64,000 nt of DNA. Source: Verrucomicrobiota bacterium (GTDB lineage: Bacteria > Verrucomicrobiota > Verrucomicrobiia > Limisphaerales > Palsa-1400). This document shows positions 1-64,000 of the stretch, piece by piece. Below the pieces are notes generated by a model. The model saw nothing but the letters and a program-made list of their open reading frames with translations, did no database searches and was not told the DNA's origin. The stretch's first letter is position 1, and each line of letters opens with the position of its first letter. The position numbers and the translations under genes are program-made. The stretch spans positions 166,429 through 230,428 of the forward strand of contig JBEKYR010000004.1 in the NCBI GenBank assembly GCA_049510745.1. The letters run 5' to 3'.

Positions 1-1917
1 GGCGACGGAGATTTGGGGCTGCCACCCGACATTTGGAACTTGCCGGCGTTACCGGTGGCCGCCGGGCCTTATCCCGCCGACTGGAAGGGGTTGAGCCGGC
101 TTTACACCGTGCCGGAGTGGTGGCGCGATGCCAAGTTCGGCGCGTGGGCGCACTGGGACCCGCAGTCCATGCCCGAAGACGGCGACTGGTATGCGCGCGG
201 CATGTATATTGAGGGCAATGCGCAATATAATTACCACCGCACCCACTTCGGCCATCCGTCGGAATATGGTTACAAGGACATTTGCAATAACTGGGTGATT
301 GACCAGTGGAAACCCGATGAGTTGATGGATTTGTATGTCGAAATGGGAGCGCGGTATTTCATGGCCATGGGCGTTCATCATGACAACTTTGATTGCTGGG
401 ATTCGGCCTATCAGCCCTGGAACTCCGTCCGCGTCGGCCCCAAGGTGGACATCGTGGGCACGTGGGAAAAAGTCGCGCGCCAGCACGGTCTGCGGTTCGG
501 CATCGGTTTTCACAACACTCCGGGGCGAACCTGGGGCCAGTTTATGCCGGTGCGCTACACCCACGACAAGGAGGGGCCGAAACAGGGCGTGCCCTACGAT
601 GCGCTGCAAACGATTCTGGACGGAAAAGGGAAATGGTGGGAAGGCATGGATCCGGTGGACCTTTACGGGCCGGTTCACACCGACAAGGATCCGTTGCATT
701 CGCCCTTTGCCAACCAATTCATGTGGCGGGTGGATGACGCCATCACCAAGTATCACCCGGATGTGATTTACTTCGACGAGCACGCGGGCGATTCGCAAGT
801 GGATTTGGGCGTCCACATGGGACTGGGTTTTCTCGCTCCGCCCCTGGCCGCTAACTACTACAATAAGTCCCTGAAGTGGAACCAAGGGAAAATGGATGTC
901 GTGATAAATCTTAAGGGCGTGGGCGGACGTTACAACAGTTTCCAAAACAGCCCTGATCTGCTTCCTTACGTTGACCGGTCCCTGGTCAAAAGCACCGAGG
1001 CCATCATCGAATCGCAGATCATGGCGTATCCATTCCAGACCGAAACGAGCATCGCCGACTGGCACTATCGAACCGGGCAGAGATACATGGATGCCAGAAG
1101 CGTAATCCGGTCGCTGATGCAAAACGTCTCTCGCAACGGCACAATGTTGCTCAACCTCACCCAGCACGGCCGGGGCGATCTGGATCCGCAGTTGATCCGC
1201 ATTTGCAAAGACGTGGGCGCCTGGTTGAAAATCAACGGCGAAGCGGTTTACGGATCCCGGCCGTTTGAAGTCTTCGGCGAAAACTCGGTTTGTTATACTC
1301 GCAACAACGGCAAGGTATACGCCACGCTCCTGGACTGGAAAGGTGATCCGATCACCCTCAAGGCTCTGTGCGCCGGCGGGGCGACCCTGGGCAAAGTGTC
1401 CAAAGTCGAACTGCTCGGCTCCGATCTCGCGCTGACGTTCGTTCAAGACGACCAGGGGTTGAAGGTGACACCTGCCGGACCGGCGGAGCCATTGGCTGGA
1501 ATCACTAACCAGCAACTGGCATCGGGGTGCCGGGTCCTGCGCATCACCCATGACAAGGGCTGGTTCAATGACGACGACCCGGGTGCCGTAGCCGCCGGAT
1601 GGGTTCGCCGCTGCAACTTGGGCACCGGCGACTTCAACAACGACCTGACCCTCAGCGACACACCGGGGGATGTTTGGAGTTGTTCGTTTACGGGCAGCAG
1701 TCTCAAGGTCATCGCTCCAAGAGAGGCAGGAGCCGGAAAGATCGAAATTCAGATTGACGGCCAAAGCCGTGCGACGGCGGATCTGTCCACTCCCGGCACG
1801 CGCCAGGCCCAGCAGGTTGTGTGCGAAGTGACCGGTCTGACTGCGGGCAAACATGCCATTAGCATTGTCAACCGGGGTCCCGGACCGGTGGCGGTCGATG
1901 CACTAATCGTCCGGTAA
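1..1917 (+). CDS. Alpha-L-fucosidase (GH29) with C-terminal beta-sandwich; 5' end lies outside the window
   Basis: Frame open from base 1; motifs PEWWRDAKFGAWAHW, HHDNFDCWDS, PDVIYFD (nucleophile Asp), NVSRNGTMLLN, WLKINGEAVYGSRP. Confidence 0.9.
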   Translation, partial: GDGDLGLPPDIWNLPALPVAAGPYPADWKGLSRLYTVPEWWRDAKFGAWAHWDPQSMPEDGDWYARGMYIEGNAQYNYHRTHFGHPSEYGYKDICNNWVIDQWKPDELMDLYVEMGARYFMAMGVHHDNFDCWDSAYQPWNSVRVGPKVDIVGTWEKVARQHGLRFGIGFHNTPGRTWGQFMPVRYTHDKEGPKQGVPYDALQTILDGKGKWWEGMDPVDLYGPVHTDKDPLHSPFANQFMWRVDDAITKYHPDVIYFDEHAGDSQVDLGVHMGLGFLAPPLAANYYNKSLKWNQGKMDVVINLKGVGGRYNSFQNSPDLLPYVDRSLVKSTEAIIESQIMAYPFQTETSIADWHYRTGQRYMDARSVIRSLMQNVSRNGTMLLNLTQHGRGDLDPQLIRICKDVGAWLKINGEAVYGSRPFEVFGENSVCYTRNNGKVYATLLDWKGDPITLKALCAGGATLGKVSKVELLGSDLALTFVQDDQGLKVTPAGPAEPLAGITNQQLASGCRVLRITHDKGWFNDDDPGAVAAGWVRRCNLGTGDFNNDLTLSDTPGDVWSCSFTGSSLKVIAPREAGAGKIEIQIDGQSRATADLSTPGTRQAQQVVCEVTGLTAGKHAISIVNRGPGPVAVDALIVR

Positions 1918-1939
1918 GCGGCACGGGACGTGGCCTCTG

Positions 1940-2032
1940 TTGTACGAGCGCCGGCTTGGCAAATACGAACGCCACCGCCTTCAGGCGTTGAGCGACTTGA
2001 TGAACGGCCGCAAAGAAAAGAAAGACAGTTAA
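1940..2032 (+). pseudogene. 3' remnant of an ArsR-family regulator gene
   Basis: Translates LYERRLGKYERHRLQALSDLMNGRKEKKDS*, resembling the C-terminal helix of ArsR proteins that precede SRPBCC genes; no HTH and no start codon. Confidence 0.5.
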
Positions 2033-2036
2033 CAGC

Positions 2037-4628
2037 ATGAAAAAGGTCGGATTCGTTTATTTGACATACATTCGCACGACCCCGGAAAAGCTGTGGAAGG
2101 CGCTGACTGCAAGATTCTGCACTGCAGCCACCGGTTGCCTGATCGCCGTGCAAGCCTTCACTGCGTCTTCCGCCGCGCCTGCGGAGCTGAAGCGCGATAC
2201 CAACTTCGATCGCGACTGGCGCTTCCTAAAAGGTGATGCACTCGGCGCAGAAAACGCCGCCTTCAATGACTCCGCCTGGCGAACCCTCGACCTGCCCCAT
2301 GACTGGAGCCTTGAAGACCTGCAACCAGCAGCCGGGAATGGGTCCCCGGTTGCGCGTTCGGTCCTGCCGGAACCGACGAACTCCCCCGCAACTGGCGGCG
2401 GTCACGGTCGCGGTCGCGTTAATTTTGAAGTGGTCGGGCCGTTCTCACCGGAAAGCCCCGGCGGCACGGCCACGGGCTACACGCTCGGCGGCACCGGCTG
2501 GTACCGCAAGCACTTCGTGCTCGACAATCAGACTCTCGGAAAGCGAGTCAACATCGAGTTCGACGGCGTCTATATGAATTCCGACGCGTGGCTCAATGGC
2601 CACCCTCTCGGCAACCATCCTTACGGCTACACCGCCTTCGCTTACGACCTCACGGAGTTCCTGAATCCGCCCGGACAGGAGAATGTGCTCGCCGTGCGCG
2701 TGCGCAATCTGGGCAGGAACAGCCGCTGGTACTCCGGTTCGGGCATTTACCGGCATGTCGTTCTCCGGGTGACCGACCCGCTGCGCGTCGGCCAATGGGG
2801 CCTCAGCGTGACGACGCCCCAGGTCTCGAAGGAACGGGCGACAGTGAACGTGGTGACGATCGTGGAGAACGGGCGGAACGCCGAAATGGACATCCCCTTG
2901 CGTATAAAACTGCGCGGTCCAACCGGGCGGACCTTGCAATCTGGCGAAACCAACGTCCATTTGGCCGCTGGCGGCCATGCGGAAGTCCCACTGGGCTTCG
3001 AGGTCAAGTCGCCCCCGCTCTGGTCTCCCGATACTCCGGTCCTCTGCCAGGCCGAGGTGGAGCTTCTGGCCGGCGGCCAAGCGGTGGACGCGACCACAGC
3101 GGCCTTCGGCATCCGGGAGATCAAATTCTCCTTGGAGAACGGCTTCACGCTCAACGGCGCGCCGGAAAAACTGCGCGGCGGCTGTATGCATCATGATAAC
3201 GGGCCGCTCGGCTCTGCGGCGATTGACCGCGCCGAAGAACGCCGGGTCGAGCTGATGAAAGCGAGCGGTTACAACGCCATCCGCACAAGCCATAATCCGC
3301 CTTCATCGGCTTTTCTGGACGCCTGCGACCGGCTGGGCGTCCTGGTCCTGGACGAGGCCTTTGACTGCTGGGAGAAGGGCAAGAATCCCGAGGACTACGG
3401 CAAGTATTTCGATGATTGGTGGCAGCGCGACTTGGATGCGATGATCCTGCGCGACCGCAATCACCCGTGCGTCATCCTGTGGAGCATCGGCAACGAAATC
3501 CCCCAGCGCGCCGAAGAGCGCGGCTATGTGATCGCCAAGCAGTTGAGCGATGAGATCCGCCGCCTGGACCCCACTCGCCCCGTCACCGAAGCCATCTGCG
3601 ACTTCTGGGATCAGCCCGGCCGCCCCTGGTCGGACACCGAAAAAGCGTTTACCTTCCTCGACGTCGGCGGCTACAACTACCAATTCGGGCAATACGAGGG
3701 GGACCACCAGAAATTCCCCAACCGCATCATTGTCGGCACCGAGTCGTATCCCAGCTCCATTGCGGCTCTCTGGCGCGTCGTGGAAACGAACTCGTACGTG
3801 CTCGGCGACTTCGTCTGGACCGGCATGGATTACCTCGGTGAGGCCGGCTGCGGCAACGCGCGCCTCGACAACCAGCGCGGGACTTCCTGGCCGTGGTTCA
3901 ACGCCTTTTGTGGCGATTTGGACCTGTGCGGTTTCAAGAAAGCGCCGTCCTACTACCGCGACGTGGTTTGGGGCCGCAGCGAATTGGAGGTGTTCGTCCA
4001 TCGCCCGATCCCGCAAGGCCGCCGCGAGGTCGTCAGCGGCTGGGGTTGGCCCGATGAACTCCCAAGCTGGACCTGGCCCGACTGTGAAGGCAAACCGATG
4101 CAGGTTGCCGTCTATTCACGGTGCGACACAGTGCGGCTGGAACTCAACGGCAAGGAAATCGCCACTCAGCAAATCAACAACGGCGGCAGATTGACCGCGC
4201 GCTTCGAGGTCCCCTACGCGGCCGGCAAACTCAAGGCCGTCGGCCTCAAGAACGGAAAGACCGTCGCCACCCAGACTCTGCGCACCCTCGGCCCTGCGAA
4301 GAAGGTCCGGCTCAATGTTGACCGCGCTGCCATTCGCGCGGACCGCAACGACCTGGCCTATGTGACGGTGGAAATCACCGATGCTTCCGGTAACATTCTG
4401 CCGGACGCTTCGAACCTGGTGCGCTTCACGCTAAACGGTCCAGGCGAACTGGCCGGCGTCGGCAGCGGCGCCCCCAATGTGCCAGAGAGTTTCCGCCAGC
4501 CCCAGCACACCGCCTACCACGGACGCTGCCTGGCAATTCTGCGTCCGCTGGGTCCGACCGGCAAACTGGCCCTCCGTGCCGAGGCCGACGGCCTTTCGGC
4601 CGCGGAAGTCACGGTTCGTGTCAAGTAG
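2037..4628 (+). CDS. GH2 beta-galactosidase-like glycoside hydrolase
   Basis: LDLPHDWS, GWYRKHF, FDGVYMN, SRWYSGSGIYR, NAIRTSHNPP, WSIGNE (acid/base), GDFVWTGMDYLGE. Confidence 0.92.
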   Translation: MKKVGFVYLTYIRTTPEKLWKALTARFCTAATGCLIAVQAFTASSAAPAELKRDTNFDRDWRFLKGDALGAENAAFNDSAWRTLDLPHDWSLEDLQPAAGNGSPVARSVLPEPTNSPATGGGHGRGRVNFEVVGPFSPESPGGTATGYTLGGTGWYRKHFVLDNQTLGKRVNIEFDGVYMNSDAWLNGHPLGNHPYGYTAFAYDLTEFLNPPGQENVLAVRVRNLGRNSRWYSGSGIYRHVVLRVTDPLRVGQWGLSVTTPQVSKERATVNVVTIVENGRNAEMDIPLRIKLRGPTGRTLQSGETNVHLAAGGHAEVPLGFEVKSPPLWSPDTPVLCQAEVELLAGGQAVDATTAAFGIREIKFSLENGFTLNGAPEKLRGGCMHHDNGPLGSAAIDRAEERRVELMKASGYNAIRTSHNPPSSAFLDACDRLGVLVLDEAFDCWEKGKNPEDYGKYFDDWWQRDLDAMILRDRNHPCVILWSIGNEIPQRAEERGYVIAKQLSDEIRRLDPTRPVTEAICDFWDQPGRPWSDTEKAFTFLDVGGYNYQFGQYEGDHQKFPNRIIVGTESYPSSIAALWRVVETNSYVLGDFVWTGMDYLGEAGCGNARLDNQRGTSWPWFNAFCGDLDLCGFKKAPSYYRDVVWGRSELEVFVHRPIPQGRREVVSGWGWPDELPSWTWPDCEGKPMQVAVYSRCDTVRLELNGKEIATQQINNGGRLTARFEVPYAAGKLKAVGLKNGKTVATQTLRTLGPAKKVRLNVDRAAIRADRNDLAYVTVEITDASGNILPDASNLVRFTLNGPGELAGVGSGAPNVPESFRQPQHTAYHGRCLAILRPLGPTGKLALRAEADGLSAAEVTVRVK

Positions 4629-4683
4629 CCCACGGCCCCTGCGTCTCAAATCGTTTTACGCAAAATTATCCTTTGGACAGCAA

Positions 4684-6330
4684 GTGAAATCTGCCATCGC
4701 CATCGGGCTGACTGCGTGCTGGCTGGCGGCAACGGCACTGGCGGCCACTGAACCCGCGGTCATTCCGAAGCCGCAAAAGATGGAGCGCACGGAAGGCGAG
4801 TTCAAGTTGGCGCCTGATTTGGTCATTGCGACCGACGCGGCTTCCAAAGACACCGCCAAATTCTTGGCGGAACGGCTGCGGCCGGCCACGGGTTATTCCA
4901 TCAAGACCAAGGTGCGGAAGGGGCCAAACCAAACGTTCCGCGGCAGTGTGATTTTTCTGACTGCCGAGAATGCCAAAGCCGGCCTGGGCGCGGAAGGCTA
5001 CGAATTAACTGTCGTGCCCGGCGTCATCACCCTTCAGGCACCGACGCAGGCGGGTTTGTTCTACGGCGCGCAAACGTTGCTGCAACTGCTGCCGCCGGAA
5101 ATTTTTTCCGCCAAGGTTGTGAAGAACTTCGACTGGGAAATTCCCTGCGTAAAAATCACCGACGCGCCGCGCTTTCCCTGGCGCGGGCTGATGCTCGACG
5201 TGAGCCGCCATTTTTACACCAAACAGGAAGCGGAAAAAATGATGGACGTGATGGCACTGCACAAACTGAACACCTTCCATTGGCATTTGGTGGACGACCA
5301 GGGCTGGCGTATCGAAATCAAAAAATATCCCAAGCTCACGAGCGTCGGCGCGTGGCGCGCAGGCGTGGGGTTTGGTTTGCCAACCAACTCAACGACGGCC
5401 TGCCGCAAGGACGGCCGCTACGGCGGATTTTATACGCAGAAAGACATCCGCGAGGTGGTGGCCTGCGCGCAGAAGCTGCACATCACCATCGTGCCCGAAA
5501 TCGAAATGCCGGGCCACTCGCTCGCGGCGCTCTCGGCCTATCCGGAACTCGGCGCCGGGCCGGGACCGTTCCAGATTCCGCTCAAAGGCGGCGTCTTTCG
5601 CGGAATCTATTCTCCGGCCAAACCGGAGACGTTCGAGTTTTTGCAGAACGTGCTGACGGAAGTGTTTGAGCTTTTTCCCGGAAAATACATCCACATCGGC
5701 GGTGACGAGGTGCCAAAGGGGTCGTGGACCAACGACCCCGCCTGCCTGGCGCTGATGGAACGCGAGGGGCTGAAAAGCAAGGAGGAATTGCAGAGCTGGT
5801 TCACGCGGCGCATGGAAACATTCATCAACGCGCACGGCAAAACCCTCATCGGCTGGAGCGAAATTCTCCAGGGCGGCCTGGCGCAAAACGCGGTGGTGAT
5901 GGACTGGATTGGCGGCGGCCGCGAAGCCGCCAGCGCAGGCCATGACGTGGTGATGTCGCCGACTGCGAATTGTTATTTTGATGGATACCAGGCTCGTGAC
6001 CGCAAGACCGAGCCGCGCGCCAGCGGCGGATTCATGCCGTTGCGCAAAGTCTATGCTTTTGAGCCGGTGCCCCCGGGCCTTGCGCCGGAATTTGCCAGAC
6101 ACATTCTCGGCGGCCAGGGCAACCTCTGGACGGAAGTTGTTCCAAACTTGAAACACGCCGAATACATGATTTTCCCGCGGGTGTTCGCGATTGCGGAAGC
6201 GACCTGGTCCCCCAAAGAGGCGCGCGACTACGACGATTTTCTGCACCGCCTGAAAGCCGACGAGCATCGCCTGGATCAACTGGGCGTGAACTATCGCAGC
6301 TCGGCGCTCGGCGACGGCTCCGGTTCTTGA
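4684..6330 (+). CDS. Beta-N-acetylhexosaminidase (GH20)
   Basis: GTG start followed by a signal peptide; DAPRFPWRGLMLDVSRHF, HWHLVDDQGWR, PEIEMPGH, IHIGGDE catalytic pair, LWTE. Confidence 0.92.
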   Translation: MKSAIAIGLTACWLAATALAATEPAVIPKPQKMERTEGEFKLAPDLVIATDAASKDTAKFLAERLRPATGYSIKTKVRKGPNQTFRGSVIFLTAENAKAGLGAEGYELTVVPGVITLQAPTQAGLFYGAQTLLQLLPPEIFSAKVVKNFDWEIPCVKITDAPRFPWRGLMLDVSRHFYTKQEAEKMMDVMALHKLNTFHWHLVDDQGWRIEIKKYPKLTSVGAWRAGVGFGLPTNSTTACRKDGRYGGFYTQKDIREVVACAQKLHITIVPEIEMPGHSLAALSAYPELGAGPGPFQIPLKGGVFRGIYSPAKPETFEFLQNVLTEVFELFPGKYIHIGGDEVPKGSWTNDPACLALMEREGLKSKEELQSWFTRRMETFINAHGKTLIGWSEILQGGLAQNAVVMDWIGGGREAASAGHDVVMSPTANCYFDGYQARDRKTEPRASGGFMPLRKVYAFEPVPPGLAPEFARHILGGQGNLWTEVVPNLKHAEYMIFPRVFAIAEATWSPKEARDYDDFLHRLKADEHRLDQLGVNYRSSALGDGSGS

Positions 6331-6412
6331 AACCAAACCGAGGATGGCGGCATGGCAACGACCTGACAGATGTCATATACAGAATCACCCGCCTTCGGGC
6401 TACTTGAACAGC

Positions 6413-7825
6413 ATGAAAAAGTCTGGAATTCAGAAACTCGCGTTGGGAACCGCCGCGGCCGCCGCAACGGCTCTAGGGACGATCTGCTATGCGGATAATC
6501 CAATCATACAAACGAAGTTTACCGCCGATCCGGCTCCGCTGGTCTATAAGGACACGGTTTACCTTTACACCAGCCATGACGAGGACGATGCCAAAGGTTT
6601 TAAGATGTTGAATTGGCTGCTCTATACTTCAACAGACATGGTCAACTGGACGGATCATGGAATCATAGGGGGTGTGGCGGCCCCCTATAGGACATTCAGC
6701 TGGGCGGACGGCTATAATGCATGGGCTCCTCAGTGCATCGACCGAAACGGCAAGTTTTATTTGTATTGCCCCTTTCCTTACAAGGGGCAGATGGTCATCG
6801 GCGTGGCGGTGTCGGAGAGTCCCTTCGGGCCGTTTACTGATCCTCTGGGAAAACCTTTGGTCGTGGGCAGCTACGACCCTACCGTCTTCATCGACGATGA
6901 CGGGCAGGCCTATCTCTGTTGGGGGGGGAATGGTCCTTGTTATTATGTGAAGTTAAATGAAGACATGATCTCTGTTTCGGGCAGCATCAACGTGGCCTCC
7001 ATCGACTTCACCGGAACTCCACCCGAGGCGTCTTACACGGAAGGCCCGTGGTTGTGGAAGAACAACAGCCATTACTACCTGGCCTGGGCGTCCCGCTGCT
7101 GTCCCGAAGGCATCGGGTATGGAATGAGCGACAGTCCTACGGGGCCGTGGAAGTGCAAGGGAACGATCATGGATCCGAACCCCAAGTCCTCCGGGAACCA
7201 TCCGGGAATAATTGATTACAAGGGGAAGTCATACGTTTTCGGCTTCAATTACGCGGTGAATTTCGCGCTGACCAACGTCCATCGTGAAAGGCGTTCGATC
7301 TGCGTGGAAGAAATGACCTATAACGCCGACGGGACCATTCCGAAGGTTCCGTGGTGGAGCAAGGAGGGGGCGCCTCAGATCGGCACGTTGAATCCGTATG
7401 TCCGGACCGAAGCGGAAACCATTTGCTGGTCATCAGGCGTCAAGACGGAACCCTGCAGCGAGGGCGGAATGGATGTGTGCCATATTGAAAACGGGGACTA
7501 CATAAAGGTCAAGGGCGTGGATTTTGGTTCCGGCGCAAAATCCTTCGAAGCCCGAGTGGCCTCGGCAACCAAGGGCGGGAAGATTGAGCTCCGCCTGGAC
7601 AGCCTAACCGGGACGGTGGTGGGGACTTGCCAAGTTCCAGGCACCGGCGGCTGGCAGACTTGGGTGACCAAGTCCTGCAAAGTCCGCCATGCCGCCGGGG
7701 TGCATGACTTGTATTTGAACTTCACCGGCGAGAGCGGCAGCCTGTTTGCGTTCAACTGGTGGAAGTTCGAATCCGGCTCTGGCGAGGCCCGGAAGCAGGC
7801 GGGTGATGTTCTGGACACTTTCTAG
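6413..7825 (+). CDS. GH43 xylosidase/arabinofuranosidase with C-terminal CBM6
   Basis: Signal peptide; TADPAP, AWAP, YDPTVFIDDDG, YTEGPW, NHPGI; CBM6-type EAE...TGGWQTW...FNWWKF. Confidence 0.9.
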   Translation: MKKSGIQKLALGTAAAAATALGTICYADNPIIQTKFTADPAPLVYKDTVYLYTSHDEDDAKGFKMLNWLLYTSTDMVNWTDHGIIGGVAAPYRTFSWADGYNAWAPQCIDRNGKFYLYCPFPYKGQMVIGVAVSESPFGPFTDPLGKPLVVGSYDPTVFIDDDGQAYLCWGGNGPCYYVKLNEDMISVSGSINVASIDFTGTPPEASYTEGPWLWKNNSHYYLAWASRCCPEGIGYGMSDSPTGPWKCKGTIMDPNPKSSGNHPGIIDYKGKSYVFGFNYAVNFALTNVHRERRSICVEEMTYNADGTIPKVPWWSKEGAPQIGTLNPYVRTEAETICWSSGVKTEPCSEGGMDVCHIENGDYIKVKGVDFGSGAKSFEARVASATKGGKIELRLDSLTGTVVGTCQVPGTGGWQTWVTKSCKVRHAAGVHDLYLNFTGESGSLFAFNWWKFESGSGEARKQAGDVLDTF

Positions 7826-7852
7826 CCGCCACCTGCCATCGCAGCCTGCCCA

Positions 7853-9454
7853 ATGCTCTTCCACACCTGGCCCTTCCTGGTCTTCCTGATGGTGGTGCTG
7901 CCGGGCTTCTTTGCCCTGCGAAACACCAGGTTGTGGCTGCCGTGGCTGACGCTCGCCTCCTATTTCTTTTACGGCTGGTGGAATCCCTATTACCTGCTCC
8001 TGGTCTTGTATTCCACCCTGCTGGACTTCGGTTTGGTGGCGCTCATGGACCATTGCCCGCCCCAAGGAGGCGGGGTGGACGTCAAAGCGCGCTTGATGCG
8101 ATTGGACTTTGGCGACCGGGTGCTGAAATTTGCCTTTCTGGGATCCATCTTCGCCGCCCTGGCAATCCTCGTCCTGGCAGGAGTGGGGGTCAGGACGCTT
8201 CGCCCCGCGATGGCGGGCTTGGGCGTGCTCGTCCTCCTGATGGGCCTGGGGGCGCTCTATGGCAGTCGCAAAATCTGGCTGCTCATCAGTCTCGTCAATA
8301 ATTTGGCCTTGCTGCTCTTTTTTAAATATGCCCGGTTCGTCATTCAGAACCTCAACGCGGCGTTTTCCTGGGTCCACCTTCCCTTGAAACTGGCTGATCC
8401 TTCGACCCTCATGCCTCTGGGCTTCGAGTATCTGTTGCCCGTAGGCATCTCGTTCTTCACCTTCCAATCCCTGAGTTACACGATTGATTTCTACTTCGGC
8501 AAAGTCCCTCGAGAGCGCAACCTGCTGCGATTTGCCACATTCGTCTGCTTCTTCCCGCAATTGATGGCCGGGCCCATCGAGCGCGCGCGTCATCTCCTGC
8601 CTCAATTCAACCAGTTCCCGCCCATTCGAATGCGGAACTTCACCGATGGCGCCTCCTTGTTCCTGGCGGGTTTGTTCAAGAAGCTGGCGCTGGCCAACTA
8701 TTTCTCTTTCTACGTCGAGCGGGTCTATCAAGACCCTGGAGCCTCCGGCGCCCCGGCCTTGTTCTTGGCTACGGTTGTCTTTGGCTGGCAGATCTTTTTT
8801 GATTTCAGCGGCTACACCGACATGGCGCGAGGCGTGGCCAAGGTCATGGGGTTCAACCTGATCCTCAATTTCAACAATCCCTATCTGGCGACGGGCCTGG
8901 GTGATTTCTGGTCACGCTGGCACATCAGTCTGTCAAGCTGGTTCCGAGACTACGTGTACATTCCCCTCGGCGGCAACCGGAGCGGCACCCTGCTGACGTA
9001 CCGGAACTTGTTCCTCACGTTCTTCATCTCCGGCATCTGGCATGGCGCCAATTGGACGTTTATGATCTGGGGCGCCCTTCATGGCTTGGGAGTCCTGATC
9101 ACCCGTGAGTTGGAACGCTCGACGCTCTATCGCGAACGGGTGCCTAAGCTGCTCAAGCAGTTTGGGGTGTTTCTATTCGTGTCCTTTACCTGGATTTTCT
9201 TTCGGGCGGATTCGCTCAATGATGCGTGTCTGATAGTCCGGCGCATTTTCAATTCGGCCTGGCAGGACCCTCGGATTCCTCTCCTCATGCTGGTCTTGAT
9301 AACCGTGATCTGGCTCTACCAGTTCTTATACGAATCGAGGTTCAGGGAGCTATTGGCCGCTTCATTCGTCCGTGTGGGTCTGGCGGCCGCCATGCTCATT
9401 TACCTTTGCATCTGCTCCTCCGGCGGCGGCGCTTTCATCTACTTCCAATTCTGA
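7853..9454 (+). CDS. MBOAT family O-acyltransferase (AlgI/DltB-like)
   Basis: LPVGISFFTFQ, FFPQLMAGPIER, DFSGYTDMA, FWSRWHISLS, SGIWHGA (catalytic His), terminal FIYFQF. Confidence 0.92.
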   Translation: MLFHTWPFLVFLMVVLPGFFALRNTRLWLPWLTLASYFFYGWWNPYYLLLVLYSTLLDFGLVALMDHCPPQGGGVDVKARLMRLDFGDRVLKFAFLGSIFAALAILVLAGVGVRTLRPAMAGLGVLVLLMGLGALYGSRKIWLLISLVNNLALLLFFKYARFVIQNLNAAFSWVHLPLKLADPSTLMPLGFEYLLPVGISFFTFQSLSYTIDFYFGKVPRERNLLRFATFVCFFPQLMAGPIERARHLLPQFNQFPPIRMRNFTDGASLFLAGLFKKLALANYFSFYVERVYQDPGASGAPALFLATVVFGWQIFFDFSGYTDMARGVAKVMGFNLILNFNNPYLATGLGDFWSRWHISLSSWFRDYVYIPLGGNRSGTLLTYRNLFLTFFISGIWHGANWTFMIWGALHGLGVLITRELERSTLYRERVPKLLKQFGVFLFVSFTWIFFRADSLNDACLIVRRIFNSAWQDPRIPLLMLVLITVIWLYQFLYESRFRELLAASFVRVGLAAAMLIYLCICSSGGGAFIYFQF

Positions 9455-9455
9455 C

Positions 9456-10646
9456 ATGGGCACTCTGAACTCAACCTCAGCTCCGCAGACGGCCTCCCCC
9501 GCTTCCGTCGCAAAAAACGAGGTCCCCTTTGGAGTCAACGAACTCCGGCTCGACGCCCGCCAATGGGCCGCTGCCTTGCTCATCGTGGCGACGGTGCTTT
9601 TGCTCACGCCTTGGGTTTGGGAACGTTTGCAACGGTTTGAAACTGGCCCGGACTACCGGCTGCCATATCAGCTCAGCAAGGACTATTGGCTCTACGGCTG
9701 TCGAGTGGGCCAGGTCGTCAACAAGAACAAAGTGCTTCTGCTGGGCGACTCGGTCGTCTGGGGCGAATACGTCGCCCCGGATGGCACTTTGGCTCATTTT
9801 CTCAATCAACAGGCCTGCGCGACCAACCGGTTTGTCAATCTCGGCATCAATGGCCTCTTCCCGCTGGCGCAGGAAGGCCTCATCAACTACTACGGCCGGT
9901 CACTGCGGCACGAAAAGATCCTCCTTCAACTCAATCTCCTTTGGCTCACCAGCCCCAAGGCCGACCTGAGCTCCGAAAAGGAAGCCCCCTTCAATCATTC
10001 CGGCCTCGTGCCCCAATTCACACCGCGCATCCCCTGCTACCACGCCGATGCCAACGAGCGGCTAGGCACCATCATCCAGCGGACCGTCCCTTTCCTGCAA
10101 TGGGTCGGACACATGCAGAACGCCTATTTTGACCAAAAGAGCATCCTGAGATGGACGCTGGAGGAGGACGGGGGCAGTCCGCCGCGTTATCCGAATGTCT
10201 ATCGGAATCCATTGGCTCAAATCTCACTTACCGTGCCGTCCGCTCCGGTGGACGATCCCCAGCGAGGACCGAACAGCCCGCGGCATAAGGCCTGGTCAGC
10301 GGAAGGGCAAGCTCCAACCCGATTCGAATGGGTGAACCTCGATGCCTCCCTGCAGTGGCACGCCTTCAAGCGGTTGGTCAAAGAACTGCGCACGCGGGGC
10401 AATTCTGTGTTCGTTGTGCTTGGCCCCTTTAATGAGCATCTGGTGGCCGAAGACAACAGGGCAACTTACCGCAAATTGCGGGGCGAGATTAGCGAGTGGC
10501 TGAAGCAGAACCGGATCCCCAACGCCATCCCGGAATCCCTGCCGAGCGAACTTTACGCCGATGCCAGCCATCCGCTGACACAGGGTTACCAAACGCTGGC
10601 CGAGCGCATTTATGCCGACCCGCAATTGCGGAGTTGGCTCAGATGA
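9456..10646 (+). CDS. Membrane-anchored SGNH-like protein (AlgJ/DltD-like MBOAT partner)
   Basis: ATG 1 nt after the MBOAT stop; N-terminal TM; LLGDS block I, NLGING, DASH (DxxH). Confidence 0.7.
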   Translation: MGTLNSTSAPQTASPASVAKNEVPFGVNELRLDARQWAAALLIVATVLLLTPWVWERLQRFETGPDYRLPYQLSKDYWLYGCRVGQVVNKNKVLLLGDSVVWGEYVAPDGTLAHFLNQQACATNRFVNLGINGLFPLAQEGLINYYGRSLRHEKILLQLNLLWLTSPKADLSSEKEAPFNHSGLVPQFTPRIPCYHADANERLGTIIQRTVPFLQWVGHMQNAYFDQKSILRWTLEEDGGSPPRYPNVYRNPLAQISLTVPSAPVDDPQRGPNSPRHKAWSAEGQAPTRFEWVNLDASLQWHAFKRLVKELRTRGNSVFVVLGPFNEHLVAEDNRATYRKLRGEISEWLKQNRIPNAIPESLPSELYADASHPLTQGYQTLAERIYADPQLRSWLR

Positions 10647-10683
10647 TGGTCCATGTTAAAAGCGTCGCCACGGAAACATCTTT

Positions 10684-12933
10684 ATGACACGAACTGAAGC
10701 TCAATCCACTAAACGGCAAAACCGGGCAACCGCCTGCATACTCTCAACCATGCTCGCGACTGGCGCCCTCCTTAATGCGCTTGGCGCAAGCGTGGAGCCT
10801 AATTTGCTTAAAAACGCCGGTTTCGAAGAATCGGCCGACAAAGGAAATCCGCCGCACTGGAGCACGGCCGTCGGCAGCAATGGCAAACCACAGGTCACCG
10901 ATCAAGCTTCTCATGGCGGCCGAAAGGCCTTGGCCATTCCCGAATACACGGCGGTGGAACAAAAGGTCGAACTGGCCAAAGCCGGCGCCTACCTGGCTCG
11001 TGCATGGGTCAAGTCCGAAGCCCAACAAACCATCACCTTTGTGGTGCAGGATACCAACCAGCCCTGGGTTGGGTACACCTGCGCGGAAATCAAGGTGCCC
11101 AGCAATCAATGGGTGCAAGTCGAGGCCTTCTGCTCCTTGGATAAAGACGGCAGCCTCACTGTCACGCTGGGCGGAGTATCGAAGGATTTCCGCCTCTACC
11201 ACGGCGTGAGCGCGGTCATGGGAAGCCCCATCCTTGTCGATGACCTCGAACTCTTCCGATACCAGCCCGGCGACGGCCCGGTGACCGTGTGGGAAGTCAA
11301 GCAGGGAGCCTTGGATTGGTCCAGGCGCGGTCAATGGTCACAAGTCAGAACCCCGGCCAAATCCATCGCGGGCGACTGCGTCATCCAAAGCCCGCGCCTG
11401 GCCGGTATTGTGCGCAAGACCGACGGCAGCCTGGAAATCTCATCCATACTAAATGGCCAGCTCAAGCCGCGCTGCACGCTGATCCCCTCGATCCCCATCC
11501 CCGCCGCCAGGTGCGGCCTCGTCACAGCGAAGAATCGGAGGGGCATTCGCGTCAGTTCCGATGAGGGAGACCGCTCCTACACCGCCTGGTTCACCTCTGA
11601 AGGTCTGATCAGCCTGGCCGCCGACCACATACCGCAATTCCAGGTCAAGGATTGCCACCTGCGTTATGGGCTGCTGCCTTCGTTCGTGGGCACGGACATC
11701 TGTTACGCGCCCAAGAAAATGCCGGGTGGCAACGCCTTCAACCTGCCCTCGACGCAGTGGCTGGTTGGACTCGTGGACGGGAACGACAGCATGCTCGTCA
11801 CGGTCTGGGAATCCGACGCGCAGGCGGTGTCGATGGGACTCGTGGGGGAGGGAGACAACCGCCTCATTGATTCTCTGACGATCTCCACTGCGAACGCCGG
11901 CTTTTCCCTGTCGTTGGTCGAGCACACCAACCTGTGGCACCGGGAAGACCTAAAAGAGGATTGGCTCGCCGAATATGTCCCGATTGACTGGCAACGCCCG
12001 TTCCCGGCCCAGTGGATGTGTCACTTCTTTGTCACTCCTGGAGGCAAGCCCACGTTTCGGCAACCTTGCCTGAACTACTCTTTCCCCATCGCCTGTGCCA
12101 AGACGCGAGTGTGGGCCACCTGGTTTGAGGATTGGAATCACTATCCCTTCTTCTTCGACGGGCCGCGAACCATGTTCCACTTCGAAAAATCCTTCATCCC
12201 GAATGGTGAAGCCCTGATTTACTTCCTTCAACCCGCCGCCGCCGACCTTTATTCGCCGTGCGAAATCGTCCAGCAGGCTTTGGGCCGGGAGAAGGCGATG
12301 GTGCTTTTTGATTTCGACGCCAATCGCCTGCGCAAGTTGAAATACTCCACGCCCGACGAGTTCATGTATGACCGGCCGGTGTGCGCCACCACCACGCGTC
12401 TTTTCAGGATCAAGAAGGAGGACAAAGCCACGGTGGGTGTGAATCTGGCCACCCATCTCTACGAGTTTATCCGGGAAATCAGGCTGCGCGTTGACGATTA
12501 CGGCGCCTTTTTCGCCCAAACCCAAGACTACCTGGAAAGCCAGAAGAAGGCCCAACCGGAACTGAACGATTACCTGGAGGAGATGGAAGCGATGGTGGCC
12601 GAAGCCCAAGTCAAATCCCGCGAGATTTACGCGACCAGCCTGCCCGCCGTGCAAGAAAAAACCGAGGCGATCAAGAAGCTCCTGCTGGAAGGAACAGGAG
12701 ATGGGTTCAGTTTTGGGATTTTGGATTGCAGACCCACCGCCGGTTCGCAAGATGACACCTGCCGCCGCTGCAGTCGATCGGTCATGCGGTTGGTGCAAAC
12801 AGCCGCTCTGAAGTGTGGCGATTCCCCTCAAAAAGCCGTCATCGCCAAGCATATTTGGGATCAATCGCGCGTCATTTTGCGGCAACCGACGCGTTGGGAA
12901 TCGCGACGGACCTTGTGGTTCTTTGAGCCGTGA
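10684..12933 (+). CDS. Exported hypothetical protein: N-terminal CBM-like domain, C-terminal helical region
   Basis: Signal peptide followed by NLLKNAGFE (CBM4/16-like start); 749-aa ORF overlapping the next ORF. Confidence 0.65.
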   Translation: MTRTEAQSTKRQNRATACILSTMLATGALLNALGASVEPNLLKNAGFEESADKGNPPHWSTAVGSNGKPQVTDQASHGGRKALAIPEYTAVEQKVELAKAGAYLARAWVKSEAQQTITFVVQDTNQPWVGYTCAEIKVPSNQWVQVEAFCSLDKDGSLTVTLGGVSKDFRLYHGVSAVMGSPILVDDLELFRYQPGDGPVTVWEVKQGALDWSRRGQWSQVRTPAKSIAGDCVIQSPRLAGIVRKTDGSLEISSILNGQLKPRCTLIPSIPIPAARCGLVTAKNRRGIRVSSDEGDRSYTAWFTSEGLISLAADHIPQFQVKDCHLRYGLLPSFVGTDICYAPKKMPGGNAFNLPSTQWLVGLVDGNDSMLVTVWESDAQAVSMGLVGEGDNRLIDSLTISTANAGFSLSLVEHTNLWHREDLKEDWLAEYVPIDWQRPFPAQWMCHFFVTPGGKPTFRQPCLNYSFPIACAKTRVWATWFEDWNHYPFFFDGPRTMFHFEKSFIPNGEALIYFLQPAAADLYSPCEIVQQALGREKAMVLFDFDANRLRKLKYSTPDEFMYDRPVCATTTRLFRIKKEDKATVGVNLATHLYEFIREIRLRVDDYGAFFAQTQDYLESQKKAQPELNDYLEEMEAMVAEAQVKSREIYATSLPAVQEKTEAIKKLLLEGTGDGFSFGILDCRPTAGSQDDTCRRCSRSVMRLVQTAALKCGDSPQKAVIAKHIWDQSRVILRQPTRWESRRTLWFFEP

Positions 12934-13898
12934 ACCAAACCGTCATCAGTTTGTCCATGAACCTTGCGCCCACGCCGACCTTTCCACCTGAAATGAGAAT
13001 CGAACCTTTTCTCCCGTCGTCTCGCCGGAGCGCGCAGCGCGGCGCTTCCCAACTGCCGTCTTGTCCAACGGCCGCCCTCTGCTGTTCCGTTCTGGCTGCG
13101 ATGGTTTTGACCGGATGCAGCCCAGCGACCGAGCCTTCACCAACCGCGGCCAGTTCCGTCGTGAAGACCAAGTGTGGCAGTGACATGGTCGCCATTCCCG
13201 CGGGCCAATTCACGATGGGGTCCAAAGAGGGGCCGATTGACGTGAAGCCGGAACACGTGGTCAGAATTGACGCGTTTCTCATGGATCAGCGGGAGATCAC
13301 GCAGGCAGCTTATGAAGCGGTCACAGGCAGCAACCCCTCGCGGCGCAAAAATCCCAAGAACCCAGTCGAGCAAGTCACCTGGTCCGCCGCGGCGCGATTC
13401 TGCAATGCCCGGTCGCTGCAAGAGGGCCTGACGCCCTGCTATGACACGAACACCTGGGAGTGCGATTTTTCAGCCACTGGATACCGGCTGCCCACCGAAG
13501 CGGAATGGGAGTACGCGTGCCGCGCGGGCAGCACCACTCAATATTACTATGGCGATAATCCGGAGGAACTGAAATCCCATGCATGGTTCGAGGGCAACTC
13601 CGAAGGTCATCCGCATCCGGTTGCCCAGCGCAAGCCCAACGCCTGGAACCTCTTCGACATGGCCGGAAACGTGTGGGAATGGTGCAACGATTATTACGGC
13701 GCCAAGTACTATCGCCAAAGCCCCGCAGACAATCCCCATGGGCCGAAGGAAGGCGAAAAGCGCGTGCTCAGAGGCGGAGCCTGGTCCGCCAGCTCCGCCA
13801 ATTGCACTTCCTGGGTGCGGAACTGTGACGAGGCTGGTTTGACCGACATCTGCCTGACCGGGGATTCCAACGGCTTCCGGTGCGTGCGCAAGAAGTGA
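12930..13898 (+). CDS. Formylglycine-generating-enzyme (SUMF1) fold protein, probable lipoprotein; start uncertain
   Basis: LTGC lipobox; IPAGQFTMGS, YRLPTEAEWEYACRAG, DMAGNVWEWC, RVLRGG, GFRCVR. Confidence 0.85.
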   Translation: MNQTVISLSMNLAPTPTFPPEMRIEPFLPSSRRSAQRGASQLPSCPTAALCCSVLAAMVLTGCSPATEPSPTAASSVVKTKCGSDMVAIPAGQFTMGSKEGPIDVKPEHVVRIDAFLMDQREITQAAYEAVTGSNPSRRKNPKNPVEQVTWSAAARFCNARSLQEGLTPCYDTNTWECDFSATGYRLPTEAEWEYACRAGSTTQYYYGDNPEELKSHAWFEGNSEGHPHPVAQRKPNAWNLFDMAGNVWEWCNDYYGAKYYRQSPADNPHGPKEGEKRVLRGGAWSASSANCTSWVRNCDEAGLTDICLTGDSNGFRCVRKK

Positions 13899-13906
13899 GC
13901 TTGGGA

Positions 13907-14173
13907 TCGCTCGCCAGTGCGGTGACGTTTGGCGGGTGGTTTGGCGGCCGTATAGGCGCTTGCATGAATCGGCGGGTCATGGCCCAGAACATCGATAGAT
14001 TTGTTGCGCCTTTCCGAGAGCGCGACAACGGTTCCTGGGAAAGCGAATACTGGGGCAAATGGTTCACCTCCGCAGCCTTCGGTTATCTTTATCAGCCCTC
14101 GGCGGAACACAAGGCCAAGATTGACCAGGCCGTGCGCGCCCTGCTTCAGACCCAGAGCCCGGACGGACAGATC
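13907..14173 (+). pseudogene. Internal fragment of a GH127-like beta-L-arabinofuranosidase gene
   Basis: RRVMAQNIDRFVAPF...WESEYWGKWFTSA...IDQAVRALLQTQSPDG resembles the GH127 N-terminal region; truncated on both sides. Confidence 0.6.
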
Positions 14174-14840
14174 ACACCCGGTGATCCTCGCGGATGATTG
14201 TGCGGCAGCCGCCGGCCTGGCTGGAACGCCAGTTCTTGGGCGGTTTCGTCTTCTTGAGTTGGTCCAATTGACCGATTTCCTTGAGACGCAGGTAGATGAG
14301 TTGCCAGGCACAAGGGCGGGCCGGGTCCACTTCGCAGTGGTCTTCACGGGAGCCGCTGCACGGGCCATTGAGCATGCGTTTGGCACAGCGGGTGACCGGG
14401 CAAATGCCGCCGTAGAGGTGGAGCACACAGGCGCCACACGCGCCACATTTTTCCGCCCAGACTCCGCGTTCCTCGAGGATGCCGATGAATGCGGTGTCCA
14501 AGCCGGCATAGACCGGTTTGCCGCTGTAACGCTCGGCCAGGGCCTGCACGCCGGCGCCGCAACCCAGGGACAAGACGGCGTCGTGGTTCTTGATGGCCTC
14601 GGCCGCTTGCTCGAGGAAGACGTTGTCGCACTGGCGTTCGATGGTGGCTTCATCGACTTCGAGGGGGAGGCCTTTGAGTTTTGCCGCCATGCGCAACGCG
14701 GAGGCGATGATGCTGACTTCGCGTTGTCCGCCGGCCAGGCAGACGGTGACGCAGGTGCCACAACCGAGCAAGAGCAGCTTTCGGTGTTTTTCCACTATGG
14801 CCAGCAGGTCAGGGATGTTCTTTCTTTGTGCAACGATCAT
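14172..14840 (-). CDS. metV: MetV-type small subunit of methylene-THF reductase (MTHFR C-terminal Cys-rich domain)
   Basis: MIVAQRK start overlapping the mvhD stop (ATGA); GCGTCVTVC, ERQC, CGACGAC, CPVTRCAKRMLNGPCSG, CEVD..PCAW. Confidence 0.88.
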   Translation of the reverse strand: MIVAQRKNIPDLLAIVEKHRKLLLLGCGTCVTVCLAGGQREVSIIASALRMAAKLKGLPLEVDEATIERQCDNVFLEQAAEAIKNHDAVLSLGCGAGVQALAERYSGKPVYAGLDTAFIGILEERGVWAEKCGACGACVLHLYGGICPVTRCAKRMLNGPCSGSREDHCEVDPARPCAWQLIYLRLKEIGQLDQLKKTKPPKNWRSSQAGGCRTIIREDHRV

Positions 14841-15283
14841 GAGCAGTTCTCCGGTTTGGGCGAACCATCGGGTTTGATGGGGTTCGGGCCCAGTTTGCGA
14901 ATGGTTTGGACCATGTCGGTAATCGTATCCGCCAGGGGCCGGGCCATGGCGGCGGAAATGTTGACCATGCGGATGCGGTCCTTTTCGAGGCCGATTTCCA
15001 GCAGCAGGTCCCGGGTATAATTGACCCGGCGTTTGGCGCAAAGATTACCTTCGACAAAATGGCAGCCGCCTTCCAGGCAGCCGGCGACCAGCACGCCGTC
15101 CGCGCCGTGTTCCAATGCCTTCATGAAATACTCCGTTTCCAGCCGGCCGGTGCAGGGAGTGCGGATGATGCGCACATTGGGCGGGTACTGGATGCGCATC
15201 GAGCCGGCCAGGTCAGCGGAGGAATAGGCGCAGTAGTGGCAGCAAAAGGCCACAATCTTGGGTTGAAAGGCTTCGGCTTGCAT
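14837..15283 (-). CDS. mvhD: MvhD/FlpD [2Fe-2S] adaptor subunit
   Basis: AFCCHYCAYSSADLAG, RTPCTGR, GADGVLVAGCLEGGCHFVEGN. Confidence 0.93.
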   Translation of the reverse strand: MQAEAFQPKIVAFCCHYCAYSSADLAGSMRIQYPPNVRIIRTPCTGRLETEYFMKALEHGADGVLVAGCLEGGCHFVEGNLCAKRRVNYTRDLLLEIGLEKDRIRMVNISAAMARPLADTITDMVQTIRKLGPNPIKPDGSPKPENCS

Positions 15284-15286
15284 GGC

Positions 15287-18200
15287 TCAGACGGTTTCCA
15301 CCAACTCCCTTTCCGGGTGGGCGGCAGTCAAAAGTTCGCCGTTCCGCTCCGGGAACAATTGCCGGATCATGACCAGGAACTGGTCGGTTTCAAAGTGATG
15401 CAGTTGGATGGCGCGGGCGGGACACTCGGCGGCGCAGATGCCGCAGCCCATGCACTTGGCGGCCTCGATCTGGCCCTTGCCGTCCTTGTTGCAGAACGGC
15501 GCGGAATACGGGCAGACGGTGACGCAGGTCATGCAGGAGATGCATTTCTGCTGGCTGACATAACAGACCTGGGCGCTGACGTCGAGTTGCGTTTTGGAAA
15601 GGACGGTGGCGGCGCGGGCGGCGGCGGCGCGCGCCTGGGAAATGTTCTCGTCGATGAACTTGGGCGAATGGGCCAGCCCGCAAAGGAAGACGCCTTCGGT
15701 GGCGAAATCCACCGGCCGCAGCTTCATGTGGGCTTCCACATAAAATCCGTCGGCGTTCAGCGGCACCTTGAGCATGTCGGAAATGCGCTTGTTGTTCTTC
15801 AGGTCGCTTTCAATGCCGGTGCTGAGGACAACATTGTCAGCTTCGACCTGGAGCGGTTCGGGGAAGTCGGGGCTTTTCAGGCTGACGACCAGGCCCTGAG
15901 TATCGCGCACCTCGGGCGGCGCTTCAGGCGTATAGCGGATAAAGACGACACCGGCCCGGCGGGCTTGCTGGTAGTAGAGTTCACGGAAGCCGTAAGTCCT
16001 GACGTCGCGGTAGAGGACGAAGACGTTGGCGGCGGGATCTTGTTTCTTGATGGCCAATGCATTCTTGATGGCCATCGAGCAGCAAATACGGCTGCAGAAA
16101 GGATGCTGCTCGTTGCGCGAGCCGACACACTGGATCATGACGATATTTTGTCCCTTCGCGGGATAGGCTTTGTCGTGCAACAGTTTTTCCAGCTCAACCT
16201 GCGTCAAGACGCCTGCGGAGCGGCCATACAAGAACTCGGAGGTCCTGGCTTGGCGCGCGCCGGTGGCGACGATGATGGCGCCACCGGACACTTCGAGTGG
16301 CTGGCCGCCCTTGACCAGCGACAGATGGAATTTGCCGACGTGGCCTTTGATGGCGGAGATTTCTGTTTCCAGATACAGCTTGATGTGGGGATGCTTCTCG
16401 ACTTGCCGGATAAGGGCGTTGGTAAACTGAGCGAGGTCCGCGTGCTCGAAGGTGCTGTGAATCTCGTGCAGGGTCCCTCCCAGACGATTCGTCTGTTCCA
16501 CCAGATGCACCGGAAATCCCTGATTCGCCAGCGCCAGGGCCGCGGTCATGCCACTCAAGCCGCCGCCGATGACCAAGCCCGTCTGGTCAACCTGCAGCGT
16601 CCCGCCTTCCAGCGGCGAGAGCATCCGCGCCCGGGCGATGGCCATGTTGACCAGTTCAACCGCCTTTTCCGTGGCGGATTGCGGCGCCGCGGAATGCACC
16701 CAGGAGCACTGGTCGCGGATGTTGGCCATCTCGAACAAATGGGGATTCAACCCCGCTTCGCGCAAGGTTTCACGGAACAAAGGCTCGTGCGTTCGCGGGG
16801 TGCAGGAGGCCACCACGATACGATTGAGCCGATGCTCGCGGATCGCATCCTTGATGTTCGACAAGCTCGTATCGGAACAGGTGAACATGGTATGAGTCGC
16901 CAACACGACGCCCGGCTGGTTCGCGACGCTTTTCGCGACTCGCTCGACATCTACGACGGAGCCGATGTTCATGCCGCAGTGGCAGACAAAGACCCCCACT
17001 CGCGCTGCTTCATCGGCGACATCATGCTCGGTGGGGTAACTCTTTTTGGTGATCAGCGTATTGCGCGCGGGCGCCAGCAATTCCATTGCCATGGACGCCG
17101 CGGCGCTGGCTTGGGTCACCGTTTCGGGAATGTCCTTGGGCTCCTGGAAGGCGCCGCCGACGAAGACGCCCGGCCGGGAGGTCGATAAGGGGGCCAGGCG
17201 GTCGGTGTGGCAGAAGCCAAAGTCGTTCAGCTTGATGTCGAGGCTGGCCGCGCACTTGGCCATGGACTTCGGCGGTTCCATGCCGACGGACAGAACGATC
17301 AGGTCAAAATCCTGCTGTTGAAGCTGGCTGTTGCCATCCAGAAATTGAACGCGCAGGTCTTTGCTGCCGGGGACCTGAACAATCCGCGAGGGAATGCTTT
17401 TGACGTAGTGGATGTTTTTCTGCGCCCTGGCGCGCTCATAGTACTGGTCAAAATCCTTGCCGTAGGCGCGGATATCCATGTAGAAGATGGTCGCGTCCAG
17501 GCCTTCGACGTGATCGCCCGCCACCATGGCCTGTTTGGTCGCCATCATGCAGCAGATGGACGAGCAATAGTCATTGCCACAAGCCGAATCCCGCGAACCG
17601 ACGCATTGGATCCAGGCGATGCGCTGGGCTTTGCGGCCATCGGACAGCCGGATGACATGCCCTTCAAACGGCCCCGCGGCCGAGAGCATGCGCTCGAATT
17701 GAACACTGGTAACGACGTTGGGATGGCGGCCATAACCGAATTCGCCTTTTCGTTTGGCATCGAATTCACCAAAGCCCGGGGTCAGGATGACAGCGCCCAC
17801 CTCGAGCGTAACGGTCCGCTCCTTCATCGCGTGGTCGATGGCGTGCTGTTGGCAAGTCTCGACGCACCGATTGCACTCCGAGCACAGGGCGCAGTTAAGA
17901 CAACGCTCCGCCTCCGCCAACGCTTGCTCCTCGGTCAGCCCTTTTTCGACTTCGTCGAAATTCCCCAGCCGATTGGCTGGCGGCAGTTCGGCGGCGTGGG
18001 GCCGGTCCTTCTTCGCGACTTTCCCGGCATCGGGCAGCAGCTCCTCCGGCATGGGGTTGACCGTGCTCTCAAAACGGGCAGCCAGCAGGTCCTTGCCGGT
18101 CAAATAGCGTTCGATGGATTCGGCGACCCGTTTGCCGGCCGCGACCGCATCGATCACCGACGCGGGACCCGAGGCATTGTCGCCGCCGGCGAAAACGCCG

Positions 18201-19783
18201 GGGATGGAGGTTTGCCCGGTGACGGGGTCGGCTTTGAAGCAGCCTCTTTCGCTATCAACCGGGATATGCCCGAGCAACTGCTCATCCACCATCTGGCCGA
18301 TGGCCACAATGATTTGGTCGGCTTCCAGAGTGGCCAGGTCGTTTTCGTCAAAGGCGGGACTAAACCGTTTCCGATCGTCGAAGACCCGGAGGCACCGTTT
18401 GATCTCGAGGCCGGTCACGGAACCATTCCCCGTGATGCGCTTGGGGCCCCAGCCGTCGCGGATCGTAATGTTTTCGGCCAGCGTGGCCTCGATTTCTTCC
18501 TTGTAGGCGGGCATTTCATCGCGCCGTTCCAGGCAAACCATCTCGACCTTCCTGGCGCCGAGGCGCAGGGCGGTCCGGGCGACATCCACCGCCACATTGC
18601 CGCCGCCAATCACCAGGACCCGGTCTTTCACCACCGGCTTCCGGGCCGAAGCCGCGTCCCGGAGGAATTCGACACCATGAAACACGCCGTTGATTTGTTC
18701 GCCTTCGATGCGGAGCTTGCGGCTTTTCTGGGCGCCGGCGGAAAGGAATATGGCCTGATAATCCTGCCGGAGCGATTGGAAGGTGATGTTCTCGCCGATG
18801 CGGCAGTTATAGACGAACTTGACGCCCTTGCGGCGGATCAGTTCGACTTCATGGTCCAAAATGTCCTTCGGCAGCCGGTACTCAGGAATCCCCCAGCGGA
18901 GCATGCCGCCGGCGGCGCCGAGCGCTTCAAACACGGTGACGGCAAAACCGGCATCGGCAAGGTCAGCCGCCGCGGTCAATCCGGCCGGGCCGCCGCCAAT
19001 CACAGCGACCTTTTTGGCGTCCGGCGCGGGAGATTTTTCTTCCGGCAAAGCTAGTTTCCCCGCCGCCAGCATTTCGATTTCCTGGTCGGACGCGAACCGT
19101 TTCAACAACCGGATGGCGATGGGATCATCGGCCTTGCCGCGGGTGCAAACGGATTCGCAGGGATGGGTGCAAATCCGGCCGCAGATCGCGGAGAGGGGAT
19201 TTCGCTGGCGAACAAGGTTGACTGCCTTGAGGTATTCCTTCTTCTTGATGAGCTGAACGTAGCCTTGGACGTTGACCCTGGCCGGGCACTTCACCTTGCA
19301 GGGCGCGTGGCCGTGTTTGAGGATGCCAAAGATGTTGGGCGTGGCCTGAGCGTAGAGCTTGGCGATTCCCTTGCGCGTGCCGAGGCAGCGGTTGAACTCG
19401 TCCGGTATATCGACGGGGCACGCTTGGGTGCATTCGCTGCAGCCGGTGCATTTATCCTCGTCAACAAATCGCGGAAACCGCCGGACGGTGGCTTGAAAAT
19501 GCCCCGGATCACCCTTCAGGCCGGTCAATTCCGAGAGTGTCAGGATCTCGACGTTGAGATTCCGCGCGCATTCCACCAGTTTGGGCGAGACAATGCAGGT
19601 CGCGCAATCGCCCGTCGGGAAAGTCTTGTCCAGGTGGGCCATCATGCCGCCGATGGCGGCGTCGCGCTCGACGAGATAGACCTTGAAGCCGCTGTTGGCC
19701 AGGTCCAGCGAGGCCTGCACGCCGGCGATGCCGCCGCCCTGCACCAGCACCGCGCCAATCTTCTTGTCGTCGGATTTGCTCAT
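15287..19783 (-). CDS. hdrA: Giant HdrA-like flavoprotein (HdrL type): two HdrA modules, an inserted GltD-like NAD(P)H module and ferredoxin domains
   Basis: GGGIAG and LDKTFPTGDCATC; insert with APC..CP, ICGRICTHPCE, GGGPAG, GGGNVA; two IQCVGSR/CS.ICC motifs; VFVCHCG; CxxCxxCxxxCP ferredoxins. Confidence 0.92.
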   Translation of the reverse strand: MSKSDDKKIGAVLVQGGGIAGVQASLDLANSGFKVYLVERDAAIGGMMAHLDKTFPTGDCATCIVSPKLVECARNLNVEILTLSELTGLKGDPGHFQATVRRFPRFVDEDKCTGCSECTQACPVDIPDEFNRCLGTRKGIAKLYAQATPNIFGILKHGHAPCKVKCPARVNVQGYVQLIKKKEYLKAVNLVRQRNPLSAICGRICTHPCESVCTRGKADDPIAIRLLKRFASDQEIEMLAAGKLALPEEKSPAPDAKKVAVIGGGPAGLTAAADLADAGFAVTVFEALGAAGGMLRWGIPEYRLPKDILDHEVELIRRKGVKFVYNCRIGENITFQSLRQDYQAIFLSAGAQKSRKLRIEGEQINGVFHGVEFLRDAASARKPVVKDRVLVIGGGNVAVDVARTALRLGARKVEMVCLERRDEMPAYKEEIEATLAENITIRDGWGPKRITGNGSVTGLEIKRCLRVFDDRKRFSPAFDENDLATLEADQIIVAIGQMVDEQLLGHIPVDSERGCFKADPVTGQTSIPGVFAGGDNASGPASVIDAVAAGKRVAESIERYLTGKDLLAARFESTVNPMPEELLPDAGKVAKKDRPHAAELPPANRLGNFDEVEKGLTEEQALAEAERCLNCALCSECNRCVETCQQHAIDHAMKERTVTLEVGAVILTPGFGEFDAKRKGEFGYGRHPNVVTSVQFERMLSAAGPFEGHVIRLSDGRKAQRIAWIQCVGSRDSACGNDYCSSICCMMATKQAMVAGDHVEGLDATIFYMDIRAYGKDFDQYYERARAQKNIHYVKSIPSRIVQVPGSKDLRVQFLDGNSQLQQQDFDLIVLSVGMEPPKSMAKCAASLDIKLNDFGFCHTDRLAPLSTSRPGVFVGGAFQEPKDIPETVTQASAAASMAMELLAPARNTLITKKSYPTEHDVADEAARVGVFVCHCGMNIGSVVDVERVAKSVANQPGVVLATHTMFTCSDTSLSNIKDAIREHRLNRIVVASCTPRTHEPLFRETLREAGLNPHLFEMANIRDQCSWVHSAAPQSATEKAVELVNMAIARARMLSPLEGGTLQVDQTGLVIGGGLSGMTAALALANQGFPVHLVEQTNRLGGTLHEIHSTFEHADLAQFTNALIRQVEKHPHIKLYLETEISAIKGHVGKFHLSLVKGGQPLEVSGGAIIVATGARQARTSEFLYGRSAGVLTQVELEKLLHDKAYPAKGQNIVMIQCVGSRNEQHPFCSRICCSMAIKNALAIKKQDPAANVFVLYRDVRTYGFRELYYQQARRAGVVFIRYTPEAPPEVRDTQGLVVSLKSPDFPEPLQVEADNVVLSTGIESDLKNNKRISDMLKVPLNADGFYVEAHMKLRPVDFATEGVFLCGLAHSPKFIDENISQARAAAARAATVLSKTQLDVSAQVCYVSQQKCISCMTCVTVCPYSAPFCNKDGKGQIEAAKCMGCGICAAECPARAIQLHHFETDQFLVMIRQLFPERNGELLTAAHPERELVETV

Positions 19784-19784
19784 A

Positions 19785-20654
19785 TCAGTTTGCCGCTGCC
19801 TTCTCCAAAACCGTTGAAGCGGGAACCATCAGCTTCTCGAACCCGAGCTCCTCGGGCGCCAGCCCCAGACCAAGCCCAACCAGTTGGGTGATGTACACGA
19901 TGGGCAAGTGATAGTTCTTACCGGTCTGTTTGTTGATATCCTGTTGGCGCAAATCCAGGTTGACCTGGCACATCGGGCAACTGACCGCGATGCAGTCGGC
20001 GCCCGCCTGGCAGGCCATGTCGAGAATCGAATCCGTGAGCTGGACCACCACATCCGTTCGTGAAAGCGACAACCCGCCGCCGCAACATTCGACCTTGCAC
20101 GGCCAGTCCAGGCTTTGGCCGCCCATCGCTTTTACCAGGCGGTCCAGCGAGGTCGGATTTTCCGGGTCGTCGAATTTCAAAATCCTGGGTGGCCGGACCA
20201 GCAGGCACCCGTAGTAACAAGCCACCTTGAGGTTCTTGAGCGGCTTCTTAATGGCGCGGGAGATGGCCTTCAGGCCCACGTCGTCCAGGAGCACTTCGAG
20301 GAAATGCCGCACGTGAACCGAGCCGTCGTAATCGCGCTCCAGCGCCTGGCTGACCTGCTCGCGCATGCCGCGATGGGCGGTGATTTCGTGGTTGGCCACT
20401 TTCATGCGGCTGAAGCAGGCGGCGCAACTGACTACCATGTCCAGTTTGAGGTCCTGGACTTTGGCCAGATTGGCAGCGGGGAGCGAGACAGCCAGGAAGG
20501 GATCGGTCTGGTGGCCGGCGGTCGCGCCACAACAGGTCCAGCCTTCGGGTTCAACCAGTTCAATGCCCAGCGCGCGCGCCACCGCCAAGGTGGATTGGTA
20601 CATGTCCCGGGCGGTGGATTCAGCCGAGCACCCTGGAAAATACGCGTACCTCAT
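19785..20654 (-). CDS. hdrB: Heterodisulfide reductase subunit B
   Basis: Two CCG domains: YFPGC, WTCCG, CAAC, YYGC, ECCG, CPMC. Confidence 0.93.
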   Translation of the reverse strand: MRYAYFPGCSAESTARDMYQSTLAVARALGIELVEPEGWTCCGATAGHQTDPFLAVSLPAANLAKVQDLKLDMVVSCAACFSRMKVANHEITAHRGMREQVSQALERDYDGSVHVRHFLEVLLDDVGLKAISRAIKKPLKNLKVACYYGCLLVRPPRILKFDDPENPTSLDRLVKAMGGQSLDWPCKVECCGGGLSLSRTDVVVQLTDSILDMACQAGADCIAVSCPMCQVNLDLRQQDINKQTGKNYHLPIVYITQLVGLGLGLAPEELGFEKLMVPASTVLEKAAAN

Positions 20655-21217
20655 GCTTGGGGTCCTTTATTCTGTCTGGAGCGCTTGAAGATGCGACCCA
20701 CGGTTTTCCGGTCGCCACCCCGGGAAGGCAGCAAAGAAATCTTCCGTTTCTTGAGCATGGCTGGAAACTTCTCCACATCGTTCCTCCATTTCCCCGTGCC
20801 CAGTTTGTAGGCGACGACCATCCCCATCTCATAGCTGCGGCCAAACATTTCGACCGTCTTCAGAAAAGCCCGGTTAAACAGCGGCACATTGCCGGCTGGC
20901 CTGGATGCGCCGCGTTGAAGGGCCAGCAGGCGCAAGGCGTCAATGACCGCGGCGACATCAATCCCCATCGGACAGCGCGCCGAACAGATCTCGCACGAGG
21001 CGCAGGTCCAGATGAGATCGCTCTCCAAGAGCTCATTGCCGGCGCCCAGATGCAGTTGGCGCATCAGTTCCGACGGCCGCGACTTGGTCAGCTTGGCCAC
21101 CGAACAACCACTGGAGCATTTCTTGCACTGGAAGCAGACGCTCAGATCGACGCCGCAGATTTGTTCCACCGCGTCTTTCAAGCCGGATCCGGTTTTCTTT
21201 TTGATGATGGTCATCAC
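20651..21217 (-). CDS. hdrC: Heterodisulfide reductase subunit C
   Basis: CFQCKKCSSGC and WTCASCEICSARCP; overlaps the hdrB start. Confidence 0.92.
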   Translation of the reverse strand: MMTIIKKKTGSGLKDAVEQICGVDLSVCFQCKKCSSGCSVAKLTKSRPSELMRQLHLGAGNELLESDLIWTCASCEICSARCPMGIDVAAVIDALRLLALQRGASRPAGNVPLFNRAFLKTVEMFGRSYEMGMVVAYKLGTGKWRNDVEKFPAMLKKRKISLLPSRGGDRKTVGRIFKRSRQNKGPQA

Positions 21218-21231
21218 GGGAGGTTCTCCGG

Positions 21232-23862
21232 TTACTTGGCGGCCACCTCTTCGAGGCCCGCTTCGGCATCGTCGGTATTCTGCTCAACCAGGGCAGTCAC
21301 GCTGGCGGGAACGACCTTGCGATACACGGCGGCGGGTTCGCGCCTCCGTCCGTTTTCGGTCAAGAGGTGCTCGATGGTGATTCCGAACAGCCGCTGATTC
21401 TCCTCGAGCAGCGGCAGGATCAATTCCCAGTCGGCATTGGTCAATCGGGCAAACTTGCCGCCGTTTAACTGCTGCTCGACCAACGTTCGGTTCGGATCGC
21501 GGACGAAAATGGCGCCGCCGGAAGCCAGGGAGAATAGATTGCTGCCGGGATAAGGCTCCGGCAGCGGAACCAATTGGCCGTCGTCATCGAACTTGACGCC
21601 ATTCAAGATCACGAACCCGCCGCCGTTATGAGGGTCGCCCGCCATGAAAGACTCTGCCAGGTAATCCAGGCACGTGCCATTGATGATGACTTTGGGCCGG
21701 CCGACGGAGTTGATGAGCGGACGGCCGGCGGCGTTGCCGAGCACATAGACAGAGCCGCCTTTGGCGCCATACATAAAGGTTTGGCCCACGTCGCCGTGAA
21801 TGACCAGCTTGCCTTCCTTGATAATCTGGCCCAACTGGTCCTGCGCGTTTCCATGCACCGTAATCGTCAGCCCATCGATGCCGGAGGCCAAGTAGTCTCC
21901 ACTGCTGCCATACACATCGATGGTCACCTCCTCCGTATTAGGCCCCAGCCCGCACCCGAGAAATCGCTGGCCGATACAATTGAAGCTGATGAAGTGCCGC
22001 CACCCCATCATGTAGGCCTCCACGAGCAGGGCCGCGTCACAATGGTCGCCTTCCGGTGGAAAATGCGCGGTGTCGATCACCAGCGTGGTTTCGTTCTCCT
22101 GCGGTTTGCGCAGGTGCTGGCGGGACTCGAAATCGATGAGGCGAAATGCGCTCTTGCCGGCGTCTCTTGAGCCGATGTTGGGAAGATGGCTGAACAACTG
22201 GTTCCACTCGTTATGAATAATGTGGAGCAGATGGCTGCGCTTTTTGGCGCCGGTTGAGTAAATCCGGTCGTTGAGCAGGGTGAAAACCTCAATCGCAGTG
22301 GCGGTTTTGGACGGATCTTTCGCCTGCTGCGTGATCTGACGGCACGCCAGGCGAAACTCATCAAAGGTCCATTGCGGCAGACGCCCGCGCATCGTCTCAA
22401 AAATCTCCACGCTGTCGAGCTTGTCGAAGGACGCTGGCGCTCCCGGCGGCGGCAATTCCCGCGAAAAATCGCACGATTCCGTTCCTCTGGGCATGGGGAC
22501 CGGTTTGCCGAATTTGTCGGTGCATGTGATCCGCATCTTGCCGGCGGCATCCTTTTGCAAATTGAAAATAAAGGCCCCGCCATCGTTGTGACTGCCGCCG
22601 CGCGCGTTCCAGTACCGGTCCGCCACCGGGCAAATCCGTTCGTCGTCCTTCGACAAGCTTAACAGCGTGGCATCGATCGCTTGTTTTTCCGAACAAATCA
22701 GGCCCACCTGCACCTTGCCGTCGCAGAAAGCAAACACCTGCGGCCGAAGCATGGCGGTGTCGGTGATGCCCATCAACTGGAACTGCTTTTCCCGGGCGAG
22801 CGTGCGGGCGATGATGAAGAACCAGGGACCATCGGGCGACCCGTGCATATGCGTGGCCTGGATCGCCCGGTAGATCTTTCTTTTCTCCGGATCGAGACGG
22901 TCAAAGTCCAGTTCCGTCGTGGGCGCCAGCGCCTCGATGATATATTCCAGCGGATAGTGGTAGGTCCGGCTCAGCAAATCGAAGAGCAGGGCCGAGACTT
23001 CCGTGTCGGTGAGGAACTGGGGATAGATCTGACGCTGCTTGAGGTACTCGCTGACGGAATGGTAATTGGCAAAGTCGCCGTTATGCACCAGGGCCATGTC
23101 AATGGCCGCAAACGGATGGGCGCCGCCCGGGTGCCAGACACGGCCCTTGGTCGGGAAACGTTGGTGGGCAATCCATTCGTACGCGCACAGGTCCTCAATC
23201 TGGTAGTACTTGACGATCGCTTCGGCGAACCCGACGACCTTGAGGATCATGATGTCCCGCCCATGCGAGAGCACGAAGGCCCGTTTCTCCCCGAGCGACG
23301 CGTAGTATTTCTGATTCAGGCTGAAGCTGTTCTGGTTGACAAACTCGGCTTCCGCTTCCTCGCGGCCCAGCGCCTGCAGATGGTTGCGGGCGATGAACGC
23401 GTCCAACACCTTCGGTTTTGCGCGCACAAAATAGCGGCTGACCGCCGGTGGCATCACCTCCAGCCCCGGCACGGACTTCCAGTCTTGGAGCTGGTCGAGT
23501 TGGCCGGTCGCGGCGATGTCGAAGTGCGGGGTGATGAACTGCGCCTCGATTTCGGGCCGCACCTTGGGGTCGATGAACGCCAGGTGCAGCAGGTAATGGC
23601 TATCAAGGACTTCGCGGCTGACCCCAAGCTGCTCGGGGACCAACCCCACCGCGGCGATGCCGCCTCCCTTTCCATTGCCCCGGTTGTGCATCTGGCGGGA
23701 CGGTTCATAGATATGCTTGCCCGGCACAGGCTCGCTGCAACAGAAACCCACGACCCCGCAGCCCCCTTCCTCGGCTTCCTTCTTCAGGCTCGAGGCGTGG
23801 TTGAGAGACTGGGCCAGCCGTCTTCTGGAATCGGTCAGGCGCTTTATCAATTGACCGTTCAT
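21232..23862 (-). CDS. Class II glutamine amidotransferase + GXGXG domain protein (split glutamate synthase-like subunit)
   Basis: EGGCGVVG Ntn Cys, HNRGNGKGGG, AHQRFPT, HPF, HNGDFAN, TDTE, DGPW; C-terminal GXGXG beta-helix; ATGA overlap with the upstream gene. Confidence 0.85.
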   Translation of the reverse strand: MNGQLIKRLTDSRRRLAQSLNHASSLKKEAEEGGCGVVGFCCSEPVPGKHIYEPSRQMHNRGNGKGGGIAAVGLVPEQLGVSREVLDSHYLLHLAFIDPKVRPEIEAQFITPHFDIAATGQLDQLQDWKSVPGLEVMPPAVSRYFVRAKPKVLDAFIARNHLQALGREEAEAEFVNQNSFSLNQKYYASLGEKRAFVLSHGRDIMILKVVGFAEAIVKYYQIEDLCAYEWIAHQRFPTKGRVWHPGGAHPFAAIDMALVHNGDFANYHSVSEYLKQRQIYPQFLTDTEVSALLFDLLSRTYHYPLEYIIEALAPTTELDFDRLDPEKRKIYRAIQATHMHGSPDGPWFFIIARTLAREKQFQLMGITDTAMLRPQVFAFCDGKVQVGLICSEKQAIDATLLSLSKDDERICPVADRYWNARGGSHNDGGAFIFNLQKDAAGKMRITCTDKFGKPVPMPRGTESCDFSRELPPPGAPASFDKLDSVEIFETMRGRLPQWTFDEFRLACRQITQQAKDPSKTATAIEVFTLLNDRIYSTGAKKRSHLLHIIHNEWNQLFSHLPNIGSRDAGKSAFRLIDFESRQHLRKPQENETTLVIDTAHFPPEGDHCDAALLVEAYMMGWRHFISFNCIGQRFLGCGLGPNTEEVTIDVYGSSGDYLASGIDGLTITVHGNAQDQLGQIIKEGKLVIHGDVGQTFMYGAKGGSVYVLGNAAGRPLINSVGRPKVIINGTCLDYLAESFMAGDPHNGGGFVILNGVKFDDDGQLVPLPEPYPGSNLFSLASGGAIFVRDPNRTLVEQQLNGGKFARLTNADWELILPLLEENQRLFGITIEHLLTENGRRREPAAVYRKVVPASVTALVEQNTDDAEAGLEEVAAK

Positions 23863-25427
23863 GAGGTTTTCGCCGCGTCGTTGGTGTAATCCAGGTGCAT
23901 CATCAGGTCGGTGCGTCCGCGCAACTCGCTCACGCTGCGCAGGCCGAGGCGTTGCAGAATCGAGACGAGCACGTTGCGCCAGGCGCTGTAAAGGTTGACC
24001 AGCCGCTGCGTGCCCCAATCGATCTGCATCTTCTCGGAAAGCTCGGGGTCGGTCGTGGCAATGCCGCGCGGACAACCGCGTCCGCTCTCACATCGGCCGC
24101 ACCGCACACAACCCAGCGCCACCAATTCCGCCGTGCCGATGACCGCTCCATCGGCGCCCAGGGCGATGGCCTTGGCCACATCGTAGGCCGAGCGAATGCC
24201 GCCGCTGGCAATCAGGACCACCTTGTCCCGGACCCCTTCATCGGCCAGAAAACGGTGGACCTTGCCAATGGCGTATTCGATGGGCATGGCGATGTTCTTC
24301 TTGGCGATGTCCGGCGCCGCGCCGGTCCCGCCGTAGCCGCCGTCAATGTGGACGATGTGAGTGCCCGCGGAGTAACTGCCCACCGCGACCATATCCACGT
24401 CCGTCGGGGTGGAGACCTTCGTCGAGATCAAGGCGCGCCGGTTCACGTGCTTGACCCAGTCGATGTGCTTCATGTGGTCTTCGATGGAATAGACGCTGTG
24501 GAAGGGGAACGGGGAAAAGAGCGAGAAACCCACCACCGCCTCCCGCATCCGGGCCACACTGAGCGTCACCTTGTCGCCCAACAGGTGCCCGCCCAATCCT
24601 GGCTTGGCGCCCTGGGCGTACTTGAACTCCACAATCGGCACACGCTGGATGGTCTCTTCGCGCACGCCGAACAGGCCCGTCGCCACCTGCGTAATGACAT
24701 GGTCGTCATAGGGCCGCATCCGCTCCATGTAGCCGCCTTCGCCCGTGCAGGTGAAGGTATTGAACGCGACCGCCGCCCGCGCTTTGGACAACTGGGTGAC
24801 ATTGCTCACTGACCCGAAGGACATGCCGCCGCCATACCAAGGCACATCAATCGTGAGCTTGGGCCGGCCATCGTCGCGCTTATTGAGCAGGAGGCGGGTG
24901 TCGATTTGCTCCGGGCGCAGGGCTACAGGCGGTCGAGCGGGGAATTTGAAGCGGAGCCGGTCGAACCCTCCGCCGGAACGGCCGCACTCATAATCGTAGT
25001 CGTAGTCTGCCGGCGGCACGTCGCCGGTTTCCGCCATCCTCCAGGTCGCCAGGATCAGATCGCTCGACCAGCGACTATCGCCCAGGGCCTGGCACATCGG
25101 ATTCTCCCGCACCTGCAGCGCTCCCTGGGGGCAAAGCGACACGCAATAGCGCCCGGTCTTCTCACAGGCCGGTCCGATGCACAAGTGATGGAGCGGCTCG
25201 CCGAAGTATTTGTAGCCGGGGTTGCGCACGTGGACCTGGAAGGAACAAACCTCCGCGCACTTCCCGCAACGCCGGCAATCCTGGCTGCGATGGACAATGT
25301 ACTTGGCGATCTCATTGCGGTAGCGCGACGGCGCCGGGCGGGTCACTCGCTCGACTCGTTCCTGCGGTACGCGGGTCTTGAGCGTGTTCTCGGGCAGCAA
25401 GTCTTCAATGCTTCTTTCTGGTGCCAT
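23859..25427 (-). CDS. Glutamate synthase FMN-binding subunit with N-terminal ferredoxin
   Basis: GMSFGS, TGEGG, QVATGLFGV, KYAQGAKPGLGGHL, DGGYGGTGAAP, ASGGIRS, CVRCGRCESGRGCP. Confidence 0.9.
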   Translation of the reverse strand: MAPERSIEDLLPENTLKTRVPQERVERVTRPAPSRYRNEIAKYIVHRSQDCRRCGKCAEVCSFQVHVRNPGYKYFGEPLHHLCIGPACEKTGRYCVSLCPQGALQVRENPMCQALGDSRWSSDLILATWRMAETGDVPPADYDYDYECGRSGGGFDRLRFKFPARPPVALRPEQIDTRLLLNKRDDGRPKLTIDVPWYGGGMSFGSVSNVTQLSKARAAVAFNTFTCTGEGGYMERMRPYDDHVITQVATGLFGVREETIQRVPIVEFKYAQGAKPGLGGHLLGDKVTLSVARMREAVVGFSLFSPFPFHSVYSIEDHMKHIDWVKHVNRRALISTKVSTPTDVDMVAVGSYSAGTHIVHIDGGYGGTGAAPDIAKKNIAMPIEYAIGKVHRFLADEGVRDKVVLIASGGIRSAYDVAKAIALGADGAVIGTAELVALGCVRCGRCESGRGCPRGIATTDPELSEKMQIDWGTQRLVNLYSAWRNVLVSILQRLGLRSVSELRGRTDLMMHLDYTNDAAKTS

Positions 25428-26802
25428 AAAGCTTTCCGAACGTTTCCTCCTCAAGTTGCTCGAAGAACATGGCGCGGCCGACATCGCCGCGCAGCCGGCG
25501 CGCCTCGCGCATGCCCATGGCCCCCATCACCTCGATCAACTGGTCGTGCCAGGCGGCGATGAGATTCGTCATGCGGCCCACGGCGAAATCGCGATCGACG
25601 GTCTCGAGCTTGGCCGGACACGGCTGGCCCGGTTTGCAACTCTCGCACAGATGACATTCCAGCGCAATGAGCAACGGCAGATTAATGGTCACCAGGTCCG
25701 CGCCGCATATAATGGCTTTGGCCAGGTGTTCCGGCAGCCCGATGCCGCCCCCGGCGATGAGGGTGATCTCGTCCCGGATCCCTTTCTCGATGAGGGCGGT
25801 ATGGATCTGGCGGAGCATGTCCTTCACAAAGCGCGGCGATGGCGCGCCGATTTCGTTGCCGTTGGCGTCCGCCACGACATGAATCGCCTCGACCTCCGGC
25901 AACTCGGCCAGCTCGATGGCGCGTTCGAGGCCCGTAGCGGTCAACTCGACCCGGATCGCGGCGACGATCTGGGGGTGGATCTTCTTGATCGCCTTGATGC
26001 GTTCGATCACCGCGGGGCTGTCCGCGATCTCCACCAGCCGGGTCTTTCGCAGCACCTCGGCCGGCACCGGGGGACTGTCCGGACCCAGATAAAACGCGAT
26101 ATGACGCAGGTGCTGCTCGGTGGCCGGCTGGTGCCGGGCATCCAGGATCGCGATCAAGTCGGTCGCCGCGGCGGTCTGTTCGATCACGGCATCGAGCTGC
26201 GGCAAAGTATGCGCCGGCGAACTCAGATCGAGGATCAGCGGCATCGGGATCGACACCAGGGGAGGCAACTCGGTCGTGACGCGCCTGCCGTCCAGGGCCA
26301 GGAATGGAGGCTTGCGCCCGATATCAACGGCCGTGCTGATGTATTCCCGGCCATGAATCCCGTCGCGCGTCGGACGAACGATTTCGGACATGTCCGTCCA
26401 CATCGAGTCGAAACCCGGGCCGGAAAACGCTCCCCGGTAGCCTGCGCCCGAGACCGGGATCTTCGCGGTTTCGGCCTGGAGCCAGGTGGTTTTGATGAGG
26501 TCCGGTTTCCAGTAGCTGTTCCCGAGGCCTTCATAAACGGGATTGAGGGACAGGCACAGGAGGCCTTTGGTGCAATCCTGCACGCACGAGAAACAGCCCA
26601 TGCACTCGAAGAACAGCGCCTCGACCGCGCTCAGGTTGCGAATATACTCCGCCTCCTGCCGGTAGCGGTCATAGACGCAGGCCTTCTTGACGCAGTTATG
26701 GCACCGGGCGCAGTCCTCCCGCCAGTCCACCACGCCATGTTTGCCGATGCGCGGGCCTCGCGGCGGCACCGGCCGTGTCTTGATGTGATATTTTTCCGGC
26801 AT
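25405..26802 (-). CDS. Degenerate paralog of the glutamate synthase FMN subunit with Fe-S motifs
   Basis: CARCHNC and CMGCFSCVQDC; AETAKIPVSGAGY; IAGGGIG; CHLCESCKPGQPCP; lacks GMSFGS and QGAKPG. Confidence 0.8.
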   Translation of the reverse strand: MPEKYHIKTRPVPPRGPRIGKHGVVDWREDCARCHNCVKKACVYDRYRQEAEYIRNLSAVEALFFECMGCFSCVQDCTKGLLCLSLNPVYEGLGNSYWKPDLIKTTWLQAETAKIPVSGAGYRGAFSGPGFDSMWTDMSEIVRPTRDGIHGREYISTAVDIGRKPPFLALDGRRVTTELPPLVSIPMPLILDLSSPAHTLPQLDAVIEQTAAATDLIAILDARHQPATEQHLRHIAFYLGPDSPPVPAEVLRKTRLVEIADSPAVIERIKAIKKIHPQIVAAIRVELTATGLERAIELAELPEVEAIHVVADANGNEIGAPSPRFVKDMLRQIHTALIEKGIRDEITLIAGGGIGLPEHLAKAIICGADLVTINLPLLIALECHLCESCKPGQPCPAKLETVDRDFAVGRMTNLIAAWHDQLIEVMGAMGMREARRLRGDVGRAMFFEQLEEETFGKLYGTRKKH

Positions 26803-26814
26803 GCGTTCTTCCGG

Positions 26815-27717
26815 TCACGACAGCCCGGCGGCGGCAAGCAACTCCGGCACCACGGCTTCTTTGCCACCCGAGAGAATATGAATTCCGCGCACACCTTCCA
26901 TCGTCTTCAGTTTCTTGATGGTCTCCACACACATCGCCCGGCCGATCTTCCCGGCGCCGTTGCCGGCGGCGGGGAGCTTTTTCGTCACTTCGTCGGGCAC
27001 GTAAAAATCGGGATGGGTCTCGCGCAGCTTCTGGGCCTCCGCTGCGCTTTCCAGGGGGAACACGCCGGCCAGAATCGCGGCCTTCTTGGTGAACCCCGCC
27101 TGGCGAACGGCCTCCAGCCATTGGCTGAACGCGTCGAGGTCGAAGACCGCATGGGTTTGAATGAACCGGGCGCCCGCCTCGATTTTGCTGTAGAGCCTGA
27201 GCAGGTTGAGTTCGAGCGGCTTCAGGAAGGGGTTGGCCACCGCTCCCACCAGCATCGAGAACGGCCCGTCAATCTTCGTCCCGTCGGCCAGCAGGCCCTG
27301 CTCGCACATCCGGGTGGTTGTCTCGACAAACTGCGTGGAATCGATGTCGAAAACGTTGGTGGCTTCCGCACAGCCGATGAGCGTCTGGTGATAGCCGGAC
27401 AAACAAAGCACATTCTTGATCCCGAGGCTGGCGGCTCCCAGCAAATCCGACTGGAGGGCGATGCGGTTCCGGTCACGGGTGACCATTTGAAGGACCGGCT
27501 CGAGGCCCATTTTGAGCGCGACGACCGAGGCGGCCAGGGAGGACATCGCCACCCCGTGCTGGTTGTCGCCCATGTTGACCGCTGTGAGCTTGCCGCCCAA
27601 GGATTTCAAGGCCGCTTCCGTGGCGGATTGAGTCGCCGTGGTCCGCGGCGCGTGCTCGGCGGTGAGGATGAACTCTCCGTTGTCGATTTTTCCGGCGAGT
27701 TGGCTGTCCACTTTCAT
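26815..27717 (-). CDS. metF: MetF-like flavoprotein (methylene-THF reductase family) with a variant active site
   Basis: FILTAE, EPVLQMVTRDRNRIALQSDLLGA, SKIEAGARFIQT, GIHI. Confidence 0.85.
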   Translation of the reverse strand: MKVDSQLAGKIDNGEFILTAEHAPRTTATQSATEAALKSLGGKLTAVNMGDNQHGVAMSSLAASVVALKMGLEPVLQMVTRDRNRIALQSDLLGAASLGIKNVLCLSGYHQTLIGCAEATNVFDIDSTQFVETTTRMCEQGLLADGTKIDGPFSMLVGAVANPFLKPLELNLLRLYSKIEAGARFIQTHAVFDLDAFSQWLEAVRQAGFTKKAAILAGVFPLESAAEAQKLRETHPDFYVPDEVTKKLPAAGNGAGKIGRAMCVETIKKLKTMEGVRGIHILSGGKEAVVPELLAAAGLS

Positions 27718-28517
27718 GCCACCATGCGTTCCGGTGTGTTCATCGCACCGCCGGGGGTGAGATCCGGCGGCAGTCTTCTGACCTGTTCGATGAACTGCTT
27801 GATTTCGTTACAGGCCTGCTGGGCGCCTCCTGCCGCGCACTCAATGACGGCCATCCGTCCCGCCCCGAATCCGATTTCCTCGAGCAACGATTCGACTGCC
27901 TGGGCGCGCCTATGGGCGCGCAGGCTGCCCTCGAAGTGACGGCACTCCTTCGTCTTGCAAGCCACAATTACCACGCCGTCCATGCCCGTTTCCAGGGCTT
28001 TAACCAGGTAGGGCACATCCACCTTTCCAGAGCAGGGCAGACCGATGGTCTTGACCGTGTCTCCGCCCAGATCTCCCCAGGAACCGGCCACCCGGCCCGC
28101 GTCCAAATTGTTCGAGCAGTAAAAGACGCAAGTCTTTAGGCGGCGCTTGTCTCCCCTGGCGGAGAGGGCTGGGGAGAGCTGGCCGCCCGGTTCCACATTC
28201 GGATTCCGCAACCGGTTCACGCACCGCTGGAGGACCGACACATCCTGCCGACACGCGGCCAATTCCTCAGCGCCCATGAGCCCGTCTTTGGCCATTTGGC
28301 AATGCAGCGCCTCGACGAGGGCGATGACTTCGCGCAGCGCGGCTGATTCGTCATCCACAGCGGAGCAGGCCTCCTCTAAACCCCCGCAGGCCAAATCCAT
28401 TCTTATGATCTCGTCCCACACCGCATCCAAGGTTGCGTGCAAGGCGAAGAGCAAACGCGGACAACTCGCTTCGATAGCCCTCAAGTGCTCATCGACAGTC
28501 GGGTCAAGCTTGCTCAT
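27714..28517 (-). CDS. MvhD-like [2Fe-2S] domain protein with ~125-aa helical N-terminal extension
   Basis: FYC, LPCSGKVD, GMDGVVIVACKTKECRHFEGS; overlaps the metF start. Confidence 0.8.
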   Translation of the reverse strand: MSKLDPTVDEHLRAIEASCPRLLFALHATLDAVWDEIIRMDLACGGLEEACSAVDDESAALREVIALVEALHCQMAKDGLMGAEELAACRQDVSVLQRCVNRLRNPNVEPGGQLSPALSARGDKRRLKTCVFYCSNNLDAGRVAGSWGDLGGDTVKTIGLPCSGKVDVPYLVKALETGMDGVVIVACKTKECRHFEGSLRAHRRAQAVESLLEEIGFGAGRMAVIECAAGGAQQACNEIKQFIEQVRRLPPDLTPGGAMNTPERMVA

Positions 28518-28570
28518 AATGCGTTATCCGAGACTTCAACTCATGCGCAATGATTTACTGGCGCGCGGGC

Positions 28571-28599
28571 ATTCTGCGCGAGCAACGCCCACCCGTAAA
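28571..28599 (-). promoter_or_regulatory. Possible sigma70 promoter of the redox operon
   Basis: TTTACG-17 nt-CAGAAT on the minus strand, ~55 nt upstream of the first ATG. Confidence 0.3.
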
Positions 28600-28662
28600 G
28601 GAAAAACGTCCGAGCCCTGCAAACATGAAAGAACGCCCGGAAACATTGTTGGCCCTGCTCTT

Positions 28663-28702
28663 TATCAGTTGGTCGTGGGTTCAACTCCCCGCCGGGGCAC
28701 CA
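28663..28702 (+). mobile_element. Displaced tRNA 3' half (probably tRNA-Lys-like); attR-like island boundary
   Basis: TATCAGTTGGTCGTGGGTTCAACTCCCCGCCGGGGCACCA has a T-loop, acceptor 3' strand and CCA end, but no D-arm or 5' acceptor strand upstream. Confidence 0.7.
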
Positions 28703-28825
28703 TCTCATCAACCACTTGCGAAAGCTCCCGGTGTTACTGACCCGCCGAGTAGTATCAGATTCTGTTGAGGACGATATTCGGGGCGAAACGATGAAAGATT
28801 GACGCGAACTTCATGGAAAGATGAA

Positions 28826-28861
28826 TGTCGGTTTAGTTAACATTTGTCGGTTTAGTTAACA
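28826..28861. repeat. Perfect 17-bp direct repeat x2
   Basis: TGTCGGTTTAGTTAACA at 28826 and 28845. Confidence 0.9.
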
Positions 28862-29024
28862 CCTTTGGCGGGCTGGACTGGGGCGGATGGCGGCAAGGTT
28901 TGAATTGGATCATGTTTTATTTCAGCCACTTACATTGGTTCTGTCCAATTTCTGGTCACCTTGGCTCGAATCTAGCTGGAAGAAAGCAGCGATGCGCGAA
29001 ACAGATTGAGTCAACGAATTTGTT

Positions 29025-29258
29025 ATGAAAAGTTTCAGCATTCACGAGTGGGCAGGGGTGATTCTGCTGGTTTCGAGTGGTTTTTCCCTCGCCAACGGTT
29101 CGCTGGTTGCGGCAGACCCGCCGACCCTCTTTCTGGCGGGCCTGACGGTAGCGGGCATGTTTACTTGTGAGTATTTGCTGAGAGGCTGCCGCTGCCGCTG
29201 CCGTTGCCGCCGCCGCCCCCCGGCTCGGCTCGTTGTCGGCGGGCATTGGCGAAATTGA
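29025..29258 (+). CDS. Possible small membrane protein with a Cys/Arg-repeat tail
   Basis: 77-aa ORF, two hydrophobic stretches, tail encoded by GCTGCC repeats; no family recognised. Confidence 0.25.
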   Translation: MKSFSIHEWAGVILLVSSGFSLANGSLVAADPPTLFLAGLTVAGMFTCEYLLRGCRCRCRCRRRPPARLVVGGHWRN

Positions 29259-29266
29259 TTTCCTTT

Positions 29267-30592
29267 TTACGGCGCGCCCGGCCCGAAAACGGCGTCGAAT
29301 TTCGCCTGGACGTTCCGCGCGTGGAATTCGAGCGAGCAGAGCTTTTCCAGTTCGCCTTCGGCAAAATGTTTCTTGACATCCGGGTCGAGCCGCAATTGCC
29401 GCAGAAAATCCGCCTCCTCCCGCCCGGCGTGTTTGGCCTGCCAGGTTTGCTGGGCGTTGCGCTGCACCAACTCGTAGGCCGCCTCGCGCGTCAGCCCCTT
29501 GCGGATCAGCGCCAGCAGCACCGTCTGCGAGTTCCACAGGCCGAGCGACAACCCCAGGTTGCGCTTCATGTTTTCGGGATAAACAATCAGGCCCCCGGTC
29601 AATTTCCGCAGCGTCACCAGCATGTAATCCAGCAGCGTGCAGGAGTCGGGAAAAATGATCCGCTCGACCGAGCTGTGGCTGATGTCCCGCTCGTGCCAGA
29701 GGGCGACGTTTTCCAGGGCGGCGACGGCGTTGCCGCGCACCACGCGCGCCAGGCCGGTCAGGCGTTCGCCGGTGATCGGGTTGCGCTTGTGCGGCATCGA
29801 GCTGGAACCTTTTTGTCCCGGCGCGAAAAACTCCTCGGCTTCGAGAACTTCGGTGCGCTGCAAATGGCGGAACTCGGTCGCCCAGCGTTCGATGCTGGCG
29901 GCGATCAACGCCAAAACGCCGATGAACTCGGCGTGCAAATCGCGCGGCACCACCTGGGTGGCGATGGGCGCCGGCCGCAGGCCCAGCTTCTCGCAAACCG
30001 CCCGCTCGACCCCCGGCGGCAGGTGCGCGCCGGTGCCGACCGCCCCGGAGAGTTTGCCCACGGCGACCCGCTCGCGCGCCGTTTCCAGCCGTTGCGCGGC
30101 GCGCGTGAACTCATCGTACATCAGCGCCATCTTCAGTCCGAAAGTGGTCGGCTCGGCGTGAACGCCGTGGCTGCGCCCGATCATCGGGGTGAATTGATAT
30201 TGGCGCGCTTTTTTGGCGATGACCTCGCGCAAGGCCGCGACGTCGGCGCGGAGGAGGTCGGCCGACTGCGTCATTTGCACGGCGAAAGCGGTGTCAATAA
30301 TATCGCTGCTGGTCAGCCCGAAATGCAGCCAGCGGCTGGCGGGCGCGCCGATGTTCTCGGCCACATTGGTGGTGAAGGCGACGACGTCGTGATTGAGGGT
30401 CTTTTCCAATTCCTTGCAGCGCTCGATGCTGAAGGAGGCGCGGGCCTTCATCTGGGCGAAATCGGACGCCAGCACGATGCCCTCGGCGACGAGGGCCTCG
30501 GCGGCCAGCAACTCGATCCGCAGCCAGATTTCCAGCTTGCGCTGTTCAGTCCAGATGTCCCGCATTTCGGCCCGCGAATAACGCTGAATCAT
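29267..30592 (-). CDS. purB: Adenylosuccinate lyase
   Basis: [58 protein letters not shown]. Confidence 0.97.
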
Positions 30593-30614
30593 GGGTGTTT
30601 TGTGTTCTGTTAAT

Positions 30615-31511
30615 TCATCGTCTGGCCATTTTGTTGCGGGCAGCCTCCAGGATTTGCCGCTCCCGCTCGGTCAAGCTGTGGATGCCGTGGGCGGAAATCT
30701 TTTCCAGGATGGGATCGACTTCCCGGCTGATGAATTCGGCGGGCGGCAGTTCTTCGGGCTTGCGCCTGGCGCCGCGCCAGGCCCGTTTCGGGGGCGGGTT
30801 GGCCGATTCCCGGCGCGCCGGCCGCCGCCGCGCAAAGGGCCGCCAAAATTCAAACGACGGAGGCGACAGGCGCCAGCGAATCCACGCCATGCCGGTCAAC
30901 ATCCCGCCCAGGTGCGCCGCGTGCGCGACGCCGGTTCCGAAGACGGGAGAATGGAGGAACGGGCCAAGAATTCCGACCAGGGCAATGCTGCCTTCAGCCC
31001 ACAAGAGAACCTTTGCCGGGAAGGTGACCGGCAGGATGAAAAAGAGCAGCAACGTGATCGGATCGTCCGGCGCGTTGACGGCGAAAGCGGCAATCAAGCC
31101 AAACACTCCCGCCGAAGCCCCGACCACGCCGGCCCCAAAATAATGCGGAAAGGCAAAGCCAAGCGCCACCTGCAGCAATCCCCCGACGATGCCGCTGCTC
31201 AGATAAAGCGCCAACATTCCCCTGCTCCCCAGCATCCCCTCCACCGCCCGCCCGAAAAAATAGAGGCCGATCAGGTTGCCCAGCAAATGCCAGAATCCGC
31301 CGTGCAGAAATTGAAAGGTGATGAGCTGATAAACTCTGCCGTGCCTCAAACCGTCGGCGCTTAACGCCAGCCAGCGCATGTCCCAATCCCCCGTCAACCC
31401 CTCCGCCAGCCACTGCGCCAGAAAACAGGCCAGCAGCGTAACCAGCAGAATGGTGGTCATCGACCAACCTGGCCGGTCCGGCGCGCGCATATATGAACGA
31501 TCACTCAGCAT
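30615..31511 (-). CDS. Rhomboid intramembrane serine protease
   Basis: FLHGGFWHLLGN, VGASAG, AHAAHLGG; C-terminal VDPILEKIS..GIHSLT domain. Confidence 0.92.
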   Translation of the reverse strand: MLSDRSYMRAPDRPGWSMTTILLVTLLACFLAQWLAEGLTGDWDMRWLALSADGLRHGRVYQLITFQFLHGGFWHLLGNLIGLYFFGRAVEGMLGSRGMLALYLSSGIVGGLLQVALGFAFPHYFGAGVVGASAGVFGLIAAFAVNAPDDPITLLLFFILPVTFPAKVLLWAEGSIALVGILGPFLHSPVFGTGVAHAAHLGGMLTGMAWIRWRLSPPSFEFWRPFARRRPARRESANPPPKRAWRGARRKPEELPPAEFISREVDPILEKISAHGIHSLTERERQILEAARNKMARR

Positions 31512-31562
31512 CGGAGGGAATCTACCCGCAATCGTTCCGCAATTCAACGCTTTCGCGTGCGA

Positions 31563-31808
31563 TCAACGTTCGGCATACTCCTTCACATTGAGGTCAATGC
31601 CATCCATCACCGGCAACGAATCACCATGGCGCAATGCGACCATGATCCAAGCCTCAAAGGCTTCGGCCAATTCCTCCCGGCACTCCTCCAATGTGGAGCC
31701 CTCGCCCCACGCGCCGCGACATTCTGGAATGGAACCAAAAAACCGCCCGTTCTCCATGATTTCGTAATGCGCATGGTGCATTGCGCGTTGAATGTAGTCT
31801 GTCAGCGT
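31563..31808 (-). CDS. hicB: Orphan HicB-family antitoxin; expected start codon reads ACG
   Basis: LTDYIQRAM..FFGSIPECRGAWGEGSTLEECREEL..AWI; no hicA adjacent. Confidence 0.75.
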   Translation of the reverse strand, partial: TLTDYIQRAMHHAHYEIMENGRFFGSIPECRGAWGEGSTLEECREELAEAFEAWIMVALRHGDSLPVMDGIDLNVKEYAER

Positions 31809-31884
31809 AAGGTGCCTTTGCCCGGAAACAATACGCCAACCCGCCACAAAATCCAGCGGATTTGGCGGCCCTTGAATTTGTTTT

Positions 31885-32523
31885 TTAGGCGGCGGCGCTT
31901 CGTCCGCGCGGAATCCGGTCCAGGTGATAAACCAGGAAGCCGTGGAGGAAGCCGCGGATTTCGGCGGTTTGCGCGCCGCTCAGGCGCAAGCGGAAAATGT
32001 CCGGCCAATCCATCTCGAGCCATCTTTGCAGGATTTGCCGCGCGCCCAGCGTCAAGCGCGATTCCTCCAGCTTCGGCATCAGCCCCAGTTCGTTGAGCCA
32101 TTTGATTTCGAAGGCAAAAATCGTGTGCGGCTGGGCGGGCTGTTTGGGCAGTTGCCGCAGGAACGCCGCGAATTGGTCGAACGCCTCCGGCATCGGCGCC
32201 TCCGCTTCCGTCGTCTGTTCGATCAGCGCGGCGCAGTAGGAGGCCTGTTGCAGCCAGGCCAGCTCGGCCCGCAACGCGCTGTGGCTTTCCAGCAGCCGCA
32301 CTTCGCGCAACGTATGCAGGTCCGACCGGCGTGATCGGGCAAAGCTCAAGTCCGCCAGGTAAAACAAATCGATCTGCCCGCGAAAGGGCGATTTCGGACG
32401 GCGCGCTCCTTTGGCGACCGTGGCCAGCCGCCCCGCCTCCCGCGTCAGCCAGAGCACGATCAGGCTCGTCTCGGTCAAGGGCCGGGTGCGCAGGACCAGG
32501 CCGGTCGCGCGCTCGACGTTCAT
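31885..32523 (-). CDS. recO: DNA repair protein RecO
   Basis: GLVLRTRPLTETSLIV..LT..GRL..VAKGARRPKS; conserved ybeY/phoH neighbourhood. Confidence 0.92.
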   Translation of the reverse strand: MNVERATGLVLRTRPLTETSLIVLWLTREAGRLATVAKGARRPKSPFRGQIDLFYLADLSFARSRRSDLHTLREVRLLESHSALRAELAWLQQASYCAALIEQTTEAEAPMPEAFDQFAAFLRQLPKQPAQPHTIFAFEIKWLNELGLMPKLEESRLTLGARQILQRWLEMDWPDIFRLRLSGAQTAEIRGFLHGFLVYHLDRIPRGRSAAA

Positions 32524-33197
32524 TTCGAGTCCGGCAGGACCGCTATCGCCTGTCCGGCGTGGTCCGGCGCAATCGCGCCGAGGCTGATGATGAACTTGAT
32601 CCCGTCGGCCACCGACATGTCCAGCTTGATAATCTCGCTTTCGGGCACCAGGACAAGAAAGCCGGAAGTCGGATTGGGGGTGGTGGGAATGAAGACGCTG
32701 ACCAGTTTCTCCGGCCCCAGCCCGCCTTGTTCGCCGGTGACAAAGCCGACGGCGCGCGAGCGGGGATGGGGAAAGGAAACCAGCACGACTTGCTTGAAGG
32801 ACGATTTGTTGCTGGAGAAGGATTCGTTGACCTGTTTGACTGTGCCGTAGATTTTGTTCATCAGCGGCACCCGCATGATGGCGTTATCGAGCCATTCGAT
32901 GGTTTTGCGCCCCAAATAATTCCGGCCATAGCGCCCGGCCAGGCAGATCAAAAACACCGCCAGGGCCAGCGCCACCCAGCTCCAATACCATTCGATGGCG
33001 CCCAGTCCGCCGTCGGGCTTGCGCACGTGCGTCCAGGAAGTGGGCAAAAAGAAGAGCAACGTGTCGGTCATATCGGACACGTTTCTGAAAATCCACACCA
33101 GCACCCCGACGGAAATGACGGCGGGCATGACGATGGCCAGGCCGGCGAAGAAGTTGGCCCGCCATCGCTTCAAATAACTGGTATCGCTCAATGGCAT
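32520..33197 (-). CDS. DUF502 membrane protein
   Basis: FFAGLAI, RVPLMNKIYGTVKQ, VFIPTTPNPTSGFL. Confidence 0.9.
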   Translation of the reverse strand: MPLSDTSYLKRWRANFFAGLAIVMPAVISVGVLVWIFRNVSDMTDTLLFFLPTSWTHVRKPDGGLGAIEWYWSWVALALAVFLICLAGRYGRNYLGRKTIEWLDNAIMRVPLMNKIYGTVKQVNESFSSNKSSFKQVVLVSFPHPRSRAVGFVTGEQGGLGPEKLVSVFIPTTPNPTSGFLVLVPESEIIKLDMSVADGIKFIISLGAIAPDHAGQAIAVLPDSK

Positions 33198-33198
33198 T

Positions 33199-33660
33199 TC
33201 AGGCGCCTCCCACTTTGCCCAAGTCGAACCGCCGGGACAATTCCTTTAGCAGTTTATTTTCCCGCCGTTTCATTGCCCGCCGCGGGCCGGGCGCCGTATC
33301 CTCGCACCCCTCCAGATGCAGCAGGCCATGCGCCAGATACCGCACCACCTCCGACTCCCACCGGACGCGGAACCGGCGCGCGTGCAGCAAAGCGTCGTCC
33401 ACGGAAATAAAAATCTCGCCGTGCAGTTTCCCCTCCGCGGCGTTTTCCTGGTGATTGAACGTCAGGACATCCGTCGAGCCTTGATGGCGCAGGAAGGTTT
33501 CGTTCAGCCGGGTCATTTCGGGCGCGCCGATCAGATGCACGCCCAGTTCGTAACTGTCGCGCCGCAGCAGTTCCTCCAGCAGGCATCGGGCGATGCGCCG
33601 AAGCCACCGCCGGTCCACCGCCCGCGTTTTCTGCCGGTTCGACAGATGCAACAGGGTCAT
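33199..33660 (-). CDS. ybeY: rRNA maturation endoribonuclease YbeY
   Basis: LNETFL..TDVLTF, GEIFIS, AHGLLHLEG; ATG overlaps the phoH stop. The third His of the usual HGxLHLxGxDH motif is not evident. Confidence 0.88.
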   Translation of the reverse strand: MTLLHLSNRQKTRAVDRRWLRRIARCLLEELLRRDSYELGVHLIGAPEMTRLNETFLRHQGSTDVLTFNHQENAAEGKLHGEIFISVDDALLHARRFRVRWESEVVRYLAHGLLHLEGCEDTAPGPRRAMKRRENKLLKELSRRFDLGKVGGA

Positions 33661-34616
33661 GGCTGCCGGCCGCGATGCTCCTCGTAGGCGGCGATGATCC
33701 GCTGCACCAGCGGATGCCGGACGACGTCGCGCCGGGTAAACTGGATGAGCGCGATGCCCTCCACGCCGCGCAAGGCCCGCTCCGCCTCGAGCAAGCCCGA
33801 GCGTTTTTGCGGCGGCAGGTCGATCTGGGTGGGATCGCCGGTGATGACCGCCTTGGAATTGATTCCCAGCCGTGTCAAGAACATGAACATCTGCTCCGTG
33901 GTCGAGTTCTGCGCCTCGTCCAGCACGACGAACGCGTGGTTCAGCGTCCGCCCGCGCATATAGGCCAGCGGCGCGATCTCGATCACCCCCTGTTCCATGT
34001 TCTTTTCCATTTCCTCGGCCGGCAGCATGTCGTGCAGCGCGTCGTAAAGCGGCCGGAGGTAGGGCGTGATCTTTTCGTAGAGGTCCCCCGGCAGAAAGCC
34101 CAGCGCCTCGCCCGCTTCCACCGCCGGGCGCGTCAACATGATGCGCGAGACCTTTTCCTCCTTCAGCGCCGACAACGCCATGGCCATGGCCAGATACGTC
34201 TTGCCCGTCCCGGCCGGACCGAGTCCGAAGGTCACGTCGTGCGCCCGGATGGCATCGACATATCGTTTCTGGCCGACGGTTTTCGGCGTCACCGGCGCCT
34301 TGCGCGGCGAGGTGACGATCCGCTCGGAAAAGAGCGTGCGCAACGCGGCCACCCCTTCGCTTTTCACCACGCTGAGGGCCTGGGCAAAATCCCGGTTGCG
34401 GACGGCGCCCCCGTTTTTCAGGGCGGTCTCCAGCGATTGGAACAATTCCCGGGCCATCTCCAACCCGTCGGCGGGGCCTTCGAGCTTGATCCAATTTTCC
34501 CGCGCGACGGCTTTGACGCCCAACTCTCCGACCAGCGCCTGCAAATTGCGCGGCTCGTTGTTGAAGGTTTGTTGCGCCAGCCGCGCGTTTTCAAAATGAA
34601 GGGTTTCGGTCGGCAT
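33657..34616 (-). CDS. phoH: PhoH-like ATPase (YbeZ type)
   Basis: GPAGTGKT, LTRPAVEAGE.LGFLPGD, APLAYMRGRTL, DEAQN, DVVRHPLV. Confidence 0.95.
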   Translation of the reverse strand: MPTETLHFENARLAQQTFNNEPRNLQALVGELGVKAVARENWIKLEGPADGLEMARELFQSLETALKNGGAVRNRDFAQALSVVKSEGVAALRTLFSERIVTSPRKAPVTPKTVGQKRYVDAIRAHDVTFGLGPAGTGKTYLAMAMALSALKEEKVSRIMLTRPAVEAGEALGFLPGDLYEKITPYLRPLYDALHDMLPAEEMEKNMEQGVIEIAPLAYMRGRTLNHAFVVLDEAQNSTTEQMFMFLTRLGINSKAVITGDPTQIDLPPQKRSGLLEAERALRGVEGIALIQFTRRDVVRHPLVQRIIAAYEEHRGRQP

Positions 34617-34628
34617 CGGCGGGCGCGG

Positions 34629-35117
34629 TTATTGGGCCAGCGCGGCGCGCAGTTGCGCCGCCACTTCCGACAATGCTTCCGGCAACACCGTCGTGGCCCC
34701 GAGCACCGGCATGAAATTGGTGTCGCCGTTCCAACGCGGCACGACATGCACGTGGACCTGTTCGATGATCCCCGCCCCCGCCACCCGCCCCAAGTTGATC
34801 CCGATGTTAAATCCGTCCGGCTGCATCACCTGCGTCAGGGCATTCTGGCACCGCCGCGTCAGCCGGAACAAATCGCCCATTTCCTCCTCCGTCAGTCCGT
34901 TCAGATCGGGCGAGGCCTTGTAAGGCACCACCAGCAAGTGGCCCCCGGTGTAGGGATAGCGATTGAGCACCGCATAGCATGTCCGCTCGCGCACGACGAC
35001 ATAATTGCCCACGTCGTCGCTCGACTCCGCGATTTGCTTGAAAACCAGGGCCGTGGCCGGCTCGGGTTTCGGCCCCCGGATATAGGCAATGCGCCACGGT
35101 GCGTGCAACGGTTCCAT
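34629..35117 (-). CDS. HIT family hydrolase (Ap4A phosphorylase/FHIT-like)
   Basis: LHAPWR, LNRYPY..GHLLVVP, FNIGINLG.VAGAG, VHVHVVPRW.GDTNFM. Confidence 0.9.
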   Translation of the reverse strand: MEPLHAPWRIAYIRGPKPEPATALVFKQIAESSDDVGNYVVVRERTCYAVLNRYPYTGGHLLVVPYKASPDLNGLTEEEMGDLFRLTRRCQNALTQVMQPDGFNIGINLGRVAGAGIIEQVHVHVVPRWNGDTNFMPVLGATTVLPEALSEVAAQLRAALAQ

Positions 35118-35130
35118 GCCGCCTTTCGCC

Positions 35131-35505
35131 TTAGTCGGAATGGCTGGCAAAAACCTCCGCTTCGGTTTCGGTGATCACTCCATCCTTGTTGCTGTCGCAA
35201 CGCCGCACCGCTTCGTTGAATTTCTCGTTCTCGCCGGATTTGACGGTGTAATCGTCGTGGAAGATAAGAGGGATGGAAACCTCGGTATGGGATTCCCCGC
35301 GGCTATGGAAAGACATTCTGCTCAACGCCTCGTAAAAGATACGCCCGGCCTTCTCGCTCTCGAATTGCACCTTGACGCGCTCCGCGTCGCGGTAGGTTGT
35401 TTCCGAGTGATGGATGCAGCCGGCCAGGCAAAGCGCGGCGCCGCCGGCCACCGGGAAACGCAGAATCGAACGCGCCGCCGTCCGCAGGTTTGTCAGTAGT
35501 GTCAT
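35131..35505 (-). CDS. Small lipoprotein with an EF-hand-like loop
   Basis: LAGC lipobox; DSNKDGVITETE fits a 12-residue EF loop. Confidence 0.7.
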   Translation of the reverse strand: MTLLTNLRTAARSILRFPVAGGAALCLAGCIHHSETTYRDAERVKVQFESEKAGRIFYEALSRMSFHSRGESHTEVSIPLIFHDDYTVKSGENEKFNEAVRRCDSNKDGVITETEAEVFASHSD

Positions 35506-35594
35506 GCGCCCATCCTGCCGCCGCTCCGCGGAATGTCAATTCGATTTGGAACGCACGCTGTCAAAAAAACCTGTCATAAGCCCGGTCATAACTC

Positions 35595-35623
35595 TTGACA
35601 TTATCCGGCTCTTCTGCCATTCT
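35595..35623 (+). promoter_or_regulatory. Putative sigma70 promoter of the S53 protease gene
   Basis: TTGACA-17 nt-CATTCT with TG at the extended -10 position. Confidence 0.5.
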
Positions 35624-35637
35624 CCGCCAGAATTTGT

Positions 35638-38600
35638 ATGTTAGCCGGATACATGGCTTGGAGGATGTGTCTGCGCAAGCTCGGTGGCTGTCTTGCCGGC
35701 TGGCGGGCGGTTTCCGTTTGCAGCCAGGATCGCCATCCCGCTAAGTTGAGGAGCACCTTGCAGTCCACACTACTATCTACAGGAAAAATAAGTCGGCCAG
35801 CCCGGACGGCGCGCCGTTTTTTGAACTGGGCACGGGCAGGTTGCGGAACGCTTCTTCTTCTGGTCCCTGCGGTTTTGGCCCAAGTGGCGCCCTCGCAGCC
35901 GGCCTCTGTCGCCGAGCCGATGGGCCGGCAAGTGCTCCGCGGCCACGTGCCGTCCATCACGGCGCGCCTGCCCTCTGTCAATCGATTGCCCGCGTCAACA
36001 CCATTGCGCGTAGCCATCGGCCTGCCCTTGCGCAACCAGGCGGGCCTGGACGCCCTGCTGCGCCAACTCTCCGATCCCGCCAGCCCCAATTTCCGCCAGT
36101 ACCTGACACCCCAGGAATTTGCGGCGCGATTCGGCCCCACCCAGGCGGATTATGACGCCGTGATTGCTTTTGCCAGGAACAGCGGCCTGACCGTGACCGG
36201 CACCCACCCTAACCGCACCTTGCTCGATGTCAGCGGCACGGCGGCCCAACTGGAGAACGTCTTCCACATCCGCCTCTTGACTTACCGGCATCCAACCGAA
36301 GCCCGAGACTTTTTCGCCCCGAGCCGGGAGCCATCCCTGGATTTGGACGTGCCCGTTTTGCACGTCAGCGGCCTGGATAACTACATTTTGCCCCGCCCAG
36401 CCGGCCTGAGATTCCAAACCAACGGCCCGCGCCCAACGCCGCTTTCCGGCTCCGGTCCCAACGGCGCCTACCTCGGCGCGGATTTCCGGACGGCCTACGC
36501 TCCGGGTGTCACGCTGCAAGGCGCCGGCCAGTCGGTCGGACTGCTGCAGCTCGACGGCTATTACACTAATGACATTGTTCAATACGAATCCCTGGCCAAC
36601 CTGCCGCAGGTTCCTCTGACTAACATCCTGGTGGACAGCTTCACCGGATCTCCCGGCAGCGGAAACGGGGAGGTGGCTCTTGACATCGAAATGGCAATCT
36701 CCATGGCCCCGGGACTGTCCCGTGTCCTGGTTTACGAAGGCCCCGGCGGTTACGCCATCGACGATATTCTGAACCAAATGGCGACCGATAATGCGGCCCG
36801 GCAACTGAGTTCTTCCTGGAGCTTTTTCGACGACGACAACACGGGTCAGATCTATTCCGAGTTTGTGGCGCAGGGTCAGTCTTTCTTCCAGGCTTCGGGC
36901 GACGATGGAGCCGAAACCTATCCCGCATGGCAGTACTGGTATGTGTGGGATGCCGAGAAGACATTCGTCGGCGGCACCGTCCTGACAATGGCCGGGACCA
37001 GCGCCAACTGGGCTTCGGAAACAACCTGGGCCAACAGCGGCGGCGGGATTGACCCGCTCACTTCCCTCCCAAGCTGGCAGCAAGGCTTGAGCACCTCCGC
37101 CAACCAGGCCTCGGCCGCGTTCAGGAACATTCCTGACGTCGCCTGCGTGGCTCATTCCATCTGGCTCGTGTCCAGCGACGGAAGCGCCTTCGCCGTCAGC
37201 GGCACCAGCGCCTCGGCCCCGCTCTGGGCCGGCTTCACGGCCCTGGCCAACCAGCAAGCCGCCAGTCACGGCAAACCGCCGGTCGGGTTTCTCAATCCGG
37301 TCATCTATGCCATTGGCCGGGGGCCGAATTATGCTCTTTGCTTCCACGACATCACCACCGGCAACAACGAAAACAGCCAAAGCCCAAACCAGTTCTCCGC
37401 GGTTCCAGGTTATGATCTCTGCACGGGCTGGGGCACTCCGACCGGCAGCAATCTGATCAACGCCCTGGCCGGGCTGGGCGTGTATAATCCACCCTCAATT
37501 TCCACGCAGCCGGCCAGCCAGACTCTCGCTTTGGGGAGCAACGCCTTCTTTGGCGTCGCGGCAACGGGAGACACCCCTCTCTTTTATCAATGGCAATTCG
37601 ATGGAACAAATCTTGGCGGCGCAACCCTTTCAAACCTGCTGGTGACGAACCTCACCCGGGCCAGCGCCGGCAGTTACACTGTCGTTGTGACCAACAAATG
37701 GGGCAGCCTGACCAGCAGCGTTGCCCTCCTGACCGTCGGCGCGCCGCCGTCCATAACCATGCCGCCGGCCACCCTGGTTGTTTCGCCGGGGTCGAATGTA
37801 ACTTTTACCGTCAGCGTTAGTGGCGACGCGCCGTTGAGTTTCCAATGGCGGTTTGATGGAGCCAATATCGGCGGCGCGACCAATTCCAGCCTGGCCTTGA
37901 CGAGCGTCACCTTAAGCAACGTGGGCACTTATACGGTCGTCACCACCAACGCCTTTGGCCGCCAGACCAGCCCGCCGGCGGTCTTGATCGTCCAATCATC
38001 GCCGCCGGTCATCGTTACCCAGCCGGTCAGCCAATCCGTGCCTCTGGCAACCAACGTTTCCTTCATTGTGGTCGTCTCCGGCTTCGGCCCCTTCGCCTAT
38101 CAGTGGCAGTTCAACGGCTCCAATTTGCCCTCTTTCATCACCACTGTGGCGGGCGACGGCTACAGCGGTTTCTCCGGCGATGGCGGGCCCGCGACCAATG
38201 CCGCGCTCTTCGCCGGCGGCGTGGCCGTCGATGGCTCCGGCAACCTCTTTGTGGCCGATTCGATCAATGACCGCGTTCGCAAAGTCGCCCCCAACAATCT
38301 TATCACGACCGTGGCCGGCAACGGCACCACCGGCTATGCCGGTGACGGCGGCCCCGCCACCAACGCCAGCCTGTTCAATCCTTCGGCCATCGCCCTGGAT
38401 GCCTTGGGCAACCTGTTCGTGGCCGATTCCGCCAACCATTGTATCCGCGAAGTCGGAACCAACGGCATCATCGCAACGGTCGCGGGCAACGGAACCAACG
38501 GCTTCTTCGGCGACGGCGGCCCGGCCACCAACGCCAGCCTCTCCTATCCCGATGGCGTGGCCGTGGACGCCTTTGGCAATTTGTTCATTGCTGATGTTGA

Positions 38601-39447
38601 CAACAACCGTATCCGCCAGGTGGGAACCAACGGCGTTATGGCCACGGTGGCGGGCAACGCGACCAATGGTTTCTTCGGCGACGGCGGCCCGGCCACCAAC
38701 GCCAGCCTCTCCCATCCCGATGGCGTGGCTGTGGATCTCTTCGGCAACCTTTTCATTGCCGATAGCGGCAACAAGCGGATCCGCAAAGTCGGAACCAACG
38801 GTGTTATCACCACGGTGGCCGGAAACGGCTTGTCCGGCTTCTTCGGCGACGGCGGCCCGGCGACCAACGCGTTCATGGAATCTCCCGCCGCCGTGGCGGT
38901 GGACCCCTTCGGCCGCCTTTTGATCGCCGATTCGGGAAACCACCGCATCCGGGCCGTTGACACGAACGGCCTTATCACCACCCTGGTGGGCAATGGCGCC
39001 TCCGGCTTCGCCGGCGACGGCGGTGCCCCCGCCGCCGCTACGTTGAGCGGCGTCTCTGGCGTGGCGGCGGATGCTTCGGGCAATGTGTTCATCGCCGACA
39101 CCGGCAACAATCGCGTGCGCCAAGTCCTCAACTATCAGGAGCCGACGCTGACGCTCTTCAATGTGAGCGCCGCAAACGCGGGAGGCTATGATGTCGTGGT
39201 AACCAGCCCCTATGGCGTGGTGACAAGCATCGTTGCCGTCTTGACAGTCAATGTTAGCACGACCTTGGGCGCGGCCCAAAACGGTTCTGAATTGATTTTT
39301 ACTTGGACCGGCGCCTGGGTGTTGCAGTCGGCGGCCGATCTGAACGGGCCTTGGTCGGATTTGCCGGCTTCAAGTCCGTTCACAAACCAGATCGGCACCC
39401 AGCCGGCCGAGTTTTTCCGGCTGCGCTATGACGGCCCTGTGCCGTGA
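35638..39447 (+). CDS. Sedolisin/kumamolisin (S53) protease with pro-domain, Ig-like domains and NHL propeller; start uncertain
   Basis: Pro-domain YLTPQEFAARFGPT; EVALD, ASGDDG, GTSASAP; Ig repeats (YQWQFDG...YTVVVTN); six GDGG-containing NHL repeats. Confidence 0.9.
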   Translation: MLAGYMAWRMCLRKLGGCLAGWRAVSVCSQDRHPAKLRSTLQSTLLSTGKISRPARTARRFLNWARAGCGTLLLLVPAVLAQVAPSQPASVAEPMGRQVLRGHVPSITARLPSVNRLPASTPLRVAIGLPLRNQAGLDALLRQLSDPASPNFRQYLTPQEFAARFGPTQADYDAVIAFARNSGLTVTGTHPNRTLLDVSGTAAQLENVFHIRLLTYRHPTEARDFFAPSREPSLDLDVPVLHVSGLDNYILPRPAGLRFQTNGPRPTPLSGSGPNGAYLGADFRTAYAPGVTLQGAGQSVGLLQLDGYYTNDIVQYESLANLPQVPLTNILVDSFTGSPGSGNGEVALDIEMAISMAPGLSRVLVYEGPGGYAIDDILNQMATDNAARQLSSSWSFFDDDNTGQIYSEFVAQGQSFFQASGDDGAETYPAWQYWYVWDAEKTFVGGTVLTMAGTSANWASETTWANSGGGIDPLTSLPSWQQGLSTSANQASAAFRNIPDVACVAHSIWLVSSDGSAFAVSGTSASAPLWAGFTALANQQAASHGKPPVGFLNPVIYAIGRGPNYALCFHDITTGNNENSQSPNQFSAVPGYDLCTGWGTPTGSNLINALAGLGVYNPPSISTQPASQTLALGSNAFFGVAATGDTPLFYQWQFDGTNLGGATLSNLLVTNLTRASAGSYTVVVTNKWGSLTSSVALLTVGAPPSITMPPATLVVSPGSNVTFTVSVSGDAPLSFQWRFDGANIGGATNSSLALTSVTLSNVGTYTVVTTNAFGRQTSPPAVLIVQSSPPVIVTQPVSQSVPLATNVSFIVVVSGFGPFAYQWQFNGSNLPSFITTVAGDGYSGFSGDGGPATNAALFAGGVAVDGSGNLFVADSINDRVRKVAPNNLITTVAGNGTTGYAGDGGPATNASLFNPSAIALDALGNLFVADSANHCIREVGTNGIIATVAGNGTNGFFGDGGPATNASLSYPDGVAVDAFGNLFIADVDNNRIRQVGTNGVMATVAGNATNGFFGDGGPATNASLSHPDGVAVDLFGNLFIADSGNKRIRKVGTNGVITTVAGNGLSGFFGDGGPATNAFMESPAAVAVDPFGRLLIADSGNHRIRAVDTNGLITTLVGNGASGFAGDGGAPAAATLSGVSGVAADASGNVFIADTGNNRVRQVLNYQEPTLTLFNVSAANAGGYDVVVTSPYGVVTSIVAVLTVNVSTTLGAAQNGSELIFTWTGAWVLQSAADLNGPWSDLPASSPFTNQIGTQPAEFFRLRYDGPVP
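38138..39125 (+). repeat. Coding tandem repeats (~168 bp) encoding NHL blades
   Basis: Recurrent GGCGACGGCGGCCCGGCCACCAACGCCAGCCT-type units. Confidence 0.85.
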
Positions 39448-39450
39448 TCT

Positions 39451-40194
39451 TCATTTGGGGTGACGGCATGCTTCCAATTCCTGGCGCAGGGGCGCCCAGT
39501 AAACTTTGTCGCGCTCGCGTTCGATGGCTTCCTCTTCGTTCAACGCCCGCTCCAACGCAACGGTGTCACGCCCTGCCGCTTTGGCCAGCAACGGGCGTAC
39601 CGCCGTCAGCCGCCGGCACAGCGCACGGTTTGACCGGGCAACGTCCATGAGAAGTTCCGGCGTGCGGAGTTCCTGCAGCCAGAAACGGATTTGCGCGACT
39701 GTGGCGCGGTCGCGGTTCTGATAATAATGCGCCTCGACCAGGCGGCGAATCATCGGCCAGTCCTTGTCCCGCTGGGTTTTCTTGGCCTGAACAAGGTCGG
39801 GCAAGGAGAGTAAATTGCACTTGGTTCCATCGGGCAATTCGATCACCGTGCGCCGCCGCCAGAGTTTCTCGAACAAATCGACCCCGCGCATTTTGGACAT
39901 CACATCCACGCGCATCCCCAAGGCGTCCGGGTGACGGCAGCGGAAATGAAGGGCATGGCCGCGGCGAAGAAACTTGGCTTCAAACGGAGGAATGGCGATC
40001 GGTTCGGCTTGCAGTTCGGCCAGCGCCTGGCGCAGACGCGCCAGGTTGGCCGCGTCGGCCACAATGGCGAAATCGACGTCCCGGCTAAACTCGGCCGCGC
40101 CGTAAAACACGCACGCCTGTCCGCCCATGAGCAGGGCGCGGACGCGGTGCGCGCGCATCGAAGAAAGGACTTTGCGTATCGGGTTCCGGATCAA
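39451..40194 (-). CDS. Nucleotidyltransferase-fold protein
   Basis: LLMGGQAC..G..EFSRDVDF (GG..DxD), RVDVM, DLVQAKKTQRDKD; probable TTG start. Confidence 0.7.
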   Translation of the reverse strand: MIRNPIRKVLSSMRAHRVRALLMGGQACVFYGAAEFSRDVDFAIVADAANLARLRQALAELQAEPIAIPPFEAKFLRRGHALHFRCRHPDALGMRVDVMSKMRGVDLFEKLWRRRTVIELPDGTKCNLLSLPDLVQAKKTQRDKDWPMIRRLVEAHYYQNRDRATVAQIRFWLQELRTPELLMDVARSNRALCRRLTAVRPLLAKAAGRDTVALERALNEEEAIERERDKVYWAPLRQELEACRHPK

Positions 40195-40315
40195 GCGAAC
40201 CTCCCAGCGCGAGATAGGTTTGCCAGAGCTTCTCGCTTTCCAGCCAGCGTTGGACGGGCGTGAGCCGATACCATTCGGCCCACTCCTCGCCAACCAATTC
40301 TTCCGGCTCAATCAT
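40085..40315 (-). CDS. Small protein upstream of and overlapping the nucleotidyltransferase gene
   Basis: 76 aa, EWAEWYRLTPVQRW..; two-gene TA-like layout. Confidence 0.55.
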   Translation of the reverse strand: MIEPEELVGEEWAEWYRLTPVQRWLESEKLWQTYLALGGSLDPEPDTQSPFFDARAPRPRPAHGRTGVRVLRRGRV

Positions 40316-40359
40316 GTCAAGGCGATCCTACGCCGTCAAACTGCGCCCGGCAACTCTTC

Positions 40360-40395
40360 TAATCATAATCATAATCATAATCGTAATCATAATCC
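40360..40395. repeat. TAATCA hexamer microsatellite (~6 copies)
   Basis: taatcataatcataatcataatcgtaatcataatc. Confidence 0.9.
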
Positions 40396-40454
40396 CCGCC
40401 TTCACCCAACCTTCCGCCGTCCTAAAACTACGGCGGACTGGCCGGGAAAAGGAC

Positions 40455-42548
40455 TCAGGGCTTCTCGTGAAAAGCCTGGCGCGCCTGATAGACTTTTTGC
40501 AATTCGAGATTTTGCGCCGCCAGGTTCGTCTGGCCGTGGGCCAGGGCGACTTCGCCCGCCTTTTGCGCCCACGCCACCGCTTCTTCAAAACGCCTCGCTT
40601 CCGCGCAGGCGTTGGCCAGGGTCCCCACCTTCAGCGCCTCGTTGGTGTGGGTCAGTGCGCAGGCGCGCAAGGCCAGTTGGACGGCTTCGGCGCCGTTGCG
40701 CAATTGCGCATCGGGATTGGCCGCCAGAAGCCACGCCAGATTGTTGAGGGCGTCCGCATAATCGGGCTGAACTTGCAAGGCCGCGCGGTATTGGGCGATG
40801 GCCTCGGCCGTTTTGTGCCGCGCCGCCAACGTCAGCGCCCACTGGAAATGGCTCGTCGAATTCCGCGGCGCCAGGCGCGCACACTCGGCGAATTGCTCTT
40901 CGGCCGCCTCATAACGGCGCTGCCGGGCCAGGGCGTTGCCCAGAAAAAGATGCAAATCCGCGTTGCCCGGCTCAAATTTCAGCCCCTCCTCCAATTCGCT
41001 TTCCGCTTCCGCATACAGCGTTCTCTCCAACAACAGCTTGGCCAACTCGCAGCGCGCGCCGGAAAAGCCAGGCTGAATTTTGAGGCAGTCGCGGAGGGCG
41101 GTGATGGCCTCGTCTTTCCTGCCCTCCAAATAAAGCACGCCACTGAGAAACGTGTAGCCAAGGGCATATTTCGGGGCGATCTCGACGGCTCTTTGGCATT
41201 CGAAGCGGGCCTGTTCCAGTTGGCCCAGGTTGCGCAGATAGGAGCCGTAGCTGCTGTGCGCGATGTAATTTTCCGGGTCAATCGCCAGCGCATGTTGAAA
41301 AAGCGTTCCGCTGTTCCGCCAGTATCGGACCTGGGCCATCGTCTGCGCCGCGCACCCCGCCAGTACCACCGCCGCCGCCAGCGCCAGAACCATCCGCCGT
41401 CCACCCCATTGCCGGGTGAGATCATCGGCCCCCCAGCAAAGGATGATGAAAATGCCAATCGACGGAAGATAAGTGTAGCGATCGGCCATCGATTGCGCTC
41501 CCACTTGAACCAGGCCGATGACCGGAAGCAGCGTGCCCAAATACCAGAGCCACCCTGCCAGCCAGTAAGGCCGCCTCTTCCGGAAAATGAGTGCCGCCGC
41601 CGAAATGCCCGCCAGAAACACCAGCGCCGGCACGACCTCCCGGGCCGGCAATTTATGGACCAGCGGATAGATCACGCTCAAGTTGGCCGGCCAAAACAGC
41701 TTCTCCACGTAGCGCAGATAACAAACCAAGGCATTCAAAACGCGTGTGTCAAGCGAAACGCTTCCCAGTGACGCCACCGCGCCGCCCCGGCTCTGCGCCA
41801 CCAGCGTCAGGATGCCGGAACCGATTGCCAGCGCAAAAAAAGGCAGCTTCTCCAGAATTAACCGCCAATAACGCTTGGGCGCCTCCGCCGCCACCCTCCC
41901 CAGCGGCCACCAATCCAGCAGCAGCAACACGCACGGCAGCGTGATCACCATCGGCTTGGCCATCAACCCAAGCGCGAAAAAAACAAGGGCCAGTCCGTAA
42001 TAAAACCTGAAATCCTGCCCCGAAAACTTTCGGGGTCGAGAAATTTCAACTTTTAAATTCTCCGCGTAGCGGACGTACGCCCACAGCGCCAGCATCCAGA
42101 AAAACGCGCTCAACACGTCTTTTCGCTCCGCGACCCACGCGACCGATTCGACGTGGAGCGGATGCCAGGCAAAAAGGGCGGCCACCATCGCGCTGCGCCA
42201 GAAAGTCCGGGTCAGCCGTTTGAGCGCCAGAAAGAGCAGAACCGAATCGGCGGCGTGCAGGAGCACATTGACGACATGAGGCGGTCCGGGACGCAGCCCG
42301 AAAAGCTGGCAGTCGAGCATGTGCGACATCCAAGTCAGCGGATGCCAATTGCTGGAGTAACCGGCTTGAAAGCACCACTGCAAACCCGCCCAGCTAAAGC
42401 CGTTCTTGAGGTGGTCATTATAGAGGATGTAAACGTTGTCGTCGAAATTGGTGAAATCAAACGCGGCCACCGGCCAATAAAGAAGCGCCGTGCCCAGGAC
42501 CAGGGCCGCCGCCACCCACACCGTTCGCTGCTGATCTTTGCCCAACAT
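40455..42548 (-). CDS. TMTC-like GT-C membrane glycosyltransferase with C-terminal TPRs
   Basis: FTNFDD, WHPLTW.SH.LD, HPLHVESVAWVAERKDVL, MADRYTY, WRNS..LF; TPR array. Confidence 0.88.
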   Translation of the reverse strand: MLGKDQQRTVWVAAALVLGTALLYWPVAAFDFTNFDDNVYILYNDHLKNGFSWAGLQWCFQAGYSSNWHPLTWMSHMLDCQLFGLRPGPPHVVNVLLHAADSVLLFLALKRLTRTFWRSAMVAALFAWHPLHVESVAWVAERKDVLSAFFWMLALWAYVRYAENLKVEISRPRKFSGQDFRFYYGLALVFFALGLMAKPMVITLPCVLLLLDWWPLGRVAAEAPKRYWRLILEKLPFFALAIGSGILTLVAQSRGGAVASLGSVSLDTRVLNALVCYLRYVEKLFWPANLSVIYPLVHKLPAREVVPALVFLAGISAAALIFRKRRPYWLAGWLWYLGTLLPVIGLVQVGAQSMADRYTYLPSIGIFIILCWGADDLTRQWGGRRMVLALAAAVVLAGCAAQTMAQVRYWRNSGTLFQHALAIDPENYIAHSSYGSYLRNLGQLEQARFECQRAVEIAPKYALGYTFLSGVLYLEGRKDEAITALRDCLKIQPGFSGARCELAKLLLERTLYAEAESELEEGLKFEPGNADLHLFLGNALARQRRYEAAEEQFAECARLAPRNSTSHFQWALTLAARHKTAEAIAQYRAALQVQPDYADALNNLAWLLAANPDAQLRNGAEAVQLALRACALTHTNEALKVGTLANACAEARRFEEAVAWAQKAGEVALAHGQTNLAAQNLELQKVYQARQAFHEKP

Positions 42549-42620
42549 GCAAGACCGCGATCTTACCGAGCGCTCCCCCTCGCGCCGAGCGCAAAGTGAG
42601 GGCGGAAAAAGCTTGAAGGG

Positions 42621-42884
42621 ATGCACAAACGAGCCACGCTTGAGCGCATGACTGTGCTTTTTCGTTGCCGGGTTGAAAAACCCTTGCTGAAGAAAGTGAA
42701 TTCTGTGACTCAACGCCTGGGCACGGATACGGGGGAAGTATTCAGAATCTTTCTGGCCGAGATCGCCCGCACTGGCAGAATTCCAGTCCGTTTGGCGCTG
42801 GAGCCGGCCGAGGCCGCCGTCTCACCTTGGGAGCAACGGGCCGAGACATTGGAAAGCTTCTACGATGAATCCAAAGCCTGGTGA
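42621..42884 (+). CDS. RelB/DinJ-like ribbon-helix-helix antitoxin
   Basis: FRCRVEKPLL..V...LG.DTGEVFRIFL.EIARTGRIP pattern; overlaps a toxin start. Confidence 0.65.
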   Translation: MHKRATLERMTVLFRCRVEKPLLKKVNSVTQRLGTDTGEVFRIFLAEIARTGRIPVRLALEPAEAAVSPWEQRAETLESFYDESKAW

Positions 42885-42972
42885 GGTCTATTGGGTTGAC
42901 CTGGGATCGAACGGCCGTAAATCCAGCCCTTTTTTCTCTGAGCCATCTCTCTTTCGTAGACGCTCTTCGTAA
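42865..42972 (+). pseudogene. Truncated MazF/PemK-family toxin
   Basis: MNPKPGEVYWVDLG is a PemK/MazF N-terminus; similarity is then lost and a stop follows after 35 codons. Confidence 0.65.
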
Positions 42973-43874
42973 GTCTGCAACTCGGGGATTCGGACAACTT
43001 CGTGTTCCGGCACCACGCCGAGGAGATTGCTTACAAAACCGCGAGTTCCCTTTTGACCGACAAGAGCTTTCCATCGTTCGATAGTCACTGCCAGATGAAT
43101 TTCAGGCGGAATCCCAACGGTGAAAACGCCTCTCAAAAAAGGTGGCAAGTCGGACGCGGCAACAAAGCTTCTGATGGAGAAGCCCTTCACCCAGTAACCC
43201 CAGGCACGATGCTCACATTGTGAACAACGCCAGCCACTGATCTTCATGCCAGCCACTGCAACAAGAGGCGGCCCCGCTGGCCCAAGCAGCTCGTAAAACA
43301 TCCTTGCTCGTCCTTTCCTGATTACGGGCCGGAGTTCCAAATACTGCCTTTCCTCCGGCGTCAGTAAGCCAAGAAACTCCTCGCTAAACAACTGCAGTGT
43401 AGTCGTTCCAAAATCTCCCACGTGCCCGAAAGCGCCATCGTATCGGCTCGGCGCATAACTCAAAGAGAGCGGCTTGTCGCTTCTGGGACTCGAAGCATAT
43501 TTGCATTTCCTGCAAACGGGAGACTGAAAGAAGGCATCAATGCCCTTTAGGCGTTCGTCAACCTCGACTGCAGATTCGAATGGGCACCATGTTGCGGCAT
43601 CTGTCTCAAAACGATCGTCCCCGCAAATGAGATAAATTTCCGGTTTGGCGTATTTGGCCTCAAGGGTGGATTTCGGTAAAGGGGGATCGAACTCCAGGAC
43701 CGCGTGCATGGCCCCGCCCGCATCCTGTATTGCTCTAATCAGGCGTTCTTCGGCCTCAGGGTACGTCCGGCCATTAGCGCAAAGCTTGGGACGCGATATT
43801 ACCCATAGGCCGTAACCGTCCCGAGACCGGCTCCAAGCGCAAAGATAGACGGCGTGTTCCATAAGATGGGCCAA
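42888..43874 (-). CDS. Hypothetical protein with two CxxC motifs
   Basis: 328-aa ORF, AT-richer than its flanks; CRKC and CSQC. Confidence 0.65.
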   Translation of the reverse strand: MAHLMEHAVYLCAWSRSRDGYGLWVISRPKLCANGRTYPEAEERLIRAIQDAGGAMHAVLEFDPPLPKSTLEAKYAKPEIYLICGDDRFETDAATWCPFESAVEVDERLKGIDAFFQSPVCRKCKYASSPRSDKPLSLSYAPSRYDGAFGHVGDFGTTTLQLFSEEFLGLLTPEERQYLELRPVIRKGRARMFYELLGPAGPPLVAVAGMKISGWRCSQCEHRAWGYWVKGFSIRSFVAASDLPPFLRGVFTVGIPPEIHLAVTIERWKALVGQKGTRGFVSNLLGVVPEHEVVRIPELQTYEERLRKRDGSEKKGLDLRPFDPRSTQ

Positions 43875-44752
43875 GTGGCCTAAAAGTTTGTCGGACGCCT
43901 GGTTCGCTTAAGGAAACCTTTGCTGGCCAGAGCCGAGATTCTCAAATCCTTCATCATCAAACCGCCTCTTATATACAGCCGCAGTTCAATTATGGAAACA
44001 CAGAAACTCAGATGCTTCGGGCCGGATCGTCCGATCCATCTGCATTTTCAAATCGGCGCAGAAACCTACCCATGAAATTCCTCGAATATCCCTTTTTTTG
44101 AAGGTTCCCTGTGCCATGAACCTGCCAGTGTGCGCGTCCGTGCGCGTCCGTGTCCGTCCTTTTGGTCCTTTCCGTCCCTTATGTCCCTTCCGCTCGTTTT
44201 TCGCGATGGCGGAAGCCTTCCCTCCGTCCACAACGTCCATGCTTCAGCCGAGCCGCTGTGGCGAACCGCAGTCCCCCTCGGCAGCAGCCTCGAAAGCACC
44301 GTAGCGCAGGCGTCCTCGCCTGTGGATTTCAGCGAACGCGGCGACGACCCAAACAATCGCTTTTTCAATCCTCTCCAGAGCCACGGAGCAAAACCAACGA
44401 GCCGCCGGCGCGAAAAATCAGAAACTTCCGATCGATCGGTTCGGGAAATCCCCCGCCCGCTCTTTTTGTGCCCTACTGCGGCAATTCTCCGCCTCCATCG
44501 CCCCACTCACTTATTCACTGATTCAAACTTCAAAACTTTTCGATAAAACCCCTTGACAAGTTCCAATAAACCGTGGTAATACTTCATCCAATGACGCTAA
44601 ATCGTCACATGGGTCAAGGCCCGGTTCGGCTCGAGGCGCTCTGCGCTGGTCGCCCAACCCCTTCGGCGACGGCGGATGTCTGCCAACCCGCCGGCCACCA
44701 TCCGGGCGAAAGTTCAACCGGCAGAATTTGCCGGTCCGGCCCGTCGAACCGG

Positions 44753-44887
44753 CTAAAACAACTAAAACCGAGTAAAACCGAGTACTTTTTTTATTTTTCA
44801 TGCCCGCCAAAGGAAAACGTCAGCAACCGATCATTGGTTTGAGGCCAAAACGGAGCAAAACGGACTGAAACGGAGCGAAACGGAGTA
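44753..44887. repeat. Two arrays of ~10-bp tandem repeats
   Basis: TAAAACCGAG x2 plus a degenerate copy; AAACGGANNN x4 at 44848-44887. Confidence 0.8.
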
Positions 44888-44968
44888 AAAAAATAAAGTT
44901 TTACGAAAACGGAGCCTTCGCAAACTTTGAGGTTTGTTCCCCGCCTCGGCCCTGCTAATCTCGCCCGC

Positions 44969-45754
44969 ATGGACATCGCGCCCCCTCCCATTGTCGAGGC
45001 CCACGCCGCGCCGCCCCAGATCGACGTGGCGGGGTTGACCAAACTTTACGGCGAGTTTACGGCCGTTTCCGACCTCTCGTTTTCCGTCCGGCCCGGCGAG
45101 GTGATTGGCTTGGTCGGGCCGAATGGCGCGGGCAAGACTACCACCTTGCGCTGCATGTCGGGCATCATCCCGGCGACGCGCGGCACGGTGCGGATCGGCG
45201 GCTTTGACCTGGCCCAAAACCCAATCGAGGCCAAGCGCCGCCTGGCTTTTTTCGCCGACGAACCGCGTTTGTTCGATTACTTGACTGTGGCGCAGCACCT
45301 GACTTTTACGGCCCGCATTTACGGCGTGGCCCATTACCAGGAGATCGCGCGTCCCCTCCTGGAGGAGTTGGAGATGGCCGACAAGACTGAAAAGCTGCCC
45401 GCCGAATTGTCCCGGGGCATGAAACAAAAACTGGCCATTGCCTGCGGGCTGCTCCATTCGCCCGAAGTCATTTTCTTTGACGAACCGCTGACCGGGTTGG
45501 ACCCGATGGGCATCCGGCGGATGAAGGACTCGATCTTGAAACGGGCCAGGGCGGGCGCGGCCATTTTGATCAGTTCGCATCTGCTCCACTTGCTGGAGGA
45601 GGTCTGCTCGCACGTCCTCATTCTCAAGAACGGCCGCAAGGTGATCGACGGGACGCTGGAGGAGGTGCGGCAGCGGTTTTCCGAACAAGCCGACGGCGCC
45701 AACCTGGAAGCTGTCTTCTTTCGCGCGACAGGCGAAGACCAAGGAGCGCCATGA
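44969..45754 (+). CDS. ABC transporter ATP-binding protein
   Basis: GPNGAGKTT, LSRGMKQK, FFDEP, SSH. Confidence 0.95.
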   Translation: MDIAPPPIVEAHAAPPQIDVAGLTKLYGEFTAVSDLSFSVRPGEVIGLVGPNGAGKTTTLRCMSGIIPATRGTVRIGGFDLAQNPIEAKRRLAFFADEPRLFDYLTVAQHLTFTARIYGVAHYQEIARPLLEELEMADKTEKLPAELSRGMKQKLAIACGLLHSPEVIFFDEPLTGLDPMGIRRMKDSILKRARAGAAILISSHLLHLLEEVCSHVLILKNGRKVIDGTLEEVRQRFSEQADGANLEAVFFRATGEDQGAP

Positions 45755-47496
45755 TCGCCGGCGCCCTCTTTTATTACCAATTTCATTCGCTCAAAAACCG
45801 TTTGTTGACGCGGATCAAACGGCTGCGGCGGCCGATGTATCTGGCGGGGGCGATTGTGGGGGGCCTTTACTTTTACGGTTATGTGTTTCGGGCCTTTCTG
45901 CCGGGGCGCGGCGCCGGCGCGGCGATGGCTTCGCAGCATCACGATCTGGCGCAATCGATCGCGGCGCTGGTGTTGCTGGTGATGGTGCTGCTGGCGTGGG
46001 TCCTGCCCCATTCGCGCGCGGCCCTGGCGTTTACCGAGGCGGAGGTGGCTTTTCTTTTTCCGGCGCCCATCGGACGGCGAACGTTGATCAATTTCAAGTT
46101 GCTCAAATCGCAGGCCGCCATTTTGTTCAGCTCGCTTCTTATGGCCCTGATCGGGCGCGGATGGGGCGGCGGCAATTTTGTCGCCCGCGTGCTGGGCTGG
46201 TGGCTGCTCTTCGCGGCCTTCAACCTCCATTTGCTGGGCAGTTCGTTCACCCTGACGATGTGGATGGACCGCGGCCTTTCCAATTGGAAACGCCGCGCCA
46301 TTTTCCTCGGCGCGGCGGGGACGCTGGCGGCCGCCATTTTTCTCTGGGCGCGGGCGGCGCTGCCGCCAATCGTCGTTCCGCCGGATGCGAAGGACTTGGC
46401 GTGGCTGGCGCAGTACGCCGGGCAGGTTCTGCAATCGGGGCCGCTGCCCTACTTGCTCCTGCCCTTCCGGTTGCTGGTCGCGCCGTATTTCGCGGCGAAC
46501 TTCGCCCAATTCTTCCTCGCCCTCGGGCCGGCGCTGGCCATTGTCGGGTTGCATTACTGGTGGGTGGTGCGGTCCAACGTCGCTTTCGAGGAGGCATCGG
46601 TGGAACTTTCGCAGAAGATCGCCGAACGGTTCGCGGCCATGCGCTCGGGCAACTGGCAGGCGGCGCGAAAGCCAAAAAAGGCGGCGCGGCCCCCCTTTGT
46701 TTTGCGACCGGCCGGCAATCCGGCGATGGCGGTGTTTTGGAAGAATCTGATCAGTGCGGGCCACTTTGTCACGGGCCGCATGTGGCTCATGCTGGTCTGG
46801 GTCATCATTTTTGGCGGCATCCTTCTGCAATCGCAAGTCACTCGCGGCGGCGGACTGGGGCTGGCGGTGGTGTTCCTGGCGGGGATGCTGCTGGCCATGT
46901 CGCTTTTTTCCGGCCCGCAGTTGTTGCGCTACGATTTGCGCCAGGACCTGCCCGCGACCGACGTGCTGAAAATGTTCCCGATGCGGGGCTGGCAGATCGT
47001 GCTGGGGGAAGTGCTGGCGCCGGCGGTGGCGCTGGCCGGGGCGCAATGGCTGTTGCTGGCGGTCGCGGCGGTTTTCTTTCCGAACCACATCCACAACCAT
47101 TCCATTCCACTCCTCACGCGGCTCAGTTTCGCCGTGGCGGCGGCGGTCGTGCTGCCGTTCATCGACTTGATTGCGGTGTTGATTCCGAACGCGGCCGTGT
47201 TGTTTTTCCCGGCCTGGTTTCAATTGGGGAAGGAAGCGCCCCGCGGCTTCGAGACGACCGGCCAGCAACTGATCCTCATGTCCGGCCAAATGCTGGCGCT
47301 GGCGCTTTCCCTGCTGGCTCCGGCGGGGGCCTTCGCCGTCATCTTTTTCTGCGGTTCGTACCTTGTCGGAGCGCCGGTCAGTGCGGTGCTGGCGGGCGTC
47401 GCGGCCGCGTTCCTGCTGGCCGTCGAGGCGGGCCTCGCGATCAAATTGCTGGGCGGCGTTTTCGAGCGATTTGATCTGTCCAGCGAAGTGCTTTAG
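45751..47496 (+). CDS. ABC exporter permease
   Basis: Many TM helices; FTEAEVAFLFPAPI motif; ATGA overlap with the ATPase gene. Confidence 0.85.
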   Translation: MIAGALFYYQFHSLKNRLLTRIKRLRRPMYLAGAIVGGLYFYGYVFRAFLPGRGAGAAMASQHHDLAQSIAALVLLVMVLLAWVLPHSRAALAFTEAEVAFLFPAPIGRRTLINFKLLKSQAAILFSSLLMALIGRGWGGGNFVARVLGWWLLFAAFNLHLLGSSFTLTMWMDRGLSNWKRRAIFLGAAGTLAAAIFLWARAALPPIVVPPDAKDLAWLAQYAGQVLQSGPLPYLLLPFRLLVAPYFAANFAQFFLALGPALAIVGLHYWWVVRSNVAFEEASVELSQKIAERFAAMRSGNWQAARKPKKAARPPFVLRPAGNPAMAVFWKNLISAGHFVTGRMWLMLVWVIIFGGILLQSQVTRGGGLGLAVVFLAGMLLAMSLFSGPQLLRYDLRQDLPATDVLKMFPMRGWQIVLGEVLAPAVALAGAQWLLLAVAAVFFPNHIHNHSIPLLTRLSFAVAAAVVLPFIDLIAVLIPNAAVLFFPAWFQLGKEAPRGFETTGQQLILMSGQMLALALSLLAPAGAFAVIFFCGSYLVGAPVSAVLAGVAAAFLLAVEAGLAIKLLGGVFERFDLSSEVL

Positions 47497-48626
47497 CACC
47501 GTTCCAATCTTCCGTCGGGGAGAATCCGGTAACGGTCGCCCCGCCAGGATATTCGGCGGCCGCAGAACGCCGCCGCCCAGACCGCCGCCTCCAGCACGTC
47601 CTTCACCGGCGCCAGCCACCAATACGCCCAATGGCCGCGCGACTGGGTTAGTCTTGACTGCTGTTGCAGGGCCGTGCCGGCGCGAAAGCCGAGGCAGACG
47701 GCCGCCGCGGCGAGGGCAGCCGGGCCGCGCGCGGCCAGCAGCAGCAACAGCGGCCAGAGGCTCGCGTTGTTGAGGATGCTCAGGAAATACGGCGCCGGCT
47801 GGCAGGCGCGAATGGTGCGCGCCCAACGGCATTGGCGCGCCCAAACCTGGCGCCAACCCAGCGGGGGGTCCCAGCATTCCGCCACCACGGTGGCGAACTC
47901 GATTCTTTTTTGTTGACGCGCCACCTGCCGCCCCAATTGGTAATCGTCGGCCAGAAAATCGGCCACGGCGGCGAAGCCGCCCATGTCGTTGAGCCGCGCC
48001 ACCGGCAGGGTCATGACCGCGCCCAGGGCAAAATCGACCGGCTTGAGGCTGCGCGCCTGCAGGACGTGCGTCCAGAAATCCGCGTTGACCGCCACGGCCT
48101 CCCATTGCATGGCGGCGGTGGACGCATTGGCCAGGCGATAAAAACAGTTGACCAGTCCGACGCCCGGATCGGACAAGAGCGGCGCGACGTTGACGGCAAA
48201 GTCGGCGGGCACTTTGACATCGGCGTCACTGATCATGACGAATTGGTGGCGGATGTGCGGCTCGAGTTGGCGCAAGGTCGAGACTTTGGCGTTGGCGCCG
48301 AGGGTCTGGCCGCAAATCACCAGGCGCGCGTCCGCGTCGGGAAAATCGCCGAGCAACTGACGCACCAGCGGGCAGACCGGATCGTTGGCGTCGGCCACGC
48401 CGAAAAGAATTTGAACGGGTCCGGGATATTTTTGCAGAAACCAACTGCGCAAACAATCCGGGGTGGCGGCGTCGCAGCCCTTGAGCGGTTTGAGCAAAGT
48501 CAAGCCGGGAAGGGACGGGGGAGGGTCCCGGCGGCGGTGAAGGGGAAAGCGCAGACTGACCCGCCAGCGCCAGAAAGTCAGGACGAAACTGACGGCGGTC
48601 AAGATGGCCAGGAGGACAGTCAACAC
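47493..48626 (-). CDS. hpnI: GT2/GT21 glycosyltransferase, HpnI/ceramide glucosyltransferase-like
   Basis: LLKPLKG, GANAKVSTL, ISDAD, LADDYQLG, RQCRWARTIR; probable GTG start. Confidence 0.8.
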   Translation of the reverse strand: MLTVLLAILTAVSFVLTFWRWRVSLRFPLHRRRDPPPSLPGLTLLKPLKGCDAATPDCLRSWFLQKYPGPVQILFGVADANDPVCPLVRQLLGDFPDADARLVICGQTLGANAKVSTLRQLEPHIRHQFVMISDADVKVPADFAVNVAPLLSDPGVGLVNCFYRLANASTAAMQWEAVAVNADFWTHVLQARSLKPVDFALGAVMTLPVARLNDMGGFAAVADFLADDYQLGRQVARQQKRIEFATVVAECWDPPLGWRQVWARQCRWARTIRACQPAPYFLSILNNASLWPLLLLLAARGPAALAAAAVCLGFRAGTALQQQSRLTQSRGHWAYWWLAPVKDVLEAAVWAAAFCGRRISWRGDRYRILPDGRLERC

Positions 48627-48628
48627 GA

Positions 48629-49855
48629 TTAAAGTTCGTCCACGGAGATGACGCGGAGGATTTCCTCCAGGGGCGTCTGGCCGGTCAGGGCGCGGCGCAG
48701 GCCGCGCGACCACATCGTCTCCATGCCTTGATCGACGGCCACCTGTTGCAACTCGCGCGTGGGCAGCTTGAGCAACACCGCGTCGCGAAAAGGCTGCGTG
48801 ACCCTGAGCAACTCGCCGACGGAATAGCGGCCGGAATAACCGGTTTGCAGGCATTGCTCACAGCCGCCGCCGCGGCGGAACTCGGCGGTTTCGCGGTCCT
48901 GGACAGGCACCAATTTCAAGTAGCCCGGCTCCGGTTCGTAGGGTTGCGAGCAAAAGGCGCAGTTTTTGCGGATGAGCCGCAAGCCCAGCACGCCCGTGAC
49001 GCTGGAGGCGAGCAAAAAGGGCTCGATGTCCATGTTCATCAGGCGGGCGAAGACGCCCGCCGTGCTGCCGCTGTGAATGGTGCTGAGGACCAGATGGCCG
49101 GTCAACCCGGCCTGGACGGCAATGGCGGCGGTTTCCGGGTCGCGGATTTCCCCGACCAACATGACCTGGGGGTCCTGGCGCATCAACGAGCGGAGGGCCT
49201 TGGGATAGGTGAACTCCTGGGCCAGGTTGATCTGGGTCTGCGCCACCATGGGCAGGCTGAATTCCACCGGGTCTTCCACCGTGGCAAAGCTCACCGTCGG
49301 CCCGGCCCGCTGCACCAGCGTGTAGAGGGCCGAGTACAGGGTGGTCGTTTTCCCCGAGCCGGTCGGACCGGTCAACAAGATTAAACCGCTCGGCTTGGTA
49401 ATCAACTTGAGGAATTGCTGCAAGATATCGTCGTCGAACCCCAGCGCCCCCAGATCAAAACTGCGGTTGCTGGGATCGAAGATGCGCACGACGATCTTCT
49501 CGCCGCGGACGGTGGGAAAAATGGAGATGCGCTGTTCGCACCCGCCCAATTCCGGGTCGGCCGGGGCGTGGCCTTCCTGGGGCAGGCCGGTCTGGTAAGT
49601 GACCAGGTTGGCCAGGACCTTGAAGCGGCCGGAGATCTTTTCCATCAGGTCCAGCGGCAGGTGGACCAGTTCGGTCAGGACGCCGTTAAGGCGGATGCGC
49701 ACGACCAGGGTGCTCTCCCACGGCTCGATATGGATGTCGCTGGCCTTGGCCTTGATGGCGTCGATCAACAGATATTTAACCAGCGCGCCGATCTCGATAC
49801 CGGCGGCGGCGGACTCCGATTGAAGATAGCGAAGTGTCTCACTCACGGCGGGCAT
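48629..49855 (-). CDS. GspE/PilB-family secretion ATPase (short form)
   Basis: ASDIHIEP, GPTGSGKTTTLY, TVEDPVE, MRQDP..VGEIRD, TGHLVLSTIH, tetracysteine motif. Confidence 0.92.
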   Translation of the reverse strand: MPAVSETLRYLQSESAAAGIEIGALVKYLLIDAIKAKASDIHIEPWESTLVVRIRLNGVLTELVHLPLDLMEKISGRFKVLANLVTYQTGLPQEGHAPADPELGGCEQRISIFPTVRGEKIVVRIFDPSNRSFDLGALGFDDDILQQFLKLITKPSGLILLTGPTGSGKTTTLYSALYTLVQRAGPTVSFATVEDPVEFSLPMVAQTQINLAQEFTYPKALRSLMRQDPQVMLVGEIRDPETAAIAVQAGLTGHLVLSTIHSGSTAGVFARLMNMDIEPFLLASSVTGVLGLRLIRKNCAFCSQPYEPEPGYLKLVPVQDRETAEFRRGGGCEQCLQTGYSGRYSVGELLRVTQPFRDAVLLKLPTRELQQVAVDQGMETMWSRGLRRALTGQTPLEEILRVISVDEL

Positions 49856-49910
49856 TGGATTACGCCTTTTGCGTCGGCATGTCAGCAACAATTAAGAGGC
49901 GGTGTGATAT

Positions 49911-50040
49911 TGATTTTGGTCGAATTTGGTCGAATTGAGTCGAAATTGGCCTCGAAGCAAGGGAAGAGGGCGGAAGACTGCCCCCCACCCCTACTGTTTT
50001 GGTTTGATTGGGTTTGATTGGGTTTGATTGGGTTTGATTG
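49911..50040. repeat. Two arrays of 10-bp tandem repeats
   Basis: CGAATTTGGT-like x4 (49911-49950); perfect GGTTTGATTG x4 (50001-50040). Confidence 0.9.
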
Positions 50041-50897
50041 GCGGGCCAAACGGACGGGACAAGGCTGAGGGGTGAGGGCTGAAACTTGGAAGGGCGCAAA
50101 AGGACCAATAAATGAGGCGCCGGCGGAGCGCCGGGGGCGAAAGCCTGTCTTTCTCGATGTGATGAGCATTTCATCGATGGATGTTATACCACAGGATTAT
50201 GGATGTTGGCAAGAACTTTTTCAGGAGAAGAGGATTTAGCCGCAGAGAACGCAAAGATCACAAAGAGAAGAACTTATGGAGGTTCTGGCCACAGAATTTC
50301 ACAGAATTGCGCAGAAAAGGAATCTCCTCCTCTTTCGCCGGGCCTACGGCGGATAGGTACTCCTCCGCTGGGGCGTCCGCCGTTGAAACTTCCGCCCTCG
50401 TTGACACTATGCCGGACAGGATGGCGGACAAGTCGGCGGACTGGGCGCCGCCATCCAAGCCGCAGGCGTCGTCGCTTGCTTTTGGTGGCCCTTCGGCATC
50501 CTCGGAGGGTTGCTTTTGATCATCATAGGAGGTCGCATGGCCCGAATCCACCGGTGCGGCCATTGTAAGAATCGTTTATCCGATACCCAAGTCACTGTTT
50601 GCCCTACGTGCCATGTCAGGCTTAGTGCTTTGCGCAAATGAAATGGCTCATGGGAAAGAACGCTGGCGTTTTCCTGAGTTGCGCCTGTGGCTGGCAATCG
50701 CCCGTAATGAAGCGCGGCGGGATGACCCCGGCTCCGGCACGGATCTCCTTCAGCGGCGGAGCGTTAGGCGTGGCACAGGGAGGGCCAAAGACGGCTGGGG
50801 CGGCTTGGTTGAAGCATGGACGTGTGGACTTGGTGGACGGACACGGACAAACACGGATGGACAGGGACGGGGTGGAGATTTTGCCCCTTTATCCGTG

Positions 50898-50941
50898 TTG
50901 ACCACGACAAATTCCATGTTAAACTAGTTTCTAACTAGTTT
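50898..50941 (+). promoter_or_regulatory. TA promoter with tandem palindromic operator
   Basis: TTGACC-16 nt-TAAACT with extended TG; two AACTAGTT palindromes over the -10/start region. Confidence 0.65.
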
Positions 50942-50945
50942 ATCT

Positions 50946-51227
50946 ATGCCCACGATTTCCAATCGTTTTCGTCGCTCCCGCGCGGTGGTCGGGACATTTC
51001 AGGCAAAGACGCATTTTTCCCAACTCCTTGAGCGTGTCGCCAAGGGCGAGGAAATCACCATCACCAAGCGCGACCGGCCGGTCGCGCGTCTGGTTCCCGC
51101 CGAACGCCCGTCGCGGGAGAACGTCGCCAGCATCTTCCGTCAGATGGATGCCTTGCGGCAAAGCCTTCCCGCGTCAAAGGACAAAACGACTCTCAAAGAC
51201 CTGATAAAGCACGGGAGGCGGTTTTAA
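50946..51227 (+). CDS. Phd/YefM-family antitoxin
   Basis: VGTFQAKTHFSQLLERVAKGEEITITKR..PVARLVP. Confidence 0.92.
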   Translation: MPTISNRFRRSRAVVGTFQAKTHFSQLLERVAKGEEITITKRDRPVARLVPAERPSRENVASIFRQMDALRQSLPASKDKTTLKDLIKHGRRF

Positions 51228-51637
51228 TGGCCTACGTGATTGGTCCATCCGTGGCGCTCGCTTGGCTGCTGCCAGATGAAACCAACCCCCGCGCCGCCGC
51301 CGTCCGCGCGGGGATTGAAAATGGCGCTGATGCGTGGATTCCCAGTCACTGGTGGCTGGAAATTGGCAATGGACTGCTGATGGCCGAGCGGCGCGGAAGA
51401 ATCACGGCGGAGCAGGTGGCTGAGGCCCTGTCTTTGGCGAATGCCCTGCCGTTGGAGGAGGACGAGGAAACCGCCGAACAGGTTCCCGTGCGGACATTCA
51501 CTCTGGCCCGCAAATATGGCCTGACGATTTACGATGCGGCCTATTTGGAACTGGCACAGCGGCGCAGAGCAATACTGGCCACGTTTGACGAGCAACTATT
51601 GGAGGCGGCAACGAAGGAAAGGGTTTCCACGGAATAA
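51227..51637 (+). CDS. vapC: VapC PIN-domain toxin; first catalytic Asp replaced by Gly
   Basis: YVIGPSVALAW, WWLEIGN, LTIYDAAYLELA, LATFD; TAATG overlap with the antitoxin gene. Confidence 0.88.
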   Translation: MAYVIGPSVALAWLLPDETNPRAAAVRAGIENGADAWIPSHWWLEIGNGLLMAERRGRITAEQVAEALSLANALPLEEDEETAEQVPVRTFTLARKYGLTIYDAAYLELAQRRRAILATFDEQLLEAATKERVSTE

Positions 51638-51923
51638 GCCCTCTCGATGCCGCAGGTGTCCTTTCCCGGGCTTCGCGCCGGAGCAGAACCTGAGCCGCTC
51701 GGCCGGATGGGCACCCAAAGAAACACAAAGTCGGCCGGGATTTTGCCCCCGGGTTTGGAATCAGGGCAAAAGAAAATAAAAGCGGAAAGTTGAAAGCTGA
51801 AAGCAGAAAAATTTTTCCCCCGGCATTCTTCCCAAGGGGCCGTTGGCGGGACGCTGGCGGGGGAGAGGTCAGTGGACGCGGGCACCGCGTCCCTGCTATC
51901 CCAATTCGTGGGCGTGGATACGG

Positions 51924-54347
51924 CTAAACGACCGCGGCCGGCCCCAGCAGTTCCTGGATTTCCTCCCAGGTCAGCGCCTCCGTCAACTGTTCCTCGTCGC
52001 CCAGCAGCGATTGTGTCATCGAACGTTTGCGGTTTTGCAGAGCGAGTATCTTTTCTTCGACCGTTCCGCGCGTGATGAGTTTGTAGCTGGTCACCACCCT
52101 GCCCTGCCCGAGGCGATGCGCCCGGTCGGTCGCTTGCGCTTCGACCGCCGGGTTCCACCACGGATCGAAATGAATCACCGTGTCGGCGCCCGTCAGATTC
52201 AATCCCACCCCGCCGGCCTTGAGGCTGATGAGAAAGACCGGAACGGCCGCGTCGCCTTGGAATCTTCCCACCACCTCCGCGCGGTCCTTCGTGGCGCCGT
52301 CGAGGTAACAGAACCCGATGCCGCCCGCCTCCAGTTGCCCGCGCAACAACGAAAGCATGGTGGTGAACTGGCTGAACACCAGGACGCGATGGCCGCCGTC
52401 GAGGACTTCCTCGAGCAATTCGGCGAACAACTCGACTTTGCCGGACGGGCCGGCGGGGGCGCTGGTGTTGAGCAGGCGCGAGTCGCAGCAAATCTGGCGC
52501 AAGCGCAGCAGGGTCGTCAGCACCAGCATGCGGCTCCGGGCCAAACCGTTGGTCTTGACAGAGTCGAGGATTTCGCGGCGGCCGGCGTCCAGCACCTGTT
52601 GGTAAAGGGCGCGCTGGTCGTCGCCCAGTTCGCAATAGCTGACCTGCTCGATTTTCTCCGGCAGATCGGCGGCCACCTCCCGCTTGCGGCGCCGCAGAAT
52701 GAACGGCCGCAAACGCCGCGCCAGCCGCGCCTGGGCCGTCGCGCTTCGGTCGCGCGCGATGGGCAGTTCGTAACGCTCGCGGAAATCGGCCGCCGCGCCG
52801 AGGTATCCCGGCATGAGAAAATCGAAGAGCGACCACAAATCGAGCACGGAGTTTTCCAGGGGCGTCCCTGTCAACGCTATCTTGTGCGCCGCCCGCAGCA
52901 CTTTGACCGCCTGGGCGTTTTGCGTCTGGCGGTTTTTGATGTGTTGCGCTTCGTCCAGCGCCACGGTGTCAAATTCCAGCCCGCGATACTGGGCGGCGTC
53001 GCGCCGCAGCAAGGCGTAGCTGGTGATGAGCAGGTCCTGGCGCGCCAGGTCGGAAAACAGGGCGTGCCGTTCCGCGCCGTGCAGCGCCAGCACGCGCAAA
53101 GACGGGGTGAATTTTTTCGCCTCCGCCTCCCAATTGAACACCAGCGAGGTCGGGCAGACCACCAGCGACGGACGGACCGGCGCAGCGCCGCGCTGTTCCT
53201 TGAGCGCGCGCAAATGCGCCAGCACCTGCACGGTTTTGCCCAGCCCCATTTCATCGGCCAGGATTCCGCCGAAGCCGTTGGCGCGCAAAAAATGCAGCCA
53301 CCCGACGCCCTCCTTTTGATAGGGGCGCAAGACCGGGTCGAGATCGCCCAAAGGCGGCGGTTGGATTTTGATTTCGCCGCGTTGCCGGGCGGCGCGCTCG
53401 TTCCACGCGGGCGGGGCCTGCGCTTGCCAGCCGCCCGCCTCGCGCAACGTCGCCTCGAGGAACCCGGCCTGCGTGTTGTCCAGGCGAAAGACGCCGTCGT
53501 GCTGCCAGGGGGCGCAATCGACCAGCACTTCCTGCAATTCCTCGACCGCGCCGGTGTCAAGCAGAGCAACCTTGCCGTTCTTCAAGCGCGTGTGGCTTTG
53601 GCCGGAGAGGAGAAGGCGCTGAATCTCGGCCGGGGCCAGCCGTTCGCCGCCGCGCGCCTCGTAAGTCACGGTCAAGTCGAACCATTGTTCGCCCGAAGGC
53701 GTGATTTGAAAACGCGGCTCGACGCGCTCCAGTTTTTCGGCGCTGCGCTCCAGCCGCTCTTCCAGCGTCACTTCCCACTCCTTCTCGAGGCGCGGATAGT
53801 CGCGCGCGAAAAAATTCAGCACCAGGTTCTGGCCGTTCATGCGAAACAATCCCGCCGCGTCCGGCCCGATGAACCCGGCGCGGAGCAGCCGTCCCGCCGC
53901 CGCCTGGCCGGCGGAGTTGCCGCCGGAGATGCGCTCCAGCCTGGCGTGCAGCACGGCCAAACCGCCCGCCAGATGCAGTTTGAATTTCGCCGACCCCGGT
54001 TCGAGGTCGAAACTTTCCACCGGCTCGGGCGTGGGCGCCGGCGCGATTTGCGCCGGGCGCGACTGGGCTTGGAGAAAATGCAGGCCGACGGCGACGGAAT
54101 GGGCGCAAATCAGGCCGCGTTGGCGGGCGTCGCGGCAGGTGCAGAGGTTGTCGGCGTCCGAAGCGCTTCGGATCACCAGGCCGGCCCGGTAAGTGGTCGG
54201 CCCTTCCTGAACGGTGCCGCGCAAGGAGGGCGCCTGCCAGTCGGACGCCAGCACGCGATCCGCGGCGAGGAGGGCGCGGGCCTGCTTCATGGCGACCCAT
54301 CCGGCCAGTTTGGACAGCAATGGCTCGGACAACTGGACTTCGCTCAT
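51924..54347 (-). CDS. SNF2-family helicase with SWIM zinc finger
   Basis: CTC...CAH; LRPYQ, LADEMGLGKT, DEAQ.IKN, LTGTPLEN, FSQF, DPWWNPA..QATDRAHRLGQ. Confidence 0.93.
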   Translation of the reverse strand: MSEVQLSEPLLSKLAGWVAMKQARALLAADRVLASDWQAPSLRGTVQEGPTTYRAGLVIRSASDADNLCTCRDARQRGLICAHSVAVGLHFLQAQSRPAQIAPAPTPEPVESFDLEPGSAKFKLHLAGGLAVLHARLERISGGNSAGQAAAGRLLRAGFIGPDAAGLFRMNGQNLVLNFFARDYPRLEKEWEVTLEERLERSAEKLERVEPRFQITPSGEQWFDLTVTYEARGGERLAPAEIQRLLLSGQSHTRLKNGKVALLDTGAVEELQEVLVDCAPWQHDGVFRLDNTQAGFLEATLREAGGWQAQAPPAWNERAARQRGEIKIQPPPLGDLDPVLRPYQKEGVGWLHFLRANGFGGILADEMGLGKTVQVLAHLRALKEQRGAAPVRPSLVVCPTSLVFNWEAEAKKFTPSLRVLALHGAERHALFSDLARQDLLITSYALLRRDAAQYRGLEFDTVALDEAQHIKNRQTQNAQAVKVLRAAHKIALTGTPLENSVLDLWSLFDFLMPGYLGAAADFRERYELPIARDRSATAQARLARRLRPFILRRRKREVAADLPEKIEQVSYCELGDDQRALYQQVLDAGRREILDSVKTNGLARSRMLVLTTLLRLRQICCDSRLLNTSAPAGPSGKVELFAELLEEVLDGGHRVLVFSQFTTMLSLLRGQLEAGGIGFCYLDGATKDRAEVVGRFQGDAAVPVFLISLKAGGVGLNLTGADTVIHFDPWWNPAVEAQATDRAHRLGQGRVVTSYKLITRGTVEEKILALQNRKRSMTQSLLGDEEQLTEALTWEEIQELLGPAAVV

Positions 54348-54356
54348 AACGCGGAG

Positions 54357-55031
54357 TTATTGGGCGGTGAGCGTCTTCAACACCGTTTCCAGGTCGAGGC
54401 CGGAATGGCCCGACGAGGAAACGCCGCGCAAAGCCAGGAGCAGCCCCAAGCCGTTGAGGTCGGCTTCCGATTTGACGTTGTGAAAGATCTGGTTCTTGAC
54501 GCCAAAGTCGATTTCCTCGCTGCGACCGGAGGCGAGGTTGGCCAGATGGAATTTGCCCAGGCTCAGATTGAGCGTGTCAATGCCGGTGAATTTCAATCCG
54601 GGCGGCAACGGGCCGCGCCCGGCCGATTCCTGATCCTTTCCCTTCAAGGCGGCGAAGTTCACCCGGCCCTGCTTGTTCCGCACCACCGTCAGATCGGCCA
54701 GGTCCAGGCGCACCAGGGGCAGATGGAGCTTTCCCAGGCGCAGGGCCGCCGGATCGTATTCGAGGCGCAACTCCGGCATGTCCAGGCAGAGAGCTCCGCC
54801 GAAATCCGCCGTGTTGTAGAGTTTCAATCCTTCAATCGTGACGGTGGGCGAGAGCAAGCCGACGTGGACCGCCCTGACTTTGGCGTCCATCCCGCTGGCC
54901 GCGTGCAACCGGCTGGTGAAAACCTCCCTCATCATCGTGTCCAGGAGCAGAATGGCCGCCACCACCAAAACCACCGCCGCAATGAAGAAATAAAGCAGGA
55001 TGCGGAGAAACAGTCGGGCAAGACGAAACAT
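54357..55031 (-). CDS. AsmA-like membrane-anchored protein
   Basis: Single N-terminal TM followed by a beta-rich region (VTIEGLKLYN...VVRNKQGRVNF). Confidence 0.6.
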   Translation of the reverse strand: MFRLARLFLRILLYFFIAAVVLVVAAILLLDTMMREVFTSRLHAASGMDAKVRAVHVGLLSPTVTIEGLKLYNTADFGGALCLDMPELRLEYDPAALRLGKLHLPLVRLDLADLTVVRNKQGRVNFAALKGKDQESAGRGPLPPGLKFTGIDTLNLSLGKFHLANLASGRSEEIDFGVKNQIFHNVKSEADLNGLGLLLALRGVSSSGHSGLDLETVLKTLTAQ

Positions 55032-55040
55032 AGGCCGCGC

Positions 55041-55640
55041 TCAAAGCACAATGTCCTCGGGCCGCACTTCGAGGCATTCGTCCTGGTCCTCCCAGATCAC
55101 GGCGGGGTAAAGTTCCAGGAAGCGGGGCGCCAGTTTGCTCCCCGCCACGGCCAGCAACTTTTCCGCCTTCTCCGCCGCGTCGTCGCAGGCCTGCTCGTAA
55201 TCGGTGGCGCTCTTGCGCAGGCGGTCTTCCCAATGCGCCACCGCATGCACCGGCGCATATTCATCGGCCCAGCTTTTGACCGCCGCCTGCAAGTCCGCCG
55301 GCAACTCCTCAAAGGGCGTCAGCGTCTCCGAACAATGCTGGCAGACCAGGCCGCTTTGCACGATGTCGCGGCTCAAGAGCGGCAGCACGGGCGCCCGACA
55401 GCAGGGCGCGGTGGAAAAGTTCGCCGGCACGGCCGCCAGGCGCATGAGCCAAATCTGGCGGCGATGCCCCACTTCCGCCGCCAGCCGGTAGGCGCCGATG
55501 AGCGGATGGGAGAACCGCCACACCCGCCCGCCCAATTGCCCGAGCGTTTGCGCCAGCCAGCGGGCCAGCGTCGTGTCATCGAAGCCTTCGAAGACCGAAC
55601 TGTATTCGGCCCACAGACGATCCGGTGAAGCATCAGCCAT
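55041..55640 (-). CDS. Hypothetical protein with putative Zn-binding cysteines
   Basis: PCCRAP...VCQHC; spaced as an operon with downstream genes. Confidence 0.7.
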   Translation of the reverse strand: MADASPDRLWAEYSSVFEGFDDTTLARWLAQTLGQLGGRVWRFSHPLIGAYRLAAEVGHRRQIWLMRLAAVPANFSTAPCCRAPVLPLLSRDIVQSGLVCQHCSETLTPFEELPADLQAAVKSWADEYAPVHAVAHWEDRLRKSATDYEQACDDAAEKAEKLLAVAGSKLAPRFLELYPAVIWEDQDECLEVRPEDIVL

Positions 55641-55704
55641 GCGATAAGAGTAAAGGCAAAGTTTAAGGTTTAAAGTTTAAAGTGGCATCGTCTATAACCT
55701 CGGT

Positions 55705-57735
55705 GTGCCGATGCCGCCAAATCCACTCGCGCTGCCGCTGACCGAAATCTCCGGCGTGGGCGCGGAGCGGGCCGCGCAGTTGCAACGCCTGGAACTGCGC
55801 ACCGTCGGCGAGCTGCTCCTGCACCGCCCGCGCCGCTACGAGGACCGCCGCCATTTCCAGCGCATCGCCGATCTGCAACTGGGCGCGCCCGCCCTGGCTT
55901 GCGGCGCCGTCACCGCCGCCGGGACGCGGCGCTTGCGCGGCGGCCGCTCGCTTTTTGAATTGATCCTGGACGACGGCAGCGGCCGGCTGCATTGCCGGTG
56001 GTGGAACCTGCCTTTCATGCGCAATTACTTCAAAACCGGCGACGAGGTGGTCGTTTTCGGCAAGCCCGGCTCGTTGCGCCCCCGCACCATGGACCATCCG
56101 GAAACCGAAGTCATCCAGGCGCTGGAAACCTCCGTCCATCTCAACCGCGTCGCCCCCATCTATCCCCTGACCGAAGGGCTGCCGCAACGCTGGCTGCGCT
56201 CCCTCGTCTGGCGGCTGCTCGAACAATTCGAGTCCGCCATCGCCGAGCCGCGCCCGGAATGGCAACTGGCCGGCCGGAGCCTCACGGTTGAAGGCATGAG
56301 CGTTCCCCTGCCCTCGCGCGCCCAGGCCGTGCGCCTGCTCCATTTCCCGGAAGAGCCGGACGACGCGGACATCGCCCGCCAGCGCCTGGCATTGGACGAA
56401 TTCCTCGAAATGCAACTCGCCATCCAGACCCGCCGCCGCAATCTCGAAAAGAACGCCCGCGCCCTGCCCTGCGCCGGGGACAACCGCCTGCTCAAGCCGT
56501 TCCTGGCCGCGCTTGAATTCGACTTGACCCAGTCCCAAATCCAGGTGCTGGGCGAAATCCGCCGCGACATGGCCGGGCCGCGCCCGATGCGCCGCCTGCT
56601 GCAGGGCGACGTTGGCTCCGGCAAAACGGTCGTCGCCGCCTGCGCCGCCTTGATGGCGCTGGAAAGCGGGAGCAACGCCGTGCTGATGGCGCCGACGGAA
56701 ATCCTGGCCGATCAGCATTGGCGGAACTTCCGGCGCTGGTTCGAGCCGCTGGGCATCGCCGTCGAGCTATGCACCGGCACGACGAAAACCGGTTTGCCCG
56801 CCGGCCAGGAGCCGCTGGCCTTTGGAGCGGCGGGCGGCCGGCCCGCGCAATTTCACATCGGCACCCACGCCCTGCTGGAGGCGGGTTTCGCGCCGGACAA
56901 ACTCGGCTTGGTTATTATTGACGAACAACACAAATTCGGAGTCGTCCAGCGCGAGCGCCTGGTGCGCAAAGGCGCCTACCCCCATCTTTTGGTCATGACC
57001 GCCACCCCCATTCCGCGCACGCTCGGCCTGACCTTGTATGGCGACCTGGACGTCTCGGTCATCGCGGGCGGCCCGCCGGGGCGCGGGCGGATCAAAACCT
57101 TTGTGCGCGAGCGGGAGAGCCTGCCGAAGGTCTGGGAATTCACACGCGGCCAACTGGAAAAAGGCCGGCAGGCCTACGTCGTTTATTCGCGGCTGGACGC
57201 GGAGGACACGCCCGCCGGGTTGAAGGCTGTCAACAAGGAATTTCACCGCCTCGCGGCAATTTTCGCCCCGTGGCGCGCCGGCCTCCTGCACGGGCGGCTG
57301 GCCGGCGCGGAGAAGGAGGAGGTCATGGCCGACTTTCGCGCCAACCGTCTCCAGGTCCTGCTCGCCACGTCGGTCGTCGAGGTCGGCCTGGACGTGCCCA
57401 ACGCCACCGTCATGGTGATTGAGAACGCGGAGCAATTCGGACTGGCGCAACTCCACCAATTGCGGGGCCGGATCGGGCGCGGCGCGGCCGATTCCTATTG
57501 CATCCTCATCTCCGCCGGGAAAACGGAGGAAGCCGCGCGGCGGCTGAAAATCCTGGAAGAAACCGCCGACGGTTTCCGCATTGCCGAGGCGGATTTGGAA
57601 CTGCGCGGTCCGGGGGAATTTCTCGGCCGCGAGCAAAGCGGCGCCCCGCCCCTGCGCTTTGGCGATCTGGCCCGCGACGGCGCGCTGATCGAGCAGGCGC
57701 GCGACATCGTCCGGGACGCGATGAAATCGCGCTGA
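55705..57735 (+). CDS. recG: ATP-dependent DNA helicase RecG
   Basis: RLLQGDVGSGKT, MAPTEILA.QH, IIDEQHKFG, MTATPIPRTL, QLHQLRGRIGRG, DLELRGPGE. Confidence 0.97.
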   Translation: MPMPPNPLALPLTEISGVGAERAAQLQRLELRTVGELLLHRPRRYEDRRHFQRIADLQLGAPALACGAVTAAGTRRLRGGRSLFELILDDGSGRLHCRWWNLPFMRNYFKTGDEVVVFGKPGSLRPRTMDHPETEVIQALETSVHLNRVAPIYPLTEGLPQRWLRSLVWRLLEQFESAIAEPRPEWQLAGRSLTVEGMSVPLPSRAQAVRLLHFPEEPDDADIARQRLALDEFLEMQLAIQTRRRNLEKNARALPCAGDNRLLKPFLAALEFDLTQSQIQVLGEIRRDMAGPRPMRRLLQGDVGSGKTVVAACAALMALESGSNAVLMAPTEILADQHWRNFRRWFEPLGIAVELCTGTTKTGLPAGQEPLAFGAAGGRPAQFHIGTHALLEAGFAPDKLGLVIIDEQHKFGVVQRERLVRKGAYPHLLVMTATPIPRTLGLTLYGDLDVSVIAGGPPGRGRIKTFVRERESLPKVWEFTRGQLEKGRQAYVVYSRLDAEDTPAGLKAVNKEFHRLAAIFAPWRAGLLHGRLAGAEKEEVMADFRANRLQVLLATSVVEVGLDVPNATVMVIENAEQFGLAQLHQLRGRIGRGAADSYCILISAGKTEEAARRLKILEETADGFRIAEADLELRGPGEFLGREQSGAPPLRFGDLARDGALIEQARDIVRDAMKSR

Positions 57736-57927
57736 TCAAAATAGCGACGAGAGAGAATCACGAAACACTGAAATACACGAACCCGGCTTCCTTTTTCATT
57801 CGTGTGGTTCATGGTTTAAATTTTGGGATTGCCGTGCGACTCCAGTGCTCCCTCCGCACCCATGTGCAAGGCCACAAACTGCGCCAACCGCCAAAGCGAC
57901 AACCACCATCAACGATTGGCAGTCAAA

Positions 57928-58953
57928 TCACAAATCACCCTTGACTTTGTCGGTAATGTCCTTTGGCTTCTGCTCTTTTGTCGCGGGCTGTGCCGCCGAT
58001 GGCGTTTCATTCTGTTCTGAAGCTTGTTGCGGCCTAACAATGTTACCAACGGCAATTCCGGTGTCTTCGCTGGCTTCACCATAGCTTAACTTGGGTGTGA
58101 CGCGGGTGATTCTTATTTTGCCGACTTCAGCTTCGTTTCGGCCCAGCTTTTCGCCAGTGTCAGGATCAGTAATCTCTTCACCAAGGCCAAATACAGTCCA
58201 CGTCTGCCCAATCGTTACTCCAGCACCTTCGCCTCGATTAATTGTTACTTGTGTTCCCAATTTCGCAGCTACTTTTGCTGGATAGATTATGTCCACAATC
58301 CGTGTTAAAATATCCGCCGCGAGCCGGTCAGTGATTTTGGTCAGCGAAGCCCCATCAGCAGTGGCGCTGCCCTCACGGCTGACATTCGAATCTTGTCCGC
58401 GAAAACGCTCGGATTCGATCAATTTGCCTGTGGTCGTATCATAAATTTGAATGCTGCAGCTGATACGCACCGCTTCCCGATTGGCGGATGCTCCAATGCC
58501 CTCAAATTTCACGGCCTCATTACCCATGACAAAATCCGTCACGGTAGTCAGAACGAGATACTGAGCGCCAGCTAGTTTGAACGCTTGCGCCGCAGTCGCC
58601 GGATCAACATTTCCCGATGCTCCAAAATCTTGCTCGTTGAGAATTGATTTCAAAGCAGCCTTGCGAGCAACAATTTCAAATTTCCGGCTGGCGTTGGCCT
58701 GGTCAATAAGAGTGGTATCAAGCGTTTCTAAAGTTTGTTGCAAGGTGTCGCCTTGACCAGCTTTGGAGGCTTTTTGCGACGCCGTTTTGATGGCGGTGAT
58801 TGGCCCGATACATAGTCGCTTCTTTTCTGGAACAGGAGTGTTCTGGGCAGATGCAGGATGAATCATGGAACCGATACAAACCGACAACATTAGAGAAGCG
58901 GCAGTATGACACAGGCAACGGGAAAAAAACGAGACGCGGATAGTTTGTTTCAT
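57928..58953 (-). CDS. Exported CsgG/HfaB-like protein with FlgT-C-like beta-barrel
   Basis: Signal peptide; RKFEIVAR..LKSILNEQDF..SG.VD...KLAGAQYLV...IYDTTTG; C-terminal VTINRG...EITDPDTGEKLG. Confidence 0.8.
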   Translation of the reverse strand: MKQTIRVSFFSRCLCHTAASLMLSVCIGSMIHPASAQNTPVPEKKRLCIGPITAIKTASQKASKAGQGDTLQQTLETLDTTLIDQANASRKFEIVARKAALKSILNEQDFGASGNVDPATAAQAFKLAGAQYLVLTTVTDFVMGNEAVKFEGIGASANREAVRISCSIQIYDTTTGKLIESERFRGQDSNVSREGSATADGASLTKITDRLAADILTRIVDIIYPAKVAAKLGTQVTINRGEGAGVTIGQTWTVFGLGEEITDPDTGEKLGRNEAEVGKIRITRVTPKLSYGEASEDTGIAVGNIVRPQQASEQNETPSAAQPATKEQKPKDITDKVKGDL

Positions 58954-58960
58954 AGGATTC

Positions 58961-60160
58961 CTATTTGCGTATCATTTCAACACCATTGTCACCGACAGTT
59001 ACAATTAGGCCAGCCTTCCGCATTGCATCGGCCTTGGCTTCCATCTGTTTAACCTCAGCATCGGTAAGTTTTGTTTTGCGGGAAAGGTCCGACAAGAAAG
59101 TTATGATTTCCTTCCACTTATCGTAGCCTTCCGGCGTCATTTCCAAAAGAATGTCAAACTTCTGCCCCTCAGAAATAGTGACGAACCGTTTCCACGGTTT
59201 AAAACCTTCTGCCTGAATCAGAATTTGATGTAGTCCGGTGGCGAAGCGTAAATTGCCAGGCACCGAACCGACAGAAACACCATCCATCGTCACGTCAGCG
59301 GCCACTGTGACACTGACAGATAATTTGACATCATTACTTTCATAGGAAGGAAGTTGTAATGGCGTCCCACCCGGCAAAACGGGCTTGATATTGAACTGCA
59401 CACCTACAGCGTCAACTTTCGGGACTTCCTTTACCTCATGGTTGGACACCGTGATTTTAGCTGCAAGTTGTGTTGCAGCTTCATCAAACATGCTGTTGAG
59501 CAAATCGTCTGTTTCACGAGTAAGGCTTTCAGACTCACGCCAAGCGCGACTCACTCGGACGGAATCACCGGCCACTGCCCCGCCGGACGCCGCGAATGCC
59601 AAACGATAGCTCACCAACAGATTATTGAAAATACTTGTCGTTGCGACCGGCGCGAGTTCGTTCCCCTTGAACACGCGCTTTTCGGTGCCGAAGGATTCAA
59701 TAGTGGGAATGACGATTAAATCAGCTCCAATGGTTTGCGCGAGCCGCATTACGGAGCTTTGCTCATCCAATTGTTGTTCGAGGCTCTTGTCAACTTTTTC
59801 TGGATTCTGTACGGCGGACGCAAACTCTTGACACAGCGATTTATCCCTTTCTGTCATCTCAATCCCCGGTTGCCTCATCGCTTTCGATATTGAGTCCACC
59901 ACCACATCGCGGGTCAGAGTTGCAAACCCCAATTTGGCAACCCGCGCAGCAACAAGGTCTTCCAAAATCTTTGACTGCTGTACCCCAATTTTCGGTTCTC
60001 TACTAAATACAAACACCGCCGCCTTCCGCTGCTGAGGCGGCGGTTGGGTCTCCGCACTTATCGCAGGAGCTTGTGCCAGCAAACTGGTCATCATGGCCCC
60101 CGCCAGTAGGCAAAATGCCGTCATGCGCCTTGCGCTACCCGAAATAAGATGACGTTTCAT
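58961..60160 (-). CDS. Exported protein with CsgG/TolB-N-like alpha/beta domain and PEGA domain
   Basis: Signal peptide; RLAQTIGADLIV; ADVTMDGVSVGSVP..GLHQILI..EGFKPW. Confidence 0.7.
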   Translation of the reverse strand: MKRHLISGSARRMTAFCLLAGAMMTSLLAQAPAISAETQPPPQQRKAAVFVFSREPKIGVQQSKILEDLVAARVAKLGFATLTRDVVVDSISKAMRQPGIEMTERDKSLCQEFASAVQNPEKVDKSLEQQLDEQSSVMRLAQTIGADLIVIPTIESFGTEKRVFKGNELAPVATTSIFNNLLVSYRLAFAASGGAVAGDSVRVSRAWRESESLTRETDDLLNSMFDEAATQLAAKITVSNHEVKEVPKVDAVGVQFNIKPVLPGGTPLQLPSYESNDVKLSVSVTVAADVTMDGVSVGSVPGNLRFATGLHQILIQAEGFKPWKRFVTISEGQKFDILLEMTPEGYDKWKEIITFLSDLSRKTKLTDAEVKQMEAKADAMRKAGLIVTVGDNGVEMIRK

Positions 60161-60218
60161 AATTTTGCTGTAATGGCGGGGCGGTTCAATAAAGACCGCC
60201 CCCTGATAAATTTGCAGA

Positions 60219-60926
60219 TTAAAGACCGCCCAACTTCTCCGTCGCCTTGTCAGCACCAGGAATTTCCACGTTCTGGCTCTTGGCAAATTTTAGGATTTTC
60301 GCCAGCGTTGCGCTGCCCTCTTGCACATCACCTGGCACCATTGTGGACATCGTAGTTACAGGCTTTACGATGGATAGCACACCGGCTTTTTGCAAGGGAC
60401 CAGCCGATTGCACCATGCTTTGTCCTTGCTGAACGAGCTTCTGAATCGCTTCAATCTGGTCCTTTTCCAGCAACACACCTTCAATGAACTTGCCGCTACC
60501 TTCCGCAAATTTGGCCTTGCTTTCAGCGGACAATTCCTTGGATTCTGCCATAGAAGCCTCGATTTGCTTGCTTGCGTCCTTACTGACCTCTGTTTGCTTA
60601 TCTGCCAGCTTCACCTTATCAGACGTGCTACCCTCTGCGGCCCGCAACGCTTCGGACGCTTTCGCCACGGCATCAGACTTTAAACCAAGTGCTTCCATCA
60701 ATTTAGCTTTAGAAGCGAGAAATGTGACGCGAGCAGCAAGAACCTTTCCGGCCACATCATCGGCTGACCTCCCGAACGCCTCCTTAGTTATGGTGGCACC
60801 GCCGCTGTCGCCTCCCGTTTTGTTGCCCAATAGACCACCAATCTGTGCATGAGCCGGCGATTGACTCGCAATCATCATACCGGTGATGCCAAGAACCATC
60901 ATTGATTTCATACTGATATATTGCAT
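60219..60926 (-). CDS. Exported Ala/Lys-rich helical hypothetical protein
   Basis: Signal peptide ending AHA-Q; Gly-rich mature N-terminus; GGAG RBS upstream. Confidence 0.75.
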   Translation of the reverse strand: MQYISMKSMMVLGITGMMIASQSPAHAQIGGLLGNKTGGDSGGATITKEAFGRSADDVAGKVLAARVTFLASKAKLMEALGLKSDAVAKASEALRAAEGSTSDKVKLADKQTEVSKDASKQIEASMAESKELSAESKAKFAEGSGKFIEGVLLEKDQIEAIQKLVQQGQSMVQSAGPLQKAGVLSIVKPVTTMSTMVPGDVQEGSATLAKILKFAKSQNVEIPGADKATEKLGGL

Positions 60927-60994
60927 GTTACTCCTTGCGTTATTGTTATGTGTTTATTGCCTAACCATTTTATTTACGTCATTTTGAACCGACA

Positions 60995-62095
60995 TCATTT
61001 GACACCTTTCATGCGTAACTGATCCACCAATTCGCTTGCAGACCGCACCGCCGCCTCGTTCAAAGCATTTTGCTTTGCTACTTGAGGATTTGAGCCGAGA
61101 CCGGCATAAGGTTTACCCGCTATAGATGCAACCGTTTTAGGAAATCTCGGCGCTAGATCACTAACCTTGGCAGTGACGGTCACATAGACGCGCGTTAACC
61201 CGGTGGCCTCGTCTTTTTCAGGAAGGCCGACATCCATGTTGGCGATGGCGATGTATCTAATCTCCTTATCTTTGCAGTTTTTGACCGCCGCCTTGCGCGT
61301 CTCAGGCGAAATGTCGCTGCCGCCACTGAAATCATTCTTAAAACTTCCCACATCCAGTCCAGCGTCCACTGCATCAACGACCTCATATCTGGCCTTGGTC
61401 AGCACGGAATTGACCGCATTGTCAACCTCGGTGACTGTGGTGACACGATAGGCCAGATCTTCGGCCTTGGTTTCGGTATTTCCCCCGGTCGTATTTTTAA
61501 CAACGCTACTCTTGTCCAAACTGGTTTCCGCAGACTGTCCGTCTTCGGCAACCTTGTTTTTTTGCGCTCCAGCCTCGCTGTTTTCCTTGATTTGCACCGT
61601 GGTGCGCTTTGCATCGAAATCTTTTCGAGAGGCCAGTTCGCGAGCAACGAAAACAAAAGTCATATAACTCGCGCCCGTCTTTGCGGTCGCGCTTAAGTTG
61701 GCTGCCGGGGCGTTCGCGCTCATCGTCTTTTGAATCGCATTCTCAATCAAAGTGGGGTTGATAAGAGCCTCTATGATGACAGTGTAACGCCTGGCGCCTT
61801 TATCAAGTTGCTGATCTAACTGAGTGTAATCAGTCACATATTGGTCAATGTTCGCCAGCACCTCCGATTCAATTGTTTTGTATAATTCCAACCGTGCGCT
61901 GTCAAAGTCGGCTGCAAAACGTGTCATCGCGTTTTTCTTCGCTTCGGTAATAGCGCTACGTTCTTCCACAGACCCTTGCTTGAAGGTACCTTTGTATTCG
62001 ATTTCACCCTTGCCCTTGACTTTTACAAATTGTGCATGAGCGGTAAGGGCGCAAGCCAGAACAACGAACAATATGGATCGATTTATAGAGCGCAT
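60995..62095 (-). CDS. Exported protein resembling FlgT N-terminal plus middle domains
   Basis: Signal peptide AHA-Q; VKGKG...AITEAKKNA; C-terminal alpha/beta region ending AGLG...AKQNALNEAA. Confidence 0.65.
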   Translation of the reverse strand: MRSINRSILFVVLACALTAHAQFVKVKGKGEIEYKGTFKQGSVEERSAITEAKKNAMTRFAADFDSARLELYKTIESEVLANIDQYVTDYTQLDQQLDKGARRYTVIIEALINPTLIENAIQKTMSANAPAANLSATAKTGASYMTFVFVARELASRKDFDAKRTTVQIKENSEAGAQKNKVAEDGQSAETSLDKSSVVKNTTGGNTETKAEDLAYRVTTVTEVDNAVNSVLTKARYEVVDAVDAGLDVGSFKNDFSGGSDISPETRKAAVKNCKDKEIRYIAIANMDVGLPEKDEATGLTRVYVTVTAKVSDLAPRFPKTVASIAGKPYAGLGSNPQVAKQNALNEAAVRSASELVDQLRMKGVK

Positions 62096-63237
62096 TTTTT
62101 CAGAACTTTCTCGTTGGTATTTTTGTCTTTTTGCATGTGTTCAATCGCTGAAAGGAAAGCCCCTTTCAATGCATCCGAAACAACGGGAAATTCATCCACA
62201 ATCTTTTGCGTGGCCGGAACAACTTTGGAAACGCCATATTTCACTGGCACATCGAGATAAACGGTGTTGAATTCAGGTTCATAAACTCGAATTCCGAGAA
62301 AAGCCCCGTAAATCCAAAGTGCTTCAGCATCCGTGCTTTTGTCCAAAACCTTCTTGAAACCTTTGACTTCCAAATCCAGCGCAAAAGTTGGCTTCGGAAT
62401 TTTGAATTGGACGGCAGATCCATCCGAAAAAATCAGCGCCATCTTGGCATTCAATTCATCTTTGGCGTAGGGCAACAGCGCCACGCCGGCTTTTGATGTC
62501 AAAAACGAGCCAAACTGCTGCGCCACCGTCTGCGCGTAGGCGTTCGTGTTCTGTCGGAGAAGTTCCGGGAGAAACGGCAGCGCTTTCTCTCCGATGCTAA
62601 CTTGACGAACTTGCAAAGTGCATTGGTTCTTGGAACGGGGCTGTATCCGGTCTGCTTTCCCCAAAACTGCCGGAAGCAACTGCGAGTCCGCTCCCTCGAC
62701 CATTTTTTTCATGCGCTCGCGCACCGCCGCGTCGTCAAACGGTTCTTTGCCTGCGTCAATAAACTCGATGCAAATCGGCTGTGAAGAAACCACTTCCAGT
62801 TCTTTGAAATTCAAGATCAACATTTCAAAGCCGAGTTGAATGACCAATTTGTGAAAGTCATTGAATTCATCCCGCAACACTTTTTCGTCGGTCAGGGCGA
62901 GCGCCAGAACCAGCGGGGTGTCCTCGCGGCGTGCCCCTCCAAACTGAAGATTCATCCGCTTGAAACGATCCCTGTTCTTTTGAAAAAACTCGCGGGCAAC
63001 CCGATCCAGAAAGTTCGTCCCGTCGTCGTTTGTCGTGTTGAGAGAGGAGGCATTAGGGAAACTCTTGCCCACATCGCTGCCGTTGCCGCTGAAGGCAAAG
63101 CCGCCATAAAAAACATCCGGTTTGTCCGATTCCGCAGTGGCTGCAATGGAAGCAAATGCAAAAATGACAGACCAAAGATTGCCCGCAATTCTAACAAGCC
63201 ACGTTTTGTAGAACGATCGAAGATTGTCGTTTCCCAT
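62083..63237 (-). CDS. Hypothetical exported protein; start uncertain (ORF open to 63390)
   Basis: Signal-like VIFAFASIAATA; overlaps the next gene. Confidence 0.7.
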   Translation of the reverse strand: MGNDNLRSFYKTWLVRIAGNLWSVIFAFASIAATAESDKPDVFYGGFAFSGNGSDVGKSFPNASSLNTTNDDGTNFLDRVAREFFQKNRDRFKRMNLQFGGARREDTPLVLALALTDEKVLRDEFNDFHKLVIQLGFEMLILNFKELEVVSSQPICIEFIDAGKEPFDDAAVRERMKKMVEGADSQLLPAVLGKADRIQPRSKNQCTLQVRQVSIGEKALPFLPELLRQNTNAYAQTVAQQFGSFLTSKAGVALLPYAKDELNAKMALIFSDGSAVQFKIPKPTFALDLEVKGFKKVLDKSTDAEALWIYGAFLGIRVYEPEFNTVYLDVPVKYGVSKVVPATQKIVDEFPVVSDALKGAFLSAIEHMQKDKNTNEKVLKKCAL

Positions 63238-63578
63238 AAATTCGATTTTCGCCTCTTCGTAGGTATTCCCTGCTACGGAAAAACAAAAGGGCGCGAACTT
63301 GTCGCACCCTTCGTCGAGGCACCGCGAAGCGCCCTTGTGATGAATGCTCCAAGCCGCGCCGTTTGGCGCGCGCTTGGGCTTGGTCATCACAGGGAAAATT
63401 CGCGGTTTTCGACGAAGACCGTAGCCGTGCTACGCTAAATTGTTCTTATTCAGTTAATTATATCAAATAATTTTGATAACTCTCTCTTATTTGCTGACGC
63501 TGGCCGGTTTAGCACGGGTTATGACCTTCCGCAAGCACAAACTCCGGAGAATTTCCGCGACGGGCGCAAATCCGCTTT

Positions 63579-63670
63579 TGTGACGGGTAGTGTGACACTT
63601 TGTGACGGCATTTGTGACGGCTTTTTATTTTGTAAGTCATTCTCTATCAACCAGTGTGACGGTGTGACGG
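63579..63670. repeat. Six TGTGAC(GG) iteron-like direct repeats
   Basis: Copies at 63579, 63591, 63601, 63613, 63655 and 63663. Confidence 0.85.
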
Positions 63671-63879
63671 TTGAAAAGGGGGGAAGCATGGGGTGGGAGC
63701 CAATATCCAAAACCAGATTTGCGCCCAATTCCAGACGATTTGCGCGACTGCCGTCGGCCAAGATATTCCACAAAACTCAAAGCCTCCGACTGCATCTGGT
63801 TTTGCGAGAGGAATTTATTCTCCGCCCGGATTCCGGTTTGATGGCGACCAAAATCCTAAGACGGGCGCGAAACATTCAG

Positions 63880-64000
63880 GGGAGTACACGCGCCTTCGCG
63901 TGTCGTGGCCGGCGCCCTCGCCGGCCACATCTTTGAATCTTATACACTTCCTATGGAATTTGGGGATGCCATCGGCGAGGGCGCCGATGGCGACACGCGG
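63880..64000. repeat. Inverted pair of REP-like palindromes; second copy cut by the window end
   Basis: CGCGTGTCGTGGCCGGCGCCCTCGCCGGCCAC on + and CGCGTGTCGCCATCGGCGCCCTCGCCGATGGC on -. Confidence 0.75.

Follow-up and report, generated by a model that had tools for sequence, protein, structure and literature searches.

A ten-gene cluster joining a probable split glutamate-synthase core to an Hdr-Met module in a Verrucomicrobiota bacterium

Known relatives and cluster layout

Glutamate synthase is held to run on NAD(P)H, through GltD, or on ferredoxin (PMC8097209). The cluster described here, which lies in a 64,000-nucleotide stretch of a Verrucomicrobiota genome (the window), shares with GltBD of A. 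brasilense (PDB 1ea0, 2vdc, 6s6s) a leader followed by the class II glutaminase Cys, an FMN barrel with its substrate loop, a GXGXG helix and a GltD-like NAD(P)H module (PMC8097209). It differs in having three chains instead of one, with extra ferredoxin domains, and in burying the GltD module in HdrA. Its GATase and FMN subunits have their closest sequence relatives, down to the N-terminal ferredoxin domain of the latter, in the archaeal-type split glutamate synthase (Monoglobus NZ_OY725739, locus L087). That enzyme uses a small Fe-S protein and an FAD oxidoreductase, whereas here the donors are MvhD/MetVF/Hdr or GlcD-like proteins, GATase and GXGXG are fused, and the FMN subunit is duplicated, one copy being apparently dead.

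The remaining genes recall the HdrCBA-MvhD-MetVF MTHFR of Moorella thermoacetica and Sporomusa ovata. All six gene types are present, with the order hdrC-hdrB-hdrA-mvhD-metV, and so are the 1.5-kaa double HdrA, its GltD insert and both E/K pairs (PMC9430772). The cluster departs from that enzyme in its second MvhD, its three glt genes and a MetF that has lost the Asp which anchors the pterin. The host and 33 of 52 carriers also have no identified Wood-Ljungdahl ACS. The HdrL or type III HdrA proteins of Desulfobacterium autotrophicum, Syntrophobacter fumaroxidans and ANME-1 also carry an NAD(P)H-binding GltD insert and have mvhD adjacent but, as far as those accounts go, have no link to GltB-type subunits, the 'glutamate synthase' there being the GltD-like insert only (PMC2702500, PMC5947623, PMC12054007). 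Finally, MgsABC has the same set of GATase, GXGXG and FMN domains. Our reference for it is a Ponticoccus plasmid locus (NZ_CP047169, L086) beside glnT and sox genes, assigned to Mgs from these neighbours; it is more distant in sequence and has another loop motif, its MgsC has no Fe-S clusters, and the gmaS/mgd context is missing here. The literature searched, largely without subscription papers and preprint supplements, where a mention is possible, gave no description of the ten-gene cluster.

The ten genes occupy 14172..28517 of the minus strand of the window in the order MvhD2, MetF-prime, inactive FMN paralogue, FMN subunit, GATase-GXGXG, HdrC, HdrB, HdrA, MvhD1 and MetV. With starts inferred at 25427 (FMN subunit), 23862 (GATase), 21214 (hdrC) and 14840 (metV), the successive gaps are −4, +12, −23, −4, +17, −4, +1, +3 and −4 nt. 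A preliminary description, made from the same DNA, had reported these ten open reading frames, and their strand, order and span are as it gave them; its statement that neighbours overlap or lie within about 15 nt holds for every gap but the one of 17 nt. A refinement to its ten-gene observation is that the equivalent of GltD sits inside the cluster, within HdrA. Elsewhere the same genome encodes a canonical gltB with a gltD-like neighbour (contig C1) and a second hdrCBA-mvhD set (contig C33), and no ACS beta subunit was found in the assembly, which is 94% complete.

Upstream of the cluster, on the plus strand at 28658..28702, lies a partial copy of tRNA-Lys(CTT), 45 nt from the 3' half and identical at 42 of 45 positions (blastn) to the intact gene at G000:C4:124991-125067. 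It is possibly a relic attachment site, to judge from this match. A search for tyrosine integrases between the intact tRNA and the partial copy gave none, and GC content is flat at 59–61%.

The probable glutamate-synthase core

The GATase-GXGXG subunit (21232..23862, minus strand, 876 aa; PF13522, PF01493 E 4e-15) is a class II glutamine amidotransferase fused to a GXGXG β-helix. Cys35 follows a 34-residue leader and is accompanied by the oxyanion Asn-Gly pair N261-G262 and by R235 and D286, the glutamine-binding Arg and Asp; conservation of these motifs across 64 homologues is at least 95%. Judged from its sequence, the subunit holds an intact class II glutaminase site.

The catalytic FMN (synthase) subunit (23859..25427, minus strand, 522 aa; PF01645 E 2e-90) is of archaeal type, with an N-terminal ferredoxin domain. 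It aligns to residues 852–1170 of A. brasilense GltB (2vdc, E 3e-51), and its Fe-S Cys motif, from residue 440, also aligns with that structure. The 2-oxoglutarate loop is kept. K275, R295 and E316 are the equivalents of A. brasilense K937, R957 and E978, which we take to be residues of this loop, and by its sequence the synthase site is intact.

The third core subunit (25405..26802, minus strand; PF01645 E 3e-13) comprises an N-terminal 2x[4Fe-4S] domain, a TIM barrel and a C-terminal 4-Cys motif. It matches the FMN subunit with an hhalign probability of 100 over 410 columns, with a 44-residue substrate loop deleted, and its Cys residues are invariant among homologues; by these signs it is a duplicate of the FMN subunit in which catalysis has been lost and the Fe-S clusters kept. 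An alignment-based model of middling confidence (pLDDT 63; a single-sequence model reached 37 and was set aside) predicts a barrel fold, and Foldseek matched it to TIM barrels of a general kind (IMPDH, flavocytochrome b2), no GltB chain being among the matches listed. Descent from the GltB central domain was considered and rejected, since the hhalign probability is 5.9% to that domain and 96.7% to the FMN domain; the inactive barrel is thus a separate, recent paralogue, another difference from GltBD. There is no true central domain. Of the segment equivalent to the central-domain motif, presumably the one that forms the ammonia tunnel of GltB, the inactive paralogue has a changed though invariant version and the FMN subunit a degenerate one. 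Tested as a canonical GltBD, which has one GltB of ~1500 aa and a free GltD, the cluster scores at best 201 bits against the NF008730 cut-off of 1047, its genes being split and its GltD equivalent lying within HdrA. The amidotransferase, FMN and inactive-paralogue genes very probably form a glutamate synthase core.

The Hdr module, its adaptors and MetF-prime

HdrC (20651..21214; TIGR03290 E 2e-17), with two [4Fe-4S] clusters, and HdrB (19785..20654; PF02754, TIGR03288 E 6e-62), with both CCG domains, precede HdrA on the minus strand; the CCG cysteines are conserved in the consensus of 64 rows. HdrA (15287..19783, minus strand, 1498 aa) is a Moorella-type double HdrA by its Pfam and TIGR domain matches, with a GltD-like module made up of Fer4_20 at residues 158–238 and Pyr_redox_2 at 257–550. 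The two bifurcation-signature pairs at the FAD, E697/K750 and E1197/K1240, show at least 90% conservation across 49 rows and correspond to E696/K750 and E1204/K1246 of Moorella HdrA, which has the same double architecture (PMC9430772). HdrA is followed on the same strand by MvhD1 (14837..15283; PF02662 E 2e-48), the canonical [2Fe-2S] partner of HdrA, and MetV (14172..14840, 222 aa; PF12225 E 7e-36), an Fe-S subunit with conserved Cys motifs.

MvhD2 (27714..28517, minus strand) is a second FlpD/MvhD-type [2Fe-2S] adaptor at about residues 128–260 (PF02662 E 8e-24), with four Cys invariant in 57 homologues. Its N-terminal extension of 115 aa, which has no Pfam match, is lineage-specific and shared with six other loci. 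We propose that MvhD2 is a docking adaptor to the glt core. Its predicted complex with the inactive paralogue has an ipSAE of 0.47, the best control reaching 0.00; 116 of 157 solved pairs attain this ipSAE mark, as do 2 of 215 mismatched ones, and values no higher than 0.60 account for 18 of the 157 solved pairs and for both mismatches. Contact agreement is at least 84% and partner pLDDT at least 78. Complexes of MvhD with ferredoxin domains have already been solved, so the pair may pass by likeness, and the prediction that MvhD2 binds the inactive paralogue, linking the two halves, is a weak one.

MetF-prime (26815..27717, minus strand; PF02219) has the barrel of a MetVF-type methylene-THF reductase. 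In MetF, Asp120, Gln183 and Glu28 have assigned roles, and the Asp is described as invariant, catalytically essential and anchoring the pterin together with the Gln (PMC9900621). In MetF-prime, Glu21 is kept, Tyr109 takes the place of the Asp and His189 that of the Gln. The Asp is found in none of 50 ten-gene loci as against all 23 Hdr-free, single-MvhD loci, and in all the controls (36 of 36 AcsD-fused and 77 of 77 methyltransferase-fused MetF proteins). Two of 55 loci having HdrA or a second MvhD keep it, and it has also been lost on the separate branches L083, L114 and L115. Across 49 sequences the catalytic Glu is kept throughout, Tyr occupies the Asp site in 48, and the Gln is present in 23 and lost in 26. 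The preliminary description had suggested the MetF-like flavin as a second catalytic site; the missing Asp makes a relay more likely, and MetF-prime is quite probably not a working folate reductase. In these alignments the kept Glu and near-invariant Tyr look as if they had been selected for a new role, rather than left to decay. A search for MetF-prime in longer fusions gave a single candidate (P0121), a MetF-paralogue read-through ending out of frame and probably an assembly artefact.

Distribution and the proposed electron path

Starting from the best 80 of 221 stretches, 74 loci of the ten-gene type were retrieved with a GATase-GXGXG protein. Thirty-eight are complete in the same order (36 scored so, and two, L046 and L051, differing by labelling alone), and we therefore conclude that the cluster is not a chance assembly. 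A further 26 are colinear but ended by a contig or flank limit; L004 has an insertion before hdrA. Nine are permuted or begin with the GATase gene, and one (L013) has the core and MetF-prime with no hdr genes within 10 kb downstream. Record titles place these loci in at least six phyla (Verrucomicrobiota, Planctomycetota, Bacteroidota/Ignavibacteria, Desulfobacterota, Spirochaetota and Latescibacterota). Elsewhere, too, the glt-like genes are thus kept together with hdr/met genes, and the relatives that the preliminary description had supposed in Desulfobacterota do exist.

Of 40 loci from the Desulfobacterota phylum, 39 have the core genes side by side and the fortieth is cut; in seven of the 40 a fusion joins the two FMN-type genes. 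The donor modules on this core vary: MvhD-MetVF in 22 loci, a GlcD-like flavoprotein in six and MvhD alone in five, MvhD accompanying the core in 34 altogether. The host's own form is a Moorella-type HdrCBA-MvhD-MetV with a second MvhD. What the relatives share is the three-gene glt core, while the Hdr-Met part is only one donor module among several that can be exchanged, which corrects the earlier picture of a single Hdr-Met-glt unit. The exchange of modules points to a plug-in design.

Of 351 genomes sampled from the phylum, 95 have the core. Another strong glutamate-synthase FMN domain occurs in 11 of 60 core-positive genomes (12 counting one genome's second cluster-like copy) as against 34 of 60 core-negative ones, both sets from this phylum and related genomes not being independent; in three genomes (G402, G486 and G773) the cluster supplies the sole strong PF01645 match. 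Canonical GltB co-occurs with the cluster in the host and in 35 of 52 carriers, so the cluster is redundant there, and of five genomes tested for glutamate dehydrogenase four have it too. ACS beta is present in just 19 of the 52 carriers, which argues that the cluster is independent of the Wood-Ljungdahl pathway.

A scan of 91 of 147 flanking ORFs placed a nitrogen gene within two ORFs of the core in 18 of 40 loci (glnA in 13, nrpR in four, glnD in one), and canonical gltB adjoins six of the 74 ten-gene-type loci. Most ten-gene loci are flanked by unrelated genes, and no nitrogen gene flanks the host's copy. No sigma-54 motif lies upstream of the host cluster; loose matches occur at 4 of the 47 ten-gene loci scanned and at 2 of the 40 others, the background being 18 in 2000 windows. 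Neither promoters nor terminators stood out clearly from shuffled sequence. Metatranscriptome contigs from four of 24 listed runs (three studies) span about 14.1–28.4 kb and some bridge gene junctions; they come from relatives mostly 90–99% alike and have no silent-stretch control, and therefore show neither transcription nor a single transcript. Five cluster genes are listed as 'syntrophy genes' in one supplement, which for ORM2a gives spectra for none of the five proteins (PMC13101534 Table S7).

On balance we read the operon as an anaerobic multi-subunit glutamate synthase in which electrons pass from NADH through HdrA and an MvhD/MetV wire to glutamate synthesis. Glutamine would be hydrolysed, its ammonia channelled to 2-oxoglutarate at the FMN, and the imine reduced, giving two glutamates. 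NADH electrons would enter at the GltD-like insert of HdrA and run through MvhD1, MetV and MvhD2 into the dead paralogue and the FMN subunit, by way of their Fe-S clusters, and on to the FMN. MetV would be held by MetF-prime, its folate chemistry disabled so that no electrons drain there, and HdrBC would be a side port for a thiol/disulfide carrier. The kept catalytic motifs, and one weak structure prediction that joins both halves, support the earlier idea that an Hdr module feeds an enzyme of the glutamate-synthase type. Electronic wiring of the core to the Hdr-Met module is probable; NADH through HdrA is likely to be the main donor, as a Moorella HdrA of like architecture oxidises NADH (PMC9430772); true electron bifurcation is doubtful. 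A simple NADH wire does not account for HdrBC, which is kept intact though needing no role there.

The intact HdrB cysteines and both conserved E/K signatures (cf. PMC9430772) would suit the same glutamate synthase with HdrA flavins that bifurcate or confurcate, imine reduction, as the high-potential branch, driving the reduction of a low-potential carrier from NADH, or with a thiol oxidised at HdrB as main donor. Other modules on the core use mid-potential donors, and with textbook potentials 2 NADH yielding glutamate synthesis and reduced ferredoxin comes to −16 to −32 kJ/mol. Such a scheme is nonetheless unlikely: the GltD insert in the ferredoxin-reducing domain may block ferredoxin access (PMC12054007), the Sporomusa Hdr-type complex showed no co-reduction of Fd or NAD(P) (PMC9430772), and the flanks scanned held no conserved ferredoxin or disulfide partner gene. 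That two separate enzymes, one a split glutamate synthase of the ferredoxin type and the other an Hdr-MetVF-like complex with a different role, are merely co-transcribed is improbable, given that the genes interleave, overlapping by 4 nt, in two distinct circular orders, that MvhD travels with the core, and that loss of the MetF Asp is specific to loci with HdrA or a second MvhD.

MetF-prime might alternatively act on folate or a new substrate, as true donor or second acceptor, for instance in methyl-THF-driven glutamate synthesis. Its invariant Glu, near-invariant Tyr and strong overall conservation would fit, Fhs is encoded in the genome, and the reaction is worth about −28 kJ/mol (−200 mV from PMC9430772, textbook values otherwise). 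Hdr-free relatives, which keep all the MetF folate residues, likely do run it. In the ten-gene form it has a low probability, against it being the essential Asp missing here and gone on separate branches too, the frequent loss of the Gln, and a canonical metF elsewhere in the genome (contig C3). An anaerobic N-methylglutamate (NMG) synthase or other C1-nitrogen enzyme, also raised at the outset, shares the domain set of MgsABC but is very improbable. The FMN subunit matches archaeal-type GltS at E 7e-79 over 477 aa and MgsC at 1e-26 over 345 aa, and the GATase matches GltS at 1e-30 over 406 aa and MgsA at 1e-10 over 96 aa (one reference each); the FMN subunit has the SIED loop motif of GltS, at which MgsC is different, and a Cys cluster, which MgsC lacks. 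A GmaS query matched an ordinary glnA locus only, and 183 flanking ORFs scanned held no methylamine-pathway family. NMG synthesis is not known to require a net reductant, so the Fe-S wiring would stay unexplained.

Beyond the glutamate synthase favoured here, we speculate that the core defines an undescribed class taking swappable donors, even ones too weak for NAD, such as methyl-THF via MetVF or a 2-hydroxyacid via the GlcD-like enzyme. The ten-gene form would then be a bifurcating one, an Hdr-type MTHFR rewired by loss of its folate site, with ammonia assimilation as the high-potential branch driving a low-potential carrier. If this is true, nitrogen assimilation would be energy-conserving in anaerobes. 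The range of donor modules found in nature could be used to probe the MvhD/MetV/HdrA wiring, a question that concerns the Moorella enzyme too. In annotation, such hdrABC-mvhD-metVF genes would be taken for markers of acetogenesis, syntrophy or sulfur metabolism, yet may serve nitrogen assimilation, and the core, often the sole recognisable glutamate synthase in its carriers, would be a major, unstudied nitrogen-assimilation route in anaerobes.

Gene layout and genomic setting

The ten minus-strand genes listed in the preliminary description are present where it placed them, at 14172..28517 of the window, in the order mvhD2, metF-prime, inactive paralogue, FMN subunit, GATase-GXGXG, hdrC, hdrB, hdrA, mvhD1 and metV. 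Intergenic gaps of -23 to +17 nt (inferred starts being used) and 4-nt stop/start overlaps at four junctions fit a single translationally coupled operon. Elsewhere the source genome, which is 94% complete, has separate canonical gltB and gltD-like genes, together with glnA, Fhs, glutamate dehydrogenase, a canonical metF and another hdrCBA-mvhD set; a search for the ACS beta subunit found none. From this gene content the cluster appears to be an additional system, outside any Wood-Ljungdahl pathway. The second hdrCBA-mvhD set (contig C33, 44000-57016; locus L082) is followed by an Oxidored_q6 gene, hydrogenase small subunit-like.

No sigma-54 motif was seen upstream of this copy of the cluster. 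Just upstream, the 45 nt at window 28658-28702 (+) duplicate the 3' half of tRNA-Lys(CTT) and could be a relic attachment site; the intact gene lies 70 kb away (contig C4, 124991-125067), and no tyrosine integrase was found between the two. A short ORF at 13880-14197 (+), whose end crosses the metV stop, weakly matches the beginning of a GH127 glycosidase (E 0.006) and is possibly a gene severed on arrival of the cluster; its remaining part was not found in the source genome. The non-coding stretch at about 28822-28967 (146 nt), which includes a short tandem repeat and is perhaps a mobile-element end, has an 84% identical copy at 4849-4994 of contig C25. Also on C4, at about 143.5-146.9 kb (L079:3537-6943), a hydrazine-synthase-alpha middle-domain gene adjoins a beta-propeller/di-haem peroxidase gene and is surrounded by several FG-GAP/ASPIC genes.

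The core and its donor modules

By its anatomy, the three-gene core is predicted to be a glutamate synthase (GltS). The 876-aa subunit has Cys35 after a 34-residue leader, as in canonical GltB, with the class II amidotransferase Arg, Asn-Gly and Asp motifs and the GXGXG helix. The 522-aa FMN subunit matches residues 852-1170 of A. brasilense GltB (E 3e-51) and keeps the counterparts of K937, R957 and E978, residues that help to bind substrate and to activate the glutaminase. The 465-aa subunit aligns over its full length as a paralogue of the FMN subunit (probability 100), no longer has that subunit's 44-residue substrate loop or FMN-site motifs, and retains twelve invariant cysteines; its Fe-S clusters would suit an electron-entry port. 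Descent from the GltB central domain was rejected on profile comparison; the paralogue may fill a structural role like that of this domain. The ten-gene system appears to be neither canonical GltBD nor the N-methylglutamate synthase MgsABC. An MgsABC-like C1-nitrogen enzyme had been proposed, but in sequence both the GATase and FMN subunits resemble an archaeal-type split GltS more than the MgsABC-like set, with one reference for each.

Searching with the GATase-GXGXG protein recovered 221 related stretches; the top 80 (74 loci) were retained, which weights the sample towards close relatives. All ten genes occur in the window's order at 38 of the 74 loci (36 scored directly, two differing in label only), bearing out the expected co-conservation of the glt-like and hdr/met genes; 26 are colinear but cut, nine are permuted or have the GATase gene first, and one is without hdr genes nearby. 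Five permuted loci have the order GATase-hdrC-hdrB-hdrA-mvhD-metV-mvhD2-metF-paralogue, in which a Moorella-like metV/metF neighbourhood is restored. The suspected relatives in Desulfobacterota do exist: with the inactive paralogue as marker, 95 of 351 genomes of that phylum (that of genome record G402) are positive, against 3 of 401 in the source phylum. Searches of 52 carriers detected ACS beta in 19 and canonical GltB in 35. Three clusters have beside them an extra gene of the Glu_synthase family, about 530-550 aa long and with a weak score (L044:3492-5081, L055:20551-22194 and L090:14403-15992).

Regions of 20 kb from 40 of the 95 positives, selected to have long contigs and to span the range of scores, show that the donor module on the core is exchangeable. 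All three core genes adjoin one another at 39 of these loci (the other is cut), and in seven (L108, L110-L113, L116, L117) the paralogue and FMN subunit are fused into a single protein of ~1000 aa. The core is accompanied by mvhD-metV-metF at 22 of the 40 loci, whose regions lack hdrA, by mvhD-metV with metF not detected at two, by mvhD alone at five, and by two mvhD copies plus metVF at five, four of them with HdrA. In all six MvhD-free loci (L122-L127) a GlcD-like FAD/Fe-S gene lies immediately 5' of the core, and this form is possibly a 2-hydroxyacid-driven glutamate synthase.

Among the 91 of 147 flanking ORFs scanned in the 40-locus set, glnA occurs at 13 loci, nrpR at four and glnD at one. 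Another strong glutamate-synthase FMN domain was found in 11 of 60 core-positive genomes (12 with one second cluster-like copy) versus 34 of 60 core-negative genomes; the Fisher p of 3e-5 is overstated because kin genomes are not independent. Nitrogen-gene context is weaker for the ten-gene type than for the 40-locus set: canonical gltB adjoins 6 of 74 loci, nrpR (L026), an ammonium transporter (L057) and glnA with glnE (near L083) are single cases, and most neighbours, the window's own included, are unrelated.

MetF-prime and the proposed electron path

Compared with Moorella-type methylene-tetrahydrofolate reductase (MTHFR), the ten-gene system does not appear functional-site-complete. In E. 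coli MTHFR, Asp120 and Gln183 anchor the pterin, the Asp being called invariant and catalytically essential in passages of PMC9900621. At the Asp position the ten-gene-type MetFs have Tyr (48/49) or His (1/49), and the distant L083 MetF has Thr; the Gln is kept in 23 and the Glu in all 49. Both Asp and Gln are present in the controls, comprising 36/36 AcsD-fused MetFs, 77/77 methyltransferase-fused MetFs and the source genome's own MetF, and in the core-linked MetFs of Hdr-free loci (23/23); in two-MvhD loci the Asp is retained in 2 of 5. The AcsD control came from P0122-P0159, in which MetF is joined to AcsD/CdhD, the small subunit of the corrinoid Fe-S protein, some rows being named Thermodesulfobacteria. 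In these alignments the MetF alteration appears to coincide exactly with attachment of the Hdr module. A FastTree phylogeny using 14 of the 49 rows places the ten-gene MetFs in one clade (support 1.0) with those of L083 and L114/L115 outside it, suggesting that the Asp was lost more than once, and the near-invariant Tyr argues against simple decay.

HdrBC are intact, and HdrA has the Moorella layout of two thioredoxin-reductase-like domains plus a GltD insert, with both E/K pairs. As a rule, an acidic side chain following the second Rossmann strand points to NADH; in HdrA this position is E419, which suggests NADH. Moorella HdrA oxidises NADH, according to passages of PMC9430772. Electrons would then pass from NADH through HdrA, MvhD1, MetV, MvhD2 and the paralogue clusters to the FMN subunit and 2-iminoglutarate, with MetF-prime serving as a flavin relay or as a scaffold. 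Electrons from methyl-THF would take the same wire in the Hdr-free relatives. The sole docking test, MvhD2 against the paralogue, gave an ipSAE of 0.47 compared with 0.00 for the best control (contact agreement at least 84%, partner pLDDT at least 78), a weak level shared in calibration by 18 of 157 solved complexes and both mismatches that passed. It lends weak support to MvhD2 binding the paralogue, and the score may reflect resemblance to solved MvhD-HdrA contacts. MvhD2 (window 27714-28517) also has a 115-aa N-terminal extension, found in only six other close loci and without a match in a Pfam search.

Energetics and status of the variant

Taking -200 mV for methylene-THF from passages of PMC9430772 and textbook values for the remaining potentials, we calculate -51 kJ/mol for the NADH-driven and -28 kJ/mol for the methyl-THF-driven reaction, so that on these figures either donor could drive glutamate synthesis. 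Bifurcation to ferredoxin would also be allowed, at -16 to -32 kJ/mol from the same potentials; the bifurcating glutamate synthase envisaged in the preliminary description is, in our judgement, rather unlikely.

No description of the cluster was found in the portions of the literature searched, which included PMC9012536, PMC5736913, PMC7325909, PMC2702500, PMC6085437, PMC9900621, PMC8097209, PMC9430772, PMC12054007, PMC5947623 and PMC13101534, with subscription papers and preprint supplements outside its scope. Supplementary Table S7 of PMC13101534 places mvhD, hdrA, hdrB, hdrC and 'glutamate synthase' of ORM2a among its syntrophy genes and predicts that they form a subcluster; the proteomics columns for these five genes are blank, and the portions of the text seen do not discuss it. 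Within that literature the ten-gene type is uncharacterised. In every sequence test run except that of the tunnel motif, whose counterpart segment is altered in both FMN-type subunits, the system is GltS-like, and we conclude that it represents a real and widely conserved variant of glutamate synthase.

Follow-up and report, generated by a model that had tools for sequence, protein, structure and literature searches.

A MetF homologue with altered pterin-anchor residues in a glutamate synthase operon that carries heterodisulfide reductase genes

The window analysed here is a 64,000-nt stretch of a Verrucomicrobiota genome (assembly GCA_049510745.1, contig JBEKYR010000004.1, positions 166,429 to 230,428 of the forward strand). 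It contains a tightly packed minus-strand run of ten genes, in the order mvhD', metF*, gltB2', gltB2, gltB1+3, hdrC, hdrB, hdrL, mvhD and metV, with start and stop codons that overlap or nearly abut throughout (Table 1). The operon co-encodes the whole 6S/Hdr-type gene set, namely HdrA, HdrB, HdrC, MvhD, MetV and MetF, alongside three glutamate synthase genes. The metV gene lies ~12 kb downstream of metF*, and it is mvhD' that directly precedes metF*.

Table 1. Genes and codons of the operon, with positions numbered along the window
Feature	Position	Strand	Remarks
MvhD', divergent MvhD/FlpD domain, four invariant Cys	27714..28517	-	Stop overlaps metF* start (ATGA)
MetF* (300 aa), MetV-type MetF homologue	26815..27717	-	PF02219, profile alignment, AlphaFold model
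Tyr109 codon TAT, E. coli Asp120 position	27391..27393	-	Codon reading and profile alignment
His189 codon CAT, E. coli Gln183 position	27151..27153	-	Codon reading and profile alignment
GltB2', degenerate glutamate synthase barrel	25405..26802	-	Conserved Cys sets: 2x[4Fe-4S]-type at the N terminus, a further Cys motif at the C terminus
GltB2, FMN/2-oxoglutarate domain, motifs intact	23859..25484	-	Longest ORF; true start maybe slightly downstream
GltB1+GltB3 fusion	21232..23862	-	Class II glutamine amidotransferase (GGCG nucleophile motif) and GXGXG domain
HdrC	20651..21217	-	Domain matches
HdrB	19785..20654	-	Both CCG motifs
HdrL-type HdrA, 1498 aa	15287..19783	-	GltD-like NAD(P)H-binding insertion
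MvhD, canonical type	14837..15283	-	Domain matches
MetV, 222 aa	14172..14840	-	PF12225 122 bits; Cys set conserved

Splitting of glutamate synthase into GltB1, GltB2 and GltB3 is the archaeal form. In the window, the glutamate synthase parts align to 1ea0 and 2vdc (E 2.6e-51), and the start ATG of gltB1+3 overlaps the gltB2 stop. Among relatives with the same gene order (type F, described below), the amidotransferase motifs GGCG, HQRxPT and HNGD are intact in all 51 GltB1/3 copies, and the GltB2 motifs QGAKPG and GGTGA in all 69 copies; the [3Fe-4S] Cys motif occurs in 66 of these 69, and all 41 HdrB copies have both CCG motifs. By their motifs, the operon's glutamate synthase parts look catalytic. 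GltB2' matches the GltB central domain weakly (7mfm 567-678, E 0.017), and is a probable pseudoenzyme, the second in the operon if MetF* is another. The Cys set of MetV is invariant in 21 aligned MetV sequences, with the window's copy reading NGPCSG at the NGPCGG-type motif; no other MetV match was found in the genome. At its N terminus, MvhD' is extended by ~120 aa (28155-28517, minus strand); this extension recurs, at 50-83% identity, in 15 of the 87 type F loci (one of them counted twice), has no Pfam match and gave only matches below 0.9 in an Atlas search. Upstream of mvhD', a stretch at 28600-28720 resembles a partial tRNA gene by eye and is a possible integration scar. Metatranscriptome contigs that are at least 88% alike (four runs from three studies) cover 29-30 of the 30 bins of 14000-29000, and two such pieces span the Tyr109 and His189 codons; coming from relatives, and with no silent stretch as a control, these contigs weakly suggest that the operon is expressed. 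The drop in their coverage upstream of 28529 may come from lower conservation.

MetF* scores 95.1 bits against PF02219 (cut-off 24), placing it in the MTHFR fold family, and its AlphaFold model (pLDDT 95.2) is an MTHFR barrel whose top structural matches are solved MTHFRs (1v93, Z 29.5, rmsd 3.0 A over 277 residues; E. coli 1b5t, Z 27.6). It nevertheless falls under the NCBIfam equivalog cut-offs (54 vs 294 bits for TIGR00676), and PDB sequence searches found no solved MetV-type MetF. In a profile alignment built from 116 homologues, LCLSG-Y of MetF* pairs with ALRG-D of the human and Thermus thermophilus MTHFRs, and FIQT-H with FIIT-Q/FAIT-Q of the same two proteins, a mapping based on the profile alignment and the common fold rather than on residue-level superposition. 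The initial annotation had matched the two residues by eye to E. coli Asp120 and Gln183, and had read the N-terminal Glu (TAE) and RDRNR as retained. The codons, the ORF translation (Glu21, R81-D-R-N-R85, and also His280) and the profile all agree with that assignment, and the profile places Tyr and His, not Asp and Gln, at the two sites. Two changes had been overlooked: Gly50 stands in the alignment at a conserved Thr site (Thermus Thr49), which we take to be Thr59 in E. coli numbering, and the helix carrying E. coli Lys222/Phe223 is also altered. Judged by its sequence, MetF* is thus an MTHFR fold family member that has the Glu and the triad His of a competent MTHFR but lacks the Asp, the Gln and the Thr.

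The Asp and Gln correspond to E. coli Asp120 and Gln183 and are the bidentate pterin anchors (PMC9900621). E. coli Asp120Asn keeps 0.3% of kcat with a Km raised more than 40-fold, and Gln183Ala has a Km raised more than 250-fold (PMC11094777); these are mutants of an NADH-using enzyme that retain some activity, and analogous changes affect the flavin-free Mfr less (PMC11094777). Asp120 lies over the flavin N1-C2=O and matters for the folate, not the NADH, half-reaction, whereas Glu28Gln impairs both half-reactions (PMC3156243), so retention of Glu21 does not by itself imply folate chemistry. Since Tyr and His occupy both anchors and no compensating residue is common to type F, normal MTHFR activity is unlikely. 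The view of the initial annotation that this is not an ordinary methylene-THF reductase is borne out to this extent: the non-conservative changes at the anchors, at Thr59 and in the Lys222/Phe223 helix make an ordinary role very unlikely.

The changes are not private to this genome. Among the query and 119 of the best 120 of 7974 matches (72-94% identical; one identical match dropped), Tyr109 is found in 119 of 120 sequences and His189 in 118 of 120, and both synonymous codons are in use. Pairwise dN/dS of MetF* is 0.12-0.29 (seven loci), indicating purifying selection, and is near the values of neighbouring genes (GltB2' 0.08-0.14; HdrB 0.12-0.15; one GltB2 value of 0.60 was set aside as a paralogue mis-match on a cut contig). 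By comparison, MetF relatives outside the degenerate clade (n=169) conserve the Asp in 98% and the Gln in 92% of cases, and among 150 representatives obtained by 50% clustering, site 109 is Asp in 108, Tyr in 11 and Thr in 10, with Asp and Gln occurring together in 94. Decay or sequence error confined to the source genome, which has nothing in its favour apart from the changes themselves, is rejected given this inheritance, the purifying selection, the full-length frame and the confident fold; we give it practically no credence.

For a comparison of gene order, we used GltB2' as a marker, which was found in 91 of 301 genomes of a Desulfobacterota-centred sample; 80 regions were taken, and loci from the best 80 of 571 metagenome matches and from MetF queries were added. 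We sorted the 195 loci by gene order, without regard to motifs. Forty-two are type A (mvhD'-metV-metF-gltB2') and 87 are type F (mvhD'-metF-gltB2'), the window's type. The others have mvhD' only (24 loci), mvhD'-metV only (7), nothing recognised upstream (16, partly cut contigs), MetF elsewhere in the locus (8, types D/E, of which one proved to be type A and another a permuted type F) or a cut upstream (11). Four loci (L129, L130, L273 and L297) have the circular permutation gltB1+3-hdrCBL-mvhD-metV-mvhD'-metF*-gltB2'-gltB2, in which metV adjoins mvhD'-metF*. The operon without Hdr, mvhD'-metV-metF(intact)-gltB2'-gltB2-gltB1+3, is widespread in Desulfobacterota (L026, L027-L031 and L178-L257; for example, L026:6042-16890) and often adjoins glnA, amtB and PII genes; some variants fuse gltB2' to gltB2, and others lack metF (7 loci) or both metV and metF (24 loci).

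Folate-site residues divide sharply between the two main types. With one type A and two type F loci set aside for incomplete motifs and the remainder made non-redundant at 95% identity, Glu21, Thr50, Asp109, Gln189 and His280 are all kept in 38 of 38 type A loci, whereas Asp and Gln occur together in none of 77 type F loci (Thr in 0, Asp in 3, Gln in 39, Glu in 75 and His in 69); these counts are phylogenetically non-independent and do not represent independent trials, type A being nearly all Desulfobacterota and type F being one branch of the GltB2' tree, over-represented because the window's own genes served as queries. A comparison of 35 type A with 72 type F sequences gave 47 positions conserved in both, including RDRNR, G108, H110, D124, D126, P163 and K178, and 37 conserved in type A only. 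The sharpest type F losses are at residues 23, 50, 109, 189 and 227-237, which in the alignment match Thermus Phe20, Thr49, Asp109, Gln180 and the Arg219/Phe220 helix; PMC9900621 assigns all of these to the folate site. Among loci that carry Hdr or have at least 1.5 kb of room after gltB1+3, Hdr genes are present in one of the 32 of type A and in 41 of the 42 of type F. The type A exception, L190 (4598-14143), has an intact MetF with metV beside it; hdrC and hdrB come after its gltB operon, where the contig ends, and this locus may be an intermediate state. The type F exception, L009, encodes MetF* in a locus that lacks Hdr. Residue loss tracks the Hdr-carrying, gltB-linked gene order, in line with the remark of the initial annotation that the change in MetF alters how the operon should be read.

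Type F itself is heterogeneous. Position 109 is Tyr in 57 of the 77 sequences, Thr in 7, Phe in 4, His in 3, Asp in 3 and Glu, Ala and Asn in one each, and is thus aromatic in 64; the catalytic Glu is lost in two, and deep branches also lack His280 or Glu21. Sister operons with the same order have the 109/189 pairs Y/Q, F/Q, H/Q, T/Q, T/H, D/R, D/H, A/D and N/Q. It had been asked whether GYH/QTH defines a clade restricted to this operon type. All 40 loci with Tyr and His do directly precede gltB2' (38 full type F and 2 cut upstream; selection was partly by gltB2', and four loci are counted twice). As a signature of the operon type, GYH/QTH was rejected: it marks a subclade only, and operons of the same order vary at both sites.

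The residue pattern bears directly on whether MetF* could still be a working methylene-THF reductase, with a remodelled pocket in which His110, His189 and Tyr109 replace Asp and Gln, or with lower affinity, in an operon that couples one-carbon metabolism to nitrogen assimilation through a Moorella-like complex. The retention of Glu21 and His280, together with the aromatic preference at 109, is a positive constraint that makes retained chemistry possible, although the aromatic preference and the invariant Glu and His could instead reflect a cap over a retained flavin. His110 is kept in 56 of 56 aligned sequences, the operon shares MetV, MvhD and HdrABC with the Moorella enzyme, and single mutants of the E. 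coli enzyme keep residual activity (PMC11094777). We nonetheless regard a working reductase as unlikely: the 77 type F sequences have 25 different combinations at the five sites, with no compensating residue in common, the folate-contacting segments all change together, the genome encodes a canonical MetF elsewhere, and few carrier genomes have acetyl-CoA synthase (below).

The initial annotation had offered another substrate or a flavin relay as possible roles. Within type F, the aromatic-109 subclade is well supported (100/96), and the catalytic Glu and His are invariant there, as might be expected of a flavoenzyme that holds a new small molecule, such as a non-folate imine, a quinone-like carrier or another pterin, against Tyr109 and His189. 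Operons of the same order in other branches, however, have unrelated residues at these sites and lose His280 or Glu21, His189 arose more than once beside Gln-bearing sisters, and no gene making or using another substrate was found travelling with the operon in the loci read. A different pterin carrier is disfavoured because the methanopterin enzyme Mer keeps Asp96 and Gln178 at the equivalent positions (PMC11094777). We consider a single new substrate quite unlikely given such varied replacements; of the two suggested roles, a specific new substrate loses ground, and loss of folate chemistry, with MetF* serving as a relay or scaffold, is favoured.

MetF trees place the degenerate copies all on one side, with weak to moderate support (FastTree 0.79; SH-aLRT 43; 85/94 on a 56-row subsample, with long branches). 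In the MetV tree, type F MetV falls among the intact gltB-linked ones and D/E-type MetV falls elsewhere, and types F, D and E lie apart in the GltB2' tree. The MetV and GltB2' trees point to a separate assembly of types F, D and E. Either a degenerate MetF travelled with an Hdr module or the loss recurred. In types D/E (L198, L202, L203, L211, L235 and L240), MetF lacks the Thr and partly also the Asp, Gln or Glu, a possible case of repeated MetF degeneration; two of the seven D/E loci that carry Hdr keep both Asp and Gln, though not Thr. A second group of degenerate MetF paralogues is not linked to gltB (L133:11660-12553, L135:12026-12895, L118:595-1464, L124:1550-2494 and L126:2439-3311). 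It has Thr at the Gln183 site, and its Asp is either retained or replaced by Tyr, Glu or Gly; some members lie in tandem with an intact metF, and others follow a small response-regulator-like or DNA-binding gene beside hdr genes.

The source genome (5.6 Mb, 94% complete) has a second PF02219 gene on another contig, encoding a canonical E. coli-type MetF with ALRGD and LTQ, and all six other carriers that were searched likewise have an additional PF02219 gene; both observations support a folate-inactive MetF*. A standard GltB/GltD-like pair is also encoded elsewhere in the genome, as is a second hdrC-hdrB-hdrA-mvhD set without metV (G000:C33:50121-53947). The nearest named relatives are Verrucomicrobiota MAGs, and distribution of the gene within the window's order is patchy (4 of 250 other sampled genomes). 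No match to acetyl-CoA synthase beta (PF03598), our marker for the Wood-Ljungdahl pathway, was found in the source genome, an uncertain absence at 94% completeness. Among genomes of the MetF-bearing types, this marker was found in 36 of 41 for type A, 6 of 23 for type F and 6 of 8 for D/E; this co-occurrence is confounded by phylum, since all three type F carriers from the Desulfobacterota sample have the gene.

We propose that MetF* is probably a folate-inactive MetF, kept as the flavin or scaffold partner of MetV and forming a non-catalytic subunit of an anaerobic glutamate synthase fed by NAD(P)H through Hdr. In characterised MetVF, MetF binds flavin and MetV carries Fe-S clusters (PMC8515935); a flavin is probably retained in MetF* as well. 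The Moorella enzyme binds NADH at HdrA (PMC8515935), HdrL combines an HdrA with a GltD-like part that binds NADH (PMC2702500), and MvhD, MetV and HdrA of Sporomusa pull down MetF (PMC9430772). The partners of MetF* are those of MetF in an Hdr-type MetVF module, but its chemistry is probably different. NAD(P)H would be oxidised at the GltD-like domain of HdrL, and electrons would pass from the HdrA-type flavin of HdrL to MvhD, the Fe-S clusters of MetV, MvhD', GltB2' and finally the FMN of GltB2, where they would reduce the iminoglutarate formed from 2-oxoglutarate and glutamine-derived ammonia; both the direction of flow and the order of the carriers are taken from gene order only. The pocket of MetF* would be capped by the aromatic residue at the Asp120 site, such that folate would neither drain nor feed electrons. 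MvhD' is the likely entry point to the synthase, since its four Cys are kept and mvhD' precedes the gltB genes in gene-order types A, B, C and F. Within this proposal, a scaffold or off-path flavin seems the better account of MetF*, with an on-path relay as the lesser but still substantial possibility. Loci in which the gltB module has no adjacent MetF (24 with mvhD' only and 7 with mvhD'-metV) argue that MetF catalysis is dispensable for the module, and the glnA, amtB and PII genes that adjoin the operon or its relatives in several loci fit a role in nitrogen assimilation.

The ten genes might instead not encode one electron-transfer complex at all, with MetF* playing a structural or regulatory part of its own and ferredoxin independently serving the glutamate synthase. 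The gltB modules with MvhD' alone, or with neither MetV nor MetF (16 of 195 loci, partly cut contigs), would fit such an arrangement, as would the finding that Sporomusa MetVF did not co-purify with Hdr-MvhD and that the interaction was seen in pulldowns only (PMC9430772). We think this improbable, however, given the overlapping or nearly abutting start and stop codons throughout the operon and the conserved gene order, including circular permutations that retain all ten genes (L129, L130 and L273).

A broader and more tentative idea, which we hold possible but somewhat less than even, is that these are modular glutamate synthases of anaerobes with a swapped electron input. Methyl-THF would be the donor in the Desulfobacterota form with intact MetF, as suggested by an intact MetVF in an operon without Hdr. 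In the window's form, the input would come from HdrL-HdrBC-MvhD via MetV, possibly with bifurcation, and MetF would have become a folate-blind pseudoenzyme, perhaps more than once, insulating the wire from the folate pool. The glutamate synthase couple lies at roughly -50 to -130 mV. The methylene-THF/methyl-THF couple lies at -200 mV (PMC9430772), so electron transfer from methyl-THF to the more positive glutamate synthase couple would run downhill. The frequency of acetyl-CoA synthase beta among type A genomes is consistent with a methyl-THF donor, with the same confounding by phylum, and it is possible that type A is supplied with Hdr in trans.

If a folate-inactive MetF* is the correct reading, it would be a conserved pseudoenzyme version of an enzyme in which the pterin-anchoring Asp has been called invariant (PMC9900621), and the Hdr-MvhD-MetVF set of a common anaerobe operon would power nitrogen assimilation, not methylene-THF reduction. 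Surveys that count metF, metV, mvhD and hdrABC as a sign of a bifurcating MTHFR or of one-carbon metabolism could then miscount such loci. The set of metF, metV and mvhD with hdrABC has been treated as a bifurcating 'Met' complex (PMC6085437), a rule that type F loci could satisfy on gene content. The natural pair of an intact MetF without Hdr and an apparently dead MetF with Hdr bears on the electron targets of Hdr-MvhD-MetV, and on whether methyl-THF oxidation (~-200 mV) is coupled to glutamate synthase as a favourable sink. Searches among the main texts of open-access articles turned up no paper that deals with this operon or with a degenerate MetF of the MetV type.

Several characterised systems resemble parts of the operon. 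HdrL of Desulfobacterium autotrophicum likewise joins HdrA to a GltD-like NADH-binding part and is followed by mvhD, while a link to genes for the glutamate synthase large chain or to a degenerate MetF is not described in the available sections of PMC2702500. The hexameric MetFV-HdrABC-MvhD MTHFR of Moorella thermoacetica and Sporomusa ovata (PMC8515935, PMC9430772 and PMC6085437) is likewise encoded by one operon with these six gene families, and it also has a large HdrA into which an NAD(P)H-binding part is inserted, the MetV Cys set and an RDRNR-type MetF. The window differs in that its MetF lacks equivalents of Asp120, Gln183 and Thr59, its metV is not directly upstream of metF, its operon adds a second, divergent MvhD and the three glutamate synthase genes, and acetyl-CoA synthase beta was not found in the source genome. 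MetF* shares the barrel of E. coli and Thermus thermophilus MetF (1b5t, 1zp4 and 1v93; Z 27-29.5), together with the catalytic Glu and the His of the Ser-His-Glu triad, but is only 16-22% identical to them, with both pterin anchors changed. Lastly, the operon has the amidotransferase nucleophile, FMN/2-oxoglutarate and [3Fe-4S] Cys motifs of GltB (1ea0, 2vdc and 1llw) intact; unlike GltB, however, its protein is split into GltB1+3, GltB2 and a degenerate, Fe-S-bearing GltB2', and in place of a GltD the operon has an Hdr/MvhD/MetV/MetF* module alongside.
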